Assembly (NCBI GenBank): GCA_038888155.1
Contig: JAWAJB010000004.1
Span: forward strand, 1 to 64,000
Direction: 5' to 3'
From: Desulfurococcaceae archaeon
GTDB lineage: Archaea; Thermoproteota; Thermoprotei_A; Sulfolobales; Desulfurococcaceae
DNA: 64,000 nucleotides
This document shows, piece by piece, positions 1 to 64,000 of the stretch. The notes under the pieces were generated by a model. It made no database searches, had not been told where the DNA came from, and worked only from the letters and a program-made list of their open reading frames with translations. Both the position numbers and the translations under genes were made by a program. Position 1 is the first letter of the stretch, and every line of letters begins with the position of its first letter.

Positions 1-90
1 GTCTGTGGATTACTTAGGTTGATGCCGCTTGATCAAAATTATTGTAGCTTGAATTTAATGCCAGATCTATCGGGAACGCCATGGGCGCGT
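1..90 (-). other. Probable 16S rRNA intron (5' part; continues beyond the window edge)
   Basis: After ...GUCGCCAG the expected CUCGUG is absent. It is replaced by ACGCGCCC and then AT-rich non-rRNA sequence. The junction fits half of a BHB motif (helix CGCC, bulge AG^A, inner helix CGCGCCC). Confidence 0.7.
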
Positions 91-1119
<1,029 letters not shown>

Positions 1120-1254
1120 ACGGCCGCGGGGCGGCCCGAGGGTTTTTAGGGCTGAATTAACCGAGCCTACCCCCGTCGGATCCGAGGCCAGAGAGGTAGA
1201 ACCTCCCCGCTTCTCGGGTCCCCATTTTGTAAGTGTCCGGAAATCTATTTCTAT

Positions 1255-1276
1255 TAGAGGGGTTTAAATACTTTAT
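1255..1276 (-). promoter_or_regulatory. rRNA operon promoter (BRE/TATA)
   Basis: The minus strand reads AAAGTATTTAAACCC, ~145 nt upstream of the 16S 5' end, and is followed by a GC-rich pre-rRNA leader. Confidence 0.7.
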
Positions 1277-1284
1277 GTCTATGT

Positions 1285-1405
1285 AAAACCGCGTGCCTTG
1301 TGGGATTGACCGTAGACACTTTGTACCCGCGGCAGGAGGCCGACTTTTCACTCACCGGGCTATGCCCGGCGTCTAAGCGACGCCGCCGCCGGGTTGCCGC
1401 GGGCT
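1285..1405 (-). ncRNA. Candidate structured ncRNA, H/ACA-like
   Basis: A 10-bp stem GCCCGCGGCA/UGCCGCGGGU is followed directly by ACA. It has an internal loop and branched apical stems, a TATA-like AAAGGCTAAAAG ~25 nt upstream, and a U-tract at the 3' end. Confidence 0.55.
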
Positions 1406-1526
1406 GTATATATTATTTGCACTGAGTGCTTTTAGCCTTTGCTTGCCTGAAAGCACTAGAGTCTCCAATGGCTAAATTATTGTGGGGAGTAAGTGGGATA
1501 AATGTAGGAAGTAAAATAAGAGATCG

Positions 1527-2267
1527 CTACGAACTAGTCACTATCTCAATAAATTCTGCAACGCCTTCGCCACTGGGCTTAGATAAAACTATAGAAACCC
1601 TTCGCTTTAGCTCCTCGTCTGCGTTGGAAACAGCTGCGGAAATGCCTATTGCGCCAAGGAAAGGTATATCCATCGTGCTGTCTCCTACGCCTGCGGCCTC
1701 GTCTGGTTCTATGCCAAGCCTCGATAGAACATATAGAACTGCGCCTTTTTTGTCTACATCTGCCGGCTTTACGTGCAGGGCGTATCCGCTATAATCAACT
1801 GTGAAGCCTGGATACTTTTCCTCTACATACTTCTTGAGGGTAGCCCAAATTTCCATTGCCCTACCTCGGTAGCCCTCTCGAGGCCTTAGCGCATACTCGT
1901 ACAGCCTGAAATAATTCTGCCAGCTGCTCTCTACGTAATCCCCAAAGACCTTGATAACATCTACAAATGGCTCCCTCGCTGACCTGCGCGCTAGCTCTAC
2001 TAACCCCCAATCGTCATGTAATATGAGGCAACCCGACTCGCCTATTGCTGGGCCATTTAAACCTATGTACCTTGATAGCCCTGCTACTACCGGTAAAGCG
2101 CTACTAGAGACAAGCGAAACAATTAAGCCTTTTCTAACAGCCTGCCTTACGGCATGCAACGCTGATACGCTCAGCTCGTACCCGCTTCTATTAACAGTTA
2201 GCGTTCCATCAATATCTAAGAACAGCGCTTTGACCTTTTTGTTCACAGTAAACACCAAGGGAATCAT
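1527..2267 (-). CDS. HAD-superfamily phosphatase (phosphoglycolate phosphatase, TA0175/Cof type)
   Basis: Motifs DIDGTLT, DKKGA and GDSTMDIPF. Confidence 0.88.
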   Translation of the reverse strand: MIPLVFTVNKKVKALFLDIDGTLTVNRSGYELSVSALHAVRQAVRKGLIVSLVSSSALPVVAGLSRYIGLNGPAIGESGCLILHDDWGLVELARRSAREPFVDVIKVFGDYVESSWQNYFRLYEYALRPREGYRGRAMEIWATLKKYVEEKYPGFTVDYSGYALHVKPADVDKKGAVLYVLSRLGIEPDEAAGVGDSTMDIPFLGAIGISAAVSNADEELKRRVSIVLSKPSGEGVAEFIEIVTSS

Positions 2268-2416
2268 TGACCTTGAAGATTATAAAGTCCACACGTGAGT
2301 CCCCGCTCTAAAGCAGCTCATTCTGTTGTCCATAAATGTGGGATTTTAAGCTATATTTATGCAACATGCTAAAATATAAAATCTCAACTCTACTTTAAAA
2401 TGGTTGAGGTGCTTAA

Positions 2417-3514
2417 ATGTCTGACTACATGAAGTTCGCCTTCATGTGCCAAGAGAGCAAGAGAAATGCAAGCGGAAGAGTAGCTGTAATAGGTGCAGGC
2501 CCAGCTGGGCTGTCGGCAACAGGATACCTCGTGTGTGAAGGCTATACTGTTGACATATACGACAAGCTACCCCTACCGGGGGGGTTGATGACCTTTGCTA
2601 TCCCCCCTTGGAGGATTCAACCCGAGAGAGTTCTAAGCGGGACTAGAGAGTTGGAGGAAAAATTCGGGGTAAAATACCTTCTTAAAACAAAGGTATTCTC
2701 CGGAGATCCGCTCCACGAGGAGGGGGACGACTTCGTTGAGAGAAATGTACACCTAGAGGATCTGCTCAACAGCTATGATCTCTTAATAGTAGCTACTGGG
2801 ACGTGGTCGTCTAAAATACCGAAGATGCCTGGCGCAGATTCCAAAGGAGTCCTAAGCGCTCTCGAGTACCTCTACGCGTGGAGAATTTACGAATATGGAT
2901 TTACCAGCAAGAAGCCTCACGCAAGCAAGAAGGCAATAGTAGTGGGAGCAGGGTTCAGTGCTGTAGATGCTGCCGAAAGGGCTCAGCGGAGCGGAGCAGA
3001 GGTGCACGTAGTTTACAGGAGAACAGTAAAGGAGGCCCCCGCGGGGATGTATGAAATAGAGAGACTTAGAAGGGAGGGAATAACGTTCATAGAGCTAGCA
3101 TCGCCTCTAGAAATAATTGCAGAGAACGACCACGTAAGCGCCGTTAAGTTCCAAAAAATGAAGTTGGGCCCAGCAGATGAAACTGGGAGACCGAGGCCAG
3201 TGCCCATACCTGGAGAGGAGTTCACAATTGAGGCGGACACAGTCATCTTCGCTACAGGTGAAACTCCCACGCCGCCGCTAGCCGGCGAGATATCTGAAAA
3301 GTTGGGCATTAAGCTGAACAGGGATGGAACAATAGCCGTGAACAACTTAATGCAGACTAGCGTAACTAAGCTATTTGCAGCTGGCGACGTATCCACGGGC
3401 CCGAGCAAAATTGGTCCCGCAATTAGAAGCGGTCTTAAAGCCGCTAGATCAATGCATCGTTGGTTCTACGCTAAAATAGGTAAACCCATTACAAGCACAA
3501 AGGTGATCTCATGA
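2417..3514 (+). CDS. GltD/SudA-like FAD/NAD(P)H-dependent oxidoreductase lacking the N-terminal Fe-S domain
   Basis: GAGPAG and GAGFSAVD Rossmann motifs, GGLMTFAIP, VYRR and FAAGD. Confidence 0.88.
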   Translation: MSDYMKFAFMCQESKRNASGRVAVIGAGPAGLSATGYLVCEGYTVDIYDKLPLPGGLMTFAIPPWRIQPERVLSGTRELEEKFGVKYLLKTKVFSGDPLHEEGDDFVERNVHLEDLLNSYDLLIVATGTWSSKIPKMPGADSKGVLSALEYLYAWRIYEYGFTSKKPHASKKAIVVGAGFSAVDAAERAQRSGAEVHVVYRRTVKEAPAGMYEIERLRREGITFIELASPLEIIAENDHVSAVKFQKMKLGPADETGRPRPVPIPGEEFTIEADTVIFATGETPTPPLAGEISEKLGIKLNRDGTIAVNNLMQTSVTKLFAAGDVSTGPSKIGPAIRSGLKAARSMHRWFYAKIGKPITSTKVIS

Positions 3515-4008
3515 ACGACCCAGCTGTAAGGTATATGCGGGTAATAGACTTAGGTAAGTGTATAGGATGTGGAGCGTGTGAAGCTGTCTGCGAATTTCTG
3601 CACGAGAGAGCAAACATAGTTGTATATAAAACAGCAGTAGGGCTTGAGATACCTGTCTCGTGTATGCACTGCGCCAAAGCTCCTTGTATTGAGGCATGTC
3701 CAACGGGCGCCATGACGAGGGATTCGTCTGGTGCAGTGTACGTTATTGAAAGCAGGTGTATAGGATGCCTAGCGTGCCTGTACGCGTGCCCATTTGGAAT
3801 ACCAGAGCTCGACAGGGCGAGTAAAACCGCTATAAAGTGCCACCTGTGCATGGACCTCAGGAAAGAAGGATTAGAGCCGGCCTGTAGCGCTATATGCCCA
3901 GCGCAGGCCATACTCTACGGAGAGGACATTGCAGTGTTTCAGGTAGCTAAGAAGAGGACAGCAGAAAGTATGGCCAAGGCAAGGTTTGAATACGAATTTC
4001 ACCGGTAG
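3511..4008 (+). CDS. 4x[4Fe-4S] electron-transfer subunit (HycB/FdhB-like)
   Basis: CIGCGACEAVC, CMHCAKAPCIEACP, CIGCLACLYACP and KCHLC...ACSAICP. Confidence 0.9.
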   Translation: MNDPAVRYMRVIDLGKCIGCGACEAVCEFLHERANIVVYKTAVGLEIPVSCMHCAKAPCIEACPTGAMTRDSSGAVYVIESRCIGCLACLYACPFGIPELDRASKTAIKCHLCMDLRKEGLEPACSAICPAQAILYGEDIAVFQVAKKRTAESMAKARFEYEFHR

Positions 4009-4020
4009 CGGGTATGGATA

Positions 4021-5526
4021 ATGAACGAACTACTTTTTTCGATGCCTATAGCGACATTAGCTTTACTGGTTGCCTCCCATCGCACGCCTAGGTTTAAGTA
4101 TAAAGCTCTAATTAAGCTTTCAGGCTACACTGTTTTTTCCTTGTTCATTGCACTTCTCTACTTCCTGGAGAGAATTGATGATTTCTCGCTGGTTCTGGGG
4201 ATATCCTTCATTCCTATATCACTTCTAGTCTCTCTATACACAATTCCTTACATGGAGAAAAACAAATACCCACCTAGGCTAGAAATAGCCATGGATTTGT
4301 TCTTGTCATCTATAATCTTTGCTTATGTTGCCCCCAGCTTTTTACTCATGGTAATAGCCTGGACTGCAGGCGAAATAGTGGGCTACGTGTTGATACGGCT
4401 GGGAGAGGAGCACTCGGTTGAGGGCTCTCTTACTTCATCTAGGGGGTTTATCTTCACGTCAACATTTACTTATGAGATATCGGTGTTCACCCTAATTACC
4501 TTAAGCATTATATTCACTACTACGAGCATAGGATTAAGCGAATTGATGAAGCCATTCACGTATCCTACATCAATAGCGATAATACCTGCAGTTATCATAC
4601 CACCCCTCATAGTTGGCTTCGTGACTAAAACAGCTAACATACCGCTCCACTTCTGGCTACCAAGCGCTCACTCGAGCGCGCCATCACCTGCGTCAGCGAC
4701 TCTGAGCGGTTTAATGGTCTCTCTTGGGTACTACGGGCTCTACAGGCTGGTTAATTTAATAGAGGTAGATCCCTACAGGGTCTACATAACCTGGTTCTTC
4801 ATCTTAATAGGGTTTCTTTCAATACTTTATGGAGGCCTTCAAGCCCTATCGGAGAGAGATGTTAAGAAGTTGCTTGCTTATTCAACTATAGCCACTAATG
4901 GATTCGTTAGCGCTGTATTTGGCCTTTACGTTCTGCAACCGTTGACAATAAACAAGTGGATATTGGCTATTAGCATACTTATGCACGCCGCTTATAAGAC
5001 AACGCTATTTTGTGAAGCAGGATTAGTTGAGATTGCACATGGCACGAGGTATATACACGGAGTTAGAGGGTTCATAAGAATAAGCCCTATCTCGTCTATT
5101 GGGAGCATTGCTGCTATTCTATCGCTACTAGGGGTGCCCGGCACAATTGGCTTTATAGCTAAGATCTTAGCTATATATAGTTCAATAAACGCTGGAGAGG
5201 TAGACCTGCTAATAACCACTGTTTCGCTGCTATCAATACTCTCCTACATTATCATTTCTGCCCTAATAGGATTGAAGTACATAAGGATACACTACAGCGA
5301 TTTCTCGCCTAAGGTAGAGGTGCTAGTATCTAATTTAGAGAGGGAAATACAGGCTCCAGTACTAGCGCTGGGATTACTCAATACGCTACTCAGCTTTATA
5401 GTCCTCGCGATTGGCGCCTATATCTACAGCTACATAATTGCGTTAATAACTCCTCTATCTGTCCTCATAACATATATAGCCTACACGAACTTAAGGGTCC
5501 AGAGCAGGGTTTGGGAGCATGGTTGA
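4021..5526 (+). CDS. Antiporter-like membrane subunit of group 4 hydrogenase (HyfB/NuoL/MrpA family)
   Basis: KTANIPLHFWLPSAHSSAPSPASATLSG and KKLLAYST; polytopic hydrophobic protein. Confidence 0.88.
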   Translation: MNELLFSMPIATLALLVASHRTPRFKYKALIKLSGYTVFSLFIALLYFLERIDDFSLVLGISFIPISLLVSLYTIPYMEKNKYPPRLEIAMDLFLSSIIFAYVAPSFLLMVIAWTAGEIVGYVLIRLGEEHSVEGSLTSSRGFIFTSTFTYEISVFTLITLSIIFTTTSIGLSELMKPFTYPTSIAIIPAVIIPPLIVGFVTKTANIPLHFWLPSAHSSAPSPASATLSGLMVSLGYYGLYRLVNLIEVDPYRVYITWFFILIGFLSILYGGLQALSERDVKKLLAYSTIATNGFVSAVFGLYVLQPLTINKWILAISILMHAAYKTTLFCEAGLVEIAHGTRYIHGVRGFIRISPISSIGSIAAILSLLGVPGTIGFIAKILAIYSSINAGEVDLLITTVSLLSILSYIIISALIGLKYIRIHYSDFSPKVEVLVSNLEREIQAPVLALGLLNTLLSFIVLAIGAYIYSYIIALITPLSVLITYIAYTNLRVQSRVWEHG

Positions 5527-7105
5527 TTACATTACATTAAAAATAATCTACTCAATATTGACATTGGCTATTGTGACTTTTGCATCTATATTGACAGACA
5601 GGTATCCAAGAGCTAGTAGAGCTATGAGAGTAGCGGGGTTCCTTGTTGTACCCTCTCTATTCATACTGTTAGGATTGGTGGAGCTACAGGGTTACCAAAT
5701 AGTGCTCACTTTATTAACTTCTGGCGTTGCAATAGGAATAAGCCTACATAATGAAGGTTACTACAGAGTAATATACGGGCTCGCGAGGTACTCTCAAATA
5801 ATAGTCGACACTATTTTAGCGTCTTTAATACTGCTGTTCTCCAGCACATTTCTCATTGAGCTTATCGTATATTGGTTCTTCATAGACATCACCGTGGCGT
5901 TCATCGCAATAACAATGGAACACGGCTCCGAGAACCTTCCAGTTGCCTCAACTTACATAGCCATGTGCATCGCCCCAAGCGATATCGCTCTACTGACTAT
6001 GTGGGCAATATTAGCTGGAGAGTTGGGCCTCTACAATTCGCTTCTTTTCCCACTTAACAAAGTAGCTTTGCAACCGTTGAGCTTGAACCCAGTAATATCA
6101 ACGATTATTCTCTTTGGCTTCGCTGTAAAACTAGGCCAGTTCCCGCTACACTCTTGGCTCCCCATAGTCCACGGCAAGGCTCCTAGCCACATATCGGCAA
6201 TATTAAGCGGTATAATCATCAAAATGGGAGCTTACGCCTTTTTAACGGCTCGCCAAATTTTCGCGTTTAATCCGATGGCGCTTTACATTATACTAGCACA
6301 GGGCATAATATCCACTATTTACGGTTCATTTGGGGCAGTGCTTCAGTCCCACATCAAGTGGATCCTCGCTTACAGCTCTGTCAGCTATGGAGGTGTTATT
6401 ACAACGCTATACGCTATAATGATGATACTAGAAGGATCTGCCCCGCTATACGCGTCAAGCGCTACTCACATCAACACGATAGGGTTACTAAATGCGCTGA
6501 TACTCATGGTTATCGTGTTCCACGCGCTGACTAAATCGCTTGCTTTTGTGAACTCTGGAATGGTGTATCAGCTTACAAACACCTACGACGTCTTTAAGCT
6601 CGGTTACTTATTTTACGTGTCGAGGGAGTCGAGCCTATCTGCATTCACTGTACTACTCAGCCTCACGGGCATACCTCCATCTGTTGGCTTCGTAGTAAAA
6701 ATTCTGCTAATATCTACAAGCCTATTAGTAGCCCAAGTAAACCTGCTGGGCCTCGTCCTAGCCATAGCGTTCATTCTATCCACTCTACTTTCAATTATCT
6801 ACGGGGCAAAGTACATGGGGGTCTACATCTCGACTCTGCCTAGAGTTCACCCTAGGACTGTTATAATACCAAAAGTAGAGTTGTACTCTGAAACTTACCT
6901 TAGCGTAGTATCGATTACAGTTCCTATGGCGTTCATATTATATCTCACGTTATTCCAGCAACAACCCGGCAACCTCGTAGGCATCATTGCAACACCTATA
7001 TACATAATTGCGCTTATGTTCTACGTTTATTCCTTCCTGCAAATATACAGCAAGAAGAGCGCAGAAGAGGACGTAAAGTACTGGCTTTCGGGTGTAGACT
7101 CTTGA
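5519..7105 (+). CDS. Second antiporter-like membrane subunit (HyfB/NuoM/MrpD family)
   Basis: KLGQFPLHSWLPIVHGKAPSHISAILSG, LAYSS, HALTKS and GIPP. Confidence 0.88.
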   Translation: MVDYITLKIIYSILTLAIVTFASILTDRYPRASRAMRVAGFLVVPSLFILLGLVELQGYQIVLTLLTSGVAIGISLHNEGYYRVIYGLARYSQIIVDTILASLILLFSSTFLIELIVYWFFIDITVAFIAITMEHGSENLPVASTYIAMCIAPSDIALLTMWAILAGELGLYNSLLFPLNKVALQPLSLNPVISTIILFGFAVKLGQFPLHSWLPIVHGKAPSHISAILSGIIIKMGAYAFLTARQIFAFNPMALYIILAQGIISTIYGSFGAVLQSHIKWILAYSSVSYGGVITTLYAIMMILEGSAPLYASSATHINTIGLLNALILMVIVFHALTKSLAFVNSGMVYQLTNTYDVFKLGYLFYVSRESSLSAFTVLLSLTGIPPSVGFVVKILLISTSLLVAQVNLLGLVLAIAFILSTLLSIIYGAKYMGVYISTLPRVHPRTVIIPKVELYSETYLSVVSITVPMAFILYLTLFQQQPGNLVGIIATPIYIIALMFYVYSFLQIYSKKSAEEDVKYWLSGVDS

Positions 7106-7386
7106 GCTACACAAAATCAAGTGCCCTCAGGTGGTTTGAAAGCATACTGGAGAACGCGAGGAGAAGAGCTCGCGTTACAACGGGCAGGATAACGCTTGGA
7201 AAAGTGCTTGAAAGCATGGTGAGGCTCGGCGATGTGGTTTTCCCCAAGCTAATGCACACGGCAGAGAGAGCCGCTTACGTAATAGGGAAGCTACAAGTTA
7301 CAATGATAGAGTCCATGATAACAGCTTCAATACTATACGGAATCTTGTTGTTAACCTTAGTCATGCTTGTAGTGGCGATGAGGTGA
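7102..7386 (+). CDS. Small membrane protein in the hydrogenase operon
   Basis: Overlaps the upstream stop (TTGA coupling) and has a C-terminal hydrophobic helix. Confidence 0.6.
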   Translation: MSYTKSSALRWFESILENARRRARVTTGRITLGKVLESMVRLGDVVFPKLMHTAERAAYVIGKLQVTMIESMITASILYGILLLTLVMLVVAMR

Positions 7387-7393
7387 ACTTAGC

Positions 7394-8293
7394 TTGGAAT
7401 TAATTCTCTTGTATGTTTTCTCAGCTGTAGCTACGCTAACAGGCGCTCTAATGCCAATTCTCCTAGACGGCGTTGAGCGCAAATTGAAAGCTGTAATACA
7501 GAGCAGAATAGGCCCCCCTATAACTCAAACTTTTTACGATATAGTGAAGCTTGCGGCAAAGGAGCACAAGTCAATGCACACAAAACCCTTTATTACAGTA
7601 TATTTCTCATCATACCTGCTCTGCATAGTAACATCAATGCTCTTAGCTACAATATACGCTATATTGCAGGACTTTGTAATATTAGCTCTAGCTTTGGCCT
7701 TTCTCGCCGTCTCGCTAGCTGCGCTAACAATAGTGCCTCTACTTGTTCCAAATCCTTTCAGCTATATTGGGGGAATGAGAGAAGTAGTGCTCGCGCTAAT
7801 AAACGAGTCTTCATTTATAGTCTCTATCCTAGTTTACACAACAGCGCTAAGAACAGTAAATAGCCAGCTTGTTAATCCGTTGTGGAGCATAATTACGTTG
7901 TTCCCTGTTACTACAGCTATGCTTATATCGGGGTACGCACTGACTGGTAGAGCCCCGTTTGATATATCAGAAGCAGAGCCTGAGCTGGCCTCTGGCACGC
8001 TTATAGAGTTCAGCGGCTACCTCCTCGCTCTCTACATTTACTCGAGCTTGCTGAAAAAGTTCTCCGCAAAGCTGTTTATAGCAGTTCTAATTACGTCTAG
8101 CGTAATCGACGGGGGGATCCCAGGGCTTATTACAGCTTATGCGCTAACACTCGTTATTTGGATTGCGTTCTCGGTTATATCTAGCACACTAGGACGATCT
8201 AGGGTTGACTTAGCACCTAGAGCTCTTACAAAGGTATATATAGCGCTTTTAGCTATATCTATAACAGGGTTATTGGTGTTTGCTTATGTCTAA
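7394..8293 (+). CDS. Hydrogenase membrane subunit (HycD/NuoH family)
   Basis: GVERKLKAVIQSRIGPP and RAPFDISEAEPELASG...EFSG. Confidence 0.92.
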   Translation: MELILLYVFSAVATLTGALMPILLDGVERKLKAVIQSRIGPPITQTFYDIVKLAAKEHKSMHTKPFITVYFSSYLLCIVTSMLLATIYAILQDFVILALALAFLAVSLAALTIVPLLVPNPFSYIGGMREVVLALINESSFIVSILVYTTALRTVNSQLVNPLWSIITLFPVTTAMLISGYALTGRAPFDISEAEPELASGTLIEFSGYLLALYIYSSLLKKFSAKLFIAVLITSSVIDGGIPGLITAYALTLVIWIAFSVISSTLGRSRVDLAPRALTKVYIALLAISITGLLVFAYV

Positions 8294-9911
8294 CAAGATC
8301 GATCCAATTGATAGCTACTCTTCTCTAATTAAAATGCATGGAGGAGCTATGCTGGTAGAGGACAATACTTTGCAAATCATTATACCAAAAGACAAGCTAC
8401 GTGATTTAGCCTCAGAGCTTTTCATCAAGCGGGGATGTGACTTCAGGACTTGCGTAGGAATTGATGAAGGCCCTATAAATGGACACCTTTCGTTAACTCA
8501 CATATTCACAGATAACAAACAAGGTTTGTACATAGCTGTAAAGGCTTACACCGAAACTACGAACCCTATTATGCCAAGCATTGCTGATGTGGTACCGGCT
8601 GCTGACTGGTGCGAGATGGAGGCAAGGGACTTACTAGGTATAGAGTTCGCTGGGAAAACATCGAGGAGATTTGTCCTGCCGCCGGGGTGGCCCGAGGGAG
8701 TTTACCCCCTTAGAAAGGACTTTTCATATAATTATAGGCCCGAGATAAGACCGGCTAGTGAGAGGATTGGAACAGGCGAGACAGGCGTACTGCCAATAGG
8801 GCCGTACCATCCAGCCCTCCACGAACCTGAATTTTTTGAGCTGTACGTAGAGGGTGAACGGGTAGTAGATGTAAAGTATAGGGGGTTCCACGTCCACAGA
8901 GGCATAGAAAAGCTAGCTGAGTCAAGGATGAATTACCAGCAAGTTAACTTTCTCGCAGAGAGAATTTGCGGGATTTGCGGTTTTGAACACAGCACATGCT
9001 ACGCCCTCGCTGTAGAGAAGGCTGCAGGTCTAGATGTGCCAGAGAGAGCTCAGTATATAAGAAGCATAGTGCTTGAAGTAGAGAGGCTTCATAGCCACCT
9101 GCTATGGCTTGGTGTAGCGTTCCACGTAGTTGGCTACGACACTGGCTTTATGCACATGTGGCGCATAAGAGAGGGAATAATGTACCTCTCCGAGCTTTTA
9201 ACCGGGAGCAGGAAAACTTACGGCATAAACCTAGTAGGCGGTGTTCGCAAAGATATAAGCGAAGAGAAGAAAGATAAAGTGCTTAAATCTCTAGGGGAGC
9301 TCTTAGGGGAGTTCAAAAAATTCACTGAAATTGCGTTGAGTGTACCGCAAGTTAGGAAAAGATTAACTGGAACTGGCGTGCTACCTAGAGAGGACGCAGT
9401 AAAGCTCTCGGTAGAGGGGCCTGTGGCGAGGGCATCGGGTATAAACAAGGACGCTAGGCGCGATCTCCCTTACGCTGCATATAAAAATGCTTCATTTAAT
9501 GTACCCGTCTACACTGAAGGGGATAACTTAGCTAGAGCTCTTGTCAGAGTAGATGAAGTATATGAATCAATGTCAATTATAGAACAGCTGCTAGACAGAA
9601 TGCCTCAGGGTCCTATTCGCCTAGAAGACTTCGAGATCCCAGAGGGAAGAGTTGGGATCCAAGTAGTTGAAGCTCCTAGAGGAGGCGATATTCACTTCGT
9701 TTTAACTGGAAGAGGTAGGCCGTATAGATGGAGAGTTCGGGCGCCTACATACAATAATATACCGGCATTGGGGGTTATGCTTAAAGATCAACCTCTAGCA
9801 GATGCCCCGTTAACAGTGGCGAGCATAGACCCATGCTTTTCCTGCACGGATAGAATAGCTGTTGTAAGGGGCAATGGTAGAATCGAGTACTTATCAATTA
9901 TGAGGCGTTAA
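8286..9911 (+). CDS. Group 4 [NiFe]-hydrogenase large subunit (HycE-like, NuoC/D fusion)
   Basis: Intact Ni-ligand motifs ERICGIC and DPCFSCTDR, plus a C-terminal extension; also GPYHP and EAPRG. Confidence 0.93.
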   Translation: MSNKIDPIDSYSSLIKMHGGAMLVEDNTLQIIIPKDKLRDLASELFIKRGCDFRTCVGIDEGPINGHLSLTHIFTDNKQGLYIAVKAYTETTNPIMPSIADVVPAADWCEMEARDLLGIEFAGKTSRRFVLPPGWPEGVYPLRKDFSYNYRPEIRPASERIGTGETGVLPIGPYHPALHEPEFFELYVEGERVVDVKYRGFHVHRGIEKLAESRMNYQQVNFLAERICGICGFEHSTCYALAVEKAAGLDVPERAQYIRSIVLEVERLHSHLLWLGVAFHVVGYDTGFMHMWRIREGIMYLSELLTGSRKTYGINLVGGVRKDISEEKKDKVLKSLGELLGEFKKFTEIALSVPQVRKRLTGTGVLPREDAVKLSVEGPVARASGINKDARRDLPYAAYKNASFNVPVYTEGDNLARALVRVDEVYESMSIIEQLLDRMPQGPIRLEDFEIPEGRVGIQVVEAPRGGDIHFVLTGRGRPYRWRVRAPTYNNIPALGVMLKDQPLADAPLTVASIDPCFSCTDRIAVVRGNGRIEYLSIMRR

Positions 9912-9917
9912 TTCACC

Positions 9918-10448
9918 ATGAGCAAGAGCAAACTAAATCCATTTAAACCAGTTGAGCTGTTAGCGATAGCCAGTAAAGCTGGACGGGTAACAGTAAAGTA
10001 CCCACTTGAAGAACCAATCGTGTCTCCTGAGTTTAGGGGAGCTGTCAAAATAAATTCTGAGAAATGTATAGGATGCGGTGCATGTGTAAATGCTTGCCCG
10101 CCAAATGCCCTTGAAATGCTTGAGACTCCAGAGAAAAAGGTTCTCAGGTACTACATTGGCAGGTGTATTTTCTGCTGGAGATGTGTAGACGTGTGTCCAG
10201 TTTCAGCCATTGACGGAACAAAGGAGTTCGAGTTAGCTACTGGGGATCAGCTAGATCTTTACGCCCACGTAGTGCACAGTAGGGTATCGTGCGAGGAGTG
10301 CAACACAAGTAGCGAAACAGTAAGGATGAAGAAGTACGTAGTGGAGAAAGCACCTATATCTGAGAACTACGCAGATAAGTGCCCAAGTTGTAGGAAAAAG
10401 TCGATCATAGAGGCAGCTTGCCTAAGGAAGGCTGGTTTTCATGAGTAA
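9918..10448 (+). CDS. HycF/NuoI-like Fe-S subunit
   Basis: TVKYP...FRG, CIGCGACVNACP and CIFCWRCVDVCP. Confidence 0.9.
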   Translation: MSKSKLNPFKPVELLAIASKAGRVTVKYPLEEPIVSPEFRGAVKINSEKCIGCGACVNACPPNALEMLETPEKKVLRYYIGRCIFCWRCVDVCPVSAIDGTKEFELATGDQLDLYAHVVHSRVSCEECNTSSETVRMKKYVVEKAPISENYADKCPSCRKKSIIEAACLRKAGFHE

Positions 10449-10920
10449 TAAAATGGATTCAATTAAAAGAAGCATATGGGTGTTCCACTTAAATACTGGA
10501 AGCTGCAATGCCTGCGACATTGAGATACTGGATGCTTTAACTCCATTCCATGACGCAGAGAGGTTTGGAGTTAAGTTGGTTGGATCGCCAAGACACGCCG
10601 ATGTTATATTGTTAACAGGCCCGATTACGCTGGAGGCACTACCCAAAGTAATAAATGCGATTGAAGCTACCCCTAGACCTAGAATTATTGTAGCCCTAGG
10701 ATCATGCGGAGTTGGAGGCGGCATATGGCATGACACATATTCAACTATTGGCGGTGCTAACTCTCTGTTGAAGATATTAAAGGAGCGCGGAGTGGAAGTT
10801 GACGCTGTTTACTACGTTCCTGGATGCCCAATAAGGCCAGAAGCTCTTTTGTACGCTGTTGCGCTAATTAAAGGTATTGCTCAGAAAAAAGTTAAACCCG
10901 AGGTGGCTACAGCTGAGTAG
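10441..10920 (+). CDS. Group 4 hydrogenase small subunit (HycG/NuoB-like)
   Basis: GSCNACDIE, SPRHAD, GSC and PGCP. Confidence 0.93.
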   Translation: MSNKMDSIKRSIWVFHLNTGSCNACDIEILDALTPFHDAERFGVKLVGSPRHADVILLTGPITLEALPKVINAIEATPRPRIIVALGSCGVGGGIWHDTYSTIGGANSLLKILKERGVEVDAVYYVPGCPIRPEALLYAVALIKGIAQKKVKPEVATAE

Positions 10921-11209
10921 CAAGTACGCAGTACATATATGCCAGTACACGGATGTAGAGAGGTTCTTCTCGCGGCACTACTCAACGGGCTTATCGACCT
11001 GTAGGAAATTGGGAATATATGAGCTTGAATTCCTCAAGCAGATACTGACTTTCAATGAAATAAATGCCCTTGTGCGCAACAAGGAACTGGTATTGGCTGA
11101 TCAACCCGTTGTGCAAGAATTACTTTCAAGGCTCGCCCTTAATTTAAAATATGAGGAGATTTTTGCGGAAAATCCGCATACATATATAATAATTAGCGAA
11201 AGCGCATAG
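10877..11209 (+). CDS. Hypothetical protein at the end of the hydrogenase operon (possibly HycH-like)
   Basis: Overlaps the small-subunit gene; the call rests on position and size only. Confidence 0.45.
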   Translation: MLRKKLNPRWLQLSSKYAVHICQYTDVERFFSRHYSTGLSTCRKLGIYELEFLKQILTFNEINALVRNKELVLADQPVVQELLSRLALNLKYEEIFAENPHTYIIISESA

Positions 11210-11444
11210 AGGAGCGCGCCCTATAAGTTAATGAGTAGCTATGATTCAAAGTGCTAAGATCGAAAGAGTAGCTCTAGTTCAGGGGCGCTGTAGTAAGGAA
11301 CTGTTGATGGTAGAGTGCCCTTGAGCATTCAACCGAATTTCAACGAACCCAAGGCTTTTTATATCTCTTTTCAGCAAAGCTTATTAATTCATCTCCAAAC
11401 CATTATCACTGGTGTTTCAAAACACCCGTGCAGGTGATAGCTTT

Positions 11445-12254
11445 TTGAAGGTGGCTGTCCTCGTTAAGCCAACGCCCGATATTACCAAGGTCAGGTTTGA
11501 CGTAGAGAGGGGGACTGTTGATAGATCTGGCGCTGAGCTTGAAATAAATCCATTTGACTTATATGCAGTTGAAGCAGCAGTGAAATTAAAAGAGACCTTT
11601 GGAGCAACTATTACAGCGATATCGATGGCCCCGATGCAGGGCGAAAAGGCCCTTAGGGATGCTATTGCACGAGGAGTTGATAGAGCTGTTTTGTTAACAG
11701 ACAAGAAATTCGCAGGCGCAGACACGCTATCCACTTCATACACCTTAGCCTCAGCGATTAGGAAACTCGGAGGTGCTGATCTGATTCTGTGCGGTGAAAA
11801 ATCCGTAGATGGTGACACTGCCCACATAGGACCTGAAGTGGCTGAGCACCTCGGCATTCCTCATGCATCATTTGTAACTCACATACAAGAAGTTACTGGG
11901 GAGAGTATAGTGGTTGAATCTGATTACGGCAGTGCTTACTATTCATTAGAGCTTAAACTGCCTGCAGTACTAGCAGTTTCTCGTCCTTTGTTGTTCAAAG
12001 GTAAGTTGATAGAGCCGAGAATTCCCAAGCTCAGCGACGTACTAAAAGCGAGAAGAGCTAAGATCGATCTGTGGGACGCGAATACCCTAGGAGATGTAGC
12101 AGACCCAACGAGGTTTGGACTATCAGGCTCACCTACAAGGGTCATAAAGGCCTTTTACGCCCTTGAGAAAACAAGAACTCCCGCTATTATCAAGGGGGAA
12201 GAGGCCGTTTTAGCTTTGCTTAAGATACTGCTGGAAAAAGGTGTGATTGCGTGA
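11445..12254 (+). CDS. etfB: Electron transfer flavoprotein beta subunit
   Basis: INPFD, AGADTLSTS, DGDTAHIGP and GSPT. TTG start placed after a GGTGA RBS. Confidence 0.92.
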   Translation: MKVAVLVKPTPDITKVRFDVERGTVDRSGAELEINPFDLYAVEAAVKLKETFGATITAISMAPMQGEKALRDAIARGVDRAVLLTDKKFAGADTLSTSYTLASAIRKLGGADLILCGEKSVDGDTAHIGPEVAEHLGIPHASFVTHIQEVTGESIVVESDYGSAYYSLELKLPAVLAVSRPLLFKGKLIEPRIPKLSDVLKARRAKIDLWDANTLGDVADPTRFGLSGSPTRVIKAFYALEKTRTPAIIKGEEAVLALLKILLEKGVIA

Positions 12255-13267
12255 CTTGGCGGGGTATACTGATATACGGCGAAAACTACAGCGGCGAAAT
12301 AAATCCAGCTGTTTACGAGCTACTGGGAAAGGCCTCAGAGCTAAAAACACGAATAGGCGGGAATGTATCTGTCGTTGTATTAACTCAGGATAACGAGTCA
12401 ATAATTGCAAAGGAACTAGTTGCGCATGGGGCCGATAATGTTGCAATATACCGAGTAAAAGAGAAGGAGAGACTCGCTAACTCGTTGCTCCACAGAGAAG
12501 TAGTTGTGCAGGCGATTTCCGAGCTTAAGCCAAAGCTAGTGTTAATAAGTGCAACGCCGTGGGGTAGGAGCCTAGGACCTCGGATTGCTGCTAGGCTCAA
12601 GACAGGTATTACTGCGGACTGCCTAGATATCTACATTAATGAGGCCGCCGAAATAGTACAAGTTAGGCCTGCATTCACTGGGAACATAATTGCTCATATA
12701 AAGACTACAACGGATCCCACTATAGCTACTGTTCGCCCAAAGGTATTTCAGCCAAATAAACCAGACTACAATAGAAGTGGCACTGTGGATATAAGGTCTG
12801 TTGACAGCATTGAGGTATCAGACGACACTCGCAAGATATCTGTTATAGGCTCCCCAAGGCAGAAAACAATACAGCTCTCCGAAGCCAACGTAATTATCGC
12901 TGTAGGTCGTGGATTAAAGAGCAAAGATGATATAAAGCTATTTGAAGATTTGGCTCGCGAAGTCCAAGGAGAGATAGCGTGTAGCAGGCCAATAGTTGAC
13001 TTGGGCTGGATGGATAGAGATAGACAAGTAGGGTTCAGCGGCAATATAGTTCGTCCCAAGGTATACATTGCATTCGGGATATCAGGGGCACCTCAGCATA
13101 TAGCTGGCATGAAGGACTCCGAGTTTATAGTAGCTATAAATTCTGACGAATCTGCCCCTATATCAAAATACTGCGATTTATTTGTTGTGGGCGACATGTA
13201 TAATATAGCATCGAGCTTATTATTGAAAATACGAGAAGCTAAGAGCAACGCGCGGAGAGTGGTCTAA
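12251..13267 (+). CDS. etfA: Electron transfer flavoprotein alpha subunit
   Basis: TGITADC, RPAF, GRG, QVGFSG, GISGAPQHIAGM and AINSD. Confidence 0.93.
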   Translation: MTWRGILIYGENYSGEINPAVYELLGKASELKTRIGGNVSVVVLTQDNESIIAKELVAHGADNVAIYRVKEKERLANSLLHREVVVQAISELKPKLVLISATPWGRSLGPRIAARLKTGITADCLDIYINEAAEIVQVRPAFTGNIIAHIKTTTDPTIATVRPKVFQPNKPDYNRSGTVDIRSVDSIEVSDDTRKISVIGSPRQKTIQLSEANVIIAVGRGLKSKDDIKLFEDLAREVQGEIACSRPIVDLGWMDRDRQVGFSGNIVRPKVYIAFGISGAPQHIAGMKDSEFIVAINSDESAPISKYCDLFVVGDMYNIASSLLLKIREAKSNARRVV

Positions 13268-14653
13268 TTGAGTTTACCCAAGGAATTAATAATAAGCCTC
13301 AGAGAGGCTTTAGGGGAAAAGTGGGTAGTGGATGATGAGACAGCAGTAGAGAGGTATTTGCAAGACGAAACACCTATTGGCGCTAAACCTGTCCCAAGCA
13401 AAGAGGTAGTTGTAGCTAAGCCGAGGACCACATCAGAAGTTTCCTCTGTAGTTAAGTTGGCGAACAAATACAGAGTGCCCGTATATCCTAGAGGCGGCGG
13501 AACTGGTCTTACTGGGGGATCCATCCCCCTGCAACCGGGTATTATTCTCTCGCTTGAGCGGATGGACAAAGTGAATGTAGATGCAGATAACATGGTAGCT
13601 GAGGTAGAGGCTGGAGTAACGCTCGGTAAACTGTTGGAGGAGGCTGATAAACACGGATTGATTTTCCCAGCACATCCCGGTGACGAGGGGGCATTTGTGG
13701 GTGGCCTAATAGCCTGCAACGCTGGCGGTGCAAGGGCTGTGAGAACAGGTGTAATGAGGAACTATGTATTGGGGATCGAGGTAGTGACAGGAACTGGCGA
13801 TGTTCTAAAACTTGGAGGAAAAACGATAAAGAACAACATGGGGTACAATCTCGCTCACTTATTTATAGGGAGTGAGGGCATTTTGGGAATAATAACTAAA
13901 GCTTATATCCGCTTATACCCAAAGTGGAAATATACGGCTACTGTTATTATGCCGTTCAATACTACTATCTCGGCCATTAAGACAGCTCAAAAAATCTTGT
14001 TCTCGGGGATGGTGCCTCTAGCCATGGAATACTTCGATAGACAGGTGATTGAGCTATCAGCAAAGAACCTTGGAACAACTTGGCAGGTAAGCTCAGGAGA
14101 CTACTTCCTCATGTTAATACTTGCCGAGCCCATTGAGGAGTCTATATTCTACCAAGTAGAAGCGATGAGTAAAATGGCAGAAGCCGAAGGAGGCCTAGAG
14201 CCGCTAATAGCTCAGAGAGAAGATGAGCAAAAGCATCTTCTAAAAATAAGAAGCGAGATCTTTACTGCACTGAAAGGCAAAATGTACGATTCGCTAGATA
14301 CAACTGTGCCAATAGGTGTAATCGACAAGTTTATTGATAAAATCAATGAAGTTGAGAAAAAATACCAAGTCTGGATTCCCACATATGGACACGTGGGGGA
14401 TGGCAATTTACACGTACACATTATGCGCTACCCTGGCTACAGTTCCGAGGAACTAGAGAACTTAAAGAATGAAATCTACTCGATTACAATTGAGTTGGGA
14501 GGTAACATTACAGGAGAGCATGGAATAGGTTACGCCCGTAGAAAATATGTTGAAAAAATGCTTGGGTTAACGTGGGTTGAAACAATGAAGTCGCTAAAGA
14601 AAGCATTAGACCCTAATAATATTCTGAATCCAGGAAAAGTCATTCCGGGATAG
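13268..14653 (+). CDS. FAD-binding oxidoreductase, GlcD/LctD (2-hydroxyacid dehydrogenase) family
   Basis: PRGGGTGLTGG, GSEGILGIIT, GHVGDGNLH, GEHGIG and LNPGK. Confidence 0.9.
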   Translation: MSLPKELIISLREALGEKWVVDDETAVERYLQDETPIGAKPVPSKEVVVAKPRTTSEVSSVVKLANKYRVPVYPRGGGTGLTGGSIPLQPGIILSLERMDKVNVDADNMVAEVEAGVTLGKLLEEADKHGLIFPAHPGDEGAFVGGLIACNAGGARAVRTGVMRNYVLGIEVVTGTGDVLKLGGKTIKNNMGYNLAHLFIGSEGILGIITKAYIRLYPKWKYTATVIMPFNTTISAIKTAQKILFSGMVPLAMEYFDRQVIELSAKNLGTTWQVSSGDYFLMLILAEPIEESIFYQVEAMSKMAEAEGGLEPLIAQREDEQKHLLKIRSEIFTALKGKMYDSLDTTVPIGVIDKFIDKINEVEKKYQVWIPTYGHVGDGNLHVHIMRYPGYSSEELENLKNEIYSITIELGGNITGEHGIGYARRKYVEKMLGLTWVETMKSLKKALDPNNILNPGKVIPG

Positions 14654-14691
14654 TTGCGCCAGCCATTAGACGCTTAAGCCAAGCACAGCTG

Positions 14692-14708
14692 GGAGAAATG
14701 TTTATAAG
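14692..14708 (+). promoter_or_regulatory. Promoter of the split tRNA-Asp 3' half
   Basis: GAGAAATG-TTTATAAG BRE/TATA about 25-30 nt upstream of the leader. Confidence 0.7.
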
Positions 14709-14733
14709 CTAGGTAAAAAAAAGATATGGTTTG

Positions 14734-14788
14734 GCGGGAAGGGGTGCACAGACAGCCCGTGACCCGGGTTCAAATCCCGGCGGCGGCG
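14734..14788 (+). tRNA. Split tRNA-Asp(GUC) 3' half (leader 14734-14753; mature part 14754-14788)
   Basis: A-GCCCG-UGAC-CCGGG-UUCAAAU-CCCGG-CGGCGGC-G corresponds to tRNA positions 38-73. The leader GCGGGAAGGGGUG is complementary to the trailer of the 5' half at 19410-19422, and ACAG pairs with anticodon-loop CUGU. Confidence 0.93.
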
Positions 14789-15398
14789 CACCCACTTTTA
14801 ACAAGGCTCCAAAAGTTAAGCTAATCCTGCTTTTACCCCTTCGTGCTATATCTCTAGTGGATTAGTTATTTTAATGGAATGGGTTTATTAACAACAATGT
14901 ATTGGCGTCCCTTTAATGCCGATAGGGCTTTAGACCCCAAGAGCTTAGTTTGTAAGAGAAATGGAAAGCGGCTAAGTTATGGAGATCTCGCTAAACAATC
15001 CCCTGCTACGCGGATAGCTGACGGCATTAATTTACTGAAAATTCTGCCGTTTGCAGCTCTGAATCAATTTGATGGCTAATACTAAGCGAGAATGTAAATT
15101 GTAATTTAAGGAGAATAGGGCATGTTCCTGCGGACAGATCACCTTTAAAAACTAATTTTACAATTTTACTCGCACTCTTGTTAGATAATCTTCGCGACTT
15201 TAATTGAAATCAGTTCAGTACAGCAAGAAGAATAAAGGAAGTAAACAATGCAGGCTATGAAGAGGTCGTAGAGCCGGCGAGAATAATTCATAGGTGCGAG
15301 TAGGTTAGGTACATAGCTAATGAGAGCTCATACAAATGAGTTCGCGTTAAGGCTTGCAATGACTTTATGAAGGAAAACAAACTAAATAAAAATTAATA

Positions 15399-18005
15399 TT
15401 AATGGACCAACTTCTTTTTGGTAAACAATAAGAAAGAGGCTAAAACTAGCGTTACTAGCGCTAATAGCTGAGCTAGCAAAGCGTAATCGTAATCTACTGT
15501 ACCCCCTACTGGCGGGGGCTTCGTAGTTTTTGGAGGCGTTGTTATTGGGCTTGTAACAGTTGGTGTTGTTGTAGGGGTCGGCGTGGGCGTTGGTGTGGGG
15601 GTAGGCGTAGGCGTGGGTGTTGGGCCTGAGGGAACTATTACTAATACAGGTGAAGTATCTGTATCTGATCCAGTGCTCCACGATACAATTGCCACGTTCA
15701 TTACTACTGTTCCGTTAAATATATTCTCATTAAGCAATGCTGATACCTCGAACTCAATGGTTTCGTGGGGTCCCACGCTTATCTCTGTCCAAATAACGGA
15801 GTGCGTAGTTTCATCGTACTCGCCTGCCGGCGAGCTCGAGATGTAAGTCACATTAGCAGGTAGGTAGTCCACTAGTTCGATTTCCGATAGGGCGCCCTCG
15901 GTGGGGTTTGTTAACTTTATAACAAAAGTTACCTGTTCGCCTGGAGGCGATTGTGTTGGGGATGTTTTCTCTACTTCAACATGCGGGTTAGCAAATAATT
16001 GAATTGGGTGGAAATCTGTAGAGGGACCGTATGGGTTGTTATCCTCGTCGGTCCAGTTTGAGTAAACGTTGTTCAATACTATTACACCGTCATACTCTAT
16101 GTGATCTACGATTGCTTGAACTGAAATTGTTATTGTTTCATCGGGATTCAGCGTACCTATATACCATGAAACAGTGTTAGTGGAGTTGTCATACTGATAT
16201 GTGTAGTTGGAGCTAACGAATTTGAGTCCATATGGAAGGTAATCATACAAGTAGACATTATGCGCAACACAGCCCCTGGCGTTAGTGACACTAACAATAA
16301 ATGAAACATAAGTCCCGATGTATCCTTTGCTATCTCCCGTTTTGCTTACAGTCAAAAACGGCCTCGTGCATACGCGCGTCAAAGTTGAGTCCTCAACTGG
16401 GCCGAACTCTGTTCCCTCGGCGTCTGTCCAGGTGACGCGAGCCCAATTTAAAAGGTCTGTAAACCCGTTTTCAACAGTTACGCTCATGTTAACTGTAATA
16501 GAGGCGACAAAGAGTTCGCCGGGGCCGAGCTCGCTTACTGTGAATTTTAGTACATTGTTTTCAACGAGTGGAGTAGGAGAGGCACTAATGTACGTAACTT
16601 CGTCTGGCAATTCATCCTCGATTGTAACGTTATAGGCTACACTGCCGCCAGTGTTGAGCACAGTAATAGTGTAGTTCACGATCCTGTTGGGATAAGTCAC
16701 CGTGGTGCCTGTTTTCGATATTTTGAGTAGCGGACTTGCCACTATAGTAGTCACAAAGTTATCCGTCGCTGGCCCATACAGTTGACCACTACTATCGCTC
16801 CATCTCAACTCAACGTTATCCTCTAGAGCTGTGCCATTTGGGACATCGCTTCGCACTTTTAAAATTAGCTCTATGTATGCTACAGCTCCCTTGCTCAATG
16901 TCCCCAAGCTCCACGTTATTGCGTTTTCGCTAATGCTTCCGCTTGGCACAGATGATATATACTCTACTTTGCTTAGATCTATAAAGTCCTTCACCAATAC
17001 ACTAAAGGCAGTTTCGTTGCCCACATTAGTTACTCTTATTGTATACCTAACTAAGCTGCCCGGGTAGCTAGTCGTAGGACCTACTTTCTCTACACTCAGA
17101 GCGGGTCCGGCTATTACCTTCGTTAAGAAGCTAGCTTGAGCCTCTTCAGCATTGTCCCCCCAGGCTTTTACCACATTATCTAAGTTAGTGCCTGGTAGAA
17201 GGTTAGGTGAGAGCTTGACTGTGAGGCTCACCACCGCATAGCTATTAGCGCAGATTGTTCCCAAGCTCCACTTAACTGTAGTGCTACTTACCTCGCTGGG
17301 GACAGGACCTGCACTTAGGTATTCTACGCCGGTCGGTAGAACTTCCTCGACGTAGACGTTGTCGGCTTTTACGTCGCCAGCGTTGCTCAAGGTTATAGTG
17401 TAAGTGTATATGCCTCCAGGATAGACCTCTACGGGGCCTGTTTTGAATATAGATAGCAGTGGTTTACCAGGAGAAACTTCTTGAATAACGTAGTAAAAGA
17501 AGCCCTTGAAGTACAGTCCATAAGCGCTACCTGTTTTCTTCGCGTTTTCATATATCGTTGCATGTGCCATTAAGTATATTTTGCCCCCAGTTCCAACTCC
17601 TCCGTCAATGTTGTTGAGGGGCACAATGTAGAGGTCTGAAGTAACGAGAATGGCGTGAGTTTTGCTGTACGGCCATTGCCCGGGAGCACTCCACTCAGGT
17701 TGAGCAGTTGACACATATAGGTGAGTCTCGTATATTTTGTAGCTTGGGTAGCTTTGAGAATCTATCTCGAACAAAACGTACAAGTAGTTTTCGTCATTCC
17801 ACACTTTTATAAACCCGATAGGTATATTGGTGGATCCCAGGACGAGAGGGACAACGTACAGCGCCTCCACAGAATATTCGCTAACCGTTTGTTGACTGAG
17901 TAAGGGGTTTGTATTGTTGCTCGTAGTTACTGAGTAGTTCAGTTGTACTAGAGAACAACATGTAATTAGAACAGACAGTATCATTATTATCGGGGATATG
18001 CTCAA
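15399..18005 (-). CDS. Cell-surface protein with five DUF11-like Ig repeats, Pro/Thr linker and C-terminal TM anchor
   Basis: N-terminal signal peptide; five repeats of P.L...K.G....PG..V.YTI...N.G...A..V...D.LP; (PT)n linker; hydrophobic helix followed by KKK. Confidence 0.85.
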   Translation of the reverse strand: MSISPIIMILSVLITCCSLVQLNYSVTTSNNTNPLLSQQTVSEYSVEALYVVPLVLGSTNIPIGFIKVWNDENYLYVLFEIDSQSYPSYKIYETHLYVSTAQPEWSAPGQWPYSKTHAILVTSDLYIVPLNNIDGGVGTGGKIYLMAHATIYENAKKTGSAYGLYFKGFFYYVIQEVSPGKPLLSIFKTGPVEVYPGGIYTYTITLSNAGDVKADNVYVEEVLPTGVEYLSAGPVPSEVSSTTVKWSLGTICANSYAVVSLTVKLSPNLLPGTNLDNVVKAWGDNAEEAQASFLTKVIAGPALSVEKVGPTTSYPGSLVRYTIRVTNVGNETAFSVLVKDFIDLSKVEYISSVPSGSISENAITWSLGTLSKGAVAYIELILKVRSDVPNGTALEDNVELRWSDSSGQLYGPATDNFVTTIVASPLLKISKTGTTVTYPNRIVNYTITVLNTGGSVAYNVTIEDELPDEVTYISASPTPLVENNVLKFTVSELGPGELFVASITVNMSVTVENGFTDLLNWARVTWTDAEGTEFGPVEDSTLTRVCTRPFLTVSKTGDSKGYIGTYVSFIVSVTNARGCVAHNVYLYDYLPYGLKFVSSNYTYQYDNSTNTVSWYIGTLNPDETITISVQAIVDHIEYDGVIVLNNVYSNWTDEDNNPYGPSTDFHPIQLFANPHVEVEKTSPTQSPPGEQVTFVIKLTNPTEGALSEIELVDYLPANVTYISSSPAGEYDETTHSVIWTEISVGPHETIEFEVSALLNENIFNGTVVMNVAIVSWSTGSDTDTSPVLVIVPSGPTPTPTPTPTPTPTPTPTTTPTVTSPITTPPKTTKPPPVGGTVDYDYALLAQLLALVTLVLASFLLFTKKKLVH
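15571..15624 (-). repeat. Hexamer-periodic repeat encoding the (Pro-Thr)n linker
   Basis: The plus strand reads GTAGGG/GTCGGC/GTGGGC/GTTGGT..., which translates as PTPTPT on the minus strand. Confidence 0.85.
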
Positions 18006-18119
18006 CTAGGTTCACCATAAAAATAAATTTAGATCTAGATTTAAAAACCACGTTAACCTGGTAGTTTTTACGAATTAGTTGAGCTAGATAATAAATCAAG
18101 TTTACTCTCATATTATCTG

Positions 18120-18881
18120 GTGATAGGTTTGCGAAGAGAGCTAGTTTTGGCGCTCCTGTTCTTAGTTGTAACTGTTTCTACGTACTTAATTAGGTTTAAT
18201 CAACCGATGAACGCGCCAGGTAATCAAGTGACTTTGACTGACAGAAACGCCTTTAGGCGGGCTGTATTGTTCGACGGATTACAGGAACTAACCCCTACTA
18301 GCGTATTTGTTCAGGAAGCCACGAACTTACTCGAGAGATCGGGGTTCTCCGTTGATTTTTGGGGAGGCGAGAACGTTACCGTGGAACTGCTTTTGAACCT
18401 AGAATACTACGACATTATCTTGCTGAGGCTCCACAGCGCAATTGCAAGCAATGGTGTATTATACATTTTCACAGGAGAGCTCTACGAGGGGGAAAAATAT
18501 TTAGTTCTGAGATCATCAGGCATTGTAGCTAGAGGTGTAGTAGCCTACATGAATAAAACCTATTTTGCACTCAACTCACATTACTTGGGTAAAAATGCTC
18601 AAACCAACTTAACAGGATCAATTGTTATATTGATGGGCTGCAAAGGCGCCAACGATCACGAGTTCGTGAAGAGCATCCTAGGTAGAGGGGCAAAAGCGTA
18701 CATTGCATGGGATGGAAACGTTAGCATAGAGCACTCCGACGTGGTGACACTAGAGCTTTTAAAGGCCCTAATTGAAGGGGGGTCGAACCCCATCGATGCT
18801 GTTAATAGAGTTATGAACGAGCTGGGACCAGATCCGCACTACGGTTCATCTCTTCAATGTTTCACACAAGTCTCAACATAG
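18120..18881 (+). CDS. Membrane-anchored/secreted protein, possible caspase-hemoglobinase (clan CD) fold peptidase
   Basis: N-terminal hydrophobic segment. YDIILLRLHS and IVILMGC resemble the His and Cys strand ends of CHAT/gingipain-like domains. Confidence 0.55.
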   Translation: MIGLRRELVLALLFLVVTVSTYLIRFNQPMNAPGNQVTLTDRNAFRRAVLFDGLQELTPTSVFVQEATNLLERSGFSVDFWGGENVTVELLLNLEYYDIILLRLHSAIASNGVLYIFTGELYEGEKYLVLRSSGIVARGVVAYMNKTYFALNSHYLGKNAQTNLTGSIVILMGCKGANDHEFVKSILGRGAKAYIAWDGNVSIEHSDVVTLELLKALIEGGSNPIDAVNRVMNELGPDPHYGSSLQCFTQVST

Positions 18882-19409
18882 CTACTTGTTAAGTGTAGCT
18901 CTCTCAACGACCTCTTATAGATTTAGGGGCAATATACATTCATGTGCCATTAAATATTGACTGCACCTTTACAGTGTTTTTGGACTAAATTTTGAACGCT
19001 ACCTCGTGATGAAACGTAAATTAATATCTCTTCACTTTGAGCATATAATAAATTGATGTATACTTTCGCACTTCTCTGCCATCTCGTTCAAGGATAATCA
19101 TGGCCTTCGGAGAAGACCTTTATCTGGCTGTTTTATATGCATAAATTATTGAGTGGTGTCGCTTGGGAGTAAACTTTAAGGAGAGATAGGGGTTTAAAGG
19201 TTTGCGCAAGTGGTCAATATATCACCCAAAAATCAATTACAGAGACTTTGAAAGTCTTTGAACCTTATTGGGGGTAGGGCTAAGCTCATTGGGTAGAAGG
19301 CGTGTAAAAATGTCTCTCTTAAGTGTTGCATTAATAATTTAGAGGCGCGCACAAGAATTCTCAAGGAAAACCTCTGTTGCATGTAATGCTAAAAGTTGTA
19401 AAGGAGAGT

Positions 19410-19464
19410 GCGGGAAGAGGTGTTCGACAGGCCCGCATACTCAACCGGGCTATACTACGGCGGC
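19410..19464 (-). tRNA. Split tRNA-Asp(GUC) 5' half (mature part 19464-19425; trailer 19424-19410)
   Basis: GCCGCCG-UA-GUAUAGCCCGGUUGAGUAUG-CGGGC-CUGUCG followed by AACACCUCUUCCCGC. The acceptor strand GCCGCCG pairs with CGGCGGC of the 3' half. TATA TTTTAAAAG lies about 30 nt upstream. Confidence 0.93.
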
Positions 19465-19537
19465 ACTAGTTCTAATTATTTCTTGAGAGCTTTTAAAATT
19501 TACTTTCTCCTAATCCAATTGCTGTTAAAATCGCTAC

Positions 19538-19738
19538 TTAAGGCACGTAGTACGGCTTTCCACTTAAGTCCAACAGACCTCTCTCCAGCTTCATTTTAGT
19601 CCTGTATCCAACGTACTTATCAACAGGACTATACCGCGGTGGATGCGGGACGATAAGCTCGCCGCTGCAGTAAGGACACTTCTCTCTTAGGATCACGTAA
19701 CGACTACACTTTTTGCACTTTCTCATCAACCAGTTCAA
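19538..19738 (-). CDS. nop10: H/ACA RNP protein Nop10
   Basis: CKKCSRY..L..KCPYC and PHPPRYSPVDKY. Confidence 0.93.
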   Translation of the reverse strand: MNWLMRKCKKCSRYVILREKCPYCSGELIVPHPPRYSPVDKYVGYRTKMKLERGLLDLSGKPYYVP

Positions 19739-20559
19739 ACCTTTTCACGCTCTGCAATAAATATCAATCCAAGAACTTTAGCTACACTTTCCCCTCTATC
19801 GATAGCATTAGTTGACTGTGTTTCCGCTGTTTTATAATCGCTAGAATATACTTCGAGTATGTACCGAGGCGAGCCCGAAACGTAAAGCTTGTGTTTAACG
19901 CCCTGCGACTCGAGGTAATCGGAAATAGCTCCTAGGCACTTCTTTAATCTCTCGACACCATCTGGGCTTGGAGACTGCAGAATTAATTTATACTTTACTC
20001 TAACTTCTTTGAGCTTAATGTGTCTTGTTGCTTCCTCAATTAATTGTTCAATCCATTCCTCACCTATTCCTGCCTTCCTCAACACGTCTGGTCCTCTGCT
20101 AAGAGCCTCTTCAAGTGCGTACATTACATCCGAGTACTTGTCCTCAAGCCTCCATACAACTTCCCTATAGGCTTCAGCGGTAGTCTTGCCTATCTTATCG
20201 GCCACTGTCTCGATAATCTTACACGCCTTCGAGTACCTCTTCCACCACTGCATCTTTCTTTGCCTATCTGTATCACTAATTCTCTTTAATGACACGTCTA
20301 TTTCCTTCTTTGACCTGTCTACACGAATAACTTTAACAACAACTTTCTGGCCCTCTCTTATAACTTCCTTGATGTCCTTAACCCACTTCGAAGATACTTC
20401 GCTCCACGGCAAGAAGGCCCTGTGGTTAAGGTACTCATCGAGGTTTACATAGGCCCCAAAGTCGTGAATCTCCCTTACTGTAGCTATGACTAACTCTCCT
20501 ATCTCGGGCAACTCCTTTCTCGGAATGACCATGTGTAATCGCCCCAGCTTAGCATTCAT
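19735..20559 (-). CDS. eif2a: Translation initiation factor 2 alpha subunit
   Basis: LPEIGELV, S1 domain GAYVNLDEY and IDVSLKR. The true start is probably the ATG at ~20532. Confidence 0.95.
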   Translation of the reverse strand: MNAKLGRLHMVIPRKELPEIGELVIATVREIHDFGAYVNLDEYLNHRAFLPWSEVSSKWVKDIKEVIREGQKVVVKVIRVDRSKKEIDVSLKRISDTDRQRKMQWWKRYSKACKIIETVADKIGKTTAEAYREVVWRLEDKYSDVMYALEEALSRGPDVLRKAGIGEEWIEQLIEEATRHIKLKEVRVKYKLILQSPSPDGVERLKKCLGAISDYLESQGVKHKLYVSGSPRYILEVYSSDYKTAETQSTNAIDRGESVAKVLGLIFIAEREKV

Positions 20560-22547
20560 AAGAGTTTAAATAACGCCACCATGTAATAAACATCAAATCC
20601 ACCGTAATATAGAGTGTCTATCTTTGTCAATGGAATTATCTCGGCGTGAACCAACTGAAAACCTTCAATTTCGCTCCTAAGTGGCGAGGACTCAGCCATG
20701 TAGTTAAAAACAGCTGAGTAGCCATAGTCTTGAAGTCCCTTTATGCAGAGCTGGGAAATCAGCGTCTCTTTTCCTGTTGAGGTCCAAGTAAGGGCCAATA
20801 ACCTTGGTGAAGTATAAACACCCAATAAACCCTGGAGATAGTCTTCCTTTGTTCTACCAGCAAGCTCTAAGTATAACGGCATGTAGCCGATATCGCCGTA
20901 TGCCTCAAAGACAACTGTTGGGTATTGGCTTGTACCTATGTTCATTAAGATGGGGATCCCTAGGTGGGAATAATTGAGGTAGTATAGGCTGTAAGCAAAG
21001 GAAACTAGCACATACACGTCTTCTACTCCTAAATGAGAGCTAATATTCTTGAGCGTTAAGTACGCAGCTTTCCAAGAGCTAGTCATTACCATTGAATATA
21101 GGCTTTGACTCTGCTTGTTGCTGAATGTAGAGGCGAGATTATAGGCTTTAATGCCTTCACTTGCCAGAATGCCAGCCAATTGAAGACTGTAATCCCACCG
21201 AGAAACTATCAATGCACTGCCTCCGCTCTTACTGGATTTAATTGCTCCCCCAATAGCCTCCTCTAGGCTAAATGGAGCTACACTAAGTGTAAAGGATAAA
21301 TTTCTCTCCTCTCTAAACTTCTCTACCTCTTTCAATAGAGGAGTCATATGCGTATTCACTGGCATCAGACAAGAAGAGAGGGTCATTAACCCTAAAGCTC
21401 CTGCAACAACTGCTACATATAGATTTCGTCTACTGCCTAGCGAAGTAGTATATCCCTTAATAAGCTCCTCGAAATTGCGTAGAAAAATTCCTGAAGCCAA
21501 AGCCGCATACACTAGGGCCAGCGGCAACGTAGTTCTGCTGAACGCGCTTAGAGGGATGAGGAAAAGCGTACAAACAGCGACGTATTTGTCCTGCAATTTA
21601 GATGGGCTTCTAAGCGCGAGCACTATTCCTGGTAACGCGAGAAGCCCCGGCGCCCCATAGAGCGTTACGGGATTCTGCTTAAATTCAACATATTCTGCAT
21701 AGCTAGTGCCCGAGGCATACGAAAGTACTCCTAATAATGGAAAAGTCGAGTAGATCATGAGTGTCTGTATTAACCTGTAAGGTAGAGATGCCCGAACGTT
21801 TAGACGCCCTATAGCAATACTAACTAGCAACATGCCAACAGATACGCTCAGCGCTGGCAGAGTATAAACAGCGTAGCCACTTAAGCCAAAAGCTAAAATT
21901 GCTGTAGATAGTAAAAGCGCCATAGCAGCTAATGTGATTTTTTCGATAAGTGAGTCCTTCTGCAATATGAACTTAACACTAAAATCAATGCTATACAAGA
22001 GCAGTAATATAGGTGCTACGGGGTGCAACACAAAAACGGAATAAAGTGCAAGCAAAACAATTCTAGCGATATCTATTTTTTGATTTTCGAAAACGTGAAT
22101 TAAAAGCAAGGAGGGAACTATTAGTAATTGTGTTGAGAAAACAAGGCCAAGTTGGTCTAAACTAGATGGAGCTAACATTACTGGCGAAGTTGCGTAAATT
22201 AAAGATACCATAGCCCCTACAATGCGCGATCCGAGCAATCTGCTCGAAATACCGTATATGAAAGGCAGTGTTAAAAATTGAATGACTACTAGAGCGTAGT
22301 TAGGTATCCTTGAAAGTGCCCATATGTACAGGAAGATAGAGCTACAGGGGCCCATGTAGCTAACAAGTGCACATAATTCTTGGTAACTATTGGCGTGCCT
22401 AGCTAACTCTATGGCGAGGTTGCTCTTGCTTAAAGAGCTGTTCATAGTAAAGCTGAAGAGAATGATAACTGCTGCACTAAAGGCGACGTACGCTATGAAT
22501 TTCTCCACGTTTTTGTTGTTCAGCATGATGCTACACCATTCAGTCAC
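20556..22547 (-). CDS. Polytopic membrane protein, degenerate STT3/AglB-like (GT-C)
   Basis: Many TM helices followed by a soluble domain containing IVSRWDYSL (cf. WWDYG) and VYVLV. Confidence 0.55.
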   Translation of the reverse strand: MTEWCSIMLNNKNVEKFIAYVAFSAAVIILFSFTMNSSLSKSNLAIELARHANSYQELCALVSYMGPCSSIFLYIWALSRIPNYALVVIQFLTLPFIYGISSRLLGSRIVGAMVSLIYATSPVMLAPSSLDQLGLVFSTQLLIVPSLLLIHVFENQKIDIARIVLLALYSVFVLHPVAPILLLLYSIDFSVKFILQKDSLIEKITLAAMALLLSTAILAFGLSGYAVYTLPALSVSVGMLLVSIAIGRLNVRASLPYRLIQTLMIYSTFPLLGVLSYASGTSYAEYVEFKQNPVTLYGAPGLLALPGIVLALRSPSKLQDKYVAVCTLFLIPLSAFSRTTLPLALVYAALASGIFLRNFEELIKGYTTSLGSRRNLYVAVVAGALGLMTLSSCLMPVNTHMTPLLKEVEKFREERNLSFTLSVAPFSLEEAIGGAIKSSKSGGSALIVSRWDYSLQLAGILASEGIKAYNLASTFSNKQSQSLYSMVMTSSWKAAYLTLKNISSHLGVEDVYVLVSFAYSLYYLNYSHLGIPILMNIGTSQYPTVVFEAYGDIGYMPLYLELAGRTKEDYLQGLLGVYTSPRLLALTWTSTGKETLISQLCIKGLQDYGYSAVFNYMAESSPLRSEIEGFQLVHAEIIPLTKIDTLYYGGFDVYYMVALFKLL

Positions 22548-22604
22548 TAACTTTAAAATTTAATCGTTTATTTATATTATGTAAATTAATGCGGCAAATA
22601 CTAG

Positions 22605-22958
22605 GTGCCTATATTGAGGAAGAGGAAATACGGACTTTTAATGGATCTCTTCGAGTACGAGAAGATCTTAGAGCTCCTCTCTCGAATTTTAATGGTGATT
22701 GGAATTATGATGTATGTTGCCACTACGAGTTGGTTGGGAGGACTGAGCTATTCTAACATCAATATGGGTAAATTCACACTTTATACACTAACGTGCGTAA
22801 TTGCCGCAACAATGAGTTATTACGCCTCAAGGGGGTTAAGAAGTCCTGCTCAATACAAGAGATCGGCTCGTCGCGCAAACGTGAATCAATCTCTTTATAG
22901 CCTTCTCGTAGTGCTAATAATTATCTCTATTGTCTACTCCATAATGTGCTTTTACTAG
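22605..22958 (+). CDS. Small membrane protein (3 TM)
   Basis: Three hydrophobic segments; fills the gap between the gins gene and the membrane-protein gene. Confidence 0.55.
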   Translation: MPILRKRKYGLLMDLFEYEKILELLSRILMVIGIMMYVATTSWLGGLSYSNINMGKFTLYTLTCVIAATMSYYASRGLRSPAQYKRSARRANVNQSLYSLLVVLIIISIVYSIMCFY

Positions 22959-23466
22959 GCCCGCTTACTATTTCCCTTTCCCAGTGACTGAAAAGTGGAT
23001 CCTTGAGGACCTCCCCGCACATATTTACTTCGGCAATTACTAGCTTGCGGGGCTCTAGTAGTGATACCTCTCCTCTTCTATAAAGCTTCCCTTGAATATC
23101 GCAGTTGCTATTAAATCTATAGACTATTTTATTGCTGTATCTAATCACAACTGGTGACAGTAGCATTTCTTCAACTTTTAAAACTGCAAGTATGAACTTA
23201 GCTATCTCGTAATCGATAGAGCTCGCGTCTGCTGTCTCCTGGAGAACAATTTTCATGGCTCTAACCTTAGCGAGTAGCTCGGAGTCTCCCTCTACTCTTT
23301 TTAGGAGTTGATAGAGCACTTCTTTTCCTAGACCGTCGAGAAAGTAGGATTTTACGAGGGATCTCCTGAGAGTCTGCAGAATGGTGGAAATCCTCTGCGC
23401 GGGCAAGGAGCCGGGAGCGCTTGTTCTAAGCTCCTCTCTTACAAGTTTTAAGTAATGATCACTCAA
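22927..23466 (-). CDS. GINS subunit (Gins15/Gins51-like)
   Basis: Lies directly after priS. Helical A-domain (EEL...L...R..KI) followed by a beta B-domain (YRRGEVSLL). Confidence 0.7.
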   Translation of the reverse strand: MSDHYLKLVREELRTSAPGSLPAQRISTILQTLRRSLVKSYFLDGLGKEVLYQLLKRVEGDSELLAKVRAMKIVLQETADASSIDYEIAKFILAVLKVEEMLLSPVVIRYSNKIVYRFNSNCDIQGKLYRRGEVSLLEPRKLVIAEVNMCGEVLKDPLFSHWEREIVSGPSKSTLWSRQ

Positions 23467-23468
23467 GT

Positions 23469-24599
23469 TTACACACCCAGCTCGCTCAATTCTATTGGTA
23501 CTACAAAGTCCTTAATTAGTAAGAATAACCCTATAGGCGCACTCAATTTATAGATGTCGCCTTTAACTAAGCTCAAATGAGCTCCAAGTACATCGAGCTT
23601 GCCTGTCACCTTGGATCTAACTTTAATCTTACCCCTAAAGGGAGAGAAATGTTCGTAGCTGAGGTCTCTCACATCTTTGTTGAGGCTCATCTCGGTGACT
23701 CTTAAGCCCGCCTTCATATTAAGGCTCCCCCCAAACCTAGATAGCCTTGAAGTGTCCATGGTTACGACTTTATCGATGTTAATGCATATCTCTTTGAGGA
23801 TGCTCTCAACATCATTTAAATCAACTACCCTAATGTTTTTAAGACCCGTAATGCTCTGAACCTTAACTAGTCCTCTCCCTTCGGCAACGCCTAGCACCCT
23901 TTTCCTTAAACCGTACTCGAGTACGCTAAATACAGTTTTATTCCTGTGGCTTGGGAAAACCCTTCTCATATCTAGTCCATCGCAGGACAAGTAATCAGCT
24001 ATAATTCTTCTAGCCTCTCTATTTAGATGGAGGATCTCAGGGTCTATCACTTTGACGTGAAAGCCCCTATTACCTGAGAAGTAAACTTTGATTCTCCTGT
24101 AGCCAAAATCCTCTCTTAGTACATCTACTAGCCTTAATGTCTCCCCCCATGCCTTTTCAATGCATAACCACGGTAGCGGTGAATATAGGCTAGGTCTCCC
24201 TCCATCTGGGCAAGTAGAGATTTCGTTAAGCGAGATATCTCCACTGCTAGGACAAACCCAGAATTTTACGTTACAGCCTTCGTACTTGTCAGCGTCTATG
24301 TCAAATATCAGCTCTGAGCCTTCCCAGACTTTGCTCTCCATTCTATTCGCATCGGGCGCGCTGTATATTGCCGATGAGTAATATAAGTGTAATGGGGTTT
24401 TTACTGATGTAATGTAAGTGTATAATGCATCTATATAGGGAAACGCTAGGTGCCTTATGTACACGTTGTCCTCGAGGCTCTCGAGCGCTATCTCTCTTTT
24501 GTGAAGATCGTTAGGCTCTTCTAGGGGCTTCTTCATGTAGTAGCTACGTATGATCCTCTTCAAAACAATTATCCTACTAGTCTGTTCTCGGTGCGACAT
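23469..24599 (-). CDS. priS: DNA primase catalytic (small) subunit
   Basis: REIA, LYYSSAIY, ELIFDIDAD, FSGNRGFH and IDKVVTMDTSRL. Confidence 0.95.
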   Translation of the reverse strand: MSHREQTSRIIVLKRIIRSYYMKKPLEEPNDLHKREIALESLEDNVYIRHLAFPYIDALYTYITSVKTPLHLYYSSAIYSAPDANRMESKVWEGSELIFDIDADKYEGCNVKFWVCPSSGDISLNEISTCPDGGRPSLYSPLPWLCIEKAWGETLRLVDVLREDFGYRRIKVYFSGNRGFHVKVIDPEILHLNREARRIIADYLSCDGLDMRRVFPSHRNKTVFSVLEYGLRKRVLGVAEGRGLVKVQSITGLKNIRVVDLNDVESILKEICINIDKVVTMDTSRLSRFGGSLNMKAGLRVTEMSLNKDVRDLSYEHFSPFRGKIKVRSKVTGKLDVLGAHLSLVKGDIYKLSAPIGLFLLIKDFVVPIELSELGV

Positions 24600-25323
24600 A
24601 GAATTGAAGCATGCCTCCCTGGGGTAATTCGTAAGCAACGTGGAGGGGGGTCTCAACTCCAAATCCTATCGTCAATACCTCAGCAACCTGAGAAGCTGCA
24701 GCTATGTCCACCAAATAGCCTACGGTATACTTTGACTTCGCCTCACTTGTTGACTCATATTCTATTAATGCCCCAGATGATGCGCTGAGAGCTACCTCTG
24801 CTTCAGCTATCTCCCCTCTAGCGTGAACGTAGAGAGTATCAGAGTCCTCGGGGGCATAAAATTCCACCGAGTCGCTTATGGGCTCTAGCTCGCGAACTAC
24901 GTCCTTAAACAACCTCGGTAGAGTTTTACACTTAAAAGTTTCCTCGAAACTTATCTCTGGCACCTCGTGATACGATAGATCAATACTTGGAAGTATGAAC
25001 CTTCTAGAACCCTTTCCCTCGAGGAGTATTCCAAGTCTACCATCTGGGAGAATCTCTAGCAAAAGCTCATCTCCCCGTTTAGCTCGTCTCAGAATCCTCG
25101 AAAAATCCTCCATATTCATGCCTACAATCACTTCGCCCTGGACGTTGTACTCCTGAAAAACTTCCCTTGGAATAAAGAAGTCAACTAGTGCGACCCCCGA
25201 AGGGTCCATTGCCCTTAATTTAATTCCTTCATCAGAGACTTTAAATCCGGCTTCTTCTACTATTTTTGATACTGATATTATTGTATACTTCCATGTGACA
25301 GCATCCTTGAACCTAAACTTCAA
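24577..25323 (-). CDS. pcn: PCNA sliding clamp
   Basis: LRAMDPSGVALVD, C-terminal FYVAPR; 248 aa. Confidence 0.96.
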   Translation of the reverse strand: MKFRFKDAVTWKYTIISVSKIVEEAGFKVSDEGIKLRAMDPSGVALVDFFIPREVFQEYNVQGEVIVGMNMEDFSRILRRAKRGDELLLEILPDGRLGILLEGKGSRRFILPSIDLSYHEVPEISFEETFKCKTLPRLFKDVVRELEPISDSVEFYAPEDSDTLYVHARGEIAEAEVALSASSGALIEYESTSEAKSKYTVGYLVDIAAASQVAEVLTIGFGVETPLHVAYELPQGGMLQFYVAPRTD

Positions 25324-25380
25324 CGTTTACACCTCTGTTATATATCCAAAGACATTTATTAAAAGTCTAATTTGTTGCTC

Positions 25381-25722
25381 TTACTCATACTCTCTCCAAA
25401 CATAGCCGCAGTTAGTACACTTGTAAAACCTGGTTGAAGGCTCGTCTGCTGCCCTAGTCTGCACTACCCAATAATATGCCTCGTGAGATCCGCATTTCTT
25501 ACACGTTACATCTCTTGTAATGGGGAGGTTTGAAGCATTTAATCCGCTCTCAACAACTATTGTCTTCTCCTTAACGCTGTGCTCTATTTTGGATGATACC
25601 TTAATCTTTGCGTCTTCAGATGCCTCTGCTTTATACCCGCACCTGCTACACACAAGCAGGCTTTTCCCGTCTCCCTTAAAAGGCTTCAATAATCCTCCGC
25701 ATCTGGGACAAAATTTAACCAT
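25381..25722 (-). CDS. tfs: Transcript cleavage factor TFS
   Basis: FCPRCG...CSRCGY and QTRAADEPSTRFYKCTNCG. Confidence 0.95.
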   Translation of the reverse strand: MVKFCPRCGGLLKPFKGDGKSLLVCSRCGYKAEASEDAKIKVSSKIEHSVKEKTIVVESGLNASNLPITRDVTCKKCGSHEAYYWVVQTRAADEPSTRFYKCTNCGYVWREYE

Positions 25723-25724
25723 AG

Positions 25725-26099
25725 CTACATCACCACGTTAAAGCATTTTTCACTTTGCTCTACTAGGAGTTCTATGCCTAGGGGATTTATTAGTCCTCTC
25801 CTATTCAAAATGCACAATATTAAATTGATTAACTGGCAATACTTTCGCCTTTGAGCTAGCTCTACCCATCCCTCAAACACTTTGAATCCCTGAACACTAG
25901 AATTATACTTGTTCTCTGTACAGGGGATAACGTAGGAGATTTCATTGTAAGTGTTCAACTTACTTCTCAGGTACCTACTGAGATTTGTTGCCGGTACTTG
26001 AACAACATTAAATTCTTCTAAGAAATCCTTCCTATAAGTTGCAAACACTCCGTAATAATCGCTTAAACCGTAGGCAAGAATCCTTGACTCTTCCTTCAT
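25725..26099 (-). CDS. Hypothetical protein between rpoL and tfs
   Basis: ORF tightly coupled to both neighbours. Confidence 0.6.
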   Translation of the reverse strand: MKEESRILAYGLSDYYGVFATYRKDFLEEFNVVQVPATNLSRYLRSKLNTYNEISYVIPCTENKYNSSVQGFKVFEGWVELAQRRKYCQLINLILCILNRRGLINPLGIELLVEQSEKCFNVVM

Positions 26100-26392
26100 T
26101 AACTACGACCTAATGACTCTTCAATTGCTTTTTTAAAGCCACCTATTTCTTCTCTAAGCCTGTTGATTACTTCAAGTAGAGTTTTTGATAGATCTTCCCC
26201 ATCTTTCACAACAATAGTAAACTCCAACGTGCTCTTAAGTGGGTGGGGTATTCTATAAGAAGCATACTCGACGCTGGGATGCATTAGCGCCTCCTTCATT
26301 AACATGTTCCCCAGCGTATGGTCCTCTCCCTCAATCTCAACCACTAGTTCTCTTTTACTCTTGGAGATAACTCTAATGTTCATAGCAAACAA
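26099..26392 (-). CDS. rpoL: RNA polymerase subunit L (Rpo11)
   Basis: GEDHTLGN and ASYRIPHPL. Confidence 0.95.
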   Translation of the reverse strand: MFAMNIRVISKSKRELVVEIEGEDHTLGNMLMKEALMHPSVEYASYRIPHPLKSTLEFTIVVKDGEDLSKTLLEVINRLREEIGGFKKAIEESLGRS

Positions 26393-26406
26393 CTCATCAA
26401 ATCAAG

Positions 26407-27036
26407 CTACATATTTGAAGGGACTTTTATGCTCTTCAGCGCGAAGTCTAGTGCTGCTCTCCAGTCCAATTTAAGGCTATACCCTCCCCTATCTCCAGGC
26501 TTTAACACCCCCGTATTTAGAGAGATCGACACTACTTCCTCAAGCGTCTTCGCAGATATAATACAACAGGCAATAAGGTAATATCGGGTCGACGTGGTCT
26601 CCGCTAACTTCATTGCTTTACTGTTAAGCTCATAGATTTTTTGTATTAGTTCCAAGACTTCCTCAATACTAGCGTTTGTCATAATAGTGTTCTCATCGCT
26701 TAAGAACACGGCAGAGTACTTATTTCTCTTTAGCACTTCAACGAGAAGCTTAGGCGGAAAGGTTTTGCGAGACATCTTGACTAGTAGCTCTACATTGTAC
26801 TTGTATAGACCAGATTTGCTCGTTAGCTCTTTAATAGATGCAATGAGGCTCTTTACTTGAACCCACAAGCTCTTTACATCTGTTTCATATCCATATACCT
26901 CAAATAAAATGCCCTTACTTGTGATCTTCATCCCTACAGACATAACAGACTGCATGTAATCCTTTAAGAGCTCATAGATCTTGATGCACTCATCTCCTTT
27001 ACATGGAACATAGAACCTTCTCTTGACAAGAGGCAA
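26407..27036 (-). CDS. Conserved archaeal protein (DUF2067-like)
   Basis: Typical position between csl4 and rpoL, with appropriate size. Confidence 0.6.
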   Translation of the reverse strand: MPLVKRRFYVPCKGDECIKIYELLKDYMQSVMSVGMKITSKGILFEVYGYETDVKSLWVQVKSLIASIKELTSKSGLYKYNVELLVKMSRKTFPPKLLVEVLKRNKYSAVFLSDENTIMTNASIEEVLELIQKIYELNSKAMKLAETTSTRYYLIACCIISAKTLEEVVSISLNTGVLKPGDRGGYSLKLDWRAALDFALKSIKVPSNM

Positions 27037-27040
27037 GTAC

Positions 27041-27598
27041 TCACCTCATTACAAGTACGTAACCAACTGCAAGCTTTCTTTTTTCGTGGTTGCCGCAGTT
27101 TCTGCATACCAGTATACCTTGCTTAGATAAGTAGAGCGGGTAGCCACAGGAACTGCAGCTAGCAAATATTACGCCAGCTGAGGGCTCCTTTGTTGACAGA
27201 ATATATGGGGGCGTAGAGTTTAGCAGACGGGCCTTCAGTACGTCACTCGGCCTAATAAATCCATATATATCGGGGACGTACTCGTTTGATATTTGGGAAA
27301 TATGGAGCAAACCAATCGCATCCACTTTGCTCCCGCCTGAACTGTATATTCTCACCAACGCATTGTCCTCTGATACAGAGACTACTACGCCTTCAACGAG
27401 GGAGTTGTGTCTCAGTAAAAGTTCTCTCCTATTGAATGGCTTTACGTAAGCAGTTTTCCTGTATTTATCGACTACTGCGACTCCAGCAGTCAAAGCCCTT
27501 ATGAACCCTGCCCTGTCAACGTAAACCCCGTGTAGGGGTATTGCTTCTTCCTCTACTCCTATTATGTCACCGGGCACAACGAAACTCACTTGTCTCAC
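27041..27598 (-). CDS. csl4: Exosome RNA-binding subunit Csl4
   Basis: VVPGD, S1 domain LHISQI, Zn ribbon CSSCG...CRNCG..EKRK. Confidence 0.92.
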   Translation of the reverse strand: MRQVSFVVPGDIIGVEEEAIPLHGVYVDRAGFIRALTAGVAVVDKYRKTAYVKPFNRRELLLRHNSLVEGVVVSVSEDNALVRIYSSGGSKVDAIGLLHISQISNEYVPDIYGFIRPSDVLKARLLNSTPPYILSTKEPSAGVIFASCSSCGYPLYLSKQGILVCRNCGNHEKRKLAVGYVLVMR

Positions 27599-28254
27599 CT
27601 CCTCTTCATAAAAGACACAAGTAGCGTTTTAACTCTATATACTTTCCTCCTGTGCTCCCTGTATATCATTGGTATTTCGAGGTCCAGTGCCTCGAGCCAT
27701 GATACTTCAAACCCAAAGAGCTGTGCTATTTCCCTTAGGATAGAAACGAGTTCCTCGGATTGCTTATGGATGCTATATACCCTCTGAGCAACTTTCATAG
27801 CACCCTCGACGAACTTGAGGTCCATTCCTCTATTTCCTTTTAGCACTCCAAAGGGTGGGTTCATTACGACTACATCAACGCTTTCTAGGTCCAAGTAGGT
27901 TGCGTCGGCAAGCACGAAAATCAAAGTGCTGGCAAGGTGATTGTAGTTCTCGTAAACGAACTTTGTAGCGTATTGCAGTATATCCTCGTCTATTTCAATG
28001 CAAATAGCTCTCACAGCGTCAACCAGTAATGACGCTACAGCTAACCTGCCGTCCCCACAACCATAATCAGCAACAGTGGCGCCATCTAAATCGCCCCTCA
28101 TCGAAGCAAGCCATACAATATGGGCTACAGCAGATACTGAGGTGGGGTATTGCTCTAGCCTCCTCTTATAGGGTCTCTGCGACCAGTTTCTTGAGTATGG
28201 AGTAAGCGATTTTTCTAGTTCTGCTTTACTGCTAATTCGCGTACCTCTCACCAC
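27595..28254 (-). CDS. METTL5-like RNA methyltransferase
   Basis: LEQYPT, DYGCGDG and MNPPFG. Confidence 0.88.
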   Translation of the reverse strand: MVRGTRISSKAELEKSLTPYSRNWSQRPYKRRLEQYPTSVSAVAHIVWLASMRGDLDGATVADYGCGDGRLAVASLLVDAVRAICIEIDEDILQYATKFVYENYNHLASTLIFVLADATYLDLESVDVVVMNPPFGVLKGNRGMDLKFVEGAMKVAQRVYSIHKQSEELVSILREIAQLFGFEVSWLEALDLEIPMIYREHRRKVYRVKTLLVSFMKRR

Positions 28255-29261
28255 GGGTATATGTATTTTACACTATCGGTAAGAATCATCAAGAACTCGC
28301 CGGGCGTTAAGACCGGTTTATGGAAATCGGCTAAGTCATCTATAGGTAGCCTAGGACAACTAGTAACCACGTAAAAGTCTAAGCCCAGCGCAGCGTCTAT
28401 TGCATACAGCCTTTCAAGTGTTAAGTAGTTAGAGGATATGTGGAATACACTAAAACCGTGTGAATTAGCAGCTTCGACGAGCCGTTTAATTAGCTCAAAT
28501 CTATACTGCCCGGGCCTTGTGCCCGCTATCAGCCCAACCCTACCTTTTACCGCTTCTCTAGCTTTAAGTAACAAATAGTATCTTTTTCTAAGCACCTTTT
28601 CTGATTCCTTGTTGACTCGCCAAACTCTCCCCATGTAGGGATCGAGGGCAACAACAGGCTTAGATACAAGTAGGCCCAAACCAATTGGGTGAAATAACCC
28701 ACCAGCGACGATTACATGAATATCGGCCTCCATTGAGACAACGTGACTGTATAAGCACCCTAAAACGGGCTTCTCAGCCTCGAATACTGAAAATCCTTTA
28801 TCTTCAAGGTAAGCAACTACTTTTTTCCTCGCATATAGCTCTATCGGCGTAGACGATACAACTACAGTTGCTCCATTAAGGCTCCGAAGAATTTCGTGAA
28901 GTTGAAGTAGTGCCTGATTGCTAACTTCGCCAACGTAGTACACAGGTACATATACAACTTTGCTCGCCACTGTGCTCCTTAAATTGGGCGAGTACTCTTC
29001 GTGCCCTAAGTGAAGGATCAAATCTACCCCAAGAGTTGTCGCTTCTTCAAGTGGGATATCGCAAGCGCCATAGCCAGGATTTAATGAGTAATATATGTTG
29101 CTATAGCCGTGTAAACTGAGCTGGTCGGCAAGACACGGGTATAGGTGTTTTAGTCCATCGGGGGCATGCAACATTATTGATTTTGCTCCGCTATATCTAA
29201 GTTGTTCCTTAATCAATCCTAGGGGGATTTCATACCCATTACATGAAATATTTACAGCCAA
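28248..29261 (-). CDS. dph2: Diphthamide biosynthesis enzyme Dph2
   Basis: YGACD, HLGH, VLGC, GGLFH, CPRLPIDD and PVLTPGE. Confidence 0.93.
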   Translation of the reverse strand: MAVNISCNGYEIPLGLIKEQLRYSGAKSIMLHAPDGLKHLYPCLADQLSLHGYSNIYYSLNPGYGACDIPLEEATTLGVDLILHLGHEEYSPNLRSTVASKVVYVPVYYVGEVSNQALLQLHEILRSLNGATVVVSSTPIELYARKKVVAYLEDKGFSVFEAEKPVLGCLYSHVVSMEADIHVIVAGGLFHPIGLGLLVSKPVVALDPYMGRVWRVNKESEKVLRKRYYLLLKAREAVKGRVGLIAGTRPGQYRFELIKRLVEAANSHGFSVFHISSNYLTLERLYAIDAALGLDFYVVTSCPRLPIDDLADFHKPVLTPGEFLMILTDSVKYIYPW

Positions 29262-29277
29262 AGAAAAATTCTCCTTT

Positions 29278-29805
29278 CTAAGCAGCTGGGGGGAGACCTG
29301 ACTTCAACGGCTTTATGGCTATTTTTGTTGGCAAAGGCAGTTTATAGGATGCTATTTTAAGCGCCTCCTTAGCTACTGGTAGATGTTCCTTTAGCACCTT
29401 TACTACAATAATCTCCTGGCCAGGGTAAACCCTAGCTGCGGTACCCACAGGTTTACCGAATGAAAGCCTCATGCCCTCCTGCAAGCGGTCGGCTCCAGCA
29501 AATGCAAGCATTTTATTTTCACGTATCACGTGGTGGGGATATACCTTCACCTTTATGAAGAATTCGTTTTCGCCGGCTTTAACTGTCAACCTCTTCAAAG
29601 CTAAAAGACGTGCGGCCTCGAGGGCGTTATGCCTTATCTGTCCAGCCTCTTTGACAACTAAAGCAACTTCGTAATCGTAGTCCTTGTGCAAGTCTCCCAT
29701 TTCAAACTTTGATATCTTCGGTGGTGGAACGCCTGGAATATACTCTTTTCTAGTATATGGCGGACCGCTGAAATGTGTGTAGCATCTGGCCGGTCTTAAA
29801 GGCAT
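29278..29805 (-). CDS. rpl10e: 50S ribosomal protein L10e (uL16)
   Basis: RPARCY, ALEAAR and [22 protein letters not shown]. Confidence 0.97.
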
Positions 29806-29929
29806 ATAATCACCCCATGTGTCTATTCCTTATAGCTATTAAAAACCTTAAATAGTTTAAGAGATGCGATCAAATAAATTACATGTAGTAAAGTTATTTA
29901 TAGGCACTGTAAAAGTAAGTATTCAATGG

Positions 29930-30014
29930 GCGGGGGTGCCCGAGCTTGGCCAAAGGGGGCGGACTCAAGATCCGCTGGTGTAGGCCTGCGTGGGTTCGAA
30001 TCCCACCCCCCGCA
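29930..30014 (+). tRNA. tRNA-Leu(CAA)
   Basis: Cloverleaf with long variable arm; anticodon arm GCGGA-CUCAAGA-UCCGC; T-loop GGUUCGAAUCC. Confidence 0.97.
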
Positions 30015-30422
30015 TGAAGCAAACTCACGGTTTCGCTGGAAGTTATTGGCTTTGTACTTGGCCAATTGAAGGGATAAGCGTTGCTTAGGCGACTGACAAT
30101 TATGTGCTTTGATAGCAAATTGAGAGAGATGCTTCGCCGCGATCAATCACGTGCTTATTTTTCTGCGCTAACCCACCTTAGACGTAGAGCTGGCCTTTAA
30201 TCCTTAATTACTAAAGGTACTCAAATCACCAGCAGCAGGGTTCGCGCCAAGAGAAGGGTCGAAATTGCTCTTTCTAGGGGGAACGGCTTTTAGTTATCCT
30301 TGCGGATAGATATCGATTTAAGAGCGCAAGGAGTTAGGGCAAAACAGGAGCATTAACCTTTTACTGAATAAAATGTGGCTGAAATTCGCTTTAAACTTTG
30401 CCCTTCAATCGGCTCAATAGAG

Positions 30423-31397
30423 CTAAGCTGAGAACTCGGCTAGCAAGTTCGATACGGCTATTTTGATTCTCCTTAACTTTTCGAAGCCGATCTCGTATAA
30501 TTTATCAACTGGTGCGACACCCCTCATTCCTCCAAAACCGTCATCAGCAGAAACGAGGTCTATGTTAAGACCGACTCTTTTAACTATGTCTCTGAGAAGG
30601 TAACTCAGTTCATCGACGGATTCAGTTGCTAAGCTCTTGCTACTAGCAACTCCTGGCGCAAGCCTCTTTGAATGACACTCTATTAGTTCTTTGTTTAATA
30701 TCCCTAAGTTATCTCTCATATCGTAAAATTCTAGGTTAACTACATCTAGGTTCTCTGCGCCCATCAGAGAGTGGAAAAGTAGCTTAGATACTCTACCACA
30801 CACGTGTATACAGTGTTCCCCCCCAAGGCCGCTGTATACGTAGTCTACGTAATGAGTAATGTCTTCGGGTGTATAGCCTAGGAGAAGCTTTCTAGCTCCC
30901 ACGATAACCGAGAGCATGGGCTCATCTATGAAAAGCACATTGTAGCCAATGCTTTCTAGGTACTTTAAGTTTCTTTTTACGTACTCAAAAAGCGATTCAA
31001 GTATTCCTTTATCAGCTAGCGCCGTTGCAGAGAAGTCATCCCGTTTAGGTGAAATTAGTATATTGCTTGCCAGCGTGAAAGCGCCAGTTACTGGACCCCT
31101 CATGTAGTTAAAAGACCCCCTTGCAATGCGCGCAAATTCCTCGGCTTCCCACACAGTGGTTTGAATTGCAGGGGGTTTCCTGAGGGCATCGATGTCCTTG
31201 ACTAAATACATTCCACCGACATCTACGAGTATGCCCTCCTCAATGTATGGGGAGATAAACATCTTTACGAAGTCCCTTAGCTGAGGGTAAGCGGGTACAT
31301 CCACGCCTGCGCTAATGTAGCCTTCGAGGGATTTCCTCACGTACTCCTGTGTTGGATCAAAGGGAAAGCTGCCAACGTGGCTAACTCTTATAGTCAT
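30423..31397 (-). CDS. Single-barrel ('core') MetE-like Zn methyltransferase / methionine synthase
   Basis: HVGSFP, YPQLRD, RGPVTGAFTLA, IDEP and HVCG. The C-terminal motif is SADDG where (P)DCG is expected. Confidence 0.8.
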   Translation of the reverse strand: MTIRVSHVGSFPFDPTQEYVRKSLEGYISAGVDVPAYPQLRDFVKMFISPYIEEGILVDVGGMYLVKDIDALRKPPAIQTTVWEAEEFARIARGSFNYMRGPVTGAFTLASNILISPKRDDFSATALADKGILESLFEYVKRNLKYLESIGYNVLFIDEPMLSVIVGARKLLLGYTPEDITHYVDYVYSGLGGEHCIHVCGRVSKLLFHSLMGAENLDVVNLEFYDMRDNLGILNKELIECHSKRLAPGVASSKSLATESVDELSYLLRDIVKRVGLNIDLVSADDGFGGMRGVAPVDKLYEIGFEKLRRIKIAVSNLLAEFSA

Positions 31398-31475
31398 TCA
31401 CGACACCCCTTTTATTGCTTATAAGATTCTAAGTTGCTTTATAGACTAAAAACGCTTATTGGTTATTCTTAGCGG

Positions 31476-32144
31476 GTGTGTAACTTGAGCAAGTCCGATA
31501 TACTTGATAGAATAAAGAATTGTCTAGTCGAGCTCAACAGGGAGTGTACTATTAGCAGTGTAACAGAGGCACTAAAGATTGGCGTAACAGCAACTGAAGT
31601 TGCCCTGTCGTCGATGTCATCAGCTATGGGAGAGATTGGTCGACTATACGAATCTGGGGATTACTTCATTGCTGAACTACTTGAGGCGTCCTCTATTTTC
31701 AAGGAAGCAATGAGCATCCTGAAGCCGAAACTTAACGAGGAGACATCCAAGTATAGACAACGTGTAAAGGCGAAGGTCGTTATAGGAACGGTGAAGGGGG
31801 ATATACATGACATAGGCAAATCGCTTGTCGCCACAATTCTTGAGGCATCTGGCTATGAAGTAATAGACCTGGGGGTAGATGTACCAGTTGAGAAGTTTTT
31901 AGAGGCCTGCATTAAGCACGAGCCCGAGGTATTGGCGTTGAGCGCCTTGCTAACAACGACTGCCAAGTACATGAAGACCATAGTTGAGGAACTAGTAAAA
32001 CGTGGATTGAGGGAAAAAGTGAAAGTGGTAGTGGGAGGCGCAGCTGTAAGCGAGGTTTTCGCTAAGGAAATTGGCGCGGATGGATGGGCCCCAAACGCTA
32101 TTGAAGCTGTTAAATTAATCAATTCGCTTCTAAATAGAAACTAG
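31476..32144 (+). CDS. Corrinoid (B12-binding) methyl-carrier protein, MtaC/MttC type
   Basis: Cap domain plus GTVKGDIHDIGK, DLGVDVP, SALLTTT and VGGA. Confidence 0.93.
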   Translation: MCNLSKSDILDRIKNCLVELNRECTISSVTEALKIGVTATEVALSSMSSAMGEIGRLYESGDYFIAELLEASSIFKEAMSILKPKLNEETSKYRQRVKAKVVIGTVKGDIHDIGKSLVATILEASGYEVIDLGVDVPVEKFLEACIKHEPEVLALSALLTTTAKYMKTIVEELVKRGLREKVKVVVGGAAVSEVFAKEIGADGWAPNAIEAVKLINSLLNRN

Positions 32145-32153
32145 TGAGTAAAA

Positions 32154-33083
32154 TTAAGTTTTGCCTGGTAGGATTGGCTGATTGAATAGCTTTTGAATCT
32201 TCTTAAGAAGTCCCTTCATTGGGTGGTCATCTGCTAGCTTAAACCCTTTTCTCCTCAGATTGTAACCTAGCAAGCCGTCGACTATCGCTATTATTGGTGC
32301 TACGTATTTAACCCTACTTAGAGGCCCTATCATTATGAAGTCAGCGCCTTTCATCCTTAGGTATGCAGCTACCCCTCCGTGAGAGCCGTATACCTCGTCA
32401 ACTGTAACAGTGCTCTTATTCACATTACCTAGGGCATTAGCAGGCGCGCACCCAGCTGGGGCATCATATAGTGATTTAAACTTCTCTATCGCCTCACCGC
32501 ATATAGCTATACTTCCAGGGTCTATGGCGACAAAATCCACAAACCTGAGCTCTATTCCAGACTCTCTAGCTAGAGGTAAAAGCTTTTCATCAAGTAAGCT
32601 AACTCTATTAACCCAGTCAAGAGACTCGTAAGGATTGCGCGGATTAAATGCAATGAGTACGGCCTTTCCCAAGCGCGATTCGCGGAGAGCTTCTATTTCA
32701 TCAACTGGAGAATCAACGTATAATCCGTTGGCTATAGCGTATTCAGTTAGCCCTAGATCACGCGAGACTTTGTAGCTTTCCGCTCTGATCATCGGATCAG
32801 CAGAGTCTAGGAATATAGGTATATTGAATTCGGCCAAGAAAGGTAATACTCTCTCTATAGACTCTATAGATGGCAACACTACATCTAAGCCAAGCACTAG
32901 TTTATACTCCGTTGTTATTGAAATTGCCTCCTCGATTTTTTGCTTTAGTGTCTCTCTATCAAAGTCGCCTTTAGCGCTCAACAGAGTTTTATCCCCATGG
33001 TAGAATATGGTTGGTACGATCCATGTTGGGCACTCTCCGTGCAGACCTCCTATGCAGTACTTGCCGACCTTGTATGTAGCCAA
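32154..33083 (-). CDS. MtrH/MtgA-family methyl-pterin:corrinoid methyltransferase
   Basis: IGGLHGECPT...TIFYHG...KGDFDR (cf. MtrH GGQPGEYPT...IFY...GxFD), GCAPAN and GADFIMIGP. Confidence 0.85.
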   Translation of the reverse strand: MATYKVGKYCIGGLHGECPTWIVPTIFYHGDKTLLSAKGDFDRETLKQKIEEAISITTEYKLVLGLDVVLPSIESIERVLPFLAEFNIPIFLDSADPMIRAESYKVSRDLGLTEYAIANGLYVDSPVDEIEALRESRLGKAVLIAFNPRNPYESLDWVNRVSLLDEKLLPLARESGIELRFVDFVAIDPGSIAICGEAIEKFKSLYDAPAGCAPANALGNVNKSTVTVDEVYGSHGGVAAYLRMKGADFIMIGPLSRVKYVAPIIAIVDGLLGYNLRRKGFKLADDHPMKGLLKKIQKLFNQPILPGKT

Positions 33084-33150
33084 CTCTACAGCACCAGAAG
33101 CGATTATTAAGTACGGCTATTTATGTATATCTAAAATTTAAACTGAGAGA

Positions 33151-33876
33151 GTGATAATCGTGGAGAAGATCTTAGAAATTCCCCCCAGAAGCAAGAAGTT
33201 TCTCGACAAAGTCATCGAAAATGTAAAAGGCTTATACGAATCGCTCTTCGTTCCCTGCGCGCCAGGGGGGATACCGATGATCGATTGCTTCGCAGCAGGT
33301 GCTTACATATCTTCCAGGTACAACTATGGTATTTTTTCTAGCATAAGGACATACGATTGTGCGCTAAATCACGTTCTCGAAAAGGCAAAAACGGCTTTAG
33401 ACTTCGGATTCCGAGGGATTTTAATCACTAAGGGTGACCCACCCCAGTATGGAAAGGGCCTAAAGGAATCTAGCACGGAAAGCGCCATTAGCTTTATACG
33501 AGAGGCTGGACTAAATATTAATTTAGGAATAGTCATTAGTCTGAGGTTCCAACTAGAGGATATTCGCAGGAGATTGCGGAACCTCCAACCTGACTTTGCT
33601 TTTATTATGCGATATCATCAAGGACAATGCGATGAGCAGAAATTTAAAGAAGTGGTAAGAGAAGCAAGGGATATAGGGACTAAAACCTATGTGTTTATAC
33701 TGCTTGGCACAGAGAAGAACATTCTTGTGTTCAACAAATTAAAACAACCATACATTCATTTGAATGAGTTCGGAAATACTGTAAAGTGGCTCAACAGTGT
33801 TATAGATGGAGTAGTGGTATCCTCGCCACTAGATTTCGAGAGCGCTATTCACTCCGCTAAGGAGCTAATAGCTTAG
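33151..33876 (+). CDS. Methylenetetrahydrofolate reductase-like (MetF fold) protein
   Basis: E..P at the N-terminus, PCAPGG, IRTYD and GILITKGDPP, matching the MTHFR T.RD and L.L.GDPP motifs. Confidence 0.7.
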   Translation: MIIVEKILEIPPRSKKFLDKVIENVKGLYESLFVPCAPGGIPMIDCFAAGAYISSRYNYGIFSSIRTYDCALNHVLEKAKTALDFGFRGILITKGDPPQYGKGLKESSTESAISFIREAGLNINLGIVISLRFQLEDIRRRLRNLQPDFAFIMRYHQGQCDEQKFKEVVREARDIGTKTYVFILLGTEKNILVFNKLKQPYIHLNEFGNTVKWLNSVIDGVVVSSPLDFESAIHSAKELIA

Positions 33877-33888
33877 ATCAATAATTCA

Positions 33889-34929
33889 CTATTTCTTTAC
33901 GTATTTACCTCGAATAGGTATATTCTCTCCACACCTCCTGCACCTATATTTATTACCAGAAAGATCCGCGTCGAATTTTAGGACTTTAAATCCGTACCTG
34001 AAAATTAGAGTTTTTCCACACCTAGGACACTTTGTAGACTCCGCTTCAGAGTCCATTATATTTCCCACGTATACGTATTTCAAACCCTGCCTTGATGCGT
34101 ACTCCTTAATTGATTCCAATTTTTCAAGGGGGGTTGCTGGCTCGTGCCACCTGTGAGCAGGGTAGTATCTATTTATGTGAATGGGTACATCTGGGCCAAG
34201 GTATTTTAAGTGACTGTCTATAATCCACTCATAGCACTCTCTGAAATCATTCGTGTTCGTGACCACGAGGTAGACTATCTCCACGTGAGCCCCTAAATTT
34301 AAAGCTAGCCGAGCGTTCTTGAATACTGCATCGTAGTCTAAGCCCACAAGGGCTCTTTTGATGTGCGGACAGCCCTTTATGCTCGCAGAGAAGCCATCTA
34401 CTCCTGCCGTTATTACTGCTTCGAGAGATCTAGCCGTAAAATACATATTTGTAACCATCATTGAGTAAAGGCCTTGCTTAACGCCTAACTCTGTAACATC
34501 GATCACGTAGTCTAAGTTCGTTATCGGCTCATTGAAGCTAGCTGAAAGACCTCTATCATTATTTGAGATCGCTGTCCTTATGAGGATCTCTGGAGCTACT
34601 GTTTCATGATCCGGCTTTGGCTTCTTAAAGCTCAAGTAGTCATTTTGACACCAAGGGCAATAGAAATTGCATCCATAATTGCTGTATGTTAAGGCCGTTG
34701 ACCCAGGCCAGTAGTGATAAAGTGGCTTTGCCTCAATTGGACGGCTTTCAACAGCACTCAATTTACCATAACCTATGTGGTAAACCTCGCCCTTAATGTT
34801 TACATAATTCCCGCACACACCTGCATAACCCTCCCTTAATATACACCTTCTTTCGCAAACGATACATCTCGTTGTTCCATACGAGGCTTCGTAAAACCTA
34901 GCCCTAACGGGGGTACCCAGATCGACCAC
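33889..34929 (-). CDS. amrS: AmmeMemoRadiSam-system radical SAM enzyme (PFL-activase-like)
   Basis: CIVCERRC, PIEAKPLYHYWPG, GCNFYCPWCQN and YVYVGN..CPRCG. Confidence 0.88.
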   Translation of the reverse strand: MVDLGTPVRARFYEASYGTTRCIVCERRCILREGYAGVCGNYVNIKGEVYHIGYGKLSAVESRPIEAKPLYHYWPGSTALTYSNYGCNFYCPWCQNDYLSFKKPKPDHETVAPEILIRTAISNNDRGLSASFNEPITNLDYVIDVTELGVKQGLYSMMVTNMYFTARSLEAVITAGVDGFSASIKGCPHIKRALVGLDYDAVFKNARLALNLGAHVEIVYLVVTNTNDFRECYEWIIDSHLKYLGPDVPIHINRYYPAHRWHEPATPLEKLESIKEYASRQGLKYVYVGNIMDSEAESTKCPRCGKTLIFRYGFKVLKFDADLSGNKYRCRRCGENIPIRGKYVKK

Positions 34930-35270
34930 CTAAACAAGATATCGCGGAGGAATTTTTCCGACAGGAGACCCTCTGGGGTAAATAAGCTAATAGGGCAATT
35001 TATTTTTTTCTTAGTTCCGAAAAGCCCGAAAATTATGCAGTTCATTGATATTATACCATAGAATAGAAATAGTGAGTTAAGTTTATACTCAATAGAGAAA
35101 AATAACTTTGTGATAGCAATTAATCCTTAACAAATGCACGATATTCTGTGAAAGTAGAAAGATCTTATTTACGACTCATTATTGGACCTAAACCAAAGTT
35201 CATTTCTATTGAAACAAGTAATTCTAGTGTGGATTTAAAACAAGGAGCAGATTTGCAATGCAAAAATTAG

Positions 35271-35379
35271 CGCCGGGGGCGGGATTTGAACCCGCGTACC
35301 CCTTTATGGGGTAGTGGGTCTCCCTAAAGATGTCGCTGGAACTCGAGCCCACCCCCTTAGGCCGCTCGGGCACCCCGGC
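35271..35379 (-). tRNA. tRNA-Ser(CGA) with a 22-nt intron (35320-35341) at position 37/38
   Basis: GCCGGGG acceptor, GUGGG-CUCGAG[intron]A-CCCAC, long variable arm, T-loop GGUUCAAAUCC; relaxed BHB. Confidence 0.9.
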
Positions 35380-35514
35380 ATTTATGTTGATTTAAGGTAT
35401 GTCTACAGCTTCCTAAATAAATTTCACTAGAGGGGTGAATCCCTATTTTAGTTAACTTAAGGCAGATGAACCAACCCAGTTGTAATAACGTGTTCGTTGT
35501 GAAGACTGCCCTTT

Positions 35515-36237
35515 TTACTTGACCGTGAAGTACATGCGCTTCTTGTTCTTCCCTCTGTTCTCTGCCTTAATGAAAACTATTTCCCCGATCTCGCTTGTTC
35601 TCCTCACATGAGGTCCTCCGTCAGCTTGTATATCGATGCCCGGAATTTCAACTATTCTTAGGACGCTTACGCTGGGAGGCATCTTAGTAGCTAACTTTAC
35701 AACGCCAGGTATGTTGAGTGCCTGCTCCCTTGGAAGCCAATATATTTTTACCTCTAAATCCCTCTTGGCTACTCTATTAGCCTCTTCAATGGCGCTCAAA
35801 AATAGGTCTTTATCGAATTTCTCAAGTGTGTAGTCATCATAAGCGTAGTCAGAGGAGATGTTCCCTCCCGATACTAGAGCTCCATAATTCGTGTACATTA
35901 ATGCTGATATTATGTGCGCTGCTGTGTGAAGCCTCATTAACCTATATCTCCTCTCCCAGTCTATGAACATTTTAACTCTTGTGCCGGGAGTCAAATTAAC
36001 CTGTCTTGAGACTTTGTGAGCAACATCGCCACTATCTTTATCGAAGAAGACCTCTACCACTTCAACTCTTTCCCCGTTGTAAGTCAAGAGACCCTTATCG
36101 CACTCAACTCCACCGCTACGGGGATGGAAAATAGTTGCATTAAAGAAAAGTAAATCACCTGAAGCCCGTACAACTTCTCCTTCATACTCCTTTAAGTATG
36201 AGTCAGTCTGGTAGAGTAACTTAGAACCAGTGTCCAT
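35515..36237 (-). CDS. alaX: Trans-editing alanyl-tRNA deacylase AlaX
   Basis: LYQTDSY, FHPRSGG, MRLHTAAH and ADGGPHV. Confidence 0.92.
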   Translation of the reverse strand: MDTGSKLLYQTDSYLKEYEGEVVRASGDLLFFNATIFHPRSGGVECDKGLLTYNGERVEVVEVFFDKDSGDVAHKVSRQVNLTPGTRVKMFIDWERRYRLMRLHTAAHIISALMYTNYGALVSGGNISSDYAYDDYTLEKFDKDLFLSAIEEANRVAKRDLEVKIYWLPREQALNIPGVVKLATKMPPSVSVLRIVEIPGIDIQADGGPHVRRTSEIGEIVFIKAENRGKNKKRMYFTVK

Positions 36238-36317
36238 TTATAACACCATCTTTCTTAGCTTTAGAATATAGTTAGCAGGAATAAAAATACTACAACCCAA
36301 ATAAAAACGCCTATTAT

Positions 36318-36390
36318 TAGCCGGGCGGGGATTCGAACCCCGGTCACGGGGGCCAGAGCCCCGCATCCTTGGCCGCTAGACGACCCGGCT
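36318..36390 (-). tRNA. tRNA-Gln(CUG)
   Basis: A1-U72 acceptor AGCCGGG; anticodon arm CGGGG-CUCUGGC-CCCCG. Confidence 0.96.
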
Positions 36391-36488
36391 ACCCGCTCTA
36401 AAATCAATTAATTTTACACTCTTTTAAAAACTCTCACTGGATTAAGCTTGTTGATAATTTTTAAGCCCTCTTTCATTATCTTTGAGGG

Positions 36489-36562
36489 GGGCCCGTAGCT
36501 CAGCCCGGTAGAGCGGCGGGCTTTTAACCCGTAGGTCCCGGGTTCAAATCCCGGCGGGCCCG
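36489..36562 (+). tRNA. tRNA-Lys(UUU)
   Basis: GGGCCCG acceptor; anticodon loop CUUUUAA; T-loop GGUUCAAAUCC. Confidence 0.97.
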
Positions 36563-36641
36563 CACTCCTCTCCATCAAAACTCAAAAGTGTAAGTGACTA
36601 GGCTGAGTCGATTAACTTAAACGAGCTAGAGAACGAATCAA

Positions 36642-38336
36642 TTACTTTTTACTTGCGCTGAGAAACTCCCTGTATGCCTCTCTGTATATTTCAGATGACT
36701 CCAGTTTATATCTGTCCCTAATGTATTTTTTCGCTATTTTCTCCTTAGGTAAGTTGTGCTTTGCTGCATATTCCTCGATTGTTAAGCTGTAATTTCTATG
36801 AACTTTGTCCCTGTAAATATCATCAAATATGTTAAAAGCACAGAATGGAATGAGCCTGCCATCTGGCACTGCATAGTGGATGTTGCATCGCTGGACTCTC
36901 TGTATATCGTAATTGTAGAGGTCCATGAAGTGCATTTGACCAATAAATAGAAGCTTATAGTGTAGCTCTCCCAATGCCTCATAATCCCGCTTTATAATAA
37001 TGTTGAGTAAGATCTTGTATATATCAATTCCCTCAGGTGCCTTATCCTGGTCTATGAATTTCCTTATATTGTACAGAAGCTTCACTCCCGTTACTACCCT
37101 GCTAGAGCCGCTAATTAGCTCTACCCATTTCTCGCGAAGGTATTCAAGCAAACCATCGATATCTATGAACTTAGTTATGGGAATTAGCCTAACTGATTCG
37201 CCTTTCTTCTCCACGTAGATGTATGTGCCTACTCCACATACTGGGTGGTTAACCATCTCGAACTTAAATTCCCCACTAAATCCCTCTATGAATCTCGAGA
37301 ATAGAGCGCTGGCGTTAACTGGGAACCAGGCTTCTCTCGATATTTCTCCATTAGTCTGTTCTTCGAGTAACTTGACTACATCTGGTATAGTAACTCTGTA
37401 TTTCTCTCTCTCGTGCTTCTTCATCTCGCCAGTCAAGCTAACTGGTTGGAAATTAACAGATCGAACTACATCTATGTTCTTGGCCGCAAACTTAACTATT
37501 GAGCCGAGCTCATGAGTGTTATAGCCCTGCAAAACTACTGGAACGAGGACAACGCTAGTTATACCTGCTGCCCTGAAAACTTCAAATATATATGGCACCT
37601 CCCAGTGGTTTTTCCAATTAGTTTGGGGAGAGACTCCATCAAAACTTAAGTAAACAGTGTTTAGACCGCTTAACCTAAGATCTCTAGCGTACTTAACAGC
37701 TCCCTCTGGATCTTCTAAGTACATTGCCGCGAACTTCAATCCATTTGTGTTTAATTGTATATGCCTAACGCCTTCCTCCCTTAGGAGTTTGACCACGTCC
37801 AATAAGTCTTCTCTTAAGAGGGGTTCTCCTCCTGTGATCTGAATTGCCGTGGTAACTCCCTGCTTTTGAATGCTCTTGACCATTTCTTTTATCTGCTCAA
37901 GCGTAGGTTCATAAACGTAGCCTGCTACCTCAGAATAAAAGAAGCAGTACCAACAACTTAAGTCGCACCTGTTTGTCACAACTAGGTTGACAAGAGCTGT
38001 GTGTTGTTTGTGCATTGGGCACAAGCCGCAGTTAAAAGGACAAGTTGTCTTCGTTGACGTATAAACGTGCCTTGTGCCTCTGCCCTCTTCCTGAAACTTT
38101 TGTATTCTCTTGTAGAGCTCTACATCTCCGTAGTATAGCTCTTCTATTTCGCCATGCTCTGGGCATACTCTACGTATGTAGACTTTCCCGTCTCGCTCAA
38201 CGATGATAGCAGGTAATACTCTATAGCATGTTGGACATATGCTGAGAGTAAGCGAAAGCATTTCTTCATTTCCCCTAAGCGCTGAGATTACGTATGATAT
38301 CTCGCCGGGATGTTTAACGCTCATTGAGTTCACCAC
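36642..38336 (-). CDS. tes: Tetraether lipid synthase (GDGT macrocyclase), radical SAM
   Basis: N-terminal SICPTC...CPEHG, CPFNCGLCPMH, TNRCDLSCWYC, and C-terminal RVQRCNIHY...IPFC. Confidence 0.88.
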   Translation of the reverse strand: MVNSMSVKHPGEISYVISALRGNEEMLSLTLSICPTCYRVLPAIIVERDGKVYIRRVCPEHGEIEELYYGDVELYKRIQKFQEEGRGTRHVYTSTKTTCPFNCGLCPMHKQHTALVNLVVTNRCDLSCWYCFFYSEVAGYVYEPTLEQIKEMVKSIQKQGVTTAIQITGGEPLLREDLLDVVKLLREEGVRHIQLNTNGLKFAAMYLEDPEGAVKYARDLRLSGLNTVYLSFDGVSPQTNWKNHWEVPYIFEVFRAAGITSVVLVPVVLQGYNTHELGSIVKFAAKNIDVVRSVNFQPVSLTGEMKKHEREKYRVTIPDVVKLLEEQTNGEISREAWFPVNASALFSRFIEGFSGEFKFEMVNHPVCGVGTYIYVEKKGESVRLIPITKFIDIDGLLEYLREKWVELISGSSRVVTGVKLLYNIRKFIDQDKAPEGIDIYKILLNIIIKRDYEALGELHYKLLFIGQMHFMDLYNYDIQRVQRCNIHYAVPDGRLIPFCAFNIFDDIYRDKVHRNYSLTIEEYAAKHNLPKEKIAKKYIRDRYKLESSEIYREAYREFLSASKK

Positions 38337-38396
38337 TATAAACTTGTTATAAGAGTGTAAGGTATATAAAGCTCAAAGAAGGGGTGATAGTTCTCT

Positions 38397-38990
38397 TTGG
38401 GCAAAGCGTATGTAATAGCTGGAACTCCTGGAACGGGAAAATCCACTATAGGCAGGAAAATAGCTGAAATGTGCAGCGTTGATATTGTAAACTTAAGCAC
38501 TATTGCTATCGAGATGGGGTTGATCTCGATGTACGACGATCTTCGAGACACTTATGTTATCGATGAAGAGAAACTTGTAGAGTTCATTGTTAAGCTCGCA
38601 GAATCTCGCAGTGGACCTCTAGTTATAATGACGCATTACCCTGAAATAATACCCAAGGACTTAGTTGAAAAAATATATGTGCTTAGAACTCATCCGCTGG
38701 TTCTAGAGAGAAGGCTTGAAGAGAGGGGGTGGAAAAGAGAGAAAATTTATGAGAACGTTATGGCCGAAATACTTGGAGTGATTTTAAGTAGTGCTGTAGA
38801 GGCTTTCGGGGAAGATAGAATATATGAGCTTGATACAACTAAAGTTAGTCCTGAAGAAGTTGCCCAAGTTATATGCAACTCTATGAGGGGCATTGACAAC
38901 TTAAAGCCAGGCAGTAGCATAGATTGGTTGAGCGCGGTGGATCCCAAAGAGGTGGCCAGGTTTAAAGACTATGTGGGGAGCGAGAACTAG
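38397..38990 (+). CDS. AK6/Fap7-type adenylate kinase
   Basis: GTPGTGKST, hhhTH, VLRTHP..L.RRL..RGW...KI.EN..AE. Confidence 0.9.
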   Translation: MGKAYVIAGTPGTGKSTIGRKIAEMCSVDIVNLSTIAIEMGLISMYDDLRDTYVIDEEKLVEFIVKLAESRSGPLVIMTHYPEIIPKDLVEKIYVLRTHPLVLERRLEERGWKREKIYENVMAEILGVILSSAVEAFGEDRIYELDTTKVSPEEVAQVICNSMRGIDNLKPGSSIDWLSAVDPKEVARFKDYVGSEN

Positions 38991-39837
38991 TAGCGGCGGG
39001 CTAATTGTTGCCTCTTGGGCCCAAATAGCAGGATTTGTTCGTAAATCGGATATCGTGTTATTAGTCCTTGATGCGAGAGACCCCTGCAACACATTCTGCA
39101 GAAAGCTCGTAAGCATTGCCAACGATCTCAATAAGAAACTAATAGTAGTTCTCAACAGGTGTGATTTAGTCCCAAAGGAAGTTATAAGAGAGTGGAAAAA
39201 CTTCTTTGAGCTTAGTGGATATTTAACTGTATACACGGCTGCGACACGCAACATAGGTACGCACAGGCTAAAGAGAACAATAAAAGGAGTTGCTCCCTCG
39301 CTGCCTACTGTAGTTACAGTTGTAGGTTATCCCAAGGTAGGTAAATCTTCAATAATAAATGCACTAAAAAACAGGCGCTCAGCCAGCACTAGTCCTTATC
39401 CTGGTAGCCCGGGCTACACTAAGCGCTTTCAAGTTTACAGAGTAGATGAAGATATACTGCTGATAGATACTCCTGGAATACTACCTGTAGAGGGAGATCC
39501 CTTAGTGAAGATCCTGAGGGGGTTCCCGCCGGGAAAAATTCCCGATCCTGTTAACCCTGCTATTATGCTGATACAGCGTATTTTGGAATTCAACCCTAAC
39601 GCATTCATACAGCTATATGGCATCGAATCAACAGAGCCTACTAGGGTACTCGAAGAATTGGCATTATACAGGGGTTGGCTCTACAAGAGAACGGGAGAAC
39701 CAGATATTGAGGAGGCCGCGCGAGCTGTAATAAGGGATTACCACGATGGTAAACTGAGTTTTTATATTAGACCCTCTGAGGTAAACTGTGATATAGGCGG
39801 GAGCACTTATGATCAAGGTAAAGGTACTAGAAGCTAA
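38971..39837 (+). CDS. Circularly permuted ribosome-biogenesis GTPase (YlqF/RbgA family)
   Basis: DARDP, NRCD (G4), GYPKVGKSS (G1) and DTPG (G3), in permuted order. Confidence 0.9.
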   Translation: MWGARTSSGGLIVASWAQIAGFVRKSDIVLLVLDARDPCNTFCRKLVSIANDLNKKLIVVLNRCDLVPKEVIREWKNFFELSGYLTVYTAATRNIGTHRLKRTIKGVAPSLPTVVTVVGYPKVGKSSIINALKNRRSASTSPYPGSPGYTKRFQVYRVDEDILLIDTPGILPVEGDPLVKILRGFPPGKIPDPVNPAIMLIQRILEFNPNAFIQLYGIESTEPTRVLEELALYRGWLYKRTGEPDIEEAARAVIRDYHDGKLSFYIRPSEVNCDIGGSTYDQGKGTRS

Positions 39838-40009
39838 TACTACCCTGGAGCTAGATGTAAAAGAGATCTCTGTGAGAGAGCTGTTGGAGAAACTCAATTT
39901 AACTGAAACGGAGCACATTGTGCTTAGAAACTACTGTGTCGTAACTGAGGAAGATATTTTAGTCGATGGTGACGAGGTAACCATTTTTACTGTCAAGTCA
40001 GGCGGATAA
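39809..40009 (+). CDS. Ubiquitin-like sulfur carrier (ThiS/MoaD/SAMP)
   Basis: 66 aa, ending DGDEV...VKSGG. Confidence 0.85.
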   Translation: MIKVKVLEANTTLELDVKEISVRELLEKLNLTETEHIVLRNYCVVTEEDILVDGDEVTIFTVKSGG

Positions 40010-40160
40010 AATTCATACAAAGCTCAGAAATAAATTAGTTCACCGAACTGCGCTTATTTAAGTTGATAAAATTGGCCTTAAAAACATCAAGTTGAAGGTC
40101 GTTCGCCCGAGTTAATGTTTTGCGAAAGTTTATGTTTCACGCTTGATTAAAACCATCAGC

Positions 40161-40679
40161 TTACTTCTTAGGCGGCCAAACCCTATCGAAGTAGATGTTC
40201 TTGGGTCTAGCTGATATAGGAACTCCGTACGCTACATCAGCATCTAGTAATTTAAGTGCTAGCGCAGCGATGCCAGCACTGTACATTATTCTGTTATCTA
40301 CATTCAGCATGGAGGCTGTCCTCACTGCTGAACCTAGGGCGATACCAACATTGACCAGCGAGTTAGCAATGTCGGGATCCAGCTTTTGTGGCTCTGGTTT
40401 ACTCAAGCCTAAGCTTGCTATTTTACCCCCTATAATTACTACAGCATCACTATTACGGACGCTTTCTGCATCTCTCCTAAAGAATTCGCCATATGCGGGG
40501 GCTAGCTCCTCCATCTTCCTTGCTAACCCCTCAAGCTCCTCCCTCTCTGTTAAAACCAGGGAAACGATGTTATCTATTCCTCGTGCCTTTGGGGCAGTCT
40601 TAGCTGATACAACCATAAGTTGGGCCGCCAGAAGAAGGCTCGTCCTTATGGATTCCTTTTCATCTATCATTGTAATCAC
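40161..40679 (-). CDS. DUF2148-like (nitroreductase-like) protein
   Basis: SAKTAPKARGID, GIALGSA, VDNRIMYSAG and KNIYFDR. Confidence 0.75.
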   Translation of the reverse strand: MITMIDEKESIRTSLLLAAQLMVVSAKTAPKARGIDNIVSLVLTEREELEGLARKMEELAPAYGEFFRRDAESVRNSDAVVIIGGKIASLGLSKPEPQKLDPDIANSLVNVGIALGSAVRTASMLNVDNRIMYSAGIAALALKLLDADVAYGVPISARPKNIYFDRVWPPKK

Positions 40680-41377
40680 TAGCTTAGCTTCAGTATAAAC
40701 CTTGCATCTATGGCCAATGCACCGTTGGGGTAGGCTAATACAGGGTTTAGATCTGCAGTTTCGATATCCGGACGATCCTCCAGTATCTTTCCCAGCTTCA
40801 CGATAATGTCAGCAATGCTCCTGATGTCTACTGGAGGCATCCCCCTGAAGCCCTTAAGTACTACGGAGCTCTTAATTTCATTAATCATATCTACGGCATC
40901 GTCGATTGTAATTGGCCATACCCTAAAAGTAACGTCTTTGAACACCTCCGTGAAAACGCCTCCAAGGCCGAACATTAAAGTGATTCCAAAGACAGGGTCC
41001 ACTAGCCCTCCAACAATTACTTCTAAGCCCTTAGGGGCCATTTTCTGGACTAAGACACCTTCAATTCGGGCGTTCGGAGCTCTTTCCTTTACATTTTTAA
41101 ATATTAGCTCTGCGCTCTTGATCGCCTCTTCGGGTCCACTTACTCCTAGTATTACCCCACCTACATCAGTTTTGTGGCTTATATCTGGAGAGACTATTTT
41201 CAATACTACTGGAAACCCTATCTCGGCAGCGACCTTACCTGCTTCTTCGGGCGTCCTAGCCAGAGCATAGGGCGGATGAGGTATATTGTACTTACTTAAA
41301 ATCTCAAATGCCTCGTGCTCGAGCAATTTAGACTTAGTCTCCTTTACCACATTTAAACTCTGAGGTTGTGAAACCAT
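40679..41377 (-). CDS. acdB: ADP-forming acetate/acyl-CoA synthetase beta subunit
   Basis: FPVVLKIVSPDISHKTDVGGV, FGLGGVFTE and DLNP...DAR. Confidence 0.92.
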   Translation of the reverse strand: MVSQPQSLNVVKETKSKLLEHEAFEILSKYNIPHPPYALARTPEEAGKVAAEIGFPVVLKIVSPDISHKTDVGGVILGVSGPEEAIKSAELIFKNVKERAPNARIEGVLVQKMAPKGLEVIVGGLVDPVFGITLMFGLGGVFTEVFKDVTFRVWPITIDDAVDMINEIKSSVVLKGFRGMPPVDIRSIADIIVKLGKILEDRPDIETADLNPVLAYPNGALAIDARFILKLS

Positions 41378-42681
41378 TTGACCCCTTGCTGAATTATATA
41401 ACTGAAGGGTTTAAAAACAGTGTACGGGGAAAATACCCAAATAATATGAGCAAAAATTGGCCAATTACCTTAGCTACAAACGAAGTTCAATTGATTCATG
41501 GTTGACCAACTCTATTGCCTGGCGAAATCGTTAACAGGTTTCCCAAGCGAATAACGTTATTTTGAGAATATTGTTTCCTAGACTGTCCAAGATGTCTTAT
41601 GTAATATACTGTAAACTCTCAACAGGGTGTTTTGCTCTTAGCTTTATTTCCCTTGCAGTCAAAAATGTCTACTTACCTGGAAATAGGGGTCAACTTCCTT
41701 GTAATTTGAGAACAATATCAAGGTTGAATACCTATTTGTTTTACAGATTAAGACCTGCATTTTAATTACTAGTGACAAGTGCACAAGGGTCATAAGCAAT
41801 AATCTACATATTGAAAACTAGAAGTCGTGTATTAATAAGAAAGTTGACTTAATAAGAAGGGAACTTGCCTTGACATATTACAAGCCCTGATCGCTAATTG
41901 AAATGCTTTGGGAGAGTGTTAGACAGAATGAGTAGAGATCTTTATTCTAGTGTTTAGCACCTTACGATGTAATAAGTTTATAATCACTGTGTTCTTATAG
42001 GCTTTTAGGGTAATCAATAAACTGGAATTTTTTGATGGCTCTGAGTATCGGCAAAGAAGCAAACGACTTAACTGGAATATATGCTTTGAATTGAGTTGAA
42101 AATTTGGTAAGACCTCAACTAATTAAGTATCATGGAGAAATGCCCATTTGTTATAGAATAAACTACTGTGGCTTGCCATGGTCAACTGCTTTAAGTATTA
42201 CTTTACATTATTTATTAATAAGTTGCTAATGATTATAAATTTTACAATTAATCGATACTATTATACAACACAAGTTAAAGTTATTCAATTAAGTAAGAAG
42301 TGTTATTGCATATATGGGATATTACCTTAAGAGCCGTTCTAATGACAGTAGAATTTGTAGTACTTAGATTTGCCTTTCCAAACTCTACATGAACCGACTT
42401 CATCGATAATCCTATCGATTTTTATTTAAAGTTTTTATATTTCTTTTGACTATTTTTCATCGAATTATAATGTTATTCAATCTATTTTACTGTTATAATT
42501 TTGAGCACATATTACATTTTTGTACCCTTCACGTTGAGAAGCTTTGGGTGTAGCTGTATGCTTCAAGTGCTACCTCCTTAAGATCGAAAATGTCAGATAA
42601 TACCACTACTTAATTTATAACAGAGTTCTTATTTATTATCACATTTTCCATTCTATACGCATATTTGTATTTGTATAATTA

Positions 42682-42942
42682 AGGGATGCTTCCGCGCCCC
42701 ACCTGTGAAGCTTTTCGCGCACAGTCATTAGAACATAGCTCCACAGTGGGGTTCCTAGTTAACTATACCTCTGCAAAGTTAATTCGCGATTAACTTAACC
42801 ATGTGTTCAAGCGTAAGTGTGCAGCTTACGGTTGATATTTAAATAACAAGTCATTTTGTTATTGTCATTTAACAAGTTGATTCCTGCCCCCTAGCGCTCT
42901 ACTATGTAATCTGCTTTCCACCTATAAAAGGGGAGCATCCCT
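42682..42942 (+). other. ~260 nt multi-hairpin element closed by a 12-bp terminal stem (ncRNA or MITE-like)
   Basis: AGGGAUGCUUCC/GGGAGCAUCCCU pairs fully with one G-U. Internal stems at 42697-42751, 42776-42796, 42807-42835 and 42842-42863. Confidence 0.45.
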
Positions 42943-42963
42943 AGACTATCCACAGGGACCGAG

Positions 42964-43383
42964 ATGGACTTTAGTTCGGTAAAGTGGGTTCTTCTAACGG
43001 GAGCATTAATGTGGGCCCTTGCGTTTACCTTTGCGCTCAACTCCATTGTACTGTACCGCGCCGTGGAAAAAGCCCTTAGCTCTTGCTATGGGCTGTGCCC
43101 AATGGGGATAGTTATAGTTGTTCTGCTCACACCTTACGCTATCTCAAGGGCGCTTAAAGTTGAAGTGGCCAGCAAAGCAAATACAGCTCTTTTTGTTGCA
43201 GTCTACTCTGTACTGTTCGCCGGGGCTTGGATATTTAGTGCTAACTCGAACTTGATTAACTACGACACGCTCAAGGGCTTGCTTACGTTCACAGCCGGCT
43301 TTGCCTCTAGTTTCACAGCTCTATTTATGCTGATCTCGTGGGTCATATATTATAGGAGGAAAAGCTCGAGTAGAAGTCAATGA
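42964..43383 (+). CDS. Hypothetical 4-TM membrane protein
   Basis: Four hydrophobic helices, a basic C-terminal tail and an upstream TATA (CTATAAAAG). Confidence 0.65.
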   Translation: MDFSSVKWVLLTGALMWALAFTFALNSIVLYRAVEKALSSCYGLCPMGIVIVVLLTPYAISRALKVEVASKANTALFVAVYSVLFAGAWIFSANSNLINYDTLKGLLTFTAGFASSFTALFMLISWVIYYRRKSSSRSQ

Positions 43384-43427
43384 ACAGAAAGCAGTTTGAT
43401 AAACAAGGAATGTTTTGCGCGCATACC

Positions 43428-44567
43428 TCACAAGATGAGGCTACTTATTATTGATAGTGCTATCGGGCCAGTTAAATCAACAAGCGTAGTCATGATTGGG
43501 AAAACTAAATTATCTGGGTCCCAGCCGTGGTGGAATGAGAGAATTGCTAAGAAGTAGGTTATTGTAGCAGAAACGCTGTAGATCGCAGCAAACGCGATGG
43601 TTACAGACCACATAATGCGCAGTATTCTTCCTAGACTAAATATTGATGATGGGATCGACACCAATATAAGTGCAAGGAGGATGGATATGTACGTAGCAAT
43701 AAAACCAGCAACAGATTCCCTGTAAAAAGTCTTCACGGGCTTTTCGCCTTTTAAATGGAGGATTAAATTGAGTTTACTTCCGAGGTAGCCCATAGAGGCC
43801 CCTATGACTGCATTAAATGCGGGTAAAACGCCTAAGATCTCTGGGTTCTCGCTTATAAAGTAAACTACTGTCGCTAAGAAGAACCCACCAAGGCTACTAC
43901 CAGTAGAGCCCGTTACTGAGGCCACGAGGTTTTCGAGTAAGTCTTTCTCCTGCTTAACATGTACAATGTAGACTGTTGCACAAATTAGAGATAAGATAAC
44001 GACTAACAAGAAGAGAAGCTTTATAGCTACAGGCAGGGCTTCGTGCAGGTAGGCAACAACTATGAGAACAGCGGGTGTCAAGAAATCTCCTATACCAGTT
44101 ACAATTGTAGCCACAAAGGAAGATGGGTCGTGTCCCCGCCTGAATAGGTTAACTATGATAATGTTGACTATTGGCACTAATACTATGTAAACTGCAAGAG
44201 TTGAAGAGAGAGCTATAAATAGGAGCGAGAGAATTTCTGGAGCATTCAAGCCTACGAGCATTGATAGTACCATTCCTATTGCGGACAAGAAAGCTGTAGT
44301 AAAAATGGATATAGAGTAGCCTATTAGTGCGTTGACGAGATTATACCTTGTCAGTAGCCTCGGCTCTGCGAGACCGAGGTGTAGTGCCTTGTTGAGCCTA
44401 TAGCCAATAGCCCCATATACATCTCCCCTTAAATCCATGAGGCCCGGTATGAGAATCAACAGTGCCGGTAGTAGAACAAACAAGTTTACATTAACGCTAA
44501 GAGTGACTCCAACCATTACCTCTACTAGAGTTAACGTTAGAAGCGGTGTAAGCCACCTCTTGAGCAC
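43428..44567 (-). CDS. MgtE-family (SLC41-like) cation transporter with duplicated MgtE domains
   Basis: PGLMDLRGD, GHDPSS...TGIGD and WDPDNLVFPIMTTLVD. GTG start placed after a GGTGA RBS. Confidence 0.85.
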   Translation of the reverse strand: MLKRWLTPLLTLTLVEVMVGVTLSVNVNLFVLLPALLILIPGLMDLRGDVYGAIGYRLNKALHLGLAEPRLLTRYNLVNALIGYSISIFTTAFLSAIGMVLSMLVGLNAPEILSLLFIALSSTLAVYIVLVPIVNIIIVNLFRRGHDPSSFVATIVTGIGDFLTPAVLIVVAYLHEALPVAIKLLFLLVVILSLICATVYIVHVKQEKDLLENLVASVTGSTGSSLGGFFLATVVYFISENPEILGVLPAFNAVIGASMGYLGSKLNLILHLKGEKPVKTFYRESVAGFIATYISILLALILVSIPSSIFSLGRILRIMWSVTIAFAAIYSVSATITYFLAILSFHHGWDPDNLVFPIMTTLVDLTGPIALSIISSLIL

Positions 44568-44664
44568 TGCAATGTCCTCTTCACCTTTTTCCCTTAACAA
44601 TACTAACAAATTATGAGTAGTATTTAAAAGGGCAAATGGAGTATGATGTCTCTGTGAGGAGTCG

Positions 44665-45870
44665 GTGTTGTCTAGTTTTTCGTCTAATGCGCACAAGAAA
44701 TTACACGCTAAATCACTCCCTGTGAGATACAAGCCTGACTCTGTGAGAAACATACTTGAGAACATATGGGGCTTAACAAATATATCGGTAGATCTAGCCT
44801 TTTACGCATACTTTGCAAAAGACACAGACTTAGCCTATAGAATACTTGATCTAGACGGTCTAGTCGCAGATCACCTCGCGCAGTTCGTTATGCACACAGC
44901 AATGGCGTACGGAAGATCTAGGGAAGCTGGTTACGCATCACTTCTCTCGTTCTACTATGGATCTGCAATAGATATAATATCTGACTCCGTGAAGGACATT
45001 ATCTACTTTATACTTGCAAACCGGGTACCTAAGATAAGCTACGACCATGTGGTATACAGAGCTGACGGCGAAATTGTGGTAAAACTAACAGCAGAAAAAG
45101 ACTTTAAAGTAATAGACCTCACAGATAAGTACCCTGTTGACATCATATTGGTAGTCGAGGGAGATAAACACAAGTTCGCTCCAAAACCCAACGACCGAGT
45201 GAGGAAAAATTCTATTATTTACTTGAGGGGCTTTAGCGAACCTGTTTTACGTCTCTTAAATGATCGCGGGATCAAATACAAGCTAGATGAAACAACCAAT
45301 CCAGAGCTTGATCACATAGTAAAAGATATAGTTGACATAAAGGACATGGCTATACTCATGCTAGATTTAGCCCATTACGTGCTAATGAATCATTCGCCCG
45401 AATTGAGAGAAGAGGTTAAAGACCTCGAATTACAAGTTGATCTAATGCACTCAAAAGCGCTCGACAGCCTTCGGGACGCTGCAAACAAAATAGATCCAGA
45501 CACTTACATCGGGCTAATAACAATACTAAAGGAATTAGAGGATATTGCTGATGCCAGCGACTCAATAGGGCAAATACCCGCCCTTCAAGAGGTCTTTCCG
45601 AGGGAATACAAGGAGCTCTTCAATAGGGTATTCGAGAGTATAGGCGAGAAAATAAGAACTGTAACGGCGTCCAAGACCTTGGAGCTATACAGCTTGAATC
45701 GCAACTTAAAGAGATTCGGGGGAAGGGTTCTAGCTGTCAAGACGCGCGATTCATGGGTAGCGTATCCCTTTGCTAGGGACATAACGCTAAGTCCTGGAGA
45801 TAAATTAATCGTCGTGTACCAAGAAGAGTTCTCCGAAGAGCTCGATAAAGAGCTTAATTCCATGCTATAA
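44665..45870 (+). CDS. PhoU/TrkA-C domain protein (partner of the MgtE-like transporter)
   Basis: Repeated DLA(F/H)Y...E.IAD PhoU-like helices and TrkA-C-like segments (P....L.PGD.LIV). Confidence 0.75.
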   Translation: MLSSFSSNAHKKLHAKSLPVRYKPDSVRNILENIWGLTNISVDLAFYAYFAKDTDLAYRILDLDGLVADHLAQFVMHTAMAYGRSREAGYASLLSFYYGSAIDIISDSVKDIIYFILANRVPKISYDHVVYRADGEIVVKLTAEKDFKVIDLTDKYPVDIILVVEGDKHKFAPKPNDRVRKNSIIYLRGFSEPVLRLLNDRGIKYKLDETTNPELDHIVKDIVDIKDMAILMLDLAHYVLMNHSPELREEVKDLELQVDLMHSKALDSLRDAANKIDPDTYIGLITILKELEDIADASDSIGQIPALQEVFPREYKELFNRVFESIGEKIRTVTASKTLELYSLNRNLKRFGGRVLAVKTRDSWVAYPFARDITLSPGDKLIVVYQEEFSEELDKELNSML

Positions 45871-46009
45871 AGGAGCTAATAAAGCTCGATTGGTAAAATT
45901 AGTTAGGCACTAAGGTAGTAGAGAGACTTTTCGCCAAGCTAGTGGTAGCAATTAAATTGTGCTCAAAGCAAACAAATTATCTCGTAGAGAATCTATAAGC
46001 GGGTTAAGG

Positions 46010-46267
46010 TTATTTTTCCTTTAAACGCAGTGCTGCACTTTTAACTAACTCTATCAAATACCCCTCTTCACTAGGCACACCTGAACCAATAAGAACGCCG
46101 TTGATGTAGAGCTCGGGTTCATCGTTTTCTCCATCTACAAGTTCAACGTGAATTTCCTCGCCAATCTCAGTTTCCAGTATTTCCCTAATAAAAAGCATCC
46201 AGCTGAAAAGTGTGAACCTCGAGTAAGTCTGCTTCCCTTTGATAGCAACATTCATGCGAACACACAT
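46010..46267 (-). CDS. Small thioredoxin-fold-like protein without CxxC
   Basis: PELYINGVLIGSGVPSEE resembles the C-terminus of small Trx-like proteins. Confidence 0.45.
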   Translation of the reverse strand: MCVRMNVAIKGKQTYSRFTLFSWMLFIREILETEIGEEIHVELVDGENDEPELYINGVLIGSGVPSEEGYLIELVKSAALRLKEK

Positions 46268-46331
46268 CTTGATATTTTCTAGGAGTAATTTTTAACTCGC
46301 TTTCCACTCAAGGTTGTGCAGTGAACGAAAA

Positions 46332-48170
46332 TTACTCTACGGTAACTGTTTTAGCTAGATTTCTAGGTCTGTCGGGATCGTGCCCCCTCTTAACCGCTAG
46401 ATGATATGCTAACAGCTGGAGCGGTGGTACGTGAGTAATTGGCGTAGTAATCCAATGTCCCCTGGGAACCTCTATCGCGACATCTACCAACTCTTTAAGG
46501 TAAGAGTCTTTGTAGAGTACTCCAATAGTCAATGCCCCCCTGGCCTTCATCTCCTCTACGTTGCTGTGTATTTTCCGCTCAATCTCATGATCGTTAGGAA
46601 CAACGAAAACTACGGGGAAGCCAGGCTCTACTAGTGCTATTGGACCGTGCTTGGATTCGCCAGCTGGATACGCTTCAGCGTGGACATACGCTATTTCCTT
46701 TATTTTAAGTGCGCCTTCTCTAGCTGTAGGAACTCCAACGCCGCGGCTCAAGTAGTACATGCTTCTTGTATTAATTAACTTCTCAGACAGGCGTTCAACG
46801 AAACTGCTTGTTTCATTAATGGTTCTAGCAACTAGACTGCTCGACTTTTCTAGATCATCTAGGATCGAGCGGTACTCGGATGAGTCAATAACGCCCCGTT
46901 TATGCGCGTACTCTAGAACGATAAATGAGAGAGTTAACACCTGTGCAAGGAACGTCTTCGTCGCTGCAACCCCTATTTCGGGTCCAGCCCTCATGTATAC
47001 AGCTACATCGCTCTCTCGAGGGACGGCTGAGTCCACAATGTTGGTTACGGCTACAATTTTGCCTCCTGCATTTTTAAATCCCCTTACGGCTTTGAGTACA
47101 TCTATAGTCTCGCCGCTCTGAGTTACCGCAATTAGTACATCACTCTCGCTAACGCTATTAGCGTAAACATCGTACTCGCTTGCGATAAACGGTATAAAAA
47201 CTTCGCCAGCGAGCTTCATGGACGAGAGCGCTAAGAACTCAGATGCATGGTAACTTGTTCCAGCACCAACTATGTAGATTTTGTTGGCTTTAGTCAACAA
47301 GTCAACAACTTCTTTGACGCTACTATCGCTTCGTAGCCCGCTTATAGTGTAAGTTAGCGCGCGAGGCTGTTCATTAATCTCTTTAAGCATGAAGTGCGTA
47401 TAGCCCTCTTTGGATGCATCCTCTAATTTCCAGTCAACAACCTTAACGTAGTTCTCATAGTTAACCTTATCCCCAGTTAAGATATCCTCTATATAGACCT
47501 CCCTTGGTGAAATGTACCCCATCCAATAGTCTCTTACGGCTATAACCCTCCTGGTGTGTTCTAGTAACGCAGGTATATCGCTCGCGACTAAATTATACGA
47601 GTCGCCGATTCCCAGCACGAGAGGGCTATCTTTCTTTGCAAAGAAGATCTTGCTCAAGTCCAGCGGTGTGATCATAAGTATCGCATAAGCTCCCTTTAGG
47701 GTTTTAATAGCTCTCCTAAAGCTTTCGTAAACATCTCGAACTTGCTCATAAAAATCCTCTATCAAATGTACAACTACCTCTGTATCGGTTTGGCTCTTAA
47801 AGGCGTGTCCTTTCTCCAAAAGATCCTTTTTGAGTTCGTAGTAGTTTTCAATAATGCCGTTGTGAACTATGGCAAAAAGGCCCTTACAATCGGTGTGGGG
47901 ATGCGCATTTACATCAGAGGGAGGACCGTGAGTTGCCCATCGCGTGTGTCCAATACCTACAGTACCTCCGAGATTTGTGAACCCTAGCCTGCCCTCGAGC
48001 TCTATTAGTTTTCCCTTTCCCTTAAGGACTTTTAATTTATTCTCATCAACAACCGCTAAACCAGCTGAGTCGTAACCACGGTACTCGAGCCTTAGGAGCC
48101 CGCTATACAGTGCCTGTCCTAGCCTCAATGCATTCCTATCTTGCAAACAAATACCTACAATTCCGCACAT
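46332..48170 (-). CDS. glmS: Glutamine--fructose-6-phosphate aminotransferase
   Basis: MCGIVG, LEYRGYDSAG, GHTRWATHG and PRNLAKTVTVE. Confidence 0.98.
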   Translation of the reverse strand: MCGIVGICLQDRNALRLGQALYSGLLRLEYRGYDSAGLAVVDENKLKVLKGKGKLIELEGRLGFTNLGGTVGIGHTRWATHGPPSDVNAHPHTDCKGLFAIVHNGIIENYYELKKDLLEKGHAFKSQTDTEVVVHLIEDFYEQVRDVYESFRRAIKTLKGAYAILMITPLDLSKIFFAKKDSPLVLGIGDSYNLVASDIPALLEHTRRVIAVRDYWMGYISPREVYIEDILTGDKVNYENYVKVVDWKLEDASKEGYTHFMLKEINEQPRALTYTISGLRSDSSVKEVVDLLTKANKIYIVGAGTSYHASEFLALSSMKLAGEVFIPFIASEYDVYANSVSESDVLIAVTQSGETIDVLKAVRGFKNAGGKIVAVTNIVDSAVPRESDVAVYMRAGPEIGVAATKTFLAQVLTLSFIVLEYAHKRGVIDSSEYRSILDDLEKSSSLVARTINETSSFVERLSEKLINTRSMYYLSRGVGVPTAREGALKIKEIAYVHAEAYPAGESKHGPIALVEPGFPVVFVVPNDHEIERKIHSNVEEMKARGALTIGVLYKDSYLKELVDVAIEVPRGHWITTPITHVPPLQLLAYHLAVKRGHDPDRPRNLAKTVTVE

Positions 48171-48331
48171 GATTTAGACCTCTTCACGATAACTTATCTT
48201 GTTGAAATATTTAAGCGAGGTCAAAAGTGTGTAGCATATGCGAGGCTACTCCACGCTGTAGTTTAATTTGGAATTAAGCCATGAGTCCCCCTTTAATTAA
48301 AAACTTGCCTGCAAATAGGTTTTTGGGGGAT

Positions 48332-49012
48332 ATGTTCATGAGCCTATTAGTTATTAAGATCACAGGCAAAGCATTCGACGAAGGAACCCCGCTACTCGAT
48401 AGATACGCCTCAACGTTAAAAAAGCTATTAGAGACATACAAGTTGCTAATAGTGACTGGAGGCGGAAATACTGCTAGAAAATACATGAGTGTAGCAAAGG
48501 ATCTCGGGGTACACTCAGCTTATTGGCTGGACTCAATAGGTATTATGGCATCTAGGCTAAACAGCTTACTCCTAATAGCTTCCCTAAGCCCTCACGCTTA
48601 CCCTCGCGTGCCAAGCACTGTAGAGGATACCATTACAGCGCTTAGCTCCCATCGGGCAGTTTCTGTCGGGGGGCTGATCCCAGGGCAATCAACTGCCGCA
48701 GTTTTACTTCAAGTAGCAGAGGCACTAGCTGTCAGAAAAGTATACTACTACTCAGCAATAGGCAAAGTGTACACGAAAGACCCAGTTAAGCACCCTGACG
48801 CCAAGCCGTTGTCGGTAATTCCCGCGAGCACTCTTAAGGCAATAATTGAGCAAAGAAATCTACCTGGAGAATACGCGTTAGTTGATGTAAGCGCCCTAGA
48901 TATTGCAGTGAGGAGTAAAATTGAGGTACAAATACTGAACTACAGGGAGCCCGAGCTAATATACAGTGCACTAAATGGGGGGAATCCCGGCACAATAATA
49001 ACTCCAGAGTAG
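48332..49012 (+). CDS. pyrH: Uridylate kinase
   Basis: VIKITG, VTGGG..AR.Y, PGQST, YTKDP and GTII. Confidence 0.92.
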   Translation: MFMSLLVIKITGKAFDEGTPLLDRYASTLKKLLETYKLLIVTGGGNTARKYMSVAKDLGVHSAYWLDSIGIMASRLNSLLLIASLSPHAYPRVPSTVEDTITALSSHRAVSVGGLIPGQSTAAVLLQVAEALAVRKVYYYSAIGKVYTKDPVKHPDAKPLSVIPASTLKAIIEQRNLPGEYALVDVSALDIAVRSKIEVQILNYREPELIYSALNGGNPGTIITPE

Positions 49013-49126
49013 AAAGGCTTGAGGCAAGATACATAGCGGGAGCGGCTTAGCTGAAACTCGAATTGTTGAGATCGGCTGGGAATTTAGTCCGCGTTAACTC
49101 TACGCTGTAACATTGATAAGTTCTGA

Positions 49127-49843
49127 TCATCTGCTTGAATGCTGCTCTTTGAGCTTCCTTAAAACTCTTCGCGCCCAATATAAGAGAACTCTTGTCTCGT
49201 ACATGGATAGGGCACTTCTATATAACGTGCGCCTCAACACTAATTCGCACCTAGCTTGTTTATCTCTATTTGAAATAGAGGAAGCAGTAATCTCGCGGAG
49301 TAGCAATAGAATGTTCTCTACTTCAGCGCGTCCAGCCCTAGGGGGAACGTTAACAGGCTTCACACTCTTTTGCTTCCACAGCTCCCAGAGGAATATGGCA
49401 ACAGATTGACTTATATTTAACACAGGGTACTCTGGATTCGCTGGTATTGTGGCGAGAAAATCTGATCTTAGTATCTCTTCCCTTGTAAGTCCTGTGCTCT
49501 CCCTACCAAAAATTAAGGCCAGCTTAGTCACCCTAGATGGTATGCTCTTTACCAATACGTCGATTGGAATTGCTTGCCTGACGAGATCCCCCTCGCTGAA
49601 ACCAATAGCGCTTGTAGCTACTGATACATCTACGCCTTTCAGTGCTTCCTCGATATCTGAAACAATGGGGCTTTTAAGTAGCAAGTCTCTTCCACGTGCA
49701 GCGTACTTTAAAGCCTCTTCAATACTTGCAATCGGGTTAACCAAGTAGAGCTCTTCCACTCCAAAGTTTACACACGTCCTTGCAATAACGCCGAGATTCA
49801 TCGACCCTTCTATCCCGACAACTACGACCCTTACCTCAACCAA
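49127..49843 (-). CDS. trmJ: tRNA C32 2'-O-methyltransferase (SPOUT, TrmJ-like)
   Basis: NLGVIAR...NFG, FGRESTGLT and YPVLNISQSV. Confidence 0.88.
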   Translation of the reverse strand: MVEVRVVVVGIEGSMNLGVIARTCVNFGVEELYLVNPIASIEEALKYAARGRDLLLKSPIVSDIEEALKGVDVSVATSAIGFSEGDLVRQAIPIDVLVKSIPSRVTKLALIFGRESTGLTREEILRSDFLATIPANPEYPVLNISQSVAIFLWELWKQKSVKPVNVPPRAGRAEVENILLLLREITASSISNRDKQARCELVLRRTLYRSALSMYETRVLLYWARRVLRKLKEQHSSR

Positions 49844-49911
49844 GGCTCACACTCTCCCAGTAAGGACCTGAGTTTTGTATTGCGGGCTGTGTAAATAAAC
49901 ACCCAGGCTCT

Positions 49912-50499
49912 CTAGTCCTTGACGCACTCTACTGAGAATAAAGTCTCAAAGAAGAACTCCTTCTTTATAGTGAAGACAACTTTGAATCCTGATTTTATTA
50001 TGTGCTCCTCTACGATATCAGGGCTCGAGAGAGAAGAGTACACTAATATTAAGCGTCCCCCCGGTCTCAAAGCTTTTTTCGCGTACTCTATAAAGTAAAG
50101 TACTTTCTCAAAGCCTAGTGGACCGCCCTCGGTCGCTACATCCAAGTTGAGGGGATCATACGCAGGCAAATAGGGGGGATTCGCTAAAACCATGTCAACC
50201 GAGCCCTCCCTAATGAACGTTGTATCAGACAAAACTGGTATCCCAAAATGATGAACGCCATTTAGATGCAAGTTCTGCTCAACGCTGTTAACGGCATTTT
50301 CATCAATATCAACGAGGACAACTCTCTCGCATATGCTATTCAGTAGAGCGTATATGCCTAAAACGCCTGAACCTGCGCCTAAGTCTATGCAGATTTCTCC
50401 CCGAAGATTCCTAACATCGAGGACAGCAGTCAATAACCAAGAATCGTCGCTGGGCCTATACACATCTCCCATGTAGTTCAATCGAGGGTAAACCTTCAT
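49912..50499 (-). CDS. HemK2/Mtq2-type release-factor glutamine methyltransferase
   Basis: VYRPSDDS, DLGAGSG, NPPYLP and EGG..G. Confidence 0.88.
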   Translation of the reverse strand: MKVYPRLNYMGDVYRPSDDSWLLTAVLDVRNLRGEICIDLGAGSGVLGIYALLNSICERVVLVDIDENAVNSVEQNLHLNGVHHFGIPVLSDTTFIREGSVDMVLANPPYLPAYDPLNLDVATEGGPLGFEKVLYFIEYAKKALRPGGRLILVYSSLSSPDIVEEHIIKSGFKVVFTIKKEFFFETLFSVECVKD

Positions 50500-51329
50500 A
50501 CATTAATACCTCTTTCGAGGAGAGAGCGAGAAATTTCAAGCCAAGTCTCTGGATCAACTGCAAATACCCTTTTGCCCTCTAATTTGCTCCACAGCGGCCC
50601 GAGATCGCTTGGATTAACCTTTAACAGGTCCACGAAAACCTTCGACAGCAACCTTTTACGCTGAGAGAAGGCCTTCTTTGTTATTCTCTCGAGCACCTCT
50701 ATTTCATGTGCATAGCTACGCCTTCGCAAAAGGACTACGACTCTATGATATACTCCAGGCTTCGGGAAAAAACTCCCAGGTGGATATGTGCCCCCAGCTT
50801 TGACATCAAATAAGACATTTACTAGTACAGTTATTTTCCCGTAGTTTTTACTGCCCGGTAGAGATAAAAGCCTGTCTGCAACTTCTCTCTGAAGAGTCAA
50901 TACTGCCTTATTTACGCAGTTTTCCCTGGAGATCTTTACAATTAAGTCAGATGTGATATGGTAAGGCGCATTGGATATAACTTCCTCGTGAAGGTATGGA
51001 AGGAACCTAGCGTCTCCGTTTACAATAACAAAAAACGGGCTATCTACAAGCCCGCTAATCGCTTCGCAGAGCCTCCAATCGATTTCAATGCACGTAAGGC
51101 TATGTGCCTTAAGGAGAACGGCCCTCGTGAGCGTGCCAATGCCGCAACCAATTTCGAGCACTTTGCCTGAGCCTGTGTAATTAATTAGCTCGCGTATAAG
51201 AAGTGGATCTACAATGAAGTTCTGGCTAAGGCTTTTACGCGGGCGTAGCCCGTATTCCCTGAGAACTTTACGAGTCCACATCACCAGCTCGCTGCGCCCC
51301 AGCTCGAGGGGGTTAGATAAGCTCCCCAT
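50496..51329 (-). CDS. rsmA: 16S rRNA dimethyladenosine transferase KsgA/Dim1
   Basis: SLSQNFIVD, EIGCGIGTLT, SNAPYHIT and LQREVADRL. Confidence 0.93.
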   Translation of the reverse strand: MGSLSNPLELGRSELVMWTRKVLREYGLRPRKSLSQNFIVDPLLIRELINYTGSGKVLEIGCGIGTLTRAVLLKAHSLTCIEIDWRLCEAISGLVDSPFFVIVNGDARFLPYLHEEVISNAPYHITSDLIVKISRENCVNKAVLTLQREVADRLLSLPGSKNYGKITVLVNVLFDVKAGGTYPPGSFFPKPGVYHRVVVLLRRRSYAHEIEVLERITKKAFSQRKRLLSKVFVDLLKVNPSDLGPLWSKLEGKRVFAVDPETWLEISRSLLERGINV

Positions 51330-51957
51330 AAAGTCTCTCCAAGTATCCAAGGTAGAGGCTCTGCCTGTCGTGCGGCTTAATAAATAAGCAGTACTTTTCA
51401 TCTCCTGATATCTCCTTCAATATTCTGCCTGCAAGTGCCTTAATGGGGTCTATTCCCACTCGCTCCCTGATATCATTAAACCCCTTAAACTTGCCCTGCT
51501 TTCTAGCATCAAGAATGGCATTCATTGTCTTCTTGCCTACGTCCGGTAGTAGCTCGAGAGCGTGTAGCCTAATGTTTATGGGCTCGGCAAGATTGAAGAA
51601 CTCTACGAAGATCTGCTCGTTTTCAGTTATTATCCTGTTGATTGCCTCTAATAGATTTCCCCTAGCAACAGACGTTAATTCATTGTACGTAATTAAAATA
51701 ATCCTCTTGAGCTTGCTTGGATAGCTTAAATCGACTTTCTCAAGTACATCTATTTTTACGCCTATTAACGGCGTAGCCTCCAAGAGCGTAAAGTACCTAA
51801 CCCCGATGCCCTGAACGAATGGCTGGTTCCTGTGCTCATAGTGTATATCTGAGGGATTGCCCATCTCCAAGTAGTCCAACACGTAGATGTGCGGCTCATG
51901 TCTAGAGCTAGGTCTATGTCGTGGCCTAGCAGCCTGTGGAGGTCTATACAAAATCAT
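51313..51957 (-). CDS. DUF655 putative nucleic-acid-binding protein
   Basis: VLDYL, FTLLE and FFN.AEPI..RLHALELLPDVGKK; conserved position after rpoF. Confidence 0.88.
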   Translation of the reverse strand: MILYRPPQAARPRHRPSSRHEPHIYVLDYLEMGNPSDIHYEHRNQPFVQGIGVRYFTLLEATPLIGVKIDVLEKVDLSYPSKLKRIILITYNELTSVARGNLLEAINRIITENEQIFVEFFNLAEPINIRLHALELLPDVGKKTMNAILDARKQGKFKGFNDIRERVGIDPIKALAGRILKEISGDEKYCLFIKPHDRQSLYLGYLERLYGELI

Positions 51958-51990
51958 TACCCCTCAAATTGTAAATTTATCAAAATATAG

Positions 51991-52374
51991 CTATTCTCTC
52001 TCTAGGCAATATTCCTTGGCAAGGTCAATTACTTTATCCAAGACAGCTGGTTCTGGGGTTTTTTCCTCGAGTATAAGGAGGGGCCTCAGTTCATCAAGGT
52101 TCTTGGGACATATATTCATTATCATTACAACTGTTCCTTCCTTTAAGCCCAACTCGTTTAGTTTTTCCCGAAACTCGTTGGTCTTTTCAGCTGGAAGCTT
52201 GGAGAACTTGCTCAAGTACTCTAACACTCGGGACGATAAAAGCGACGTTGTGCCTGTTTCTCTTCTAAGCCTCTCGCTGTATTCTCTTAGGTAATTTAGA
52301 GCCTCAGTATTAGAGAGAAGCTTGACGCTCTCCGCTTTAATTCTGAGAGGAGTACTCAAAGATTTCCACCGCAA
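51991..52374 (-). CDS. rpoF: RNA polymerase subunit F (Rpo4)
   Basis: LEYLSKFSK and NICPKNLDELR; located between rpl21e and DUF655. Confidence 0.9.
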   Translation of the reverse strand: MRWKSLSTPLRIKAESVKLLSNTEALNYLREYSERLRRETGTTSLLSSRVLEYLSKFSKLPAEKTNEFREKLNELGLKEGTVVMIMNICPKNLDELRPLLILEEKTPEPAVLDKVIDLAKEYCLERE

Positions 52375-52379
52375 GTTAA

Positions 52380-52736
52380 TTAAATGCCACTTAATCCGCT
52401 ACTCTCGCTATAGAGAGAAGAGGTCTGAGGTAGAGCAGGTCTAATGTGCTCAGGCCTCACAAAAAGTAGCTTTTCCTTCTTGCCTACAGCTACTTTTATA
52501 ATGTAGCACTTACCCCTCTTGCCCACAACTTCGCCTGTTTTACCGTAATACCTCCTATGGGGGACACCGCTGTGAACAGAAGGGTCCACTATTATGTGAA
52601 CTTTGTCCCCCACGTTATATTCAACCATTAAGAGGCTCAGCTTAGGCACTGCTCCTTTTTCCCTAACGGGTTTCTTGAGTAAATTCCTGGTCCTGCTCTT
52701 AAACCCTTTTGGGGCTTTAACCAAAATAACCACCAA
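52380..52736 (-). CDS. rpl21e: 50S ribosomal protein L21e
   Basis: KGFKSRTR, GDKVHI, PHRRYYGKTG and VRPEHI. Confidence 0.96.
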   Translation of the reverse strand: MVVILVKAPKGFKSRTRNLLKKPVREKGAVPKLSLLMVEYNVGDKVHIIVDPSVHSGVPHRRYYGKTGEVVGKRGKCYIIKVAVGKKEKLLFVRPEHIRPALPQTSSLYSESSGLSGI

Positions 52737-52803
52737 GAGTAAGCGTCTAGTACCATGTAGTTATGAAGGGTCTTTTATTTTTTATCTATTTCAAGGCTAG
52801 CCT

Positions 52804-54150
52804 CTACTTCTCCACGTTTAGAACATCTAGCTCAACTGGAACAAGCTTTTTCTCGAGAACGCCTGCAAAGCACGGCGCAGTTCTACCGCTATCGCAGTGA
52901 ACTAGCTCCTTAATGTATAATCCACCATCAGATTGGACGATGGCCTCGAAAACCCTGTTAGATAAAAGGAATGCCCTAACTTTGTATACTCTTCGTAAGC
53001 GCTCCTTATCTTTCTTTCGACGAAGGATTCTAGTGGGCGTTCTCTGGCTCACCTCCACGTTATCAAAGGTCTTTTCCAACAGCATTAAATCCTGAGGTGT
53101 AATATTGCTCGAAGAGTAAACGCACACTCTATAAACCTTCTTCCTTCCTCTAGAGTACTCCTTTAGAAAGGCAACGTCCCTCCTTGTTGCAAGAGAAGTT
53201 ATCTCTACCTTGACTGGGTAGCTCAACAGCGATTTAGCTACGTGTTCATTTATAGTTTCGATCCCAACGTCCCTCCTCTTGGGCGATTTTATCTCTATAA
53301 CTAATGGTCTCCCAGTGCCGATCATGCGCGCATCTACGTCCTCTCGCCCTGCAGCGTGTATAACTACTCCTCGGCATTTGAAGACATCCCTTAAGGAAGC
53401 TTCGACAGCTTCCTGAACGCTCCAGGGGTACTTTTTCCCACCCGCTTTTTCAATCCAAGGTACGTGGGAAATTCTCCTAGCGAGCTTCCAGTAAACCCCC
53501 TTTAAGAAAATGGGGCTTATTTGTACTTTTATTGAGTGGTTTAAATCCCCATCGAGGTAGACCATCACTAAGGCCTCTGGGTCAGAGAAATCTGGCTTCA
53601 CGTTGCAGAGATTGCTTACAGCTTTACCTACCTCTCTCTTGATCTCCCTCTTAATAGACTCAGCGCTACTAGTGCCGTATTTCGACACTAGCTCTAATTC
53701 TCTCTCTAGTATGCTCTTATCAACAACTACGCCTATGAGAAAAGAGCTAACTTTTTGCCCTTTAAGCTCTTCGCACACATTCTTTGTAATTGCATCGATA
53801 AATGCGCTATTCAGGGAATTCCCGCATATAAAGCACTTGTTTACAGCTACTTCAACTCCAGAGGTCTTTCTAAACATAAGCTCTAAGGCTTCTCCTCCGT
53901 TAACAGCGATCCTCTTTAGGTAATCTTCGCCTATCATCCCCTTTGAGCGATCGAAGTACAGCTTCATGGCGAGAAGAGTCTTCAGCATTGATCCCCGCGC
54001 ATAATTACTTAGACCAATGCCGCACTTTGCGAATAGCCTACCGAAGCACGTATTACACAGTGGATACTCTGATAGAATTCGCTCAGACTTTTCAATTAAG
54101 TCCTTGAGTATGTTTACAAAGTCCTCTTCGCTCAACTGGAGATCTCCCAA
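52804..54150 (-). CDS. pus10: tRNA pseudouridine 54/55 synthase Pus10
   Basis: LCNTCFGRLF, HAAGREDVDARM and GGLYIKEL. Confidence 0.95.
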   Translation of the reverse strand: MGDLQLSEEDFVNILKDLIEKSERILSEYPLCNTCFGRLFAKCGIGLSNYARGSMLKTLLAMKLYFDRSKGMIGEDYLKRIAVNGGEALELMFRKTSGVEVAVNKCFICGNSLNSAFIDAITKNVCEELKGQKVSSFLIGVVVDKSILERELELVSKYGTSSAESIKREIKREVGKAVSNLCNVKPDFSDPEALVMVYLDGDLNHSIKVQISPIFLKGVYWKLARRISHVPWIEKAGGKKYPWSVQEAVEASLRDVFKCRGVVIHAAGREDVDARMIGTGRPLVIEIKSPKRRDVGIETINEHVAKSLLSYPVKVEITSLATRRDVAFLKEYSRGRKKVYRVCVYSSSNITPQDLMLLEKTFDNVEVSQRTPTRILRRKKDKERLRRVYKVRAFLLSNRVFEAIVQSDGGLYIKELVHCDSGRTAPCFAGVLEKKLVPVELDVLNVEK

Positions 54151-55491
54151 CTAAACGTTAGATTCCATCAATTCAGGAGGGATATTTGCACCAAGCTTCT
54201 TCAGGACATCTTTTCTCCTAAGCGTCTTAAGCAGCTTCTTCATGGCCTCGTATTGCTTGATCAACTCCTTTACATCTTCTACGTTTACACCAGCGCCCGA
54301 AGCTATTCTCTTCATCCTAGATCTATCTATGATTTCGGGCTCATCTAGCTCTTCGTAAGTCATTGAATTTATGATCGCAATCCATTTATTTAATTTCTTT
54401 TCAAGCTCCTTGGGATCAACCTCGAGGGGCAACTTGAGGTCGAATCCTGGGATCATTTGAAGAACTTTCTTTAGGGGGCCGAGCTTTCTGAGGCTTATGA
54501 GCTGCTTGTATATTATCCTCATGTTAACTGTTCCCTCGATTGCCCTTTTAACATCTTCCTCGGTGATCTCGATTTGTGCTCGCTTCACCGACTCTACTAG
54601 AGAGGCTATATCCCCTAGCCCTAGAATTCTCGAAATAAACCTAGGGGGGTTAAATTCCTCAAAGTCCTCGATCTTCTCGCCTGTGCCTATGAACTTAATG
54701 GAAGCACTGGTTGCTACTACTGCTGATAGTGCCCCGCCTCCCTTCGCCGTACCGTCTAGCTTAGTTACTACAATGGAGCCTATAGGCGTAGTTTCGTGAA
54801 ATTTCTTCGCTATATTATATGCCTGTTGACCAATAGATGCATCCAAGACTAGCATTATTTCATCTGGCTTCACAGCACTGTATATTTGCTTCATCTCCTC
54901 GAGGAGGGCGTCCTCCTTGTGGTGCCTACCAGCTGTATCTATTATAACTATGTCAAATCCCTTGCTCACAAAGTACTCGAGCCCTCTCCCCGCAATAGAA
55001 ACAGAGTCTAGTTCCCCAGGCTCTCCGTAGACAGGCACGCCTATTTTGTCGCCTAGTTGACTGAGCTGATCAAAAGCTGCAGGTCTATAAGTGTCAGCTG
55101 CTATGAGCCCAACCCTATACCCCTCTAACTTGTAAAAATAGGCCAGTTTTGCTGCCGTGGTTGTCTTGCCGCTACCTTGGAGACCGACAAGCAATATAAC
55201 CCATGGCTTTCTCTGAGGTCTTATAGAGGGCTTGCTATCCCCGCCAAGCGCCTTTAATAGCTCCTCGTAAACTATTGTTATGAACCAATTCTTCCTAGAG
55301 ACCCCCAGAGGAGGCTTTTCGGATAAAGCTCTTTGCTTGATTTTAGATGTGATATCAGAGACAACTCTCAAATTTACGTCTGACTTAATTAACTCTTTCT
55401 GTAGATCCTTAATGAACTCGCCTACTGCCTCCTCGTATTTATCCTGTCCCAAGAACCTCTTTAAAGCGTCTCTAATTCCTTCAAAAACCAA
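54151..55491 (-). CDS. srp54: Signal recognition particle protein SRP54
   Basis: GLQGSGKTTT, DTAGRH, TKLDGTAKGGG and M-domain SMT..E...SR..RIA.GAG. Confidence 0.97.
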   Translation of the reverse strand: MVFEGIRDALKRFLGQDKYEEAVGEFIKDLQKELIKSDVNLRVVSDITSKIKQRALSEKPPLGVSRKNWFITIVYEELLKALGGDSKPSIRPQRKPWVILLVGLQGSGKTTTAAKLAYFYKLEGYRVGLIAADTYRPAAFDQLSQLGDKIGVPVYGEPGELDSVSIAGRGLEYFVSKGFDIVIIDTAGRHHKEDALLEEMKQIYSAVKPDEIMLVLDASIGQQAYNIAKKFHETTPIGSIVVTKLDGTAKGGGALSAVVATSASIKFIGTGEKIEDFEEFNPPRFISRILGLGDIASLVESVKRAQIEITEEDVKRAIEGTVNMRIIYKQLISLRKLGPLKKVLQMIPGFDLKLPLEVDPKELEKKLNKWIAIINSMTYEELDEPEIIDRSRMKRIASGAGVNVEDVKELIKQYEAMKKLLKTLRRKDVLKKLGANIPPELMESNV

Positions 55492-55592
55492 GAAGCATGC
55501 ACCATAAAACTGTTTACAGTTAAGGGATGTATTATTTGCCACCTAAAAACACTATATTTGCGAGAAATGGACATAGTGCGAAGAGACAAGAG

Positions 55593-55677
55593 TGCGGGGG
55601 GTGGGATTCGAACCCACGCAGGCCTACGCCATCGGGTTCTGAGCCCGACCCCTTTGACCTAGCTCGGGCACCCCCGC
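55593..55677 (-). tRNA. tRNA-Leu(CAG)
   Basis: Cloverleaf nearly identical to the Leu(CAA) gene; anticodon arm UCGGG-CUCAGAA-CCCGA. Confidence 0.95.
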
Positions 55678-55756
55678 CCAATAGGTTACTAGTCTTTTTC
55701 GTCTCCTTAAATTCTTGGCTGGAGGTAAAATAAATAATTAATCTCGCATTTATAGA

Positions 55757-56323
55757 TTGTGGTGTATCTTAATGTACATATCTATAGGCACAGATCAATA
55801 CTATGTACTACATCCGAGGCCAGTTTACTTAATTGTATCTAGGGGACGAGACGGAAAACTAAACGTTATGTCTGCAGCATGGGTTTCGCCTATATCAGAT
55901 GAACCACTCACGATTGCTACCTCGATATGGAAGGGCAGCCTAACATTCCAATACATTAATGAAACTAAGGAATTCACTGTTAATATACCTAGCGAAGAGC
56001 ATGTTAATGCTGTTTTCAAGGCTGGAACAATAACGGGCAAGGACGTGGACAAGCTAAGCCTACTTGGGCTGCGCACTTTTAAGTCAAAGCACATAGAGAC
56101 TCCAGGCCTAGAACAAATGCTAGGCTTCTTAGAGTGCAGGGTTTTAAATACGCTAGAATTTGGTGAGTCGGCAGTCTTTATGGCTGAGGTGCTAGAAGTG
56201 CACGTCGACGGCAAGCTATACACAAAGCATGGGTGGGACTTAAACAGGGCTAAAATACTGCTGCACAACGGGGGTAGGAGCTTCTCCATTCCATCTAAGC
56301 CAATCCTCCCAGAGAAACAATAG
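55757..56323 (+). CDS. Flavin reductase-like protein (flavoredoxin family)
   Basis: PRPVYLIVS, NVMSAAW, EFTVNIP and LECRV. Confidence 0.88.
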   Translation: MWCILMYISIGTDQYYVLHPRPVYLIVSRGRDGKLNVMSAAWVSPISDEPLTIATSIWKGSLTFQYINETKEFTVNIPSEEHVNAVFKAGTITGKDVDKLSLLGLRTFKSKHIETPGLEQMLGFLECRVLNTLEFGESAVFMAEVLEVHVDGKLYTKHGWDLNRAKILLHNGGRSFSIPSKPILPEKQ

Positions 56324-56369
56324 AGTAATGCTTTAAACCGGTCATGCAACTTTATACCTATGTGAGATA

Positions 56370-57053
56370 ATGGTGCGCGTAAAGACAAAACTCGTATCTT
56401 GGGAGGAAATAGTAGATTGGTCTATGAAACTAGGAGATATAATAAGCAAAGACAACTACAAGGTAGAACTTGTAGTCGCAGTTTCACGCGGCGGGTTCGT
56501 ACCGGCGAGGCTACTTTGCGATTTCCTAGGCATAGACAATCTGCTGAGCATTCAGAGCCAACACTGGACAGAGGCCGCAAAAGCAGCTGAGAGGGCGCTC
56601 ATTAAGTTCCCGTATTCAATTAACGCAGAGAAGCTTAGAGTGCTAGTAGTAGACGACATTGTAGACACCGGCGATACGCTAAAGTTAGCAAAAGAGTACA
56701 TTAAACAGGAATGGGGACCTGAAGACGTTAGGACAGCTGCGTTGCAGTGGATTAGCCCAGTAGCTAAGTTTAAACCCGACTACTACTACATTGAAGTAAA
56801 AGAGTGGGCTTGGTTCCAATATCCATGGACAAGGCTCGAGGATACTTACCAGTTTATCAAGAGAATGCTCACAGATACTTACAAAGAAACCGGCAAGCTA
56901 GAGTGGACGTATGAGGAAGTAGTTAATGCATTCAAGGATTGGTACGGCATAGATGTCGGCGAAATATACTATAAGCGTGCACTAGATGTACTTGTAGATA
57001 AAAACATAATCGAGTACAACTCTAAGTTAAAGCTATACAGACTCAAGGTGTAA
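56370..57053 (+). CDS. Purine phosphoribosyltransferase
   Basis: VSRGGFVPAR, PRPP loop VLVVDDIVDTGDT and W.QYPW. Confidence 0.9.
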   Translation: MVRVKTKLVSWEEIVDWSMKLGDIISKDNYKVELVVAVSRGGFVPARLLCDFLGIDNLLSIQSQHWTEAAKAAERALIKFPYSINAEKLRVLVVDDIVDTGDTLKLAKEYIKQEWGPEDVRTAALQWISPVAKFKPDYYYIEVKEWAWFQYPWTRLEDTYQFIKRMLTDTYKETGKLEWTYEEVVNAFKDWYGIDVGEIYYKRALDVLVDKNIIEYNSKLKLYRLKV

Positions 57054-57056
57054 ACA

Positions 57057-57878
57057 ATGCTCATTGAGCCGAAAACCCAAGTAGAAATAGGCATTATTGG
57101 AGGTAGCGGCCTCTACGAATTGCCAGGAATAAGGGAAACAAAGGAGCTGAAAGTTTACACTCCCTACGGTATGCCAAGCGATAACATAGTAGTGGGCGAG
57201 CTTGAAGGGCGAAAGATAGCGTTTTTGGCTAGGCACGGAAGGGGTCATAAGTACCCTCCGCACAGAGTAAACTACAGGGCAAATATATGGGCCTTGAAGT
57301 CTCTGGGGGCTAAGTGGATTCTGTCTATTTCTGCAGTCGGGAGCCTAAGGGAGGACTACGCTCCAGGAGATTTCGTTATCCCTGATCAATTCATTGATAT
57401 GACAAAGGGAATAAGGCGTCACACTTTCTTCGAGGGTGGAGTAGTTGCGCATGTAAGCATGGCTGATCCATTCTGCGAACACTTGCGGAAAGTTGTCGCT
57501 GAGGTTGCTAAGGGGTTCACCGATATAAAGTTGCACAATAGAGGGACCTATGTGTGTATCGAGGGACCGCGCTTCAGCACTAGAGCTGAGAGCAGGGTCT
57601 GGAAGGAGGCATTCAAGGCCGATATTATAGGCATGACTCTAGTCCCAGAAATAAACCTCGCTTGCGAAGCAGAGATATGCTATGCAACAATAGCCATGGT
57701 AACGGACTATGATGTGTGGGCTGAAAAACCAGTGACAGCAGAGGAAGTAGTTAAAACCATGAACATGAATGTAAACAAGGTCAAGAAGCTAATACCCCGA
57801 ATTATTGAAGCACTACCAAGCAAGCCGGATGAAAAACTATGCAGTTGCTGCAAATGCTTAGAGACAGCTATACCCTAG
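57057..57878 (+). CDS. mtnP: 5'-methylthioadenosine phosphorylase
   Basis: [29 protein letters not shown] and VTDYD. Confidence 0.95.
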
Positions 57879-58762
57879 AGAGCATTGTAAGCGAAGTCTC
57901 CGAAGTAGAAAAACAGGCCAGGGCTTTTAGTAACGAGATTTTTTATTTTTTAAATCAGGTCAGAGGGGAGCTGATTTTATACTCTTATACTGGTTACGGG
58001 CAACTGCCTGCAAGCATATTTTACTGGTTTTCAATTACAGCAAAGAGCCAAAAGCACCCAGTATTAGCAGATGTCGAGGACGCGGCAGTTTATATCGCTC
58101 CATATAGGGATGACGTGTCCGCGTTAATCTTGAGCACGGGCGAGTACTCTAAGCTAATAAGTGGGTTGCAGGCTTTCAGGACCTTGGGCGTGGAATATAG
58201 AGCGTTAGCGCCCGAAACGGCTGACGAGAGAATAAGTGCAATTATTAAGCATTACTCTATTCGCACAATACCGTATAAAGACAAAATCAAAGCAGCTCTA
58301 TTGATGACGCTGTTATCGTTCTTTGCTTCTTCGAGCATCTATAAAAATGCCTTGGCATCAAGGGGACAAAGGCTTCTAGGACACAGCTCTGAGGGGTTTT
58401 CGTGCACAATAGCGTCCTTTATTGAGAAATACTTTTCTACAGTAGAGTCACTGCTAAAGAGAGAAAGGGTTTTCCTTGCATCCAGCAAATTTTTAGAGCC
58501 CGCTTCACTTCTACTAACAAATTCAATTAGACGAGCAGGAGTACTAGCTGAGTACAGATCGCTTGAGGAAGCTGTGAGCTCAAATGGGGCAGTCTTGGGG
58601 ATTTTCTTAAGCACAGAGGAACGTGTGAGGAGGGAGTACGCTAGCTTGCTTGGTGATCGCCTAATAGAGCTACTATTTAACACAGATCCGCTTGAGGCGG
58701 GCGTATATATAGCGCTATTAGCTTATATTCTATCACGATTGATTGAAGAAGGGCGAAAGTAA
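57854..58762 (+). CDS. Hypothetical protein, possibly a degenerate SIS-fold
   Basis: Long coupled ORF with an alpha/beta pattern; no catalytic motif recognised. Confidence 0.55.
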
Positions 58763-58801
58763 AGCCCCGCTTCATGAGTGCAGCTTTGCGGTGCTTATGT
58801 C

Positions 58802-59131
58802 ATGGGATTTTCAGGCAAGCTAATTGGGTTGCTAATGATTACGCTAATGTCCTCGGTAGCGGCAATTACGTACTTAGGAGCCACTCTCCTAAGCATAGCC
58901 GGCTTGGCAGTGTATGCTATCTGCATTTTGCTTCTCGCTATCTATATCGATAGATACTCGGATCTAAGGGACGCAACTAGCGCCTTTACGTTGGCTGCTA
59001 CAGTGACGGCATTGGGCGCAGTTATAGGGTCTATTCTAGCATTTAGAGCTTACTCTACACTAATAGCTATTGGCGTAGTAGTAACATCTATAATATACAC
59101 GCTTTTCGCCATGCGGGTGAGCCCTAGGTGA
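58802..59131 (+). CDS. Small 4-TM membrane protein
   Basis: Hydrophobic; GTGA overlap with the downstream gene. Confidence 0.65.
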   Translation: MGFSGKLIGLLMITLMSSVAAITYLGATLLSIAGLAVYAICILLLAIYIDRYSDLRDATSAFTLAATVTALGAVIGSILAFRAYSTLIAIGVVVTSIIYTLFAMRVSPR

Positions 59132-60015
59132 AAATAGCTGTAATAGAGTACAGAAAGACGCCGCCAACTACTGCTCAGGAACTCATTGAGGCGATATCTA
59201 GGAAAGGTCAAATTCCAATATACTTAAAAGCTCACATGCTGGATGCTCTTATAACTCGTGACGGCGTTAAAGTATATCACGGCACTAGCCCAGTTGATGT
59301 TGATGTGTCTCTACTCAGAAACATTGGGCTACACCTCAGCCTCGACACATTTATCAAGAGGCTTGGGGTGTTAGAGGCTCTAGCAAGTTCTGCTCCTATG
59401 ATCAACGATCCAACGGCGTCCCTCATCGCTAGGGACAAGTGGAGGTGCCTACTTAGACTTCACCTCAATAATCTCCCTGTGCCAGACACGCTTGTAACTG
59501 AGAACCCCTTCTCCGCGATGAGGTTTACTGAGGAAAGGAAAAGAGTAGTTTATAAGCCGCTCATGGGCAGCCTAGGTCTAGGCAGTGCACTAATCTCGAA
59601 CTCAGACTTGTCGTTTCATGTAACAAAGAGCCTAAAGAACATTGGGATACCGAGCTACTACCAAGTTTACCTTGAGAAGCCTGGATACGATTACAGAGTG
59701 TTTGTTGTAGGCAACAACGTTATTGGGGCCATGAAGAGGGTCAGCAGCTGTTGGAAAACCAATATTGCTCAGGGTGCGCAAGGTATTGCTGTGCGTGAAA
59801 GCGAAGAACCTGAGCTATTCCAGCTCGCACTGAAAGCTACTAAAGTACTAGGCCTAGATTACGCAGGCGTTGATATAGCGTACGATGCCAAGTCTTCTAA
59901 GTACTACATCCTAGAGGTCAACGCATTTCCTCACTGGGAAGGTTTAAGAAAGGCGACTGGAGTTAATCCCCCCGAGATAATAGTTGATTATTTGATCAAA
60001 AGAGCGAGAAAATGA
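59128..60015 (+). CDS. RimK/LysX-family ATP-grasp ligase
   Basis: ARDKW, KPLMGSLG.G, DYRVFVVG, WKTNIAQG, GVDI and EVN. Confidence 0.9.
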   Translation: MKIAVIEYRKTPPTTAQELIEAISRKGQIPIYLKAHMLDALITRDGVKVYHGTSPVDVDVSLLRNIGLHLSLDTFIKRLGVLEALASSAPMINDPTASLIARDKWRCLLRLHLNNLPVPDTLVTENPFSAMRFTEERKRVVYKPLMGSLGLGSALISNSDLSFHVTKSLKNIGIPSYYQVYLEKPGYDYRVFVVGNNVIGAMKRVSSCWKTNIAQGAQGIAVRESEEPELFQLALKATKVLGLDYAGVDIAYDAKSSKYYILEVNAFPHWEGLRKATGVNPPEIIVDYLIKRARK

Positions 60016-60104
60016 CTTTTAAATGAGCTCAAATTAAGCGCACGCTTAAATACCCCATAGTTCAATTATTACTCAAGATGCCGTTGAGCTAGAGGATACA
60101 ATAA

Positions 60105-60156
60105 AAGTGATGATTAGTAAACCGGCAGATCAGTGAAGAAGAGCTCTCATCTGATT
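60105..60156 (+). ncRNA. C/D box methylation-guide sRNA
   Basis: Box C GUGAUGA (60107), 12-nt guide, D' CAGA (60126), C' GUGAAGA (60133), 11-nt guide, box D CUGA (60151). Confidence 0.82.
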
Positions 60157-60214
60157 AATTAACCGTAGAGTAATTAGGTTCAAATTAGAGCCGTGCTGTA
60201 GAGCGGTAATATAG

Positions 60215-61402
60215 ATGATGTTACACTCTAACAAGGAAGAGCAAATAAGAGAAGGTCTAGCCGATCTAATTGTGCCTAAGCTGGAGATGTACAGGCGACC
60301 GGATGGATCTGTTGAGCCGGCCTGGATGCCAGTCTTCTACAATCCTCAGGGAGTAATTAGCAGAGATCTGACTGTTTCATTTCTAGGTGTAACTTTGGGT
60401 AAGCGGGGTTTCACCTTTGTTGATCCGTTGGCTGGTACTGGGATCCGGGGTATCCGCATAGCTGCAGAGGTTGGCGGCGTGGGTTTGGTGAATGACATTA
60501 ATCCACGTGCATACTACTACATAAGGAAGAACATTAGGCTAAACAAATTGGACGATAAAATTGAAGCTTACAATAATGAAGCCAACGTTTTGCTGAACAC
60601 ATTAGTTTTATCGGGGGTGCCGGTTGACTATATAGACGTGGATCCCTATGGATCCCCTATACCATTCCTAGACTCCGTTTTTAAACCAATCGGCAGAGAG
60701 GCATTTATTGGTATAACAGCAACTGATACAGCTCCACTTACTTGTACTCACTCCTCGAAAACGTTGATCAGGTACTGGAATAAGTGCACCAGAGTAGACT
60801 TCGAAAAAGAATACGCCGCTCGTCTCTTAATAGCTATAGCCTCCATGAGGGCATCTGCTCTAGAGGTTGAGCTAGTGCCGATGTTGACAATCGTATACAA
60901 ACACTACATAAGAGTTTTCTTCAAGGCAACAAAAAGCGCTAACAGAGCATTTAGATCTATTGATAAATGCATAGGCTACCTATGGTACTGCAAAAACACC
61001 ATGGAGAGGGGGTTCATAAGGGCAATTGAGGAGGGGCTGAATGTTGAGTGCCGCGATGGATCTAAGCCAGCAATTATTGGGAAAATCTGGATATGCCCTA
61101 TACAGGAACCTAATGTTATAAACAATATATACAGCTACGCTTTAAGTGCACATTGGCTCAGCATAGAGACGGCTAAAATTTTAAAGCTCTTGATCGAAGA
61201 GTCCAATATAGATAGACCATACGTTAGGCTAGATAGGCTGTGTTCGTTAATTGGGGTGAACATGCCCAATATGCAATCTCTTTTAAGAGAGCTTAAATCT
61301 AGGGGGATTCAATGCTCAAGGACTCACATGGACCCCCGAGGAGTGAGATTTAGCGGAGGACAAGAGGAGTTTGTAGATATCCTCAGATCTATCGCTAAAT
61401 AG
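60215..61402 (+). CDS. trm1: tRNA (guanine-26-N2)-dimethyltransferase
   Basis: VFYNP...RD, GTGIRGIR, DVDPYGSP, TATD and RTH. Confidence 0.94.
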   Translation: MMLHSNKEEQIREGLADLIVPKLEMYRRPDGSVEPAWMPVFYNPQGVISRDLTVSFLGVTLGKRGFTFVDPLAGTGIRGIRIAAEVGGVGLVNDINPRAYYYIRKNIRLNKLDDKIEAYNNEANVLLNTLVLSGVPVDYIDVDPYGSPIPFLDSVFKPIGREAFIGITATDTAPLTCTHSSKTLIRYWNKCTRVDFEKEYAARLLIAIASMRASALEVELVPMLTIVYKHYIRVFFKATKSANRAFRSIDKCIGYLWYCKNTMERGFIRAIEEGLNVECRDGSKPAIIGKIWICPIQEPNVINNIYSYALSAHWLSIETAKILKLLIEESNIDRPYVRLDRLCSLIGVNMPNMQSLLRELKSRGIQCSRTHMDPRGVRFSGGQEEFVDILRSIAK

Positions 61403-61494
61403 ACATCGAGGCTCTGGCGCGTTTGTAAATGCATTTAGTATCGTTGAAAGGGTACTTTTATGAGCTTTAAGGCATATAAAGAGTGGGGAGGTAA

Positions 61495-61830
61495 ATGTCG
61501 TCCATAAGGGATACTGTTCTCGGTATTATTAGAAAAAGCATTGAAGAACACAGCTCAGGTATACTAATCTCTATTAGAGTTAGCGGCGATACCAACGAAA
61601 CCTACCTAACAATTGAAGGGGATGAACTGGTGTTCAAGACTACAGAGTTTAATGATAGTAGCAGGTGCAACGCTGCGTTAATAGGCTTTCTCTCGAGAGC
61701 ACTTAAAATCCCCTCATCAAGGCTTGACATAATTTACGGGACGAGGGGCTCGCTTAAGAGAGTAATGATCAAAGATACAAGGGCAGAGGATATTGAGGTG
61801 AAGCTCTCGAGGATCATTAAACTGTTTTAA
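61495..61830 (+). CDS. DUF167/YggU family protein
   Basis: NAALIGFLSRAL......I.YG..G.LKRV. Confidence 0.75.
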   Translation: MSSIRDTVLGIIRKSIEEHSSGILISIRVSGDTNETYLTIEGDELVFKTTEFNDSSRCNAALIGFLSRALKIPSSRLDIIYGTRGSLKRVMIKDTRAEDIEVKLSRIIKLF

Positions 61831-62350
61831 GGGCAGCGAGTAAATCGCTTAAGAGCGCCTTAGTGTAGTACTCCCTGTTATCGAGGGTTAATACAATTTT
61901 CTTGGCTTCTTTAAGCCTAGACAGAATATCGCTATCGCTCATGTTAATGTGAACTACAAAGATCGCCGGTTTATCTGCTTCGAGGACCCTCAATAAGAGA
62001 GGCTTAAAAGATGGGAGCTTTAACTCCATAGGCCCCACCTCGTCCACTGCCACTATTTCTGCACCAGATAAAGCCCCAGTGAGGGCTTTCTTAACTAGCT
62101 CATCAGCTTCATGCACCAAGACGCCGTAAACACCTACCCTCACAGAGCTTGCCCAGTTTCTCCTAGCAAGCCAAGCCTCCTCTCCAGTAAGCAAGTCAAC
62201 GACTTTGAAACCTACCCTGACGTTGTTCTCTCTATGCTCTGGGGCAATAATTCCGCCTACTTTATACCCCCTTTCTTTAAGTGCGAAAACCAGCGACTTA
62301 AAGATAGTAGATTTTCCTACCCCCGGCCTTCCCGTTATTACTATTCTCAC
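61817..62350 (-). CDS. THEP1-family NTPase
   Basis: ITGRPGVGKST, RVGF and VDEVGPME. Confidence 0.92.
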   Translation of the reverse strand: MRIVITGRPGVGKSTIFKSLVFALKERGYKVGGIIAPEHRENNVRVGFKVVDLLTGEEAWLARRNWASSVRVGVYGVLVHEADELVKKALTGALSGAEIVAVDEVGPMELKLPSFKPLLLRVLEADKPAIFVVHINMSDSDILSRLKEAKKIVLTLDNREYYTKALLSDLLAALKTV

Positions 62351-62370
62351 TGCTTCGACCTCAATGGAAA

Positions 62371-63264
62371 TTAGTGCCTTTCAAGTATTCTCTTTAGCTC
62401 CCTTACGTCGCCTGGCGTCCTAACAAGCAATATCGGAGTGTTGACAACGTTCACTATTTTTTCAGCATATTCTACCTTTTCGCTAGATGCGCCATTCTTC
62501 ATCGACTCCTTGACTATTGATAAAACCACGCGACCTTTGAGAGCGATATCTATTGGGATCCTTGAAAAATTGAGGAAAATATGACCGTAGTTTGTCGCTA
62601 CCTTGAATATAGCTTTCTCGATATCATCCCTAGGCACACTCCTATCTTCCTCTCCCTCTATTTGCTTATCTTCGAGGTCCTTTGACTGCAAATCTAGCTC
62701 CTCGAAGATATCTTCACCTAAAAGGGAGGCCAGTTCAACGCCTCTGTCAAGGGAAATAAACATGTCCCCGCTTTCGTACATGTAAATTGCCTTCCTGCTT
62801 ACTCCAAGCATTTCTGCTAACATGCCTCTTGTGTAACCGTGCAGTTCTCTTTTCTCCCTGAACTTGTGCGGATTTAGCTTCAGAACGTAGTTTCCCCTAA
62901 TGCAAGCTACAATTGGCCTTTCTCTTTTTAATACATACTTCTCAAGTGTTTTTGGAGTGACTACCTTAATCCCGTGCCTTATGTGGATAACGTCGTCTTC
63001 GAGGTCGGCACCGTACTGCCTAATAGACACGACAATTACGGGCGCCCTGTACGCTCTCTTAACCTTTTTTAAATCCATTGTTTCGGATCTATCGAGTTTA
63101 TTAACATTGTACACAGCCTTAATGAATAGGCTCTCAGATTTCGAGCGAGCAATAACATCAATGCTCCTGCTTTCCCTTGGATACAGTATCATGTCTACTT
63201 CGCAACCAGATCTCCTAACAATATTGTAAACTTCTTCGACAAGCCCTTCGTTTTCTTTCTGCAA
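62371..63264 (-). CDS. Archaeal HTH transcriptional regulator (COG1395-like)
   Basis: SIDVIAR, and the HTH segment TRGMLAEMLGVSRKAIYMYESG. Confidence 0.85.
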   Translation of the reverse strand: MQKENEGLVEEVYNIVRRSGCEVDMILYPRESRSIDVIARSKSESLFIKAVYNVNKLDRSETMDLKKVKRAYRAPVIVVSIRQYGADLEDDVIHIRHGIKVVTPKTLEKYVLKRERPIVACIRGNYVLKLNPHKFREKRELHGYTRGMLAEMLGVSRKAIYMYESGDMFISLDRGVELASLLGEDIFEELDLQSKDLEDKQIEGEEDRSVPRDDIEKAIFKVATNYGHIFLNFSRIPIDIALKGRVVLSIVKESMKNGASSEKVEYAEKIVNVVNTPILLVRTPGDVRELKRILERH

Positions 63265-63316
63265 ACCACCTTCCCGTTTAAATTTTTTTATAAAAACACA
63301 CTTATACGCGTTTCCT

Positions 63317-64000
63317 CTACTTCTTCCTACTAAACCTCGCGTAGATCATGGCATGATCTTTATCATACGGCTCTAGGTGGACTACATCAACTATGTCAAA
63401 CCCCCTCTCTTTCAATGTGTTAATCTCTTTTCTGTAGATCTCGCTTGGCTCTTTAGTGACATCTATGCTCCTCGCCTTAACAGCCATCAATAAGTACCCG
63501 CCGTCCTCGAGAAACGTATCAGCGTTATTTGCTACTATAGCAGCCTGCTCGGGCTGTGCGATATCTGCGTAGAGCCCCTTTACTGTCTCTACAACATGTC
63601 TATACTCTTGTGGTTTCCTAGCGTCTCCTAACACGGGAAACAGGTTTCTCCTAACATCGGCGACAACTATGAATTCCCTCATAACTCTAGGAGCTATATC
63701 TACACCGTATACTCTTCCGTTGTGGCCAACAATATCTGACACGTGGCTAGCTGTAGTGCCCGATGCGACGCCGAGGTAGAGGATTGTGTCTCCCTCCCTA
63801 ATGGGTTGATCTACAAGCCCGTTTAGAAGAGCTGCAGCGAGTTTGCTTCTAAATGCATTCCACTCACGGTATTCGTTGCCGTTATACTTGTAAAGCTTTT
63901 CGCCGTAAACTCTGTGACCTGGTACAAGGTTCTTTGTAGCGAGCTTTACGCTACCGTCATCTAACTCAACGACGTGAACACCAAAGTACTTCTCATGCGG
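63317..64000 (-). CDS. flpA: Fibrillarin (C/D RNP methyltransferase), 5' end outside the window
   Basis: The frame stays open to the window edge and reads ATKNLVPG..VYGE, YREWNAFRSKLAAA, LYLGVASGTTASHVSD and LEPYDKDH. Confidence 0.96.
   Translation of the reverse strand, partial: PHEKYFGVHVVELDDGSVKLATKNLVPGHRVYGEKLYKYNGNEYREWNAFRSKLAAALLNGLVDQPIREGDTILYLGVASGTTASHVSDIVGHNGRVYGVDIAPRVMREFIVVADVRRNLFPVLGDARKPQEYRHVVETVKGLYADIAQPEQAAIVANNADTFLEDGGYLLMAVKARSIDVTKEPSEIYRKEINTLKERGFDIVDVVHLEPYDKDHAMIYARFSRKK

Follow-up and report, generated by a model that had tools for sequence, protein, structure and literature searches.

Split tRNAs are rare, and they are central to a dispute over whether tRNAs were born as two half-genes that came together or suffered the break at a later stage. 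The tally in a 2014 review was 29 trans-spliced genes in seven genomes (PMC4033280). In Nanoarchaeum equitans (e.g., tRNA-Glu, divided at 37/38 into 40 and 35 nt) and Caldivirga maquilingensis, the available accounts portray dispersed halves with complementary GC-rich leaders and trailers and an EndA cut at a bulge-helix-bulge (BHB) (PMC3218864; PMC4033280). The split tRNA-Asp of Aeropyrum pernix, for which transcription, annealing, cleavage, and ligation have been shown by experiment, has 40- and 35-nt exons divided at 37/38, a GC-rich stem of 14 bp after the BHB, and an internal promoter for its 3' half; its halves lie about 120 nt apart on one strand, and a rare read-through precursor occurs. 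For Thermosphaera aggregans, the relevant sections of Chan, Cozen & Lowe (2011, Genome Biol 12:R38) describe a split tRNA-Asp(GUC) with exons of 40 and 35 nt, again divided at 37/38, in convergent halves on opposite strands that are adjacent (about 160 bp). Its 5' half follows eIF-2 alpha and Nop10, its leader and trailer form a purine-rich duplex of about 13 bp, and a TTTATAAG box stands ahead of the 3' half.

Here we describe a window of 64,000 nucleotides, the whole stretch of DNA analyzed, from a hot spring Desulfurococcaceae archaeon, which belongs to the family of Thermosphaera and shares each of the features just listed for its tRNA-Asp, apart from the spacing of the halves. In the window, tRNA-Asp(GUC) is encoded as two convergent half-genes on opposite strands, 4636 nt apart and with three genes between them. 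The 5' exon (19464->19425, minus strand, 40 nt) comprises Sprinzl positions 1-37 plus three extra D-loop nucleotides and carries the anticodon GUC; the 3' exon (14754-14788, plus strand, 35 nt) extends from A38 to G73 and does not encode CCA. An earlier note, made by a model from the DNA letters, had placed the halves at exactly these positions, with acceptor (GCCGCCG/CGGCGGC) and anticodon (CGGGC/GCCCG) stems that pair across them, and both claims hold. Because the halves occupy separate loci on opposite strands, they cannot be one transcript. The note had also called for a tRNA finder to be run on the joined halves: joined in silico, the exons yield a 75-nt tRNA-Asp that ARAGORN, given the join plus CCA, calls tRNA-Asp(gtc). 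A comparison with 13 continuous same-genus genes shows the joined molecule to be identical at 75/75 positions to four of them (G016, G002, G014, and G010), and the 5' exon is found unchanged inside the continuous tRNA-Asp gene of four congeners. At the level of sequence, every feature by which an archaeal trans-spliced split tRNA is recognized is present here. We therefore consider it highly probable that the two segments together constitute a functional trans-spliced split tRNA-Asp(GUC), and the window adds a new case to a rare but already known arrangement.

The remainder of the assembly, a metagenome bin of 134 contigs (97.4% complete, 6.4% contamination), was searched for another tRNA-Asp(GUC), as the note had advised, and none was found by ARAGORN, by the Rfam tRNA model RF00005, or with a 16-mer of the 5' exon. 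None of 69 ARAGORN calls is a tRNA-Asp, and the other 19 amino acids are covered, leaving Asp as the only one without a conventional tRNA gene. Of 67 RF00005 matches, 66 overlap non-Asp ARAGORN calls and the last is an AT-rich fragment. The last 16 nt of the 5' exon occur once in the genome, and two of its three Asp/Glu-type 5' halves belong to tRNA-Glu. Within this 97.4%-complete bin, the split gene is the organism's only tRNA-Asp. It was also correctly anticipated that standard tRNA finders would miss the gene: ARAGORN calls four other tRNAs in the window and none at the split locus, and RF00005 has no match in 14000-20200 even at E <= 10, so that genomes of this kind seem to lack tRNA-Asp.

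A working tRNA-Asp might instead lie in an unassembled part of the genome, with the two pieces being dead remnants of a gene broken by rearrangement. The bin is fragmented, and tRNA genes are frequently missed in bins. However, Asp is the sole amino acid affected, neither exon shows decay and each matches functional orthologues exactly, and genomes of the family mostly hold a single copy of the 5' exon, with two matches only in G131. Moreover, the 5' half sits in the ancestral locus itself. Nop10 (19538-19738, minus strand) and eIF-2 alpha (19735-20559, minus strand), both identified by Pfam, lie directly upstream of it, and the same order precedes tRNA-Asp in all ten relatives' loci examined (10/10); this synteny is described in the pertinent part of Chan et al. 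2011 (PMC3218864). We regard the dead-remnant explanation as improbable.

The pairing between the halves provides further evidence. The trailer of the 5' half (19410-19424, minus strand) begins with A19424, the third nucleotide of the 5' bulge, followed by A19423, which lies opposite C14747, and by the 13-nt outer-helix strand CACCUCUUCCCGC (19422-19410). The leader of the 3' half (14733-14753, plus strand) contains the complementary strand GCGGGAAGGGGUG (14734-14746), the mismatched C14747, the motif ACAG (14748-14751), and the dinucleotide AC (14752-14753), which forms the 3' bulge together with A38. The resulting outer helix is GC-rich and, as stated in the note, has 13 bp including one G-U; the energy calculated for this duplex by itself is -24.9 kcal/mol at 37 C, rising to -9.7 at 80 C. 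A central 4-bp helix, CUGU(32-35)/ACAG(14748-14751), separates two 3-nt bulges, C36-G37^A and A-C^A38, that are in register for a cut at 37/38. This near-BHB was likewise recovered as described, including the one A-C mismatch, which follows the 5' bulge at the start of the outer helix and because of which the motif is slightly relaxed rather than strictly canonical.

Folding calculations indicate that the pairing is not due to chance. Their co-fold has an energy of -72.4 kcal/mol, against -44.5 +/- 3.5 for 300 shuffled versions of the 3' precursor (best -56.7; z = -8). A cloverleaf-plus-BHB model containing standard pairs only is evaluated at -59.0 kcal/mol for 37 C and -17.4 for 80 C. Counting against this structure, the minimum-free-energy fold pairs U33-C36 with GACA, a shifted register that it prefers to that of the BHB. 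We note that leader/trailer complementarity could descend from an intron hairpin and is alone no proof of present function. For the dead-remnant explanation, this offers a source of the pairing, in that relatives have introns with long hairpins.

The earlier note had pointed to pairing in cis between GGGUGC (14742-47) and GCACCC (14788-93) and proposed that it might regulate pairing of the halves. The cis helix itself does appear in the predicted fold of the 3' precursor alone, where its pair probabilities exceed 0.99 and the leader would be bound to its own tail, a point against annealing of the halves; the regulatory role gains no support beyond that prediction, and the helix is absent from the other split lineages compared. 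The tail involved, CACCCACTTTT (14789-14799, plus strand), is complementary to leader positions 14737-14747 and carries a T-run that is a likely terminator. The 3' half may mask its own leader by an 11-bp cis helix until this is displaced by the 5' half.

Each half appears to have a separate promoter, and the TATA boxes that the note had claimed are present. A TATA-like box, TTTTAAAA, at 19491-19498 (minus strand) starts 34 nt upstream of G1, and a TATA box, TTTATAA, at 14701-14707 (plus strand), preceded by the purine-rich GAGAAATG, starts 32 nt before G14733. Both distances correspond to the modal spacing of the genome's own tRNA genes: upstream of 60 of these, the motif TTTWWA occurs 55 times, in 33 cases with its start 30-39 nt ahead of the mature 5' end. 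A TTTWWA-type box at that spacing is found at only 2.0% of random genome positions, and TTTATAA at the spacing of the 3' half at 0.16%. A random breakpoint would have acquired the consensus box of the 3' half with a chance of about 0.2-2%, a further point against dead remnants. The box TTTATAA(G/A) also stands ahead of 3' halves in other lineages. Downstream of the 5'-half trailer, T-runs (TTT, TTTT; 19391-19402, minus strand) likely form an archaeal terminator. The segment 19411-19399, GCACTCTCCTTTA, reads the same as G73 and the 3' flank of the tRNA-Asp gene that is continuous in G013, a homology that is not certain because 3' flanks rich in pyrimidines are frequent in this genome. Contigs of the one metatranscriptome in which part of the stretch was present (X7) contained nothing assignable to the organism's halves, only short tRNA-like contigs with foreign flanks and a 720-nt piece of the DUF11 gene described below.

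By analogy with A. pernix, we propose that transcription, annealing, cleavage, and ligation would proceed as follows. Two short RNAs, one consisting of the 5' exon with an approximately 15-nt trailer and the other of an approximately 21-nt leader with the 3' exon, would be made from separate promoters, 4.6 kb apart and on opposite strands. They would anneal by leader/trailer pairing (13 bp, GC-rich) and by pairing in the acceptor and anticodon stems, forming the slightly relaxed BHB at the canonical intron position. The crenarchaeal splicing endonuclease would cut after G37 and before A38, RtcB would ligate the exons, and the 3' tail would be trimmed before CCA addition. The assembly encodes both a splicing endonuclease and an RNA ligase: EndA (TIGR00324, 104 bits; C4:102321-102572), a second, divergent EndA paralogue (C3:116569-116805), and RtcB (587 bits; C3:118380-119684). 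[quoted passage not shown] Crenarchaeal (alpha-beta)2 EndA cleaves relaxed BHBs, according to the relevant portion of Hirata 2019 (PMC6379350).

The DNA around and between the halves bears on a further explanation. An operon for ETF beta, ETF alpha, and an FAD-linked oxidase (11412-14653, plus strand) ends 80 nt before the 3' half. The intervening DNA (14800-19390) holds a 66-aa ORF (14879-15079, plus strand), a DUF11-repeat protein of 868 aa (15399-18005, minus strand), and a protein of 253 aa that matches no Pfam family (18120-18881, plus strand). Homologues of the DUF11 and 253-aa pair are found in the congener G002, 32 kb away from tRNA-Asp. In relatives, an 8.2-kb stretch that includes the ETF operon (about 11.2-19.4 kb) is missing at the tRNA-Asp locus. 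An element targeting tRNA-Asp or tRNA-Glu could have brought in such a stretch and left 14754-14788 as an attachment-site remnant unrelated to the 5' piece: partial tRNA fragments are known at crenarchaeal integration sites, as noted in the part of Chan et al. 2011 (PMC3218864) concerned with them, and nucleotides 38-72 of the 3' exon equal the 3' part of tRNA-Glu(UUC) (C1:421319-421352), an identity of 34 nt. However, only ETF, FAD oxidase, and DUF11 proteins and two unknowns are encoded in 11.2-19.4 kb, where no integrase or other mobile-element gene was found, and no direct repeats of the tRNA part flank the stretch. The discriminator, the one position that differs, is G as in Asp rather than the A of the Glu gene. 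Nor would integration bring a 13-bp complement of the 5'-half trailer and a BHB in register, and we consider an attachment-site origin very unlikely.

The same 34-nt exact repeat might, in a metagenome bin, have caused a mis-join at tRNA-Asp/tRNA-Glu, making the split an assembly artefact. Community contigs do show many joints here, which stem from the intact genes of other organisms. Against this, Logan contigs of two further runs, from two studies, span the 5' exon together with its trailer and flank and show 0 differences (X2 covers 19223-19550; X3, 19357-19524), and one Logan contig reproduces the flank and leader as well as 28 nt of the 3' exon. These independent contigs over the 5' half and trailer indicate that the split is not an assembly artefact, and a mis-join cannot produce a BHB together with a leader and trailer that pair with each other; its probability is minimal, the lowest we assign here.

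We therefore return to a genuine trans-spliced gene and to its differences from the known cases. The precedents of split tRNA-Asp in Aeropyrum and Thermosphaera had been named correctly, as judged from the sections of Chan et al. 2011 (PMC3218864) that list them. Thermosphaera is a different genus, its leader and trailer (CACGCCCUUCUCC/GGAGAAGGGCGUG; Thermosphaera-type comparison genomes G153, G154, and G023) are unlike those of the window, and its BHB is canonical, without the A/C mismatch. Aeropyrum belongs to a different family, although three members of the window's family (G123, G125, and G138) have arrangements of its type. Nanoarchaeum and Caldivirga have many split tRNAs, splits that no unsplit close relative shares, whereas the window's genome has one split tRNA and unsplit sister species. 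In the 15 other same-genus genomes with a tRNA-Asp gene, the gene is continuous in 13, bears a 37/38 intron in two, and is split in none, indicating an origin separate from the published Thermosphaera and Aeropyrum splits.

Cis-spliced 37/38 introns in tRNA-Asp (G156, G155, G015, G012, G134, G137, and others) have the same position and BHB layout, with their strands linked by a hairpin loop in one transcript rather than carried on separate transcripts. The intron of G156 starts with AACACCCUCUU and ends with GGGUGCAUGGAA, where the window has AACACCUCUU and GGGGUGCACAGAC; the A/C mismatch beside the 5' bulge is common to both, and the helix is 7 bp there versus 13 bp in the window. The split probably began from a gene whose 37/38 intron bore a long hairpin. 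It appears to have been a recent event inside an uncultured Desulfurococcaceae genus, accompanied by a local rearrangement that would have put, downstream of the 5' half, 8.2 kb of DNA that relatives lack at this locus.

Among the 56 genomes of the family that have the gene, the 37/38 site is continuous in 37 and interrupted by a cis intron in nine; the remainder comprise three adjacent same-strand splits, three convergent splits, three distant splits, and one circularly permuted gene (G021). This tally implies at least five separate disruption events. Four other family lineages, and an A. pernix-matching genome from another family, have split halves with differing leaders and trailers, all with duplexes of 13-19 pairs. 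A broader reading, to which we give an even chance, is that Desulfurococcaceae have a hotspot at 37/38 of tRNA-Asp(GUC) where breakage recurs, the window representing an intron-to-split transition that was both recent and independent; conceivably, a cis intron hairpin of the G156 type opened into two transcripts as its helix grew from 7 to 13 bp. If true, the family would offer a graded natural series for the debate over ancestral versus derived split tRNAs. The congener pattern of 13 continuous genes, two with introns, and one split favors a late, repeated origin. The family-wide survey also suggests that disrupted tRNA-Asp genes, a permuted one among them, are far more numerous in public metagenome bins than in the papers considered here.

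A tRNA-Asp(GUC) is encoded in the window as two separate half-genes. Its 5' exon (19464-19425, minus strand) is 40 nt long, runs from the acceptor strand through a D-arm with the organism's loop variant GGUUGAG and the 5' anticodon-stem strand to the loop sequence CUGUCG, and ends at G37, beyond which the minus strand runs on as AACACCUCUUCCCGC. The 3' exon (14754-14788, plus strand), directly preceded by GGCGGGAAGGGGUGCACAGAC, supplies A38, the 3' anticodon-stem strand, a variable loop of 4 nt, the full T-arm, the acceptor strand and G73. Joining the two exons by coordinates with a script yielded 75 nt that ARAGORN called as tRNA-Asp(gtc). On the native window the same program called four other tRNAs and left the split locus without a call, and Rfam models searched against 14000-20200 at E ≤ 10 returned no tRNA, only chance-level partial matches (mascRNA, tmRNA T-arm). 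The earlier note had proposed a split gene with halves at these positions that standard finders miss; on sequence evidence this interpretation is supported in both respects. The finding is real and constitutes a new case of an arrangement already known.

The pairing that the earlier note had drawn between the two precursors was reproduced pair by pair. The trailer after the 5' exon (19422-19410) and the leader before the 3' exon (14734-14746) form an outer helix of 13 pairs, one of them G-U. A 4-bp helix (C32-U35 with ACAG, 14748-14751) separates the outer helix from the anticodon stem and is flanked by two 3-nt bulges, C36 G37 ^ A19424 and A14752 C14753 ^ A38. The geometry is that of a bulge-helix-bulge (BHB) with cuts at 37/38, and the sole departure from it is an A19423/C14747 mismatch where the outer helix starts. 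Co-folding both precursors gave -72.4 kcal/mol, versus -44.5 ± 3.5 for 300 shuffles (z = -8). An explicit cloverleaf-plus-BHB model containing only standard pairs reached -59.0 kcal/mol at 37°C and -17.4 at 80°C, and the 13-bp duplex by itself still reached -9.7 kcal/mol at 80°C. The thermodynamic optimum has a shifted register at the junction rather than the BHB register; because nearest-neighbor rules penalize BHBs, this weakens the BHB prediction but not its possibility.

Enzymes relevant to such a junction are encoded in the genome, including a canonical EndA (TIGR00324, 104 bits) at C4:102321-102572 and a second, divergent protein with the EndA fold that weakly resembles beta subunits. 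RtcB (C3:118380-119684) is encoded directly downstream of the divergent paralogue (C3:116569-116805), so that endonuclease subunit and ligase are apparently encoded as a gene pair (G000:C3:116569-119684; loci L075 and L076 of the window's own bin, G000). Crenarchaeal (alpha-beta)2 endonucleases cut both relaxed and strict BHBs, as described in Hirata 2019 (PMC6379350).

We found no other tRNA-Asp(GUC) in the bin, of which the window is C4:1-64000 and which spans 2.42 Mb in 134 contigs with 97.4% completeness and 6.4% contamination. ARAGORN with introns enabled made 69 calls across the whole bin, covering 19 amino acids and no Asp. The Rfam tRNA model matched 67 times; 66 of these matches overlap tRNAs that ARAGORN had called as something other than Asp, and the remaining one is an AT-rich fragment. 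Inspection of 22 intron-bearing or odd tRNAs revealed an Asp-type D-arm or GUC loop in none. By BLAST against the genome, the only relatives of the halves are two tRNA-Glu genes, and the genome contains the final 16 nt of the 5' exon a single time. This agrees with the absence of a second copy that the earlier note had named as a check.

The tRNA-Asp is closely similar to tRNA-Glu(UUC): positions 38-72 of its 3' exon (14754-14787) are identical to G000:C1:421319-421352 (34/34), the 5' part matches at 38/41 positions, and only the anticodon, one D-loop base and the discriminator tell the two apart. Regarding the bin itself, the 12 contigs of at least 20 kb sum to 1.41 Mb, the genome size of congeners, and 122 smaller contigs add 1.02 Mb with duplicate tRNAs (e.g., five tRNA-Ser(GCU) and three tRNA-Arg(UCG)); more than one strain or organism is probably represented in the bin. 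ARAGORN also labels several intron-bearing tRNAs as Ser or "Stop" (C3:11335, C1:445291, C2:178220, C3:67154, C3:85610 and C4:110630) that by eye are, respectively, Thr(CGU), Ala(UGC), Pro(GGG), Pro(CGG), Val(UAC) and Gln(UUG). In tRNA-Glu(CUC), a non-canonical intron interrupts the variable/T region.

Logan contigs from two sequencing runs other than the possible source, belonging to two studies (X2 and X3), were aligned to the stretch. X2 covers 19223-19550 and X3 covers 19357-19524, each with 0 differences, spanning promoter, 5' exon, trailer and flank; one further X2 contig covers 14650-14781 and so extends from the flank through the leader and 28 nt into the 3' exon. The split arrangement is not an assembly artefact. 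Parts of the stretch that lack coverage in runs X3, X5 and X7 are uninformative either way. Numerous joints and loose ends in the community data fall at the borders of the exons and come from continuous genes of other organisms. The "opposite strands" joints seen in DNA runs at 14748-14754/19419-19422 derive from the same kind of source, and we rejected them as evidence of splicing. An exact scan of a database of genome contigs for the leader/exon junction returned 0 records. A metagenome scan with an over-loose pattern returned 103 stretches; among the 80 loci read, 79 are unrelated GC-rich coding DNA, one (L098) is a tRNA-Asp with an intron beginning AACACC, and none is a second copy of the split.

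Each half has its own TATA box, again as the earlier note had it. The upstream regions of 60 tRNA genes of this genome contain 55 TTTWWA boxes, of which 33 begin 30-39 nt ahead of the mature 5' end. The box of the 5' half, TTTTAAAA, starts at -34, and that of the 3' half, TTTATAA, starts 32 nt before G14733; the predicted leader is therefore ~21 nt. Any such box at the right spacing is found at 2.0% of random genome positions, and TTTATAA at 0.16%. T-runs follow both the 3' half (14796-14799) and the 5' half (19402-19391). RNA run X7, a single metatranscriptome available as contigs, leaves parts of the stretch without cover and yielded no half transcripts assignable to the organism. One X7 contig of 720 nt matches 16315-17034, within the gene for a DUF11 protein, with 2 differences.

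The earlier note had also observed that the 3'-half leader can pair in cis with its own 3' end. In the isolated 3' precursor, leader positions 14737-14747 are predicted to pair with the tail at 14788-14799 with probabilities > 0.99, and the duplex energy of -16.8 kcal/mol was equalled by 0.6% of 500 shuffled leaders. Nothing comparable was found in 11 other 3' halves, where a fraction of 0.04-0.64 of the shuffles equalled the observed energy. The cis helix is thus not a general feature of 3' halves; it may have arisen by chance or be peculiar to this locus, and any role in regulation is speculative.

The genes around the halves bear on how the split arose. [quoted passage not shown] 2011 (PMC3218864) describe it for Desulfurococcus and Thermosphaera. 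In six of the 10 relatives (G012, G015, G007, G006, G003 and G022), the 3' side of tRNA-Asp adjoins a block corresponding to 8.0-11.15 kb of the window. Homologues of 11.2-19.4 kb were found at 0/10 of these loci (within approximately ±10 kb, less at contig ends), and in the related genome G002 blocks of this region are located elsewhere. The region contains an operon for ETF and an FAD oxidase, the 3' half, an ORF of 66 aa, the DUF11 protein and a 253-aa protein. The DUF11 protein (15399-18005, minus strand; 868 aa), with five DUF11 repeats and CARDB-like domains, is probably a surface protein. No integrase is encoded in 11.2-19.4 kb, a search around it revealed no bounding direct or inverted repeats beyond chance-size matches, and no foreign island is apparent in the base composition.

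Immediately beyond the trailer helix, GCACTCTCCTTTA (19399-19411, minus strand) equals G73 and the 3' flank of a continuous tRNA-Asp in a relative (L034 of G013), so that the ancestral locus looks as if positions 38-72 alone had been removed. An origin by one 4.6-kb inversion that broke within the intron at one end is unsupported, since the ancestral-looking G73 and flank, GCACUCUCCUUUA, persist after the trailer; it is also opposed by the lack of homologues of 11.2-19.4 kb at the 10 relatives' loci. Duplication followed by reciprocal loss would fit the sequence better than the inversion. Pyrimidine-rich 3' flanks are common after other tRNAs of this genome, and the likeness to the G013 flank may be convergence, so that this account of the origin is only tentative.

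Among known cases, the split tRNA-Asp(GUC) of Thermosphaera aggregans is the nearest match, sharing the site, exon sizes, convergent halves and upstream neighbors. Unlike the window's split, it has adjacent halves, another helix sequence and a strict BHB, and it belongs to a different genus. In literature searches and a 2014 review (PMC4033280), we found split tRNA-Asp only in T. aggregans and Aeropyrum pernix and permuted archaeal tRNAs only in Thermofilum pendens, although later reports are possible. In the account of Chan et al. 2011, function is experimentally shown only for A. pernix.

The value of the present case lies in its unsplit sister species and in a family-wide series of disruptions at one site (37/38). 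Bins of uncultured Desulfurococcaceae from hot springs make up its genus. The 5' exon is present in 15 of the 16 other genomes of the genus, within a continuous gene in 13 and before an intron (27 or 30 nt) at 37/38 in two; the window's joined sequence is identical to four of the continuous genes. Family-wide, 56 of 62 genomes have the 5' exon: 37 carry a continuous gene and nine a cis intron at 37/38 (18-49 nt in eight complete ones; the ninth, G155, ends at a contig end). Halves are convergent and adjacent, as in Thermosphaera, in three genomes (G153, G154, G023); on one strand ~450 nt apart with an internal TATA box, as in Aeropyrum, in three (G123, G125, G138); and far apart or on separate contigs in three (G140-142). 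One genome (G021) has a permuted gene with a single promoter, in which a 4-nt linker joins the 3' exon to the 5' exon. Trailers and leaders are lineage-specific in sequence, yet form 13-19 pairs each (10 in the permuted gene). Those of the window most resemble the cis intron of G156, A/C mismatch included, where G155 has A-U.

The Aeropyrum-type genomes represent three further genera, in which TTTATAA precedes the 3' half and leader and trailer pair perfectly over 19 bp (L038/L077, L040/L078 and L055/L084 in G123, G125 and G138, respectively). The distant split (L058/L080, L059/L090 and L060/L091 in G140, G141 and G142) occurs in all three genomes of one genus, with halves on opposite strands 33.5 kb apart in G140 and on different contigs in G141 and G142, and duplexes of 15-18 pairs. 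The circularly permuted tRNA-Asp(GUC) (L086; G021:C45, ~24083-24190) reads TATA box, leader, 3' exon, linker CUCG, 5' exon and trailer, and holds that genome's only copy of the 5' exon; ARAGORN called 0 genes at the native locus and tRNA-Asp on the rotated join.

What the first reader, a model, noticed from the sequence alone, without database searches (positions are those of the whole stretch)
30423..33876. Four-gene corrinoid methyl-transfer module (core-MetE + B12 protein + MtrH-like + MetF-like) in a non-methanogenic crenarchaeon
Seen: two adjacent divergent gene pairs encoding a single-barrel MetE-like Zn enzyme, an MtaC-type corrinoid protein, an MtrH/MtgA-family methyltransferase and an MTHFR-like protein. 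Established: core-MetE enzymes can take methyl groups from methylcobalamin, and MtrH/MtgA move methyl groups between tetrahydropterins and corrinoids. Inference: these four form a complete modular B12-dependent methionine synthase route (CH2-pterin -> CH3-pterin -> CH3-corrinoid -> homocysteine) built from parts other than MetH. The same set could instead run in reverse, demethylating a methyl-thioether. I do not recall this combination being characterised in Crenarchaeota. It is the best candidate for an undescribed metabolic system in this window.
Basis: partly seen in the sequence, partly recalled or inferred. Interest (0 to 1): 0.8.

Follow-up and report, generated by a model that had tools for sequence, protein, structure and literature searches.

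The report
Modular corrinoid-dependent methionine synthase gene cluster
A hot-spring archaeon carries four neighbouring genes that together look like a vitamin-B12-dependent methionine synthase built from separate parts, and the same cluster is conserved in many related archaea but has not been tested in the laboratory.

Summary
Four intact ORFs sit as two divergent pairs at 30423-33876. They encode a single-barrel MetE-like enzyme, an MtaC/MtgC-type corrinoid protein, an MtrH/MtgA-family methyltransferase, and a 241-aa protein with no Pfam hit. That fourth protein models as an MTHFR barrel and keeps the two residues that align with E. coli MetF Glu28 and Asp120.

The cluster is conserved. Of 71 related loci, 27 carry the same corrinoid type. 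Of those 27, 26 also have a RACo activase, 20 have MtrH, and 20 have the short MTHFR-like gene. Four carry a bona fide MTHFR in its place, and none has both.

MetH, MetE N-domain, CoFeSP and MCR were not found. SHMT and AdoHcy hydrolase are present.

Best reading (about 0.7): CH2-pterin -> CH3-pterin -> CH3-corrinoid -> homocysteine. This is a MetH analogue made of separate, mostly non-homologous parts.

Sister clusters replace MtrH with an MttB- or URO-D-type methyltransferase. This places the MetE-like enzyme on the methyl-acceptor side.

Two features are peculiar to this lineage. No RACo activase was found, and the fourth zinc ligand is Asp instead of Cys.

The genes are already annotated as 'methionine synthase', and a CoP-MtrH-metE neighbourhood was noted in passing in 2021. 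I file it as a new variant of a known kind. No biochemistry exists.

The parts
30423..31397 (-). Single-barrel core-MetE-like methyltransferase, the proposed methylcorrinoid:homocysteine methyltransferase. Proposed Zn ligands are H198, C200, E223 and D286; position 286 is Cys in relatives. Proposed Hcy-binding residues are S10, Q39 and D158.
   Evidence: ORF. Weak Meth_synt_2 and PRK00957 hits. Profile alignment to T. maritima MetE lines up the IDEP, HxC, E and DCG motifs. Model pLDDT 94.4, with top folds MetE and 3rpd. Residue conservation across 72 sequences. The Asp codon was confirmed and is unchanged in contigs of other runs.
31476..32144 (+). MtaC/MtgC-type corrinoid (cobamide-binding) carrier protein with a DxHxxG His-on motif.
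   Evidence: B12-binding 98 bits plus B12-binding_2 50.9 bits, and MtgC-like 188 bits, below the cut-off of 370. Best solved relative is 1y80 at E 5.6e-43, with the GDxHDIGK motif aligned. In 41 genomes, the 22 with strong matches to this protein are the same 22 that have the MetE-like gene.
32154..33083 (-). MtrH/MtgA-family pterin:corrinoid methyltransferase, the proposed CH3-H4-pterin:Co(I)-corrinoid protein methyltransferase.
   Evidence: Pfam MtrH 100 bits. NF002142 144.6 bits, MtgA 111.8 bits and TIGR01114 92.3 bits, all below their cut-offs. Best solved relative is D. hafniense MtgA 6sj8 at E 4.2e-31, followed by MtrH subunits 8z9u and 9qtp. Present in 20 of 27 type-I loci.
33151..33876 (+). 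Short (241 aa) divergent MTHFR-fold protein, the proposed methylene-H4-pterin reductase. Cofactor and electron donor are unknown.
   Evidence: No Pfam or NCBIfam hit. Model pLDDT 90.9 with an eight-stranded beta/alpha barrel. All 21 top-listed Foldseek rows are MTHFR. The family profile reaches bona fide MTHFRs, and 25 of 38 sampled relatives hit PF02219 at E<=0.01, 12 of them above the cut-off. E9 and D96 align with E. coli MetF E28 and D120. A true MTHFR replaces it in 4 syntenic clusters, and no cluster has both. ESM Atlas neighbours are named MTHFR-domain proteins of Thermoproteota.
31398..31475 (.). Divergent intergenic spacer between the MetE-like and corrinoid genes. It is AT-rich with TATA-like boxes and is the presumed bidirectional promoter region.
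   Evidence: Sequence read. Promoter function is inferred, not tested.
33084..33150 (.). Divergent intergenic spacer between the MtrH-like and MTHFR-like genes. It is AT-rich and is the presumed bidirectional promoter region.
   Evidence: Sequence read. Promoter function is inferred, not tested.

Best explanation
The four genes encode a modular, corrinoid-dependent methionine synthase. It is a functional analogue of MetH assembled from separate polypeptides.

Proposed steps, all inferred:
1. The short MTHFR-fold protein reduces methylene-H4-pterin, made by SHMT, to methyl-H4-pterin. The pterin may be a folate or a methanopterin-like carrier.
2. The MtrH/MtgA-like enzyme passes the methyl group to the Co(I) form of the MtaC-type corrinoid protein.
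3. The single-barrel MetE-like enzyme uses its metal-activated homocysteine thiolate to take the methyl group from CH3-Co(III). This gives methionine and regenerates Co(I).

In most relatives a RACo-type [2Fe-2S]/ASKHA ATPase encoded inside the cluster would re-reduce Co(II) that forms by accident. This genome and its nearest relative lack it, and they carry Asp instead of Cys as the fourth metal ligand. They therefore represent a derived form of the system.

What is shown: gene identities, folds, conserved residues, synteny, genome-level co-occurrence, and failure to find other methionine synthases. What is inferred: every catalytic step, its direction, the pterin, the cofactor and the electron donor.
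For: Identity of the parts.

Synteny. One search returned 71 loci with the MetE-like gene and up to 7 kb on each side. Of these, 27 carry the same corrinoid-protein type. Within those 27 there are 26 with RACo, 20 with MtrH, 20 with the short MTHFR-like gene, 4 with a Pfam-level MTHFR instead, 0 with both, and 18 with all roles.

Genome-level co-occurrence in 41 relatives:
- The 22 genomes with a strong MetE-like match are the same 22 with a strong corrinoid-protein match.
- All 17 genomes with MtrH hits lie within those 22.
- All 19 genomes with RACo hits lie within those 22.
- The 6 genomes with a strong PF02219 hit have no hit to the short family.

Substrate site. S10, Q39 and D158 occupy the Ser/Gln/Asp homocysteine-binding positions that Price et al. 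describe for MesA and MesC (PMC7857596, passages read). They are conserved in every sequence that covers them.

Direction. Sister clusters pair the MetE-like gene, a corrinoid protein and RACo with an MttB-family or URO-D-family methyltransferase instead of MtrH. This gives a complete three-part system only if the MetE-like enzyme is the acceptor-side methyltransferase.

Need for the system:
- PF01717 was not found in this genome.
- PF02574, PF08267 and PF03599 (CoFeSP) were found in 0 of 5 genomes.
- The window protein is the only hit to three NCBIfam methionine-synthase models and is far below their cut-offs.
- SHMT and AdoHcy hydrolase were found in 5 of 5 genomes, so both a C1 source and homocysteine are made.

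Precedent. Core-MetE enzymes use methylcobalamin in vitro and are thought to use corrinoid proteins in vivo (PMC7005905 and PMC7857596, passages read).
Against: - No experiment exists for any member.
- In this genome no RACo activase was found. It is absent by Pfam and by my own profile over all six frames. The genome is 97.4% complete.
- The fourth zinc ligand is Asp. It is Cys in 68 of 69 related sequences that cover the position, and the window protein sits on the longest terminal branch of the tree. The system could therefore be altered or weakened here.
- The MetE-like protein is below Pfam's cut-off and far below every NCBIfam methionine-synthase cut-off.
- The MTHFR-like protein lacks the E. 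coli-type Gln ('TQFFF' region) and the helical insertion that E. coli MetF has before the last strand, and its flavin site could not be assessed.
- The short MTHFR-like family also occurs in 5 genomes without the MetE-like gene, so it is not exclusive to this system.
- MtrH/MtgA-type enzymes are reversible, and the closest solved relative, MtgA, works in the corrinoid-to-folate direction.
- CobS was found in only 2 of 5 genomes, so most hosts must import cobamide.
Confidence: 0.7

Rival explanations
1. Methyl hub. The corrinoid protein is loaded mainly by substrate-specific methyltransferases, for example the MttB-family enzyme on contig C38 of this assembly. It unloads either to homocysteine through the MetE-like enzyme or to H4-pterin through the MtrH-like enzyme, as MtgA does. 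The MTHFR-like protein would then oxidise CH3-pterin for catabolism. MtrH and the MTHFR-like protein would run opposite to the best explanation, at least part of the time.
For: The closest solved relative of the MtrH-like protein is MtgA, a methylcorrinoid:tetrahydrofolate methyltransferase. This assembly holds an MttB-family gene (342.8 bits) next to a second corrinoid protein and an Opp-type ABC transporter. Related clusters pair the MetE-like gene with MttB or URO-D methyltransferases. Divergent copies of the short MTHFR-like gene lie within about 2 kb of RACo genes in G003, G005, G038 and G039 (coordinates).
Against: In type-I clusters no donor methyltransferase other than MtrH is encoded. 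Contig C38 has 38% G+C against 45% for the window's contig, and the bin is oversized with 6.4% contamination, so it may belong to another organism. C1-oxidation enzymes downstream of methylene-pterin were not examined.
Confidence: 0.12
2. Reverse, catabolic demethylation. The MetE-like enzyme removes the methyl group from methionine or another methyl-thioether and passes it to the corrinoid protein. MtrH then passes it to H4-pterin, and the MTHFR-like enzyme oxidises it.
For: Corrinoid-dependent demethylation of thioethers exists in methanogens (recalled, not checked here). MtrH/MtgA enzymes are reversible. These organisms are probably peptide fermenters with access to methionine (recalled).
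Against: Sister clusters that pair the MetE-like gene with an MttB- or URO-D-type donor methyltransferase would then have two donors and no acceptor. No other methionine synthase was found, although AdoHcy hydrolase makes homocysteine. Methyl transfer to homocysteine is strongly favoured thermodynamically (established knowledge, recalled).
Confidence: 0.07
3. In this particular lineage (this genome and G012) the module is no longer a working methionine synthase. Loss of RACo and the Cys->Asp change at the metal site would mark relaxed selection or a change of function.
For: RACo was found in 19 of 22 carriers of the MetE-like gene but not in G000 or G012. Asp at position 286 occurs only in these two. 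The window protein has the longest terminal branch.
Against: All four ORFs are intact in both genomes even though their proteins are only 38-66% identical, so they have been kept through long divergence. All other catalytic and substrate residues are retained. A His/Cys/Asp zinc site supports thiol alkylation in protein farnesyltransferase (recalled). The Asp codon is identical in contigs of at least three other runs.
Confidence: 0.08

Closest known systems
MetH (cobalamin-dependent methionine synthase)
   Same: The proposed overall chemistry is the same: CH3-pterin -> Co(I)/CH3-Co(III) -> metal-activated homocysteine. The cobalamin module is the same, B12-binding_2 plus B12-binding with DxHxxG. 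The corrinoid protein matches MetH residues about 643-859 at E 2.8e-41 and solved MetH chains.
   Different: The modules are separate proteins. The homocysteine module is MetE-type, not S-methyl_trans (PF02574 found in 0 of 5 genomes). The pterin module is MtrH-family. Reactivation in relatives is by an ATP-dependent RACo, not an AdoMet-binding domain. An MTHFR-like gene is part of the cluster.
Core methionine synthases MesA, MesB, MesC and MesD (Price et al. 2021, PMC7857596; Deobald et al. 2020, PMC7005905; passages read)
   Same: Single MetE-type barrel without a folate-binding N-domain. [quoted passage not shown]
   Different: It scores far below the cut-offs of the three NCBIfam methionine-synthase models: 73.6 vs 258, 34.4 vs 387 and 22.1 vs 406. 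Which Mes family each model stands for is my inference. The hosts have neither MCR nor CoFeSP, whereas those papers tie MesA to methanogens and MesB/MesC to the Wood-Ljungdahl pathway. Here the partner is a dedicated MtaC-type protein with its own MtrH, RACo and MTHFR genes. I could not align it directly with MesA-D sequences.
MtgABC glycine-betaine methyltransferase system of Desulfitobacterium hafniense (MtgA structure 6sj8)
   Same: A three-component corrinoid methyl-transfer system with an MtrH-family pterin methyltransferase and an MtgC-like corrinoid protein. These are the best solved or curated relatives of both proteins.
   Different: The second methyltransferase here is MetE-like rather than MttB-family, so the proposed flow is pterin -> corrinoid -> thiol rather than betaine -> corrinoid -> folate. 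Scores are below the MtgA and MtgC equivalog cut-offs.
CoP-MtrH pair next to a metE homologue in Ca. Methanomethylicus mesodigestum (Loh et al. 2021, PMC7886697, passages read)
   Same: The same three gene families are co-localised in a member of Thermoproteota. The authors raise a possible anabolic role.
   Different: It is mentioned in one sentence and a supplementary figure that I could not see. There is no RACo or MTHFR link, no distribution analysis and no experiment, and the host is a putative methanogen.
Bacterial/eukaryotic MTHFR (MetF), and the MetV-fused MTHFR found in related clusters
   Same: Same barrel fold, with the residues that align with E. coli Glu28 and Asp120 retained. It occupies the cluster role that a Pfam-level MTHFR fills in 4 related loci.
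   Different: It is about 55 residues shorter than E. coli MetF and lacks the helical insertion that E. coli MetF has before the last strand and the Gln of the 'TQFFF' region. It has no Pfam hit and no DUF5981/MetV-like domain. Flavin binding and electron donor are unknown.

Membership tests
MetE catalytic-domain superfamily (Pfam Meth_synt_2) / core-MetE | Score at or above Pfam's gathering cut-off | tested here: not met
   19 bits against a cut-off of 21. PF01717 found no match at E<=0.001 in the whole genome. Many relatives do carry precomputed PF01717.
MetE catalytic-domain superfamily (Pfam Meth_synt_2) / core-MetE | Single (beta/alpha)8 barrel like the MetE C-terminal domain, with no N-terminal folate-binding barrel | tested here: met
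   Model pLDDT 94.4. All listed Foldseek rows for ranks 1-30 are MetE-type methionine synthases, including single-barrel 3rpd and 1ypx. A methylcobamide-type methyltransferase (4ay7) appears only at rank 31 and UroD later. PF08267 was found in 0 of 5 genomes.
MetE catalytic-domain superfamily (Pfam Meth_synt_2) / core-MetE | Zinc ligands His-x-Cys ... Glu ... Cys | tested here: not met
   H198, C200 and E223 are present and align with the T. maritima MetE ligands. The last Cys is Asp286 in the window protein. It is Cys in 68 of 69 relatives that cover it.
MetE catalytic-domain superfamily (Pfam Meth_synt_2) / core-MetE | Homocysteine-binding Ser, Glu/Gln and Asp | tested here: met
   S10, Q39 and D158 are invariant in A2 and in all sequences that cover them. 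The IDEP motif aligns with MetE. The correspondence of S10 and Q39 rests on motif position and the description in PMC7857596, not on a direct alignment to MesA or MesC.
MetE catalytic-domain superfamily (Pfam Meth_synt_2) / core-MetE | Methyl transfer from methylcobalamin or a methyl-corrinoid protein to homocysteine | not testable with these tools
   Needs an enzyme assay.
NCBIfam methionine-synthase equivalogs (NF002119, NF004712, NF003317) | Score at or above the curated cut-off | tested here: not met
   73.6 vs 258, 34.4 vs 387 and 22.1 vs 406. The same protein is the only genome hit to each model.
MtaC/MtgC-type methyltransferase corrinoid proteins | B12-binding_2 helical cap plus a Rossmann B12-binding domain with the DxHxxG motif | tested here: met
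   50.9 and 98 bits. The motif aligns with 1y80, and D109, H111 and G114 are invariant in A3.
MtaC/MtgC-type methyltransferase corrinoid proteins | Membership of a substrate-specific equivalog (MtgC, MtbC or MtaC) | tested here: not met
   188.1 vs 370, 164.8 vs 350 and 117.5 vs 450.
MtrH family (PF02007) | Pfam score above the cut-off over the full length | tested here: met
   100 bits vs 22.8, residues 4-279.
MtrH subunit of the Mtr complex / MtgA | Equivalog-level score, and for MtrH an mtrA-H gene context | tested here: not met
   TIGR01114 92.3 vs 271.4 and MtgA 111.8 vs 550. The neighbouring genes are not mtr genes. MtrA was not searched genome-wide.
MTHFR (PF02219) | Pfam score above the cut-off | tested here: not met
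   The window protein has no hit at E<=0.01. Of 38 sampled family relatives, 25 hit at E<=0.01 and 12 are above the 24-bit cut-off.
MTHFR (PF02219) | MTHFR-type (beta/alpha)8 barrel | tested here: met
   pLDDT 90.9 and pTM 0.89. All 21 top-listed Foldseek rows are MTHFR. PDB profile search gave MTHFR for the top 8 hits, but weakly, at E 0.15-0.35. hhalign to the cluster MTHFR of G031 gave probability 68% and E 4.6e-5 over 89 columns.
MTHFR (PF02219) | Catalytic Glu and Asp (E. coli Glu28 and Asp120; their roles are recalled) | tested here: met
   E9 and D96 are invariant in A1 and align with those E. coli residues through intermediates.
MTHFR (PF02219) | FAD binding and NAD(P)H- or ferredoxin-linked reduction of methylene-pterin | tested here: inconclusive
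   The segment that aligns with the E. coli flavin-binding stretch resembles the archaeal cluster MTHFRs, not E. coli MetF. No ligand modelling was possible.
RACo/RamA-assisted corrinoid methyltransferase systems | A reductive activase gene (Fer2 + RACo_middle + RACo_C_ter) in the cluster or genome | tested here: not met
   Found in 26 of 27 related type-I loci and in 19 of 41 relatives. Not found in this genome.

The most novel reading that the evidence does not exclude
Desulfurococcales and some Bathyarchaeia carry a fifth, so far unnamed family of core methionine synthases. It comes with its own dedicated corrinoid shuttle, and its methyl source is interchangeable. One version uses the C1 pool through an MtrH-like enzyme plus a new minimal 240-aa methylene-pterin reductase that may not need the usual flavin site. 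Sister versions use quaternary amines or other methylated compounds through MttB- or URO-D-type methyltransferases. This would be a corrinoid-dependent counterpart of betaine-homocysteine methyltransferase. The lineage in this window would further show that the system can run without RACo and with a His/Cys/Asp metal site.
Probability: 0.4. Interest if true: 0.75.

Novelty: new variant of a known kind. Interest (0 to 1): 0.62.

Why it matters
How many anaerobic archaea make or recycle methionine is still open. Published work ties folate-independent 'core' methionine synthases to the corrinoid proteins of methanogenesis or the Wood-Ljungdahl pathway.

This cluster would show a self-contained third solution in fermentative hyperthermophiles that have neither pathway. 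It is a MetH-like route built from unrelated modules, with a built-in activase and reductase. That corrects the current 'B12-independent' annotation of these genes and predicts a cobamide requirement for these organisms.

It also defines a large, unannotated family of short MTHFR-like proteins: 353 cluster representatives at E<=0.001. Finally, it gives a set of four or five small thermostable proteins that can be reconstituted directly.

Tried and rejected
- The search for related loci with the 241-aa protein alone found no relative in genome contigs. The word-indexed protein search found only 2 hits. Profile and whole-genome searches were needed instead.
- The look-up of sequencing runs listed no RNA holder, so nothing can be said about expression.
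- Rfam at gathering thresholds found only rRNA and tRNAs in the window and no riboswitch near the cluster.
- The search of earlier findings returned nothing for this place.
- Chance neighbourhood was considered and rejected on synteny.
- Membership of the Mtr complex was considered and rejected. There is no MCR and no mtr neighbours.
- CoFeSP as methyl donor, as proposed for MesB and MesC, was considered and rejected. PF03599 was found in 0 of 5 genomes.
- I could not obtain MesA-D reference sequences through the tools, so there is no direct identity comparison or joint tree.
- The tree is a midpoint-rooted FastTree of 66 sequences. The 6 of 72 sequences with fewer than 250 aligned residues were dropped, and support values were not examined.
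- My notebook says 27 of 38 for the Pfam sampling. A recount gives 25 of 38.
- Literature searches found no paper describing this cluster in Desulfurococcales. Subscription journals are not covered, and supplementary Figure S4 of PMC7886697 was not seen.

Full report
**Observation.** One search lists four intact ORFs at the reported coordinates: 30423-31397(-), 31476-32144(+), 32154-33083(-) and 33151-33876(+). They form two divergent pairs with AT-rich spacers of 78 and 67 bp. The middle two genes converge with 9 bp between them.

Pfam and NCBIfam results:
- ORF2 is a corrinoid protein (B12-binding 98 bits, B12-binding_2 50.9 bits, MtgC-like 188 bits).
- ORF3 belongs to the MtrH family (100 bits, MtgA model 111.8 bits).
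- ORF1 is only weakly MetE-like (Meth_synt_2 19 bits against a cut-off of 21, PRK00957 73.6 bits against 258).
- ORF4 has no hit at all.

The flanking genes are unrelated housekeeping genes: Dph2, an AmmeMemoRadiSam radical SAM enzyme, AlaXM and tetraether lipid synthase Tes.

**The MetE-like protein.** A profile of 11 orthologues (A2) matches T. maritima MetE at E 2.2e-5. The IDEP, His-x-Cys, Glu and DCG motifs line up. The AlphaFold model has pLDDT 94.4. Its best structural matches are MetE C-terminal barrels and the single-barrel methionine synthases 3rpd and 1ypx. A methylcobamide-type methyltransferase (4ay7) and UroD rank lower.

I compared 72 family members (the window plus 71 loci). 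S10, Q39, D158, H198, C200, E223 and D285 are conserved wherever the position is covered. Position 286 is Cys in 68 of 69 and Asp only in the window protein. The nearest relative, G012, also has Asp. The Asp codon is real: it translates as such, and contigs from at least three other runs cover it without a difference (X3 and X4 may be one data set).

The Ser/Gln/Asp trio is what Price et al. describe as the homocysteine-binding residues of MesA and MesC (PMC7857596, passages read).

**The fourth protein.** Eight orthologues (A1) share the invariant residues E9, R66, D69, G95, D96, P98 and others.
- The model has pLDDT 90.9 and an eight-stranded beta/alpha barrel.
- All 21 top-listed Foldseek rows are MTHFR, at E about 1e-9 and TMq 0.65-0.76.
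- A profile search of 1.84 billion representatives found 353 relatives at E<=0.001 and 74 at E<=1e-30.
- Of 38 sampled relatives, 25 hit PF02219 at E<=0.01 and 12 are above the cut-off. These include bona fide MTHFRs at 94-108 bits.
- An alignment through these intermediates places E9 and D96 on E. coli MetF Glu28 and Asp120 (the catalytic roles are recalled).
- The protein lacks the helical insertion that E. coli MetF has before the last strand and the Gln of the 'TQFFF' region. Its putative flavin segment resembles archaeal cluster MTHFRs rather than E. coli MetF, so the cofactor is open.
- The ESM Atlas independently places it among 'MTHFR domain-containing' clusters of Thermoproteota.

**Conservation of the cluster.** In 41 related genomes:
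- The 22 with a strong MetE-like match (E<=1e-49) are exactly the 22 with a strong match to the corrinoid protein (E<=1e-41).
- All 17 with MtrH hits and all 19 with RACo hits lie within those 22.
- The short MTHFR-like family occurs in 22 genomes, 17 of them carriers and 5 not. It is therefore linked to the system but not exclusive to it.

Fetching neighbourhoods showed the same genes together in other genera. Most have an extra gene of 530-565 aa that carries Fer2, RACo_middle and RACo_C_ter domains, a reductive activator of corrinoid proteins. In G031 and G035 the short gene is missing, and a 371-aa MTHFR (PF02219 about 66 bits, with an N-terminal DUF5981) sits between RACo and MtrH.

A scan of GTDB species genomes returned 71 loci. 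Most are Desulfurococcales, including Thermogladius complete genomes and Staphylothermus, Ignisphaera, Zestosphaera and Pyrodictiaceae MAGs. A few are Bathyarchaeia. I scored them with my own profiles.
- 27 loci carry the same corrinoid type ('type I'). Of these, 26 have RACo, 20 MtrH, 20 the short MTHFR-like gene, 4 a true MTHFR, none both and 3 neither. Eighteen have every role. Several of the incomplete ones end at a contig edge or are short contigs.
- 15 loci have a more divergent corrinoid protein.
- 29 have none within the flank.

At genome level the 6 relatives with a strong PF02219 hit have no hit to the short family. In a FastTree of the MetE-like proteins the type-I sequences group together. 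The MTHFR-type clusters form a subgroup beside the short-gene type, and the window protein has the longest terminal branch (supports not examined).

**Direction of methyl flow.** In the divergent clusters MtrH is replaced. Between the MetE-like gene and the corrinoid gene lies either an MttB-family methyltransferase (262.7 bits) or a URO-D-family one (61.7 bits), again with RACo. MttB-type enzymes load corrinoid proteins from methylated amines (established knowledge). Such a cluster is therefore a complete donor-carrier-acceptor set only if the MetE-like enzyme is the acceptor-side methyltransferase. Carried over to the window's cluster, this makes MtrH the donor-side enzyme (CH3-pterin -> Co) and the MTHFR-like protein the supplier of CH3-pterin.

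Other arrangements support the same links: MtrH-like next to a divergent short MTHFR-like gene in G028, corrinoid-x-MetE-like-MtrH in G038, and MtrH next to the corrinoid gene in G003.

**Genome context.** The assembly has 2.42 Mb, is 97.4% complete and 6.4% contaminated.
- PF01717 gave no match at E<=0.001.
- The MetH homocysteine domain, the MetE N-domain and CoFeSP were found in 0 of 5 genomes: this one, G012, G004, G019 and G031.
- Three NCBIfam methionine-synthase models hit only the window protein, far below their cut-offs.
- MCR was found in 0 of 21 genomes.
- SHMT and AdoHcy hydrolase were found in 5 of 5, so methylene-pterin and homocysteine are available.
- CobS was found only in this assembly (two copies on small contigs) and in G031, so most carriers probably import cobamide.
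- A six-frame scan of the whole assembly with my profiles found one MetE-like gene, one MtrH gene, one short MTHFR-like gene, two corrinoid genes, no RACo and no standard MTHFR.

**Mechanism.** My best reading, at confidence 0.7, is a modular corrinoid-dependent methionine synthase:
1. Methylene-pterin -> methyl-pterin by the MTHFR-like protein.
2. Methyl-pterin -> CH3-Co(III) on the corrinoid protein by the MtrH-like protein.
3. CH3-Co(III) -> homocysteine by the MetE-like protein.

Relatives add ATP-driven reactivation by RACo. All steps are inferred. The window's lineage is a derived form, without RACo and with a His/Cys/Glu/Asp metal site.

The rivals are a bidirectional methyl hub (0.12), loss or change of function in this lineage (0.08) and reverse demethylation (0.07).

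**What is known.** Core-MetE enzymes use methylcobalamin in vitro and are proposed to use corrinoid proteins in vivo (PMC7005905 and PMC7857596, passages read). Those papers link them to MtrA or CoFeSP. One sentence in PMC7886697 (passages read) notes a CoP-MtrH pair beside a metE homologue in Ca. Methanomethylicus and suggests a possible anabolic role. A 2009 survey lists 'other' B12 methyltransferases in 1 of 4 Desulfurococcales without detail (PMC2667541, tables read). Public annotations already call these proteins 'methionine synthase', often 'B12-independent'. Five literature searches found no description of the full cluster, of its RACo and MTHFR components, or of the swap with MttB.

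**Verdict.** I file it as a new variant of a known kind with interest 0.62. Biochemical reconstitution is straightforward and would settle it.

Noticed in passing
G000 contig C38 (locus L106) 680-9488: A second corrinoid protein (2148-2813, -) lies next to an MttB-family methyltransferase (680-2158, 342.8 bits) and an Opp/Dpp-type ABC transporter operon. The contig has 38% G+C against 45% for the window's contig. The bin is 2.42 Mb against 1.2-1.5 Mb for other members of the genus, has 6.4% contamination and holds two CobS copies, so it may mix two organisms.
   Followed up: partly
L059:6821-11789, L061:7001-11942 and similar loci (L058-L064, L066, L067, L069, L070, L082, L083): Sister clusters in Zestosphaera and other Desulfurococcaceae pair the MetE-like gene with RACo, a divergent corrinoid protein and an MttB-family or URO-D-family methyltransferase instead of MtrH. 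This may be a corrinoid-dependent methyl transfer from quaternary amines or other methylated compounds to homocysteine.
   Followed up: partly
G003:C51:43189-45658, G005:C9:2379-4851, G038:C12:73078-75542, G039:C5:19141-21643: Divergent copies of the short MTHFR-like gene lie within about 2 kb of RACo genes in genomes where the MetE-like gene is elsewhere (coordinates). The neighbourhoods were not fetched.
   Followed up: no
G021:C22:30465-31151 (L005): One relative has a good match to the short MTHFR-like protein (E 2.8e-38) but no MetE-like, corrinoid, MtrH or RACo match. The family therefore also works outside this system.
   Followed up: no
window 1-1118 (-): A partial archaeal 16S rRNA gene is cut by the window edge. 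It accounts for the 58% G+C of the first 2 kb.
   Followed up: no
window 35271-35379 (-): A tRNA match 109 bases long is longer than the other tRNA matches in the window, which suggests an intron-containing tRNA. Four other tRNAs lie at 29930-30014, 36318-36390, 36489-36562 and 55593-55677.
   Followed up: no
window 36642-38336 (-) and 33889-34929 (-): Tetraether lipid synthase Tes (709 bits, above the cut-off of 450) and an AmmeMemoRadiSam-type radical SAM enzyme (186.6 bits, below the cut-off of 220) flank the cluster. The radical SAM gene keeps its place next to the MTHFR-like gene only within the genus, in G012 and G004.
   Followed up: partly
window 29898-30146 (-): This 82-aa ORF overlaps the tRNA at 29930-30014 on the other strand and is probably not a gene.
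   Followed up: no
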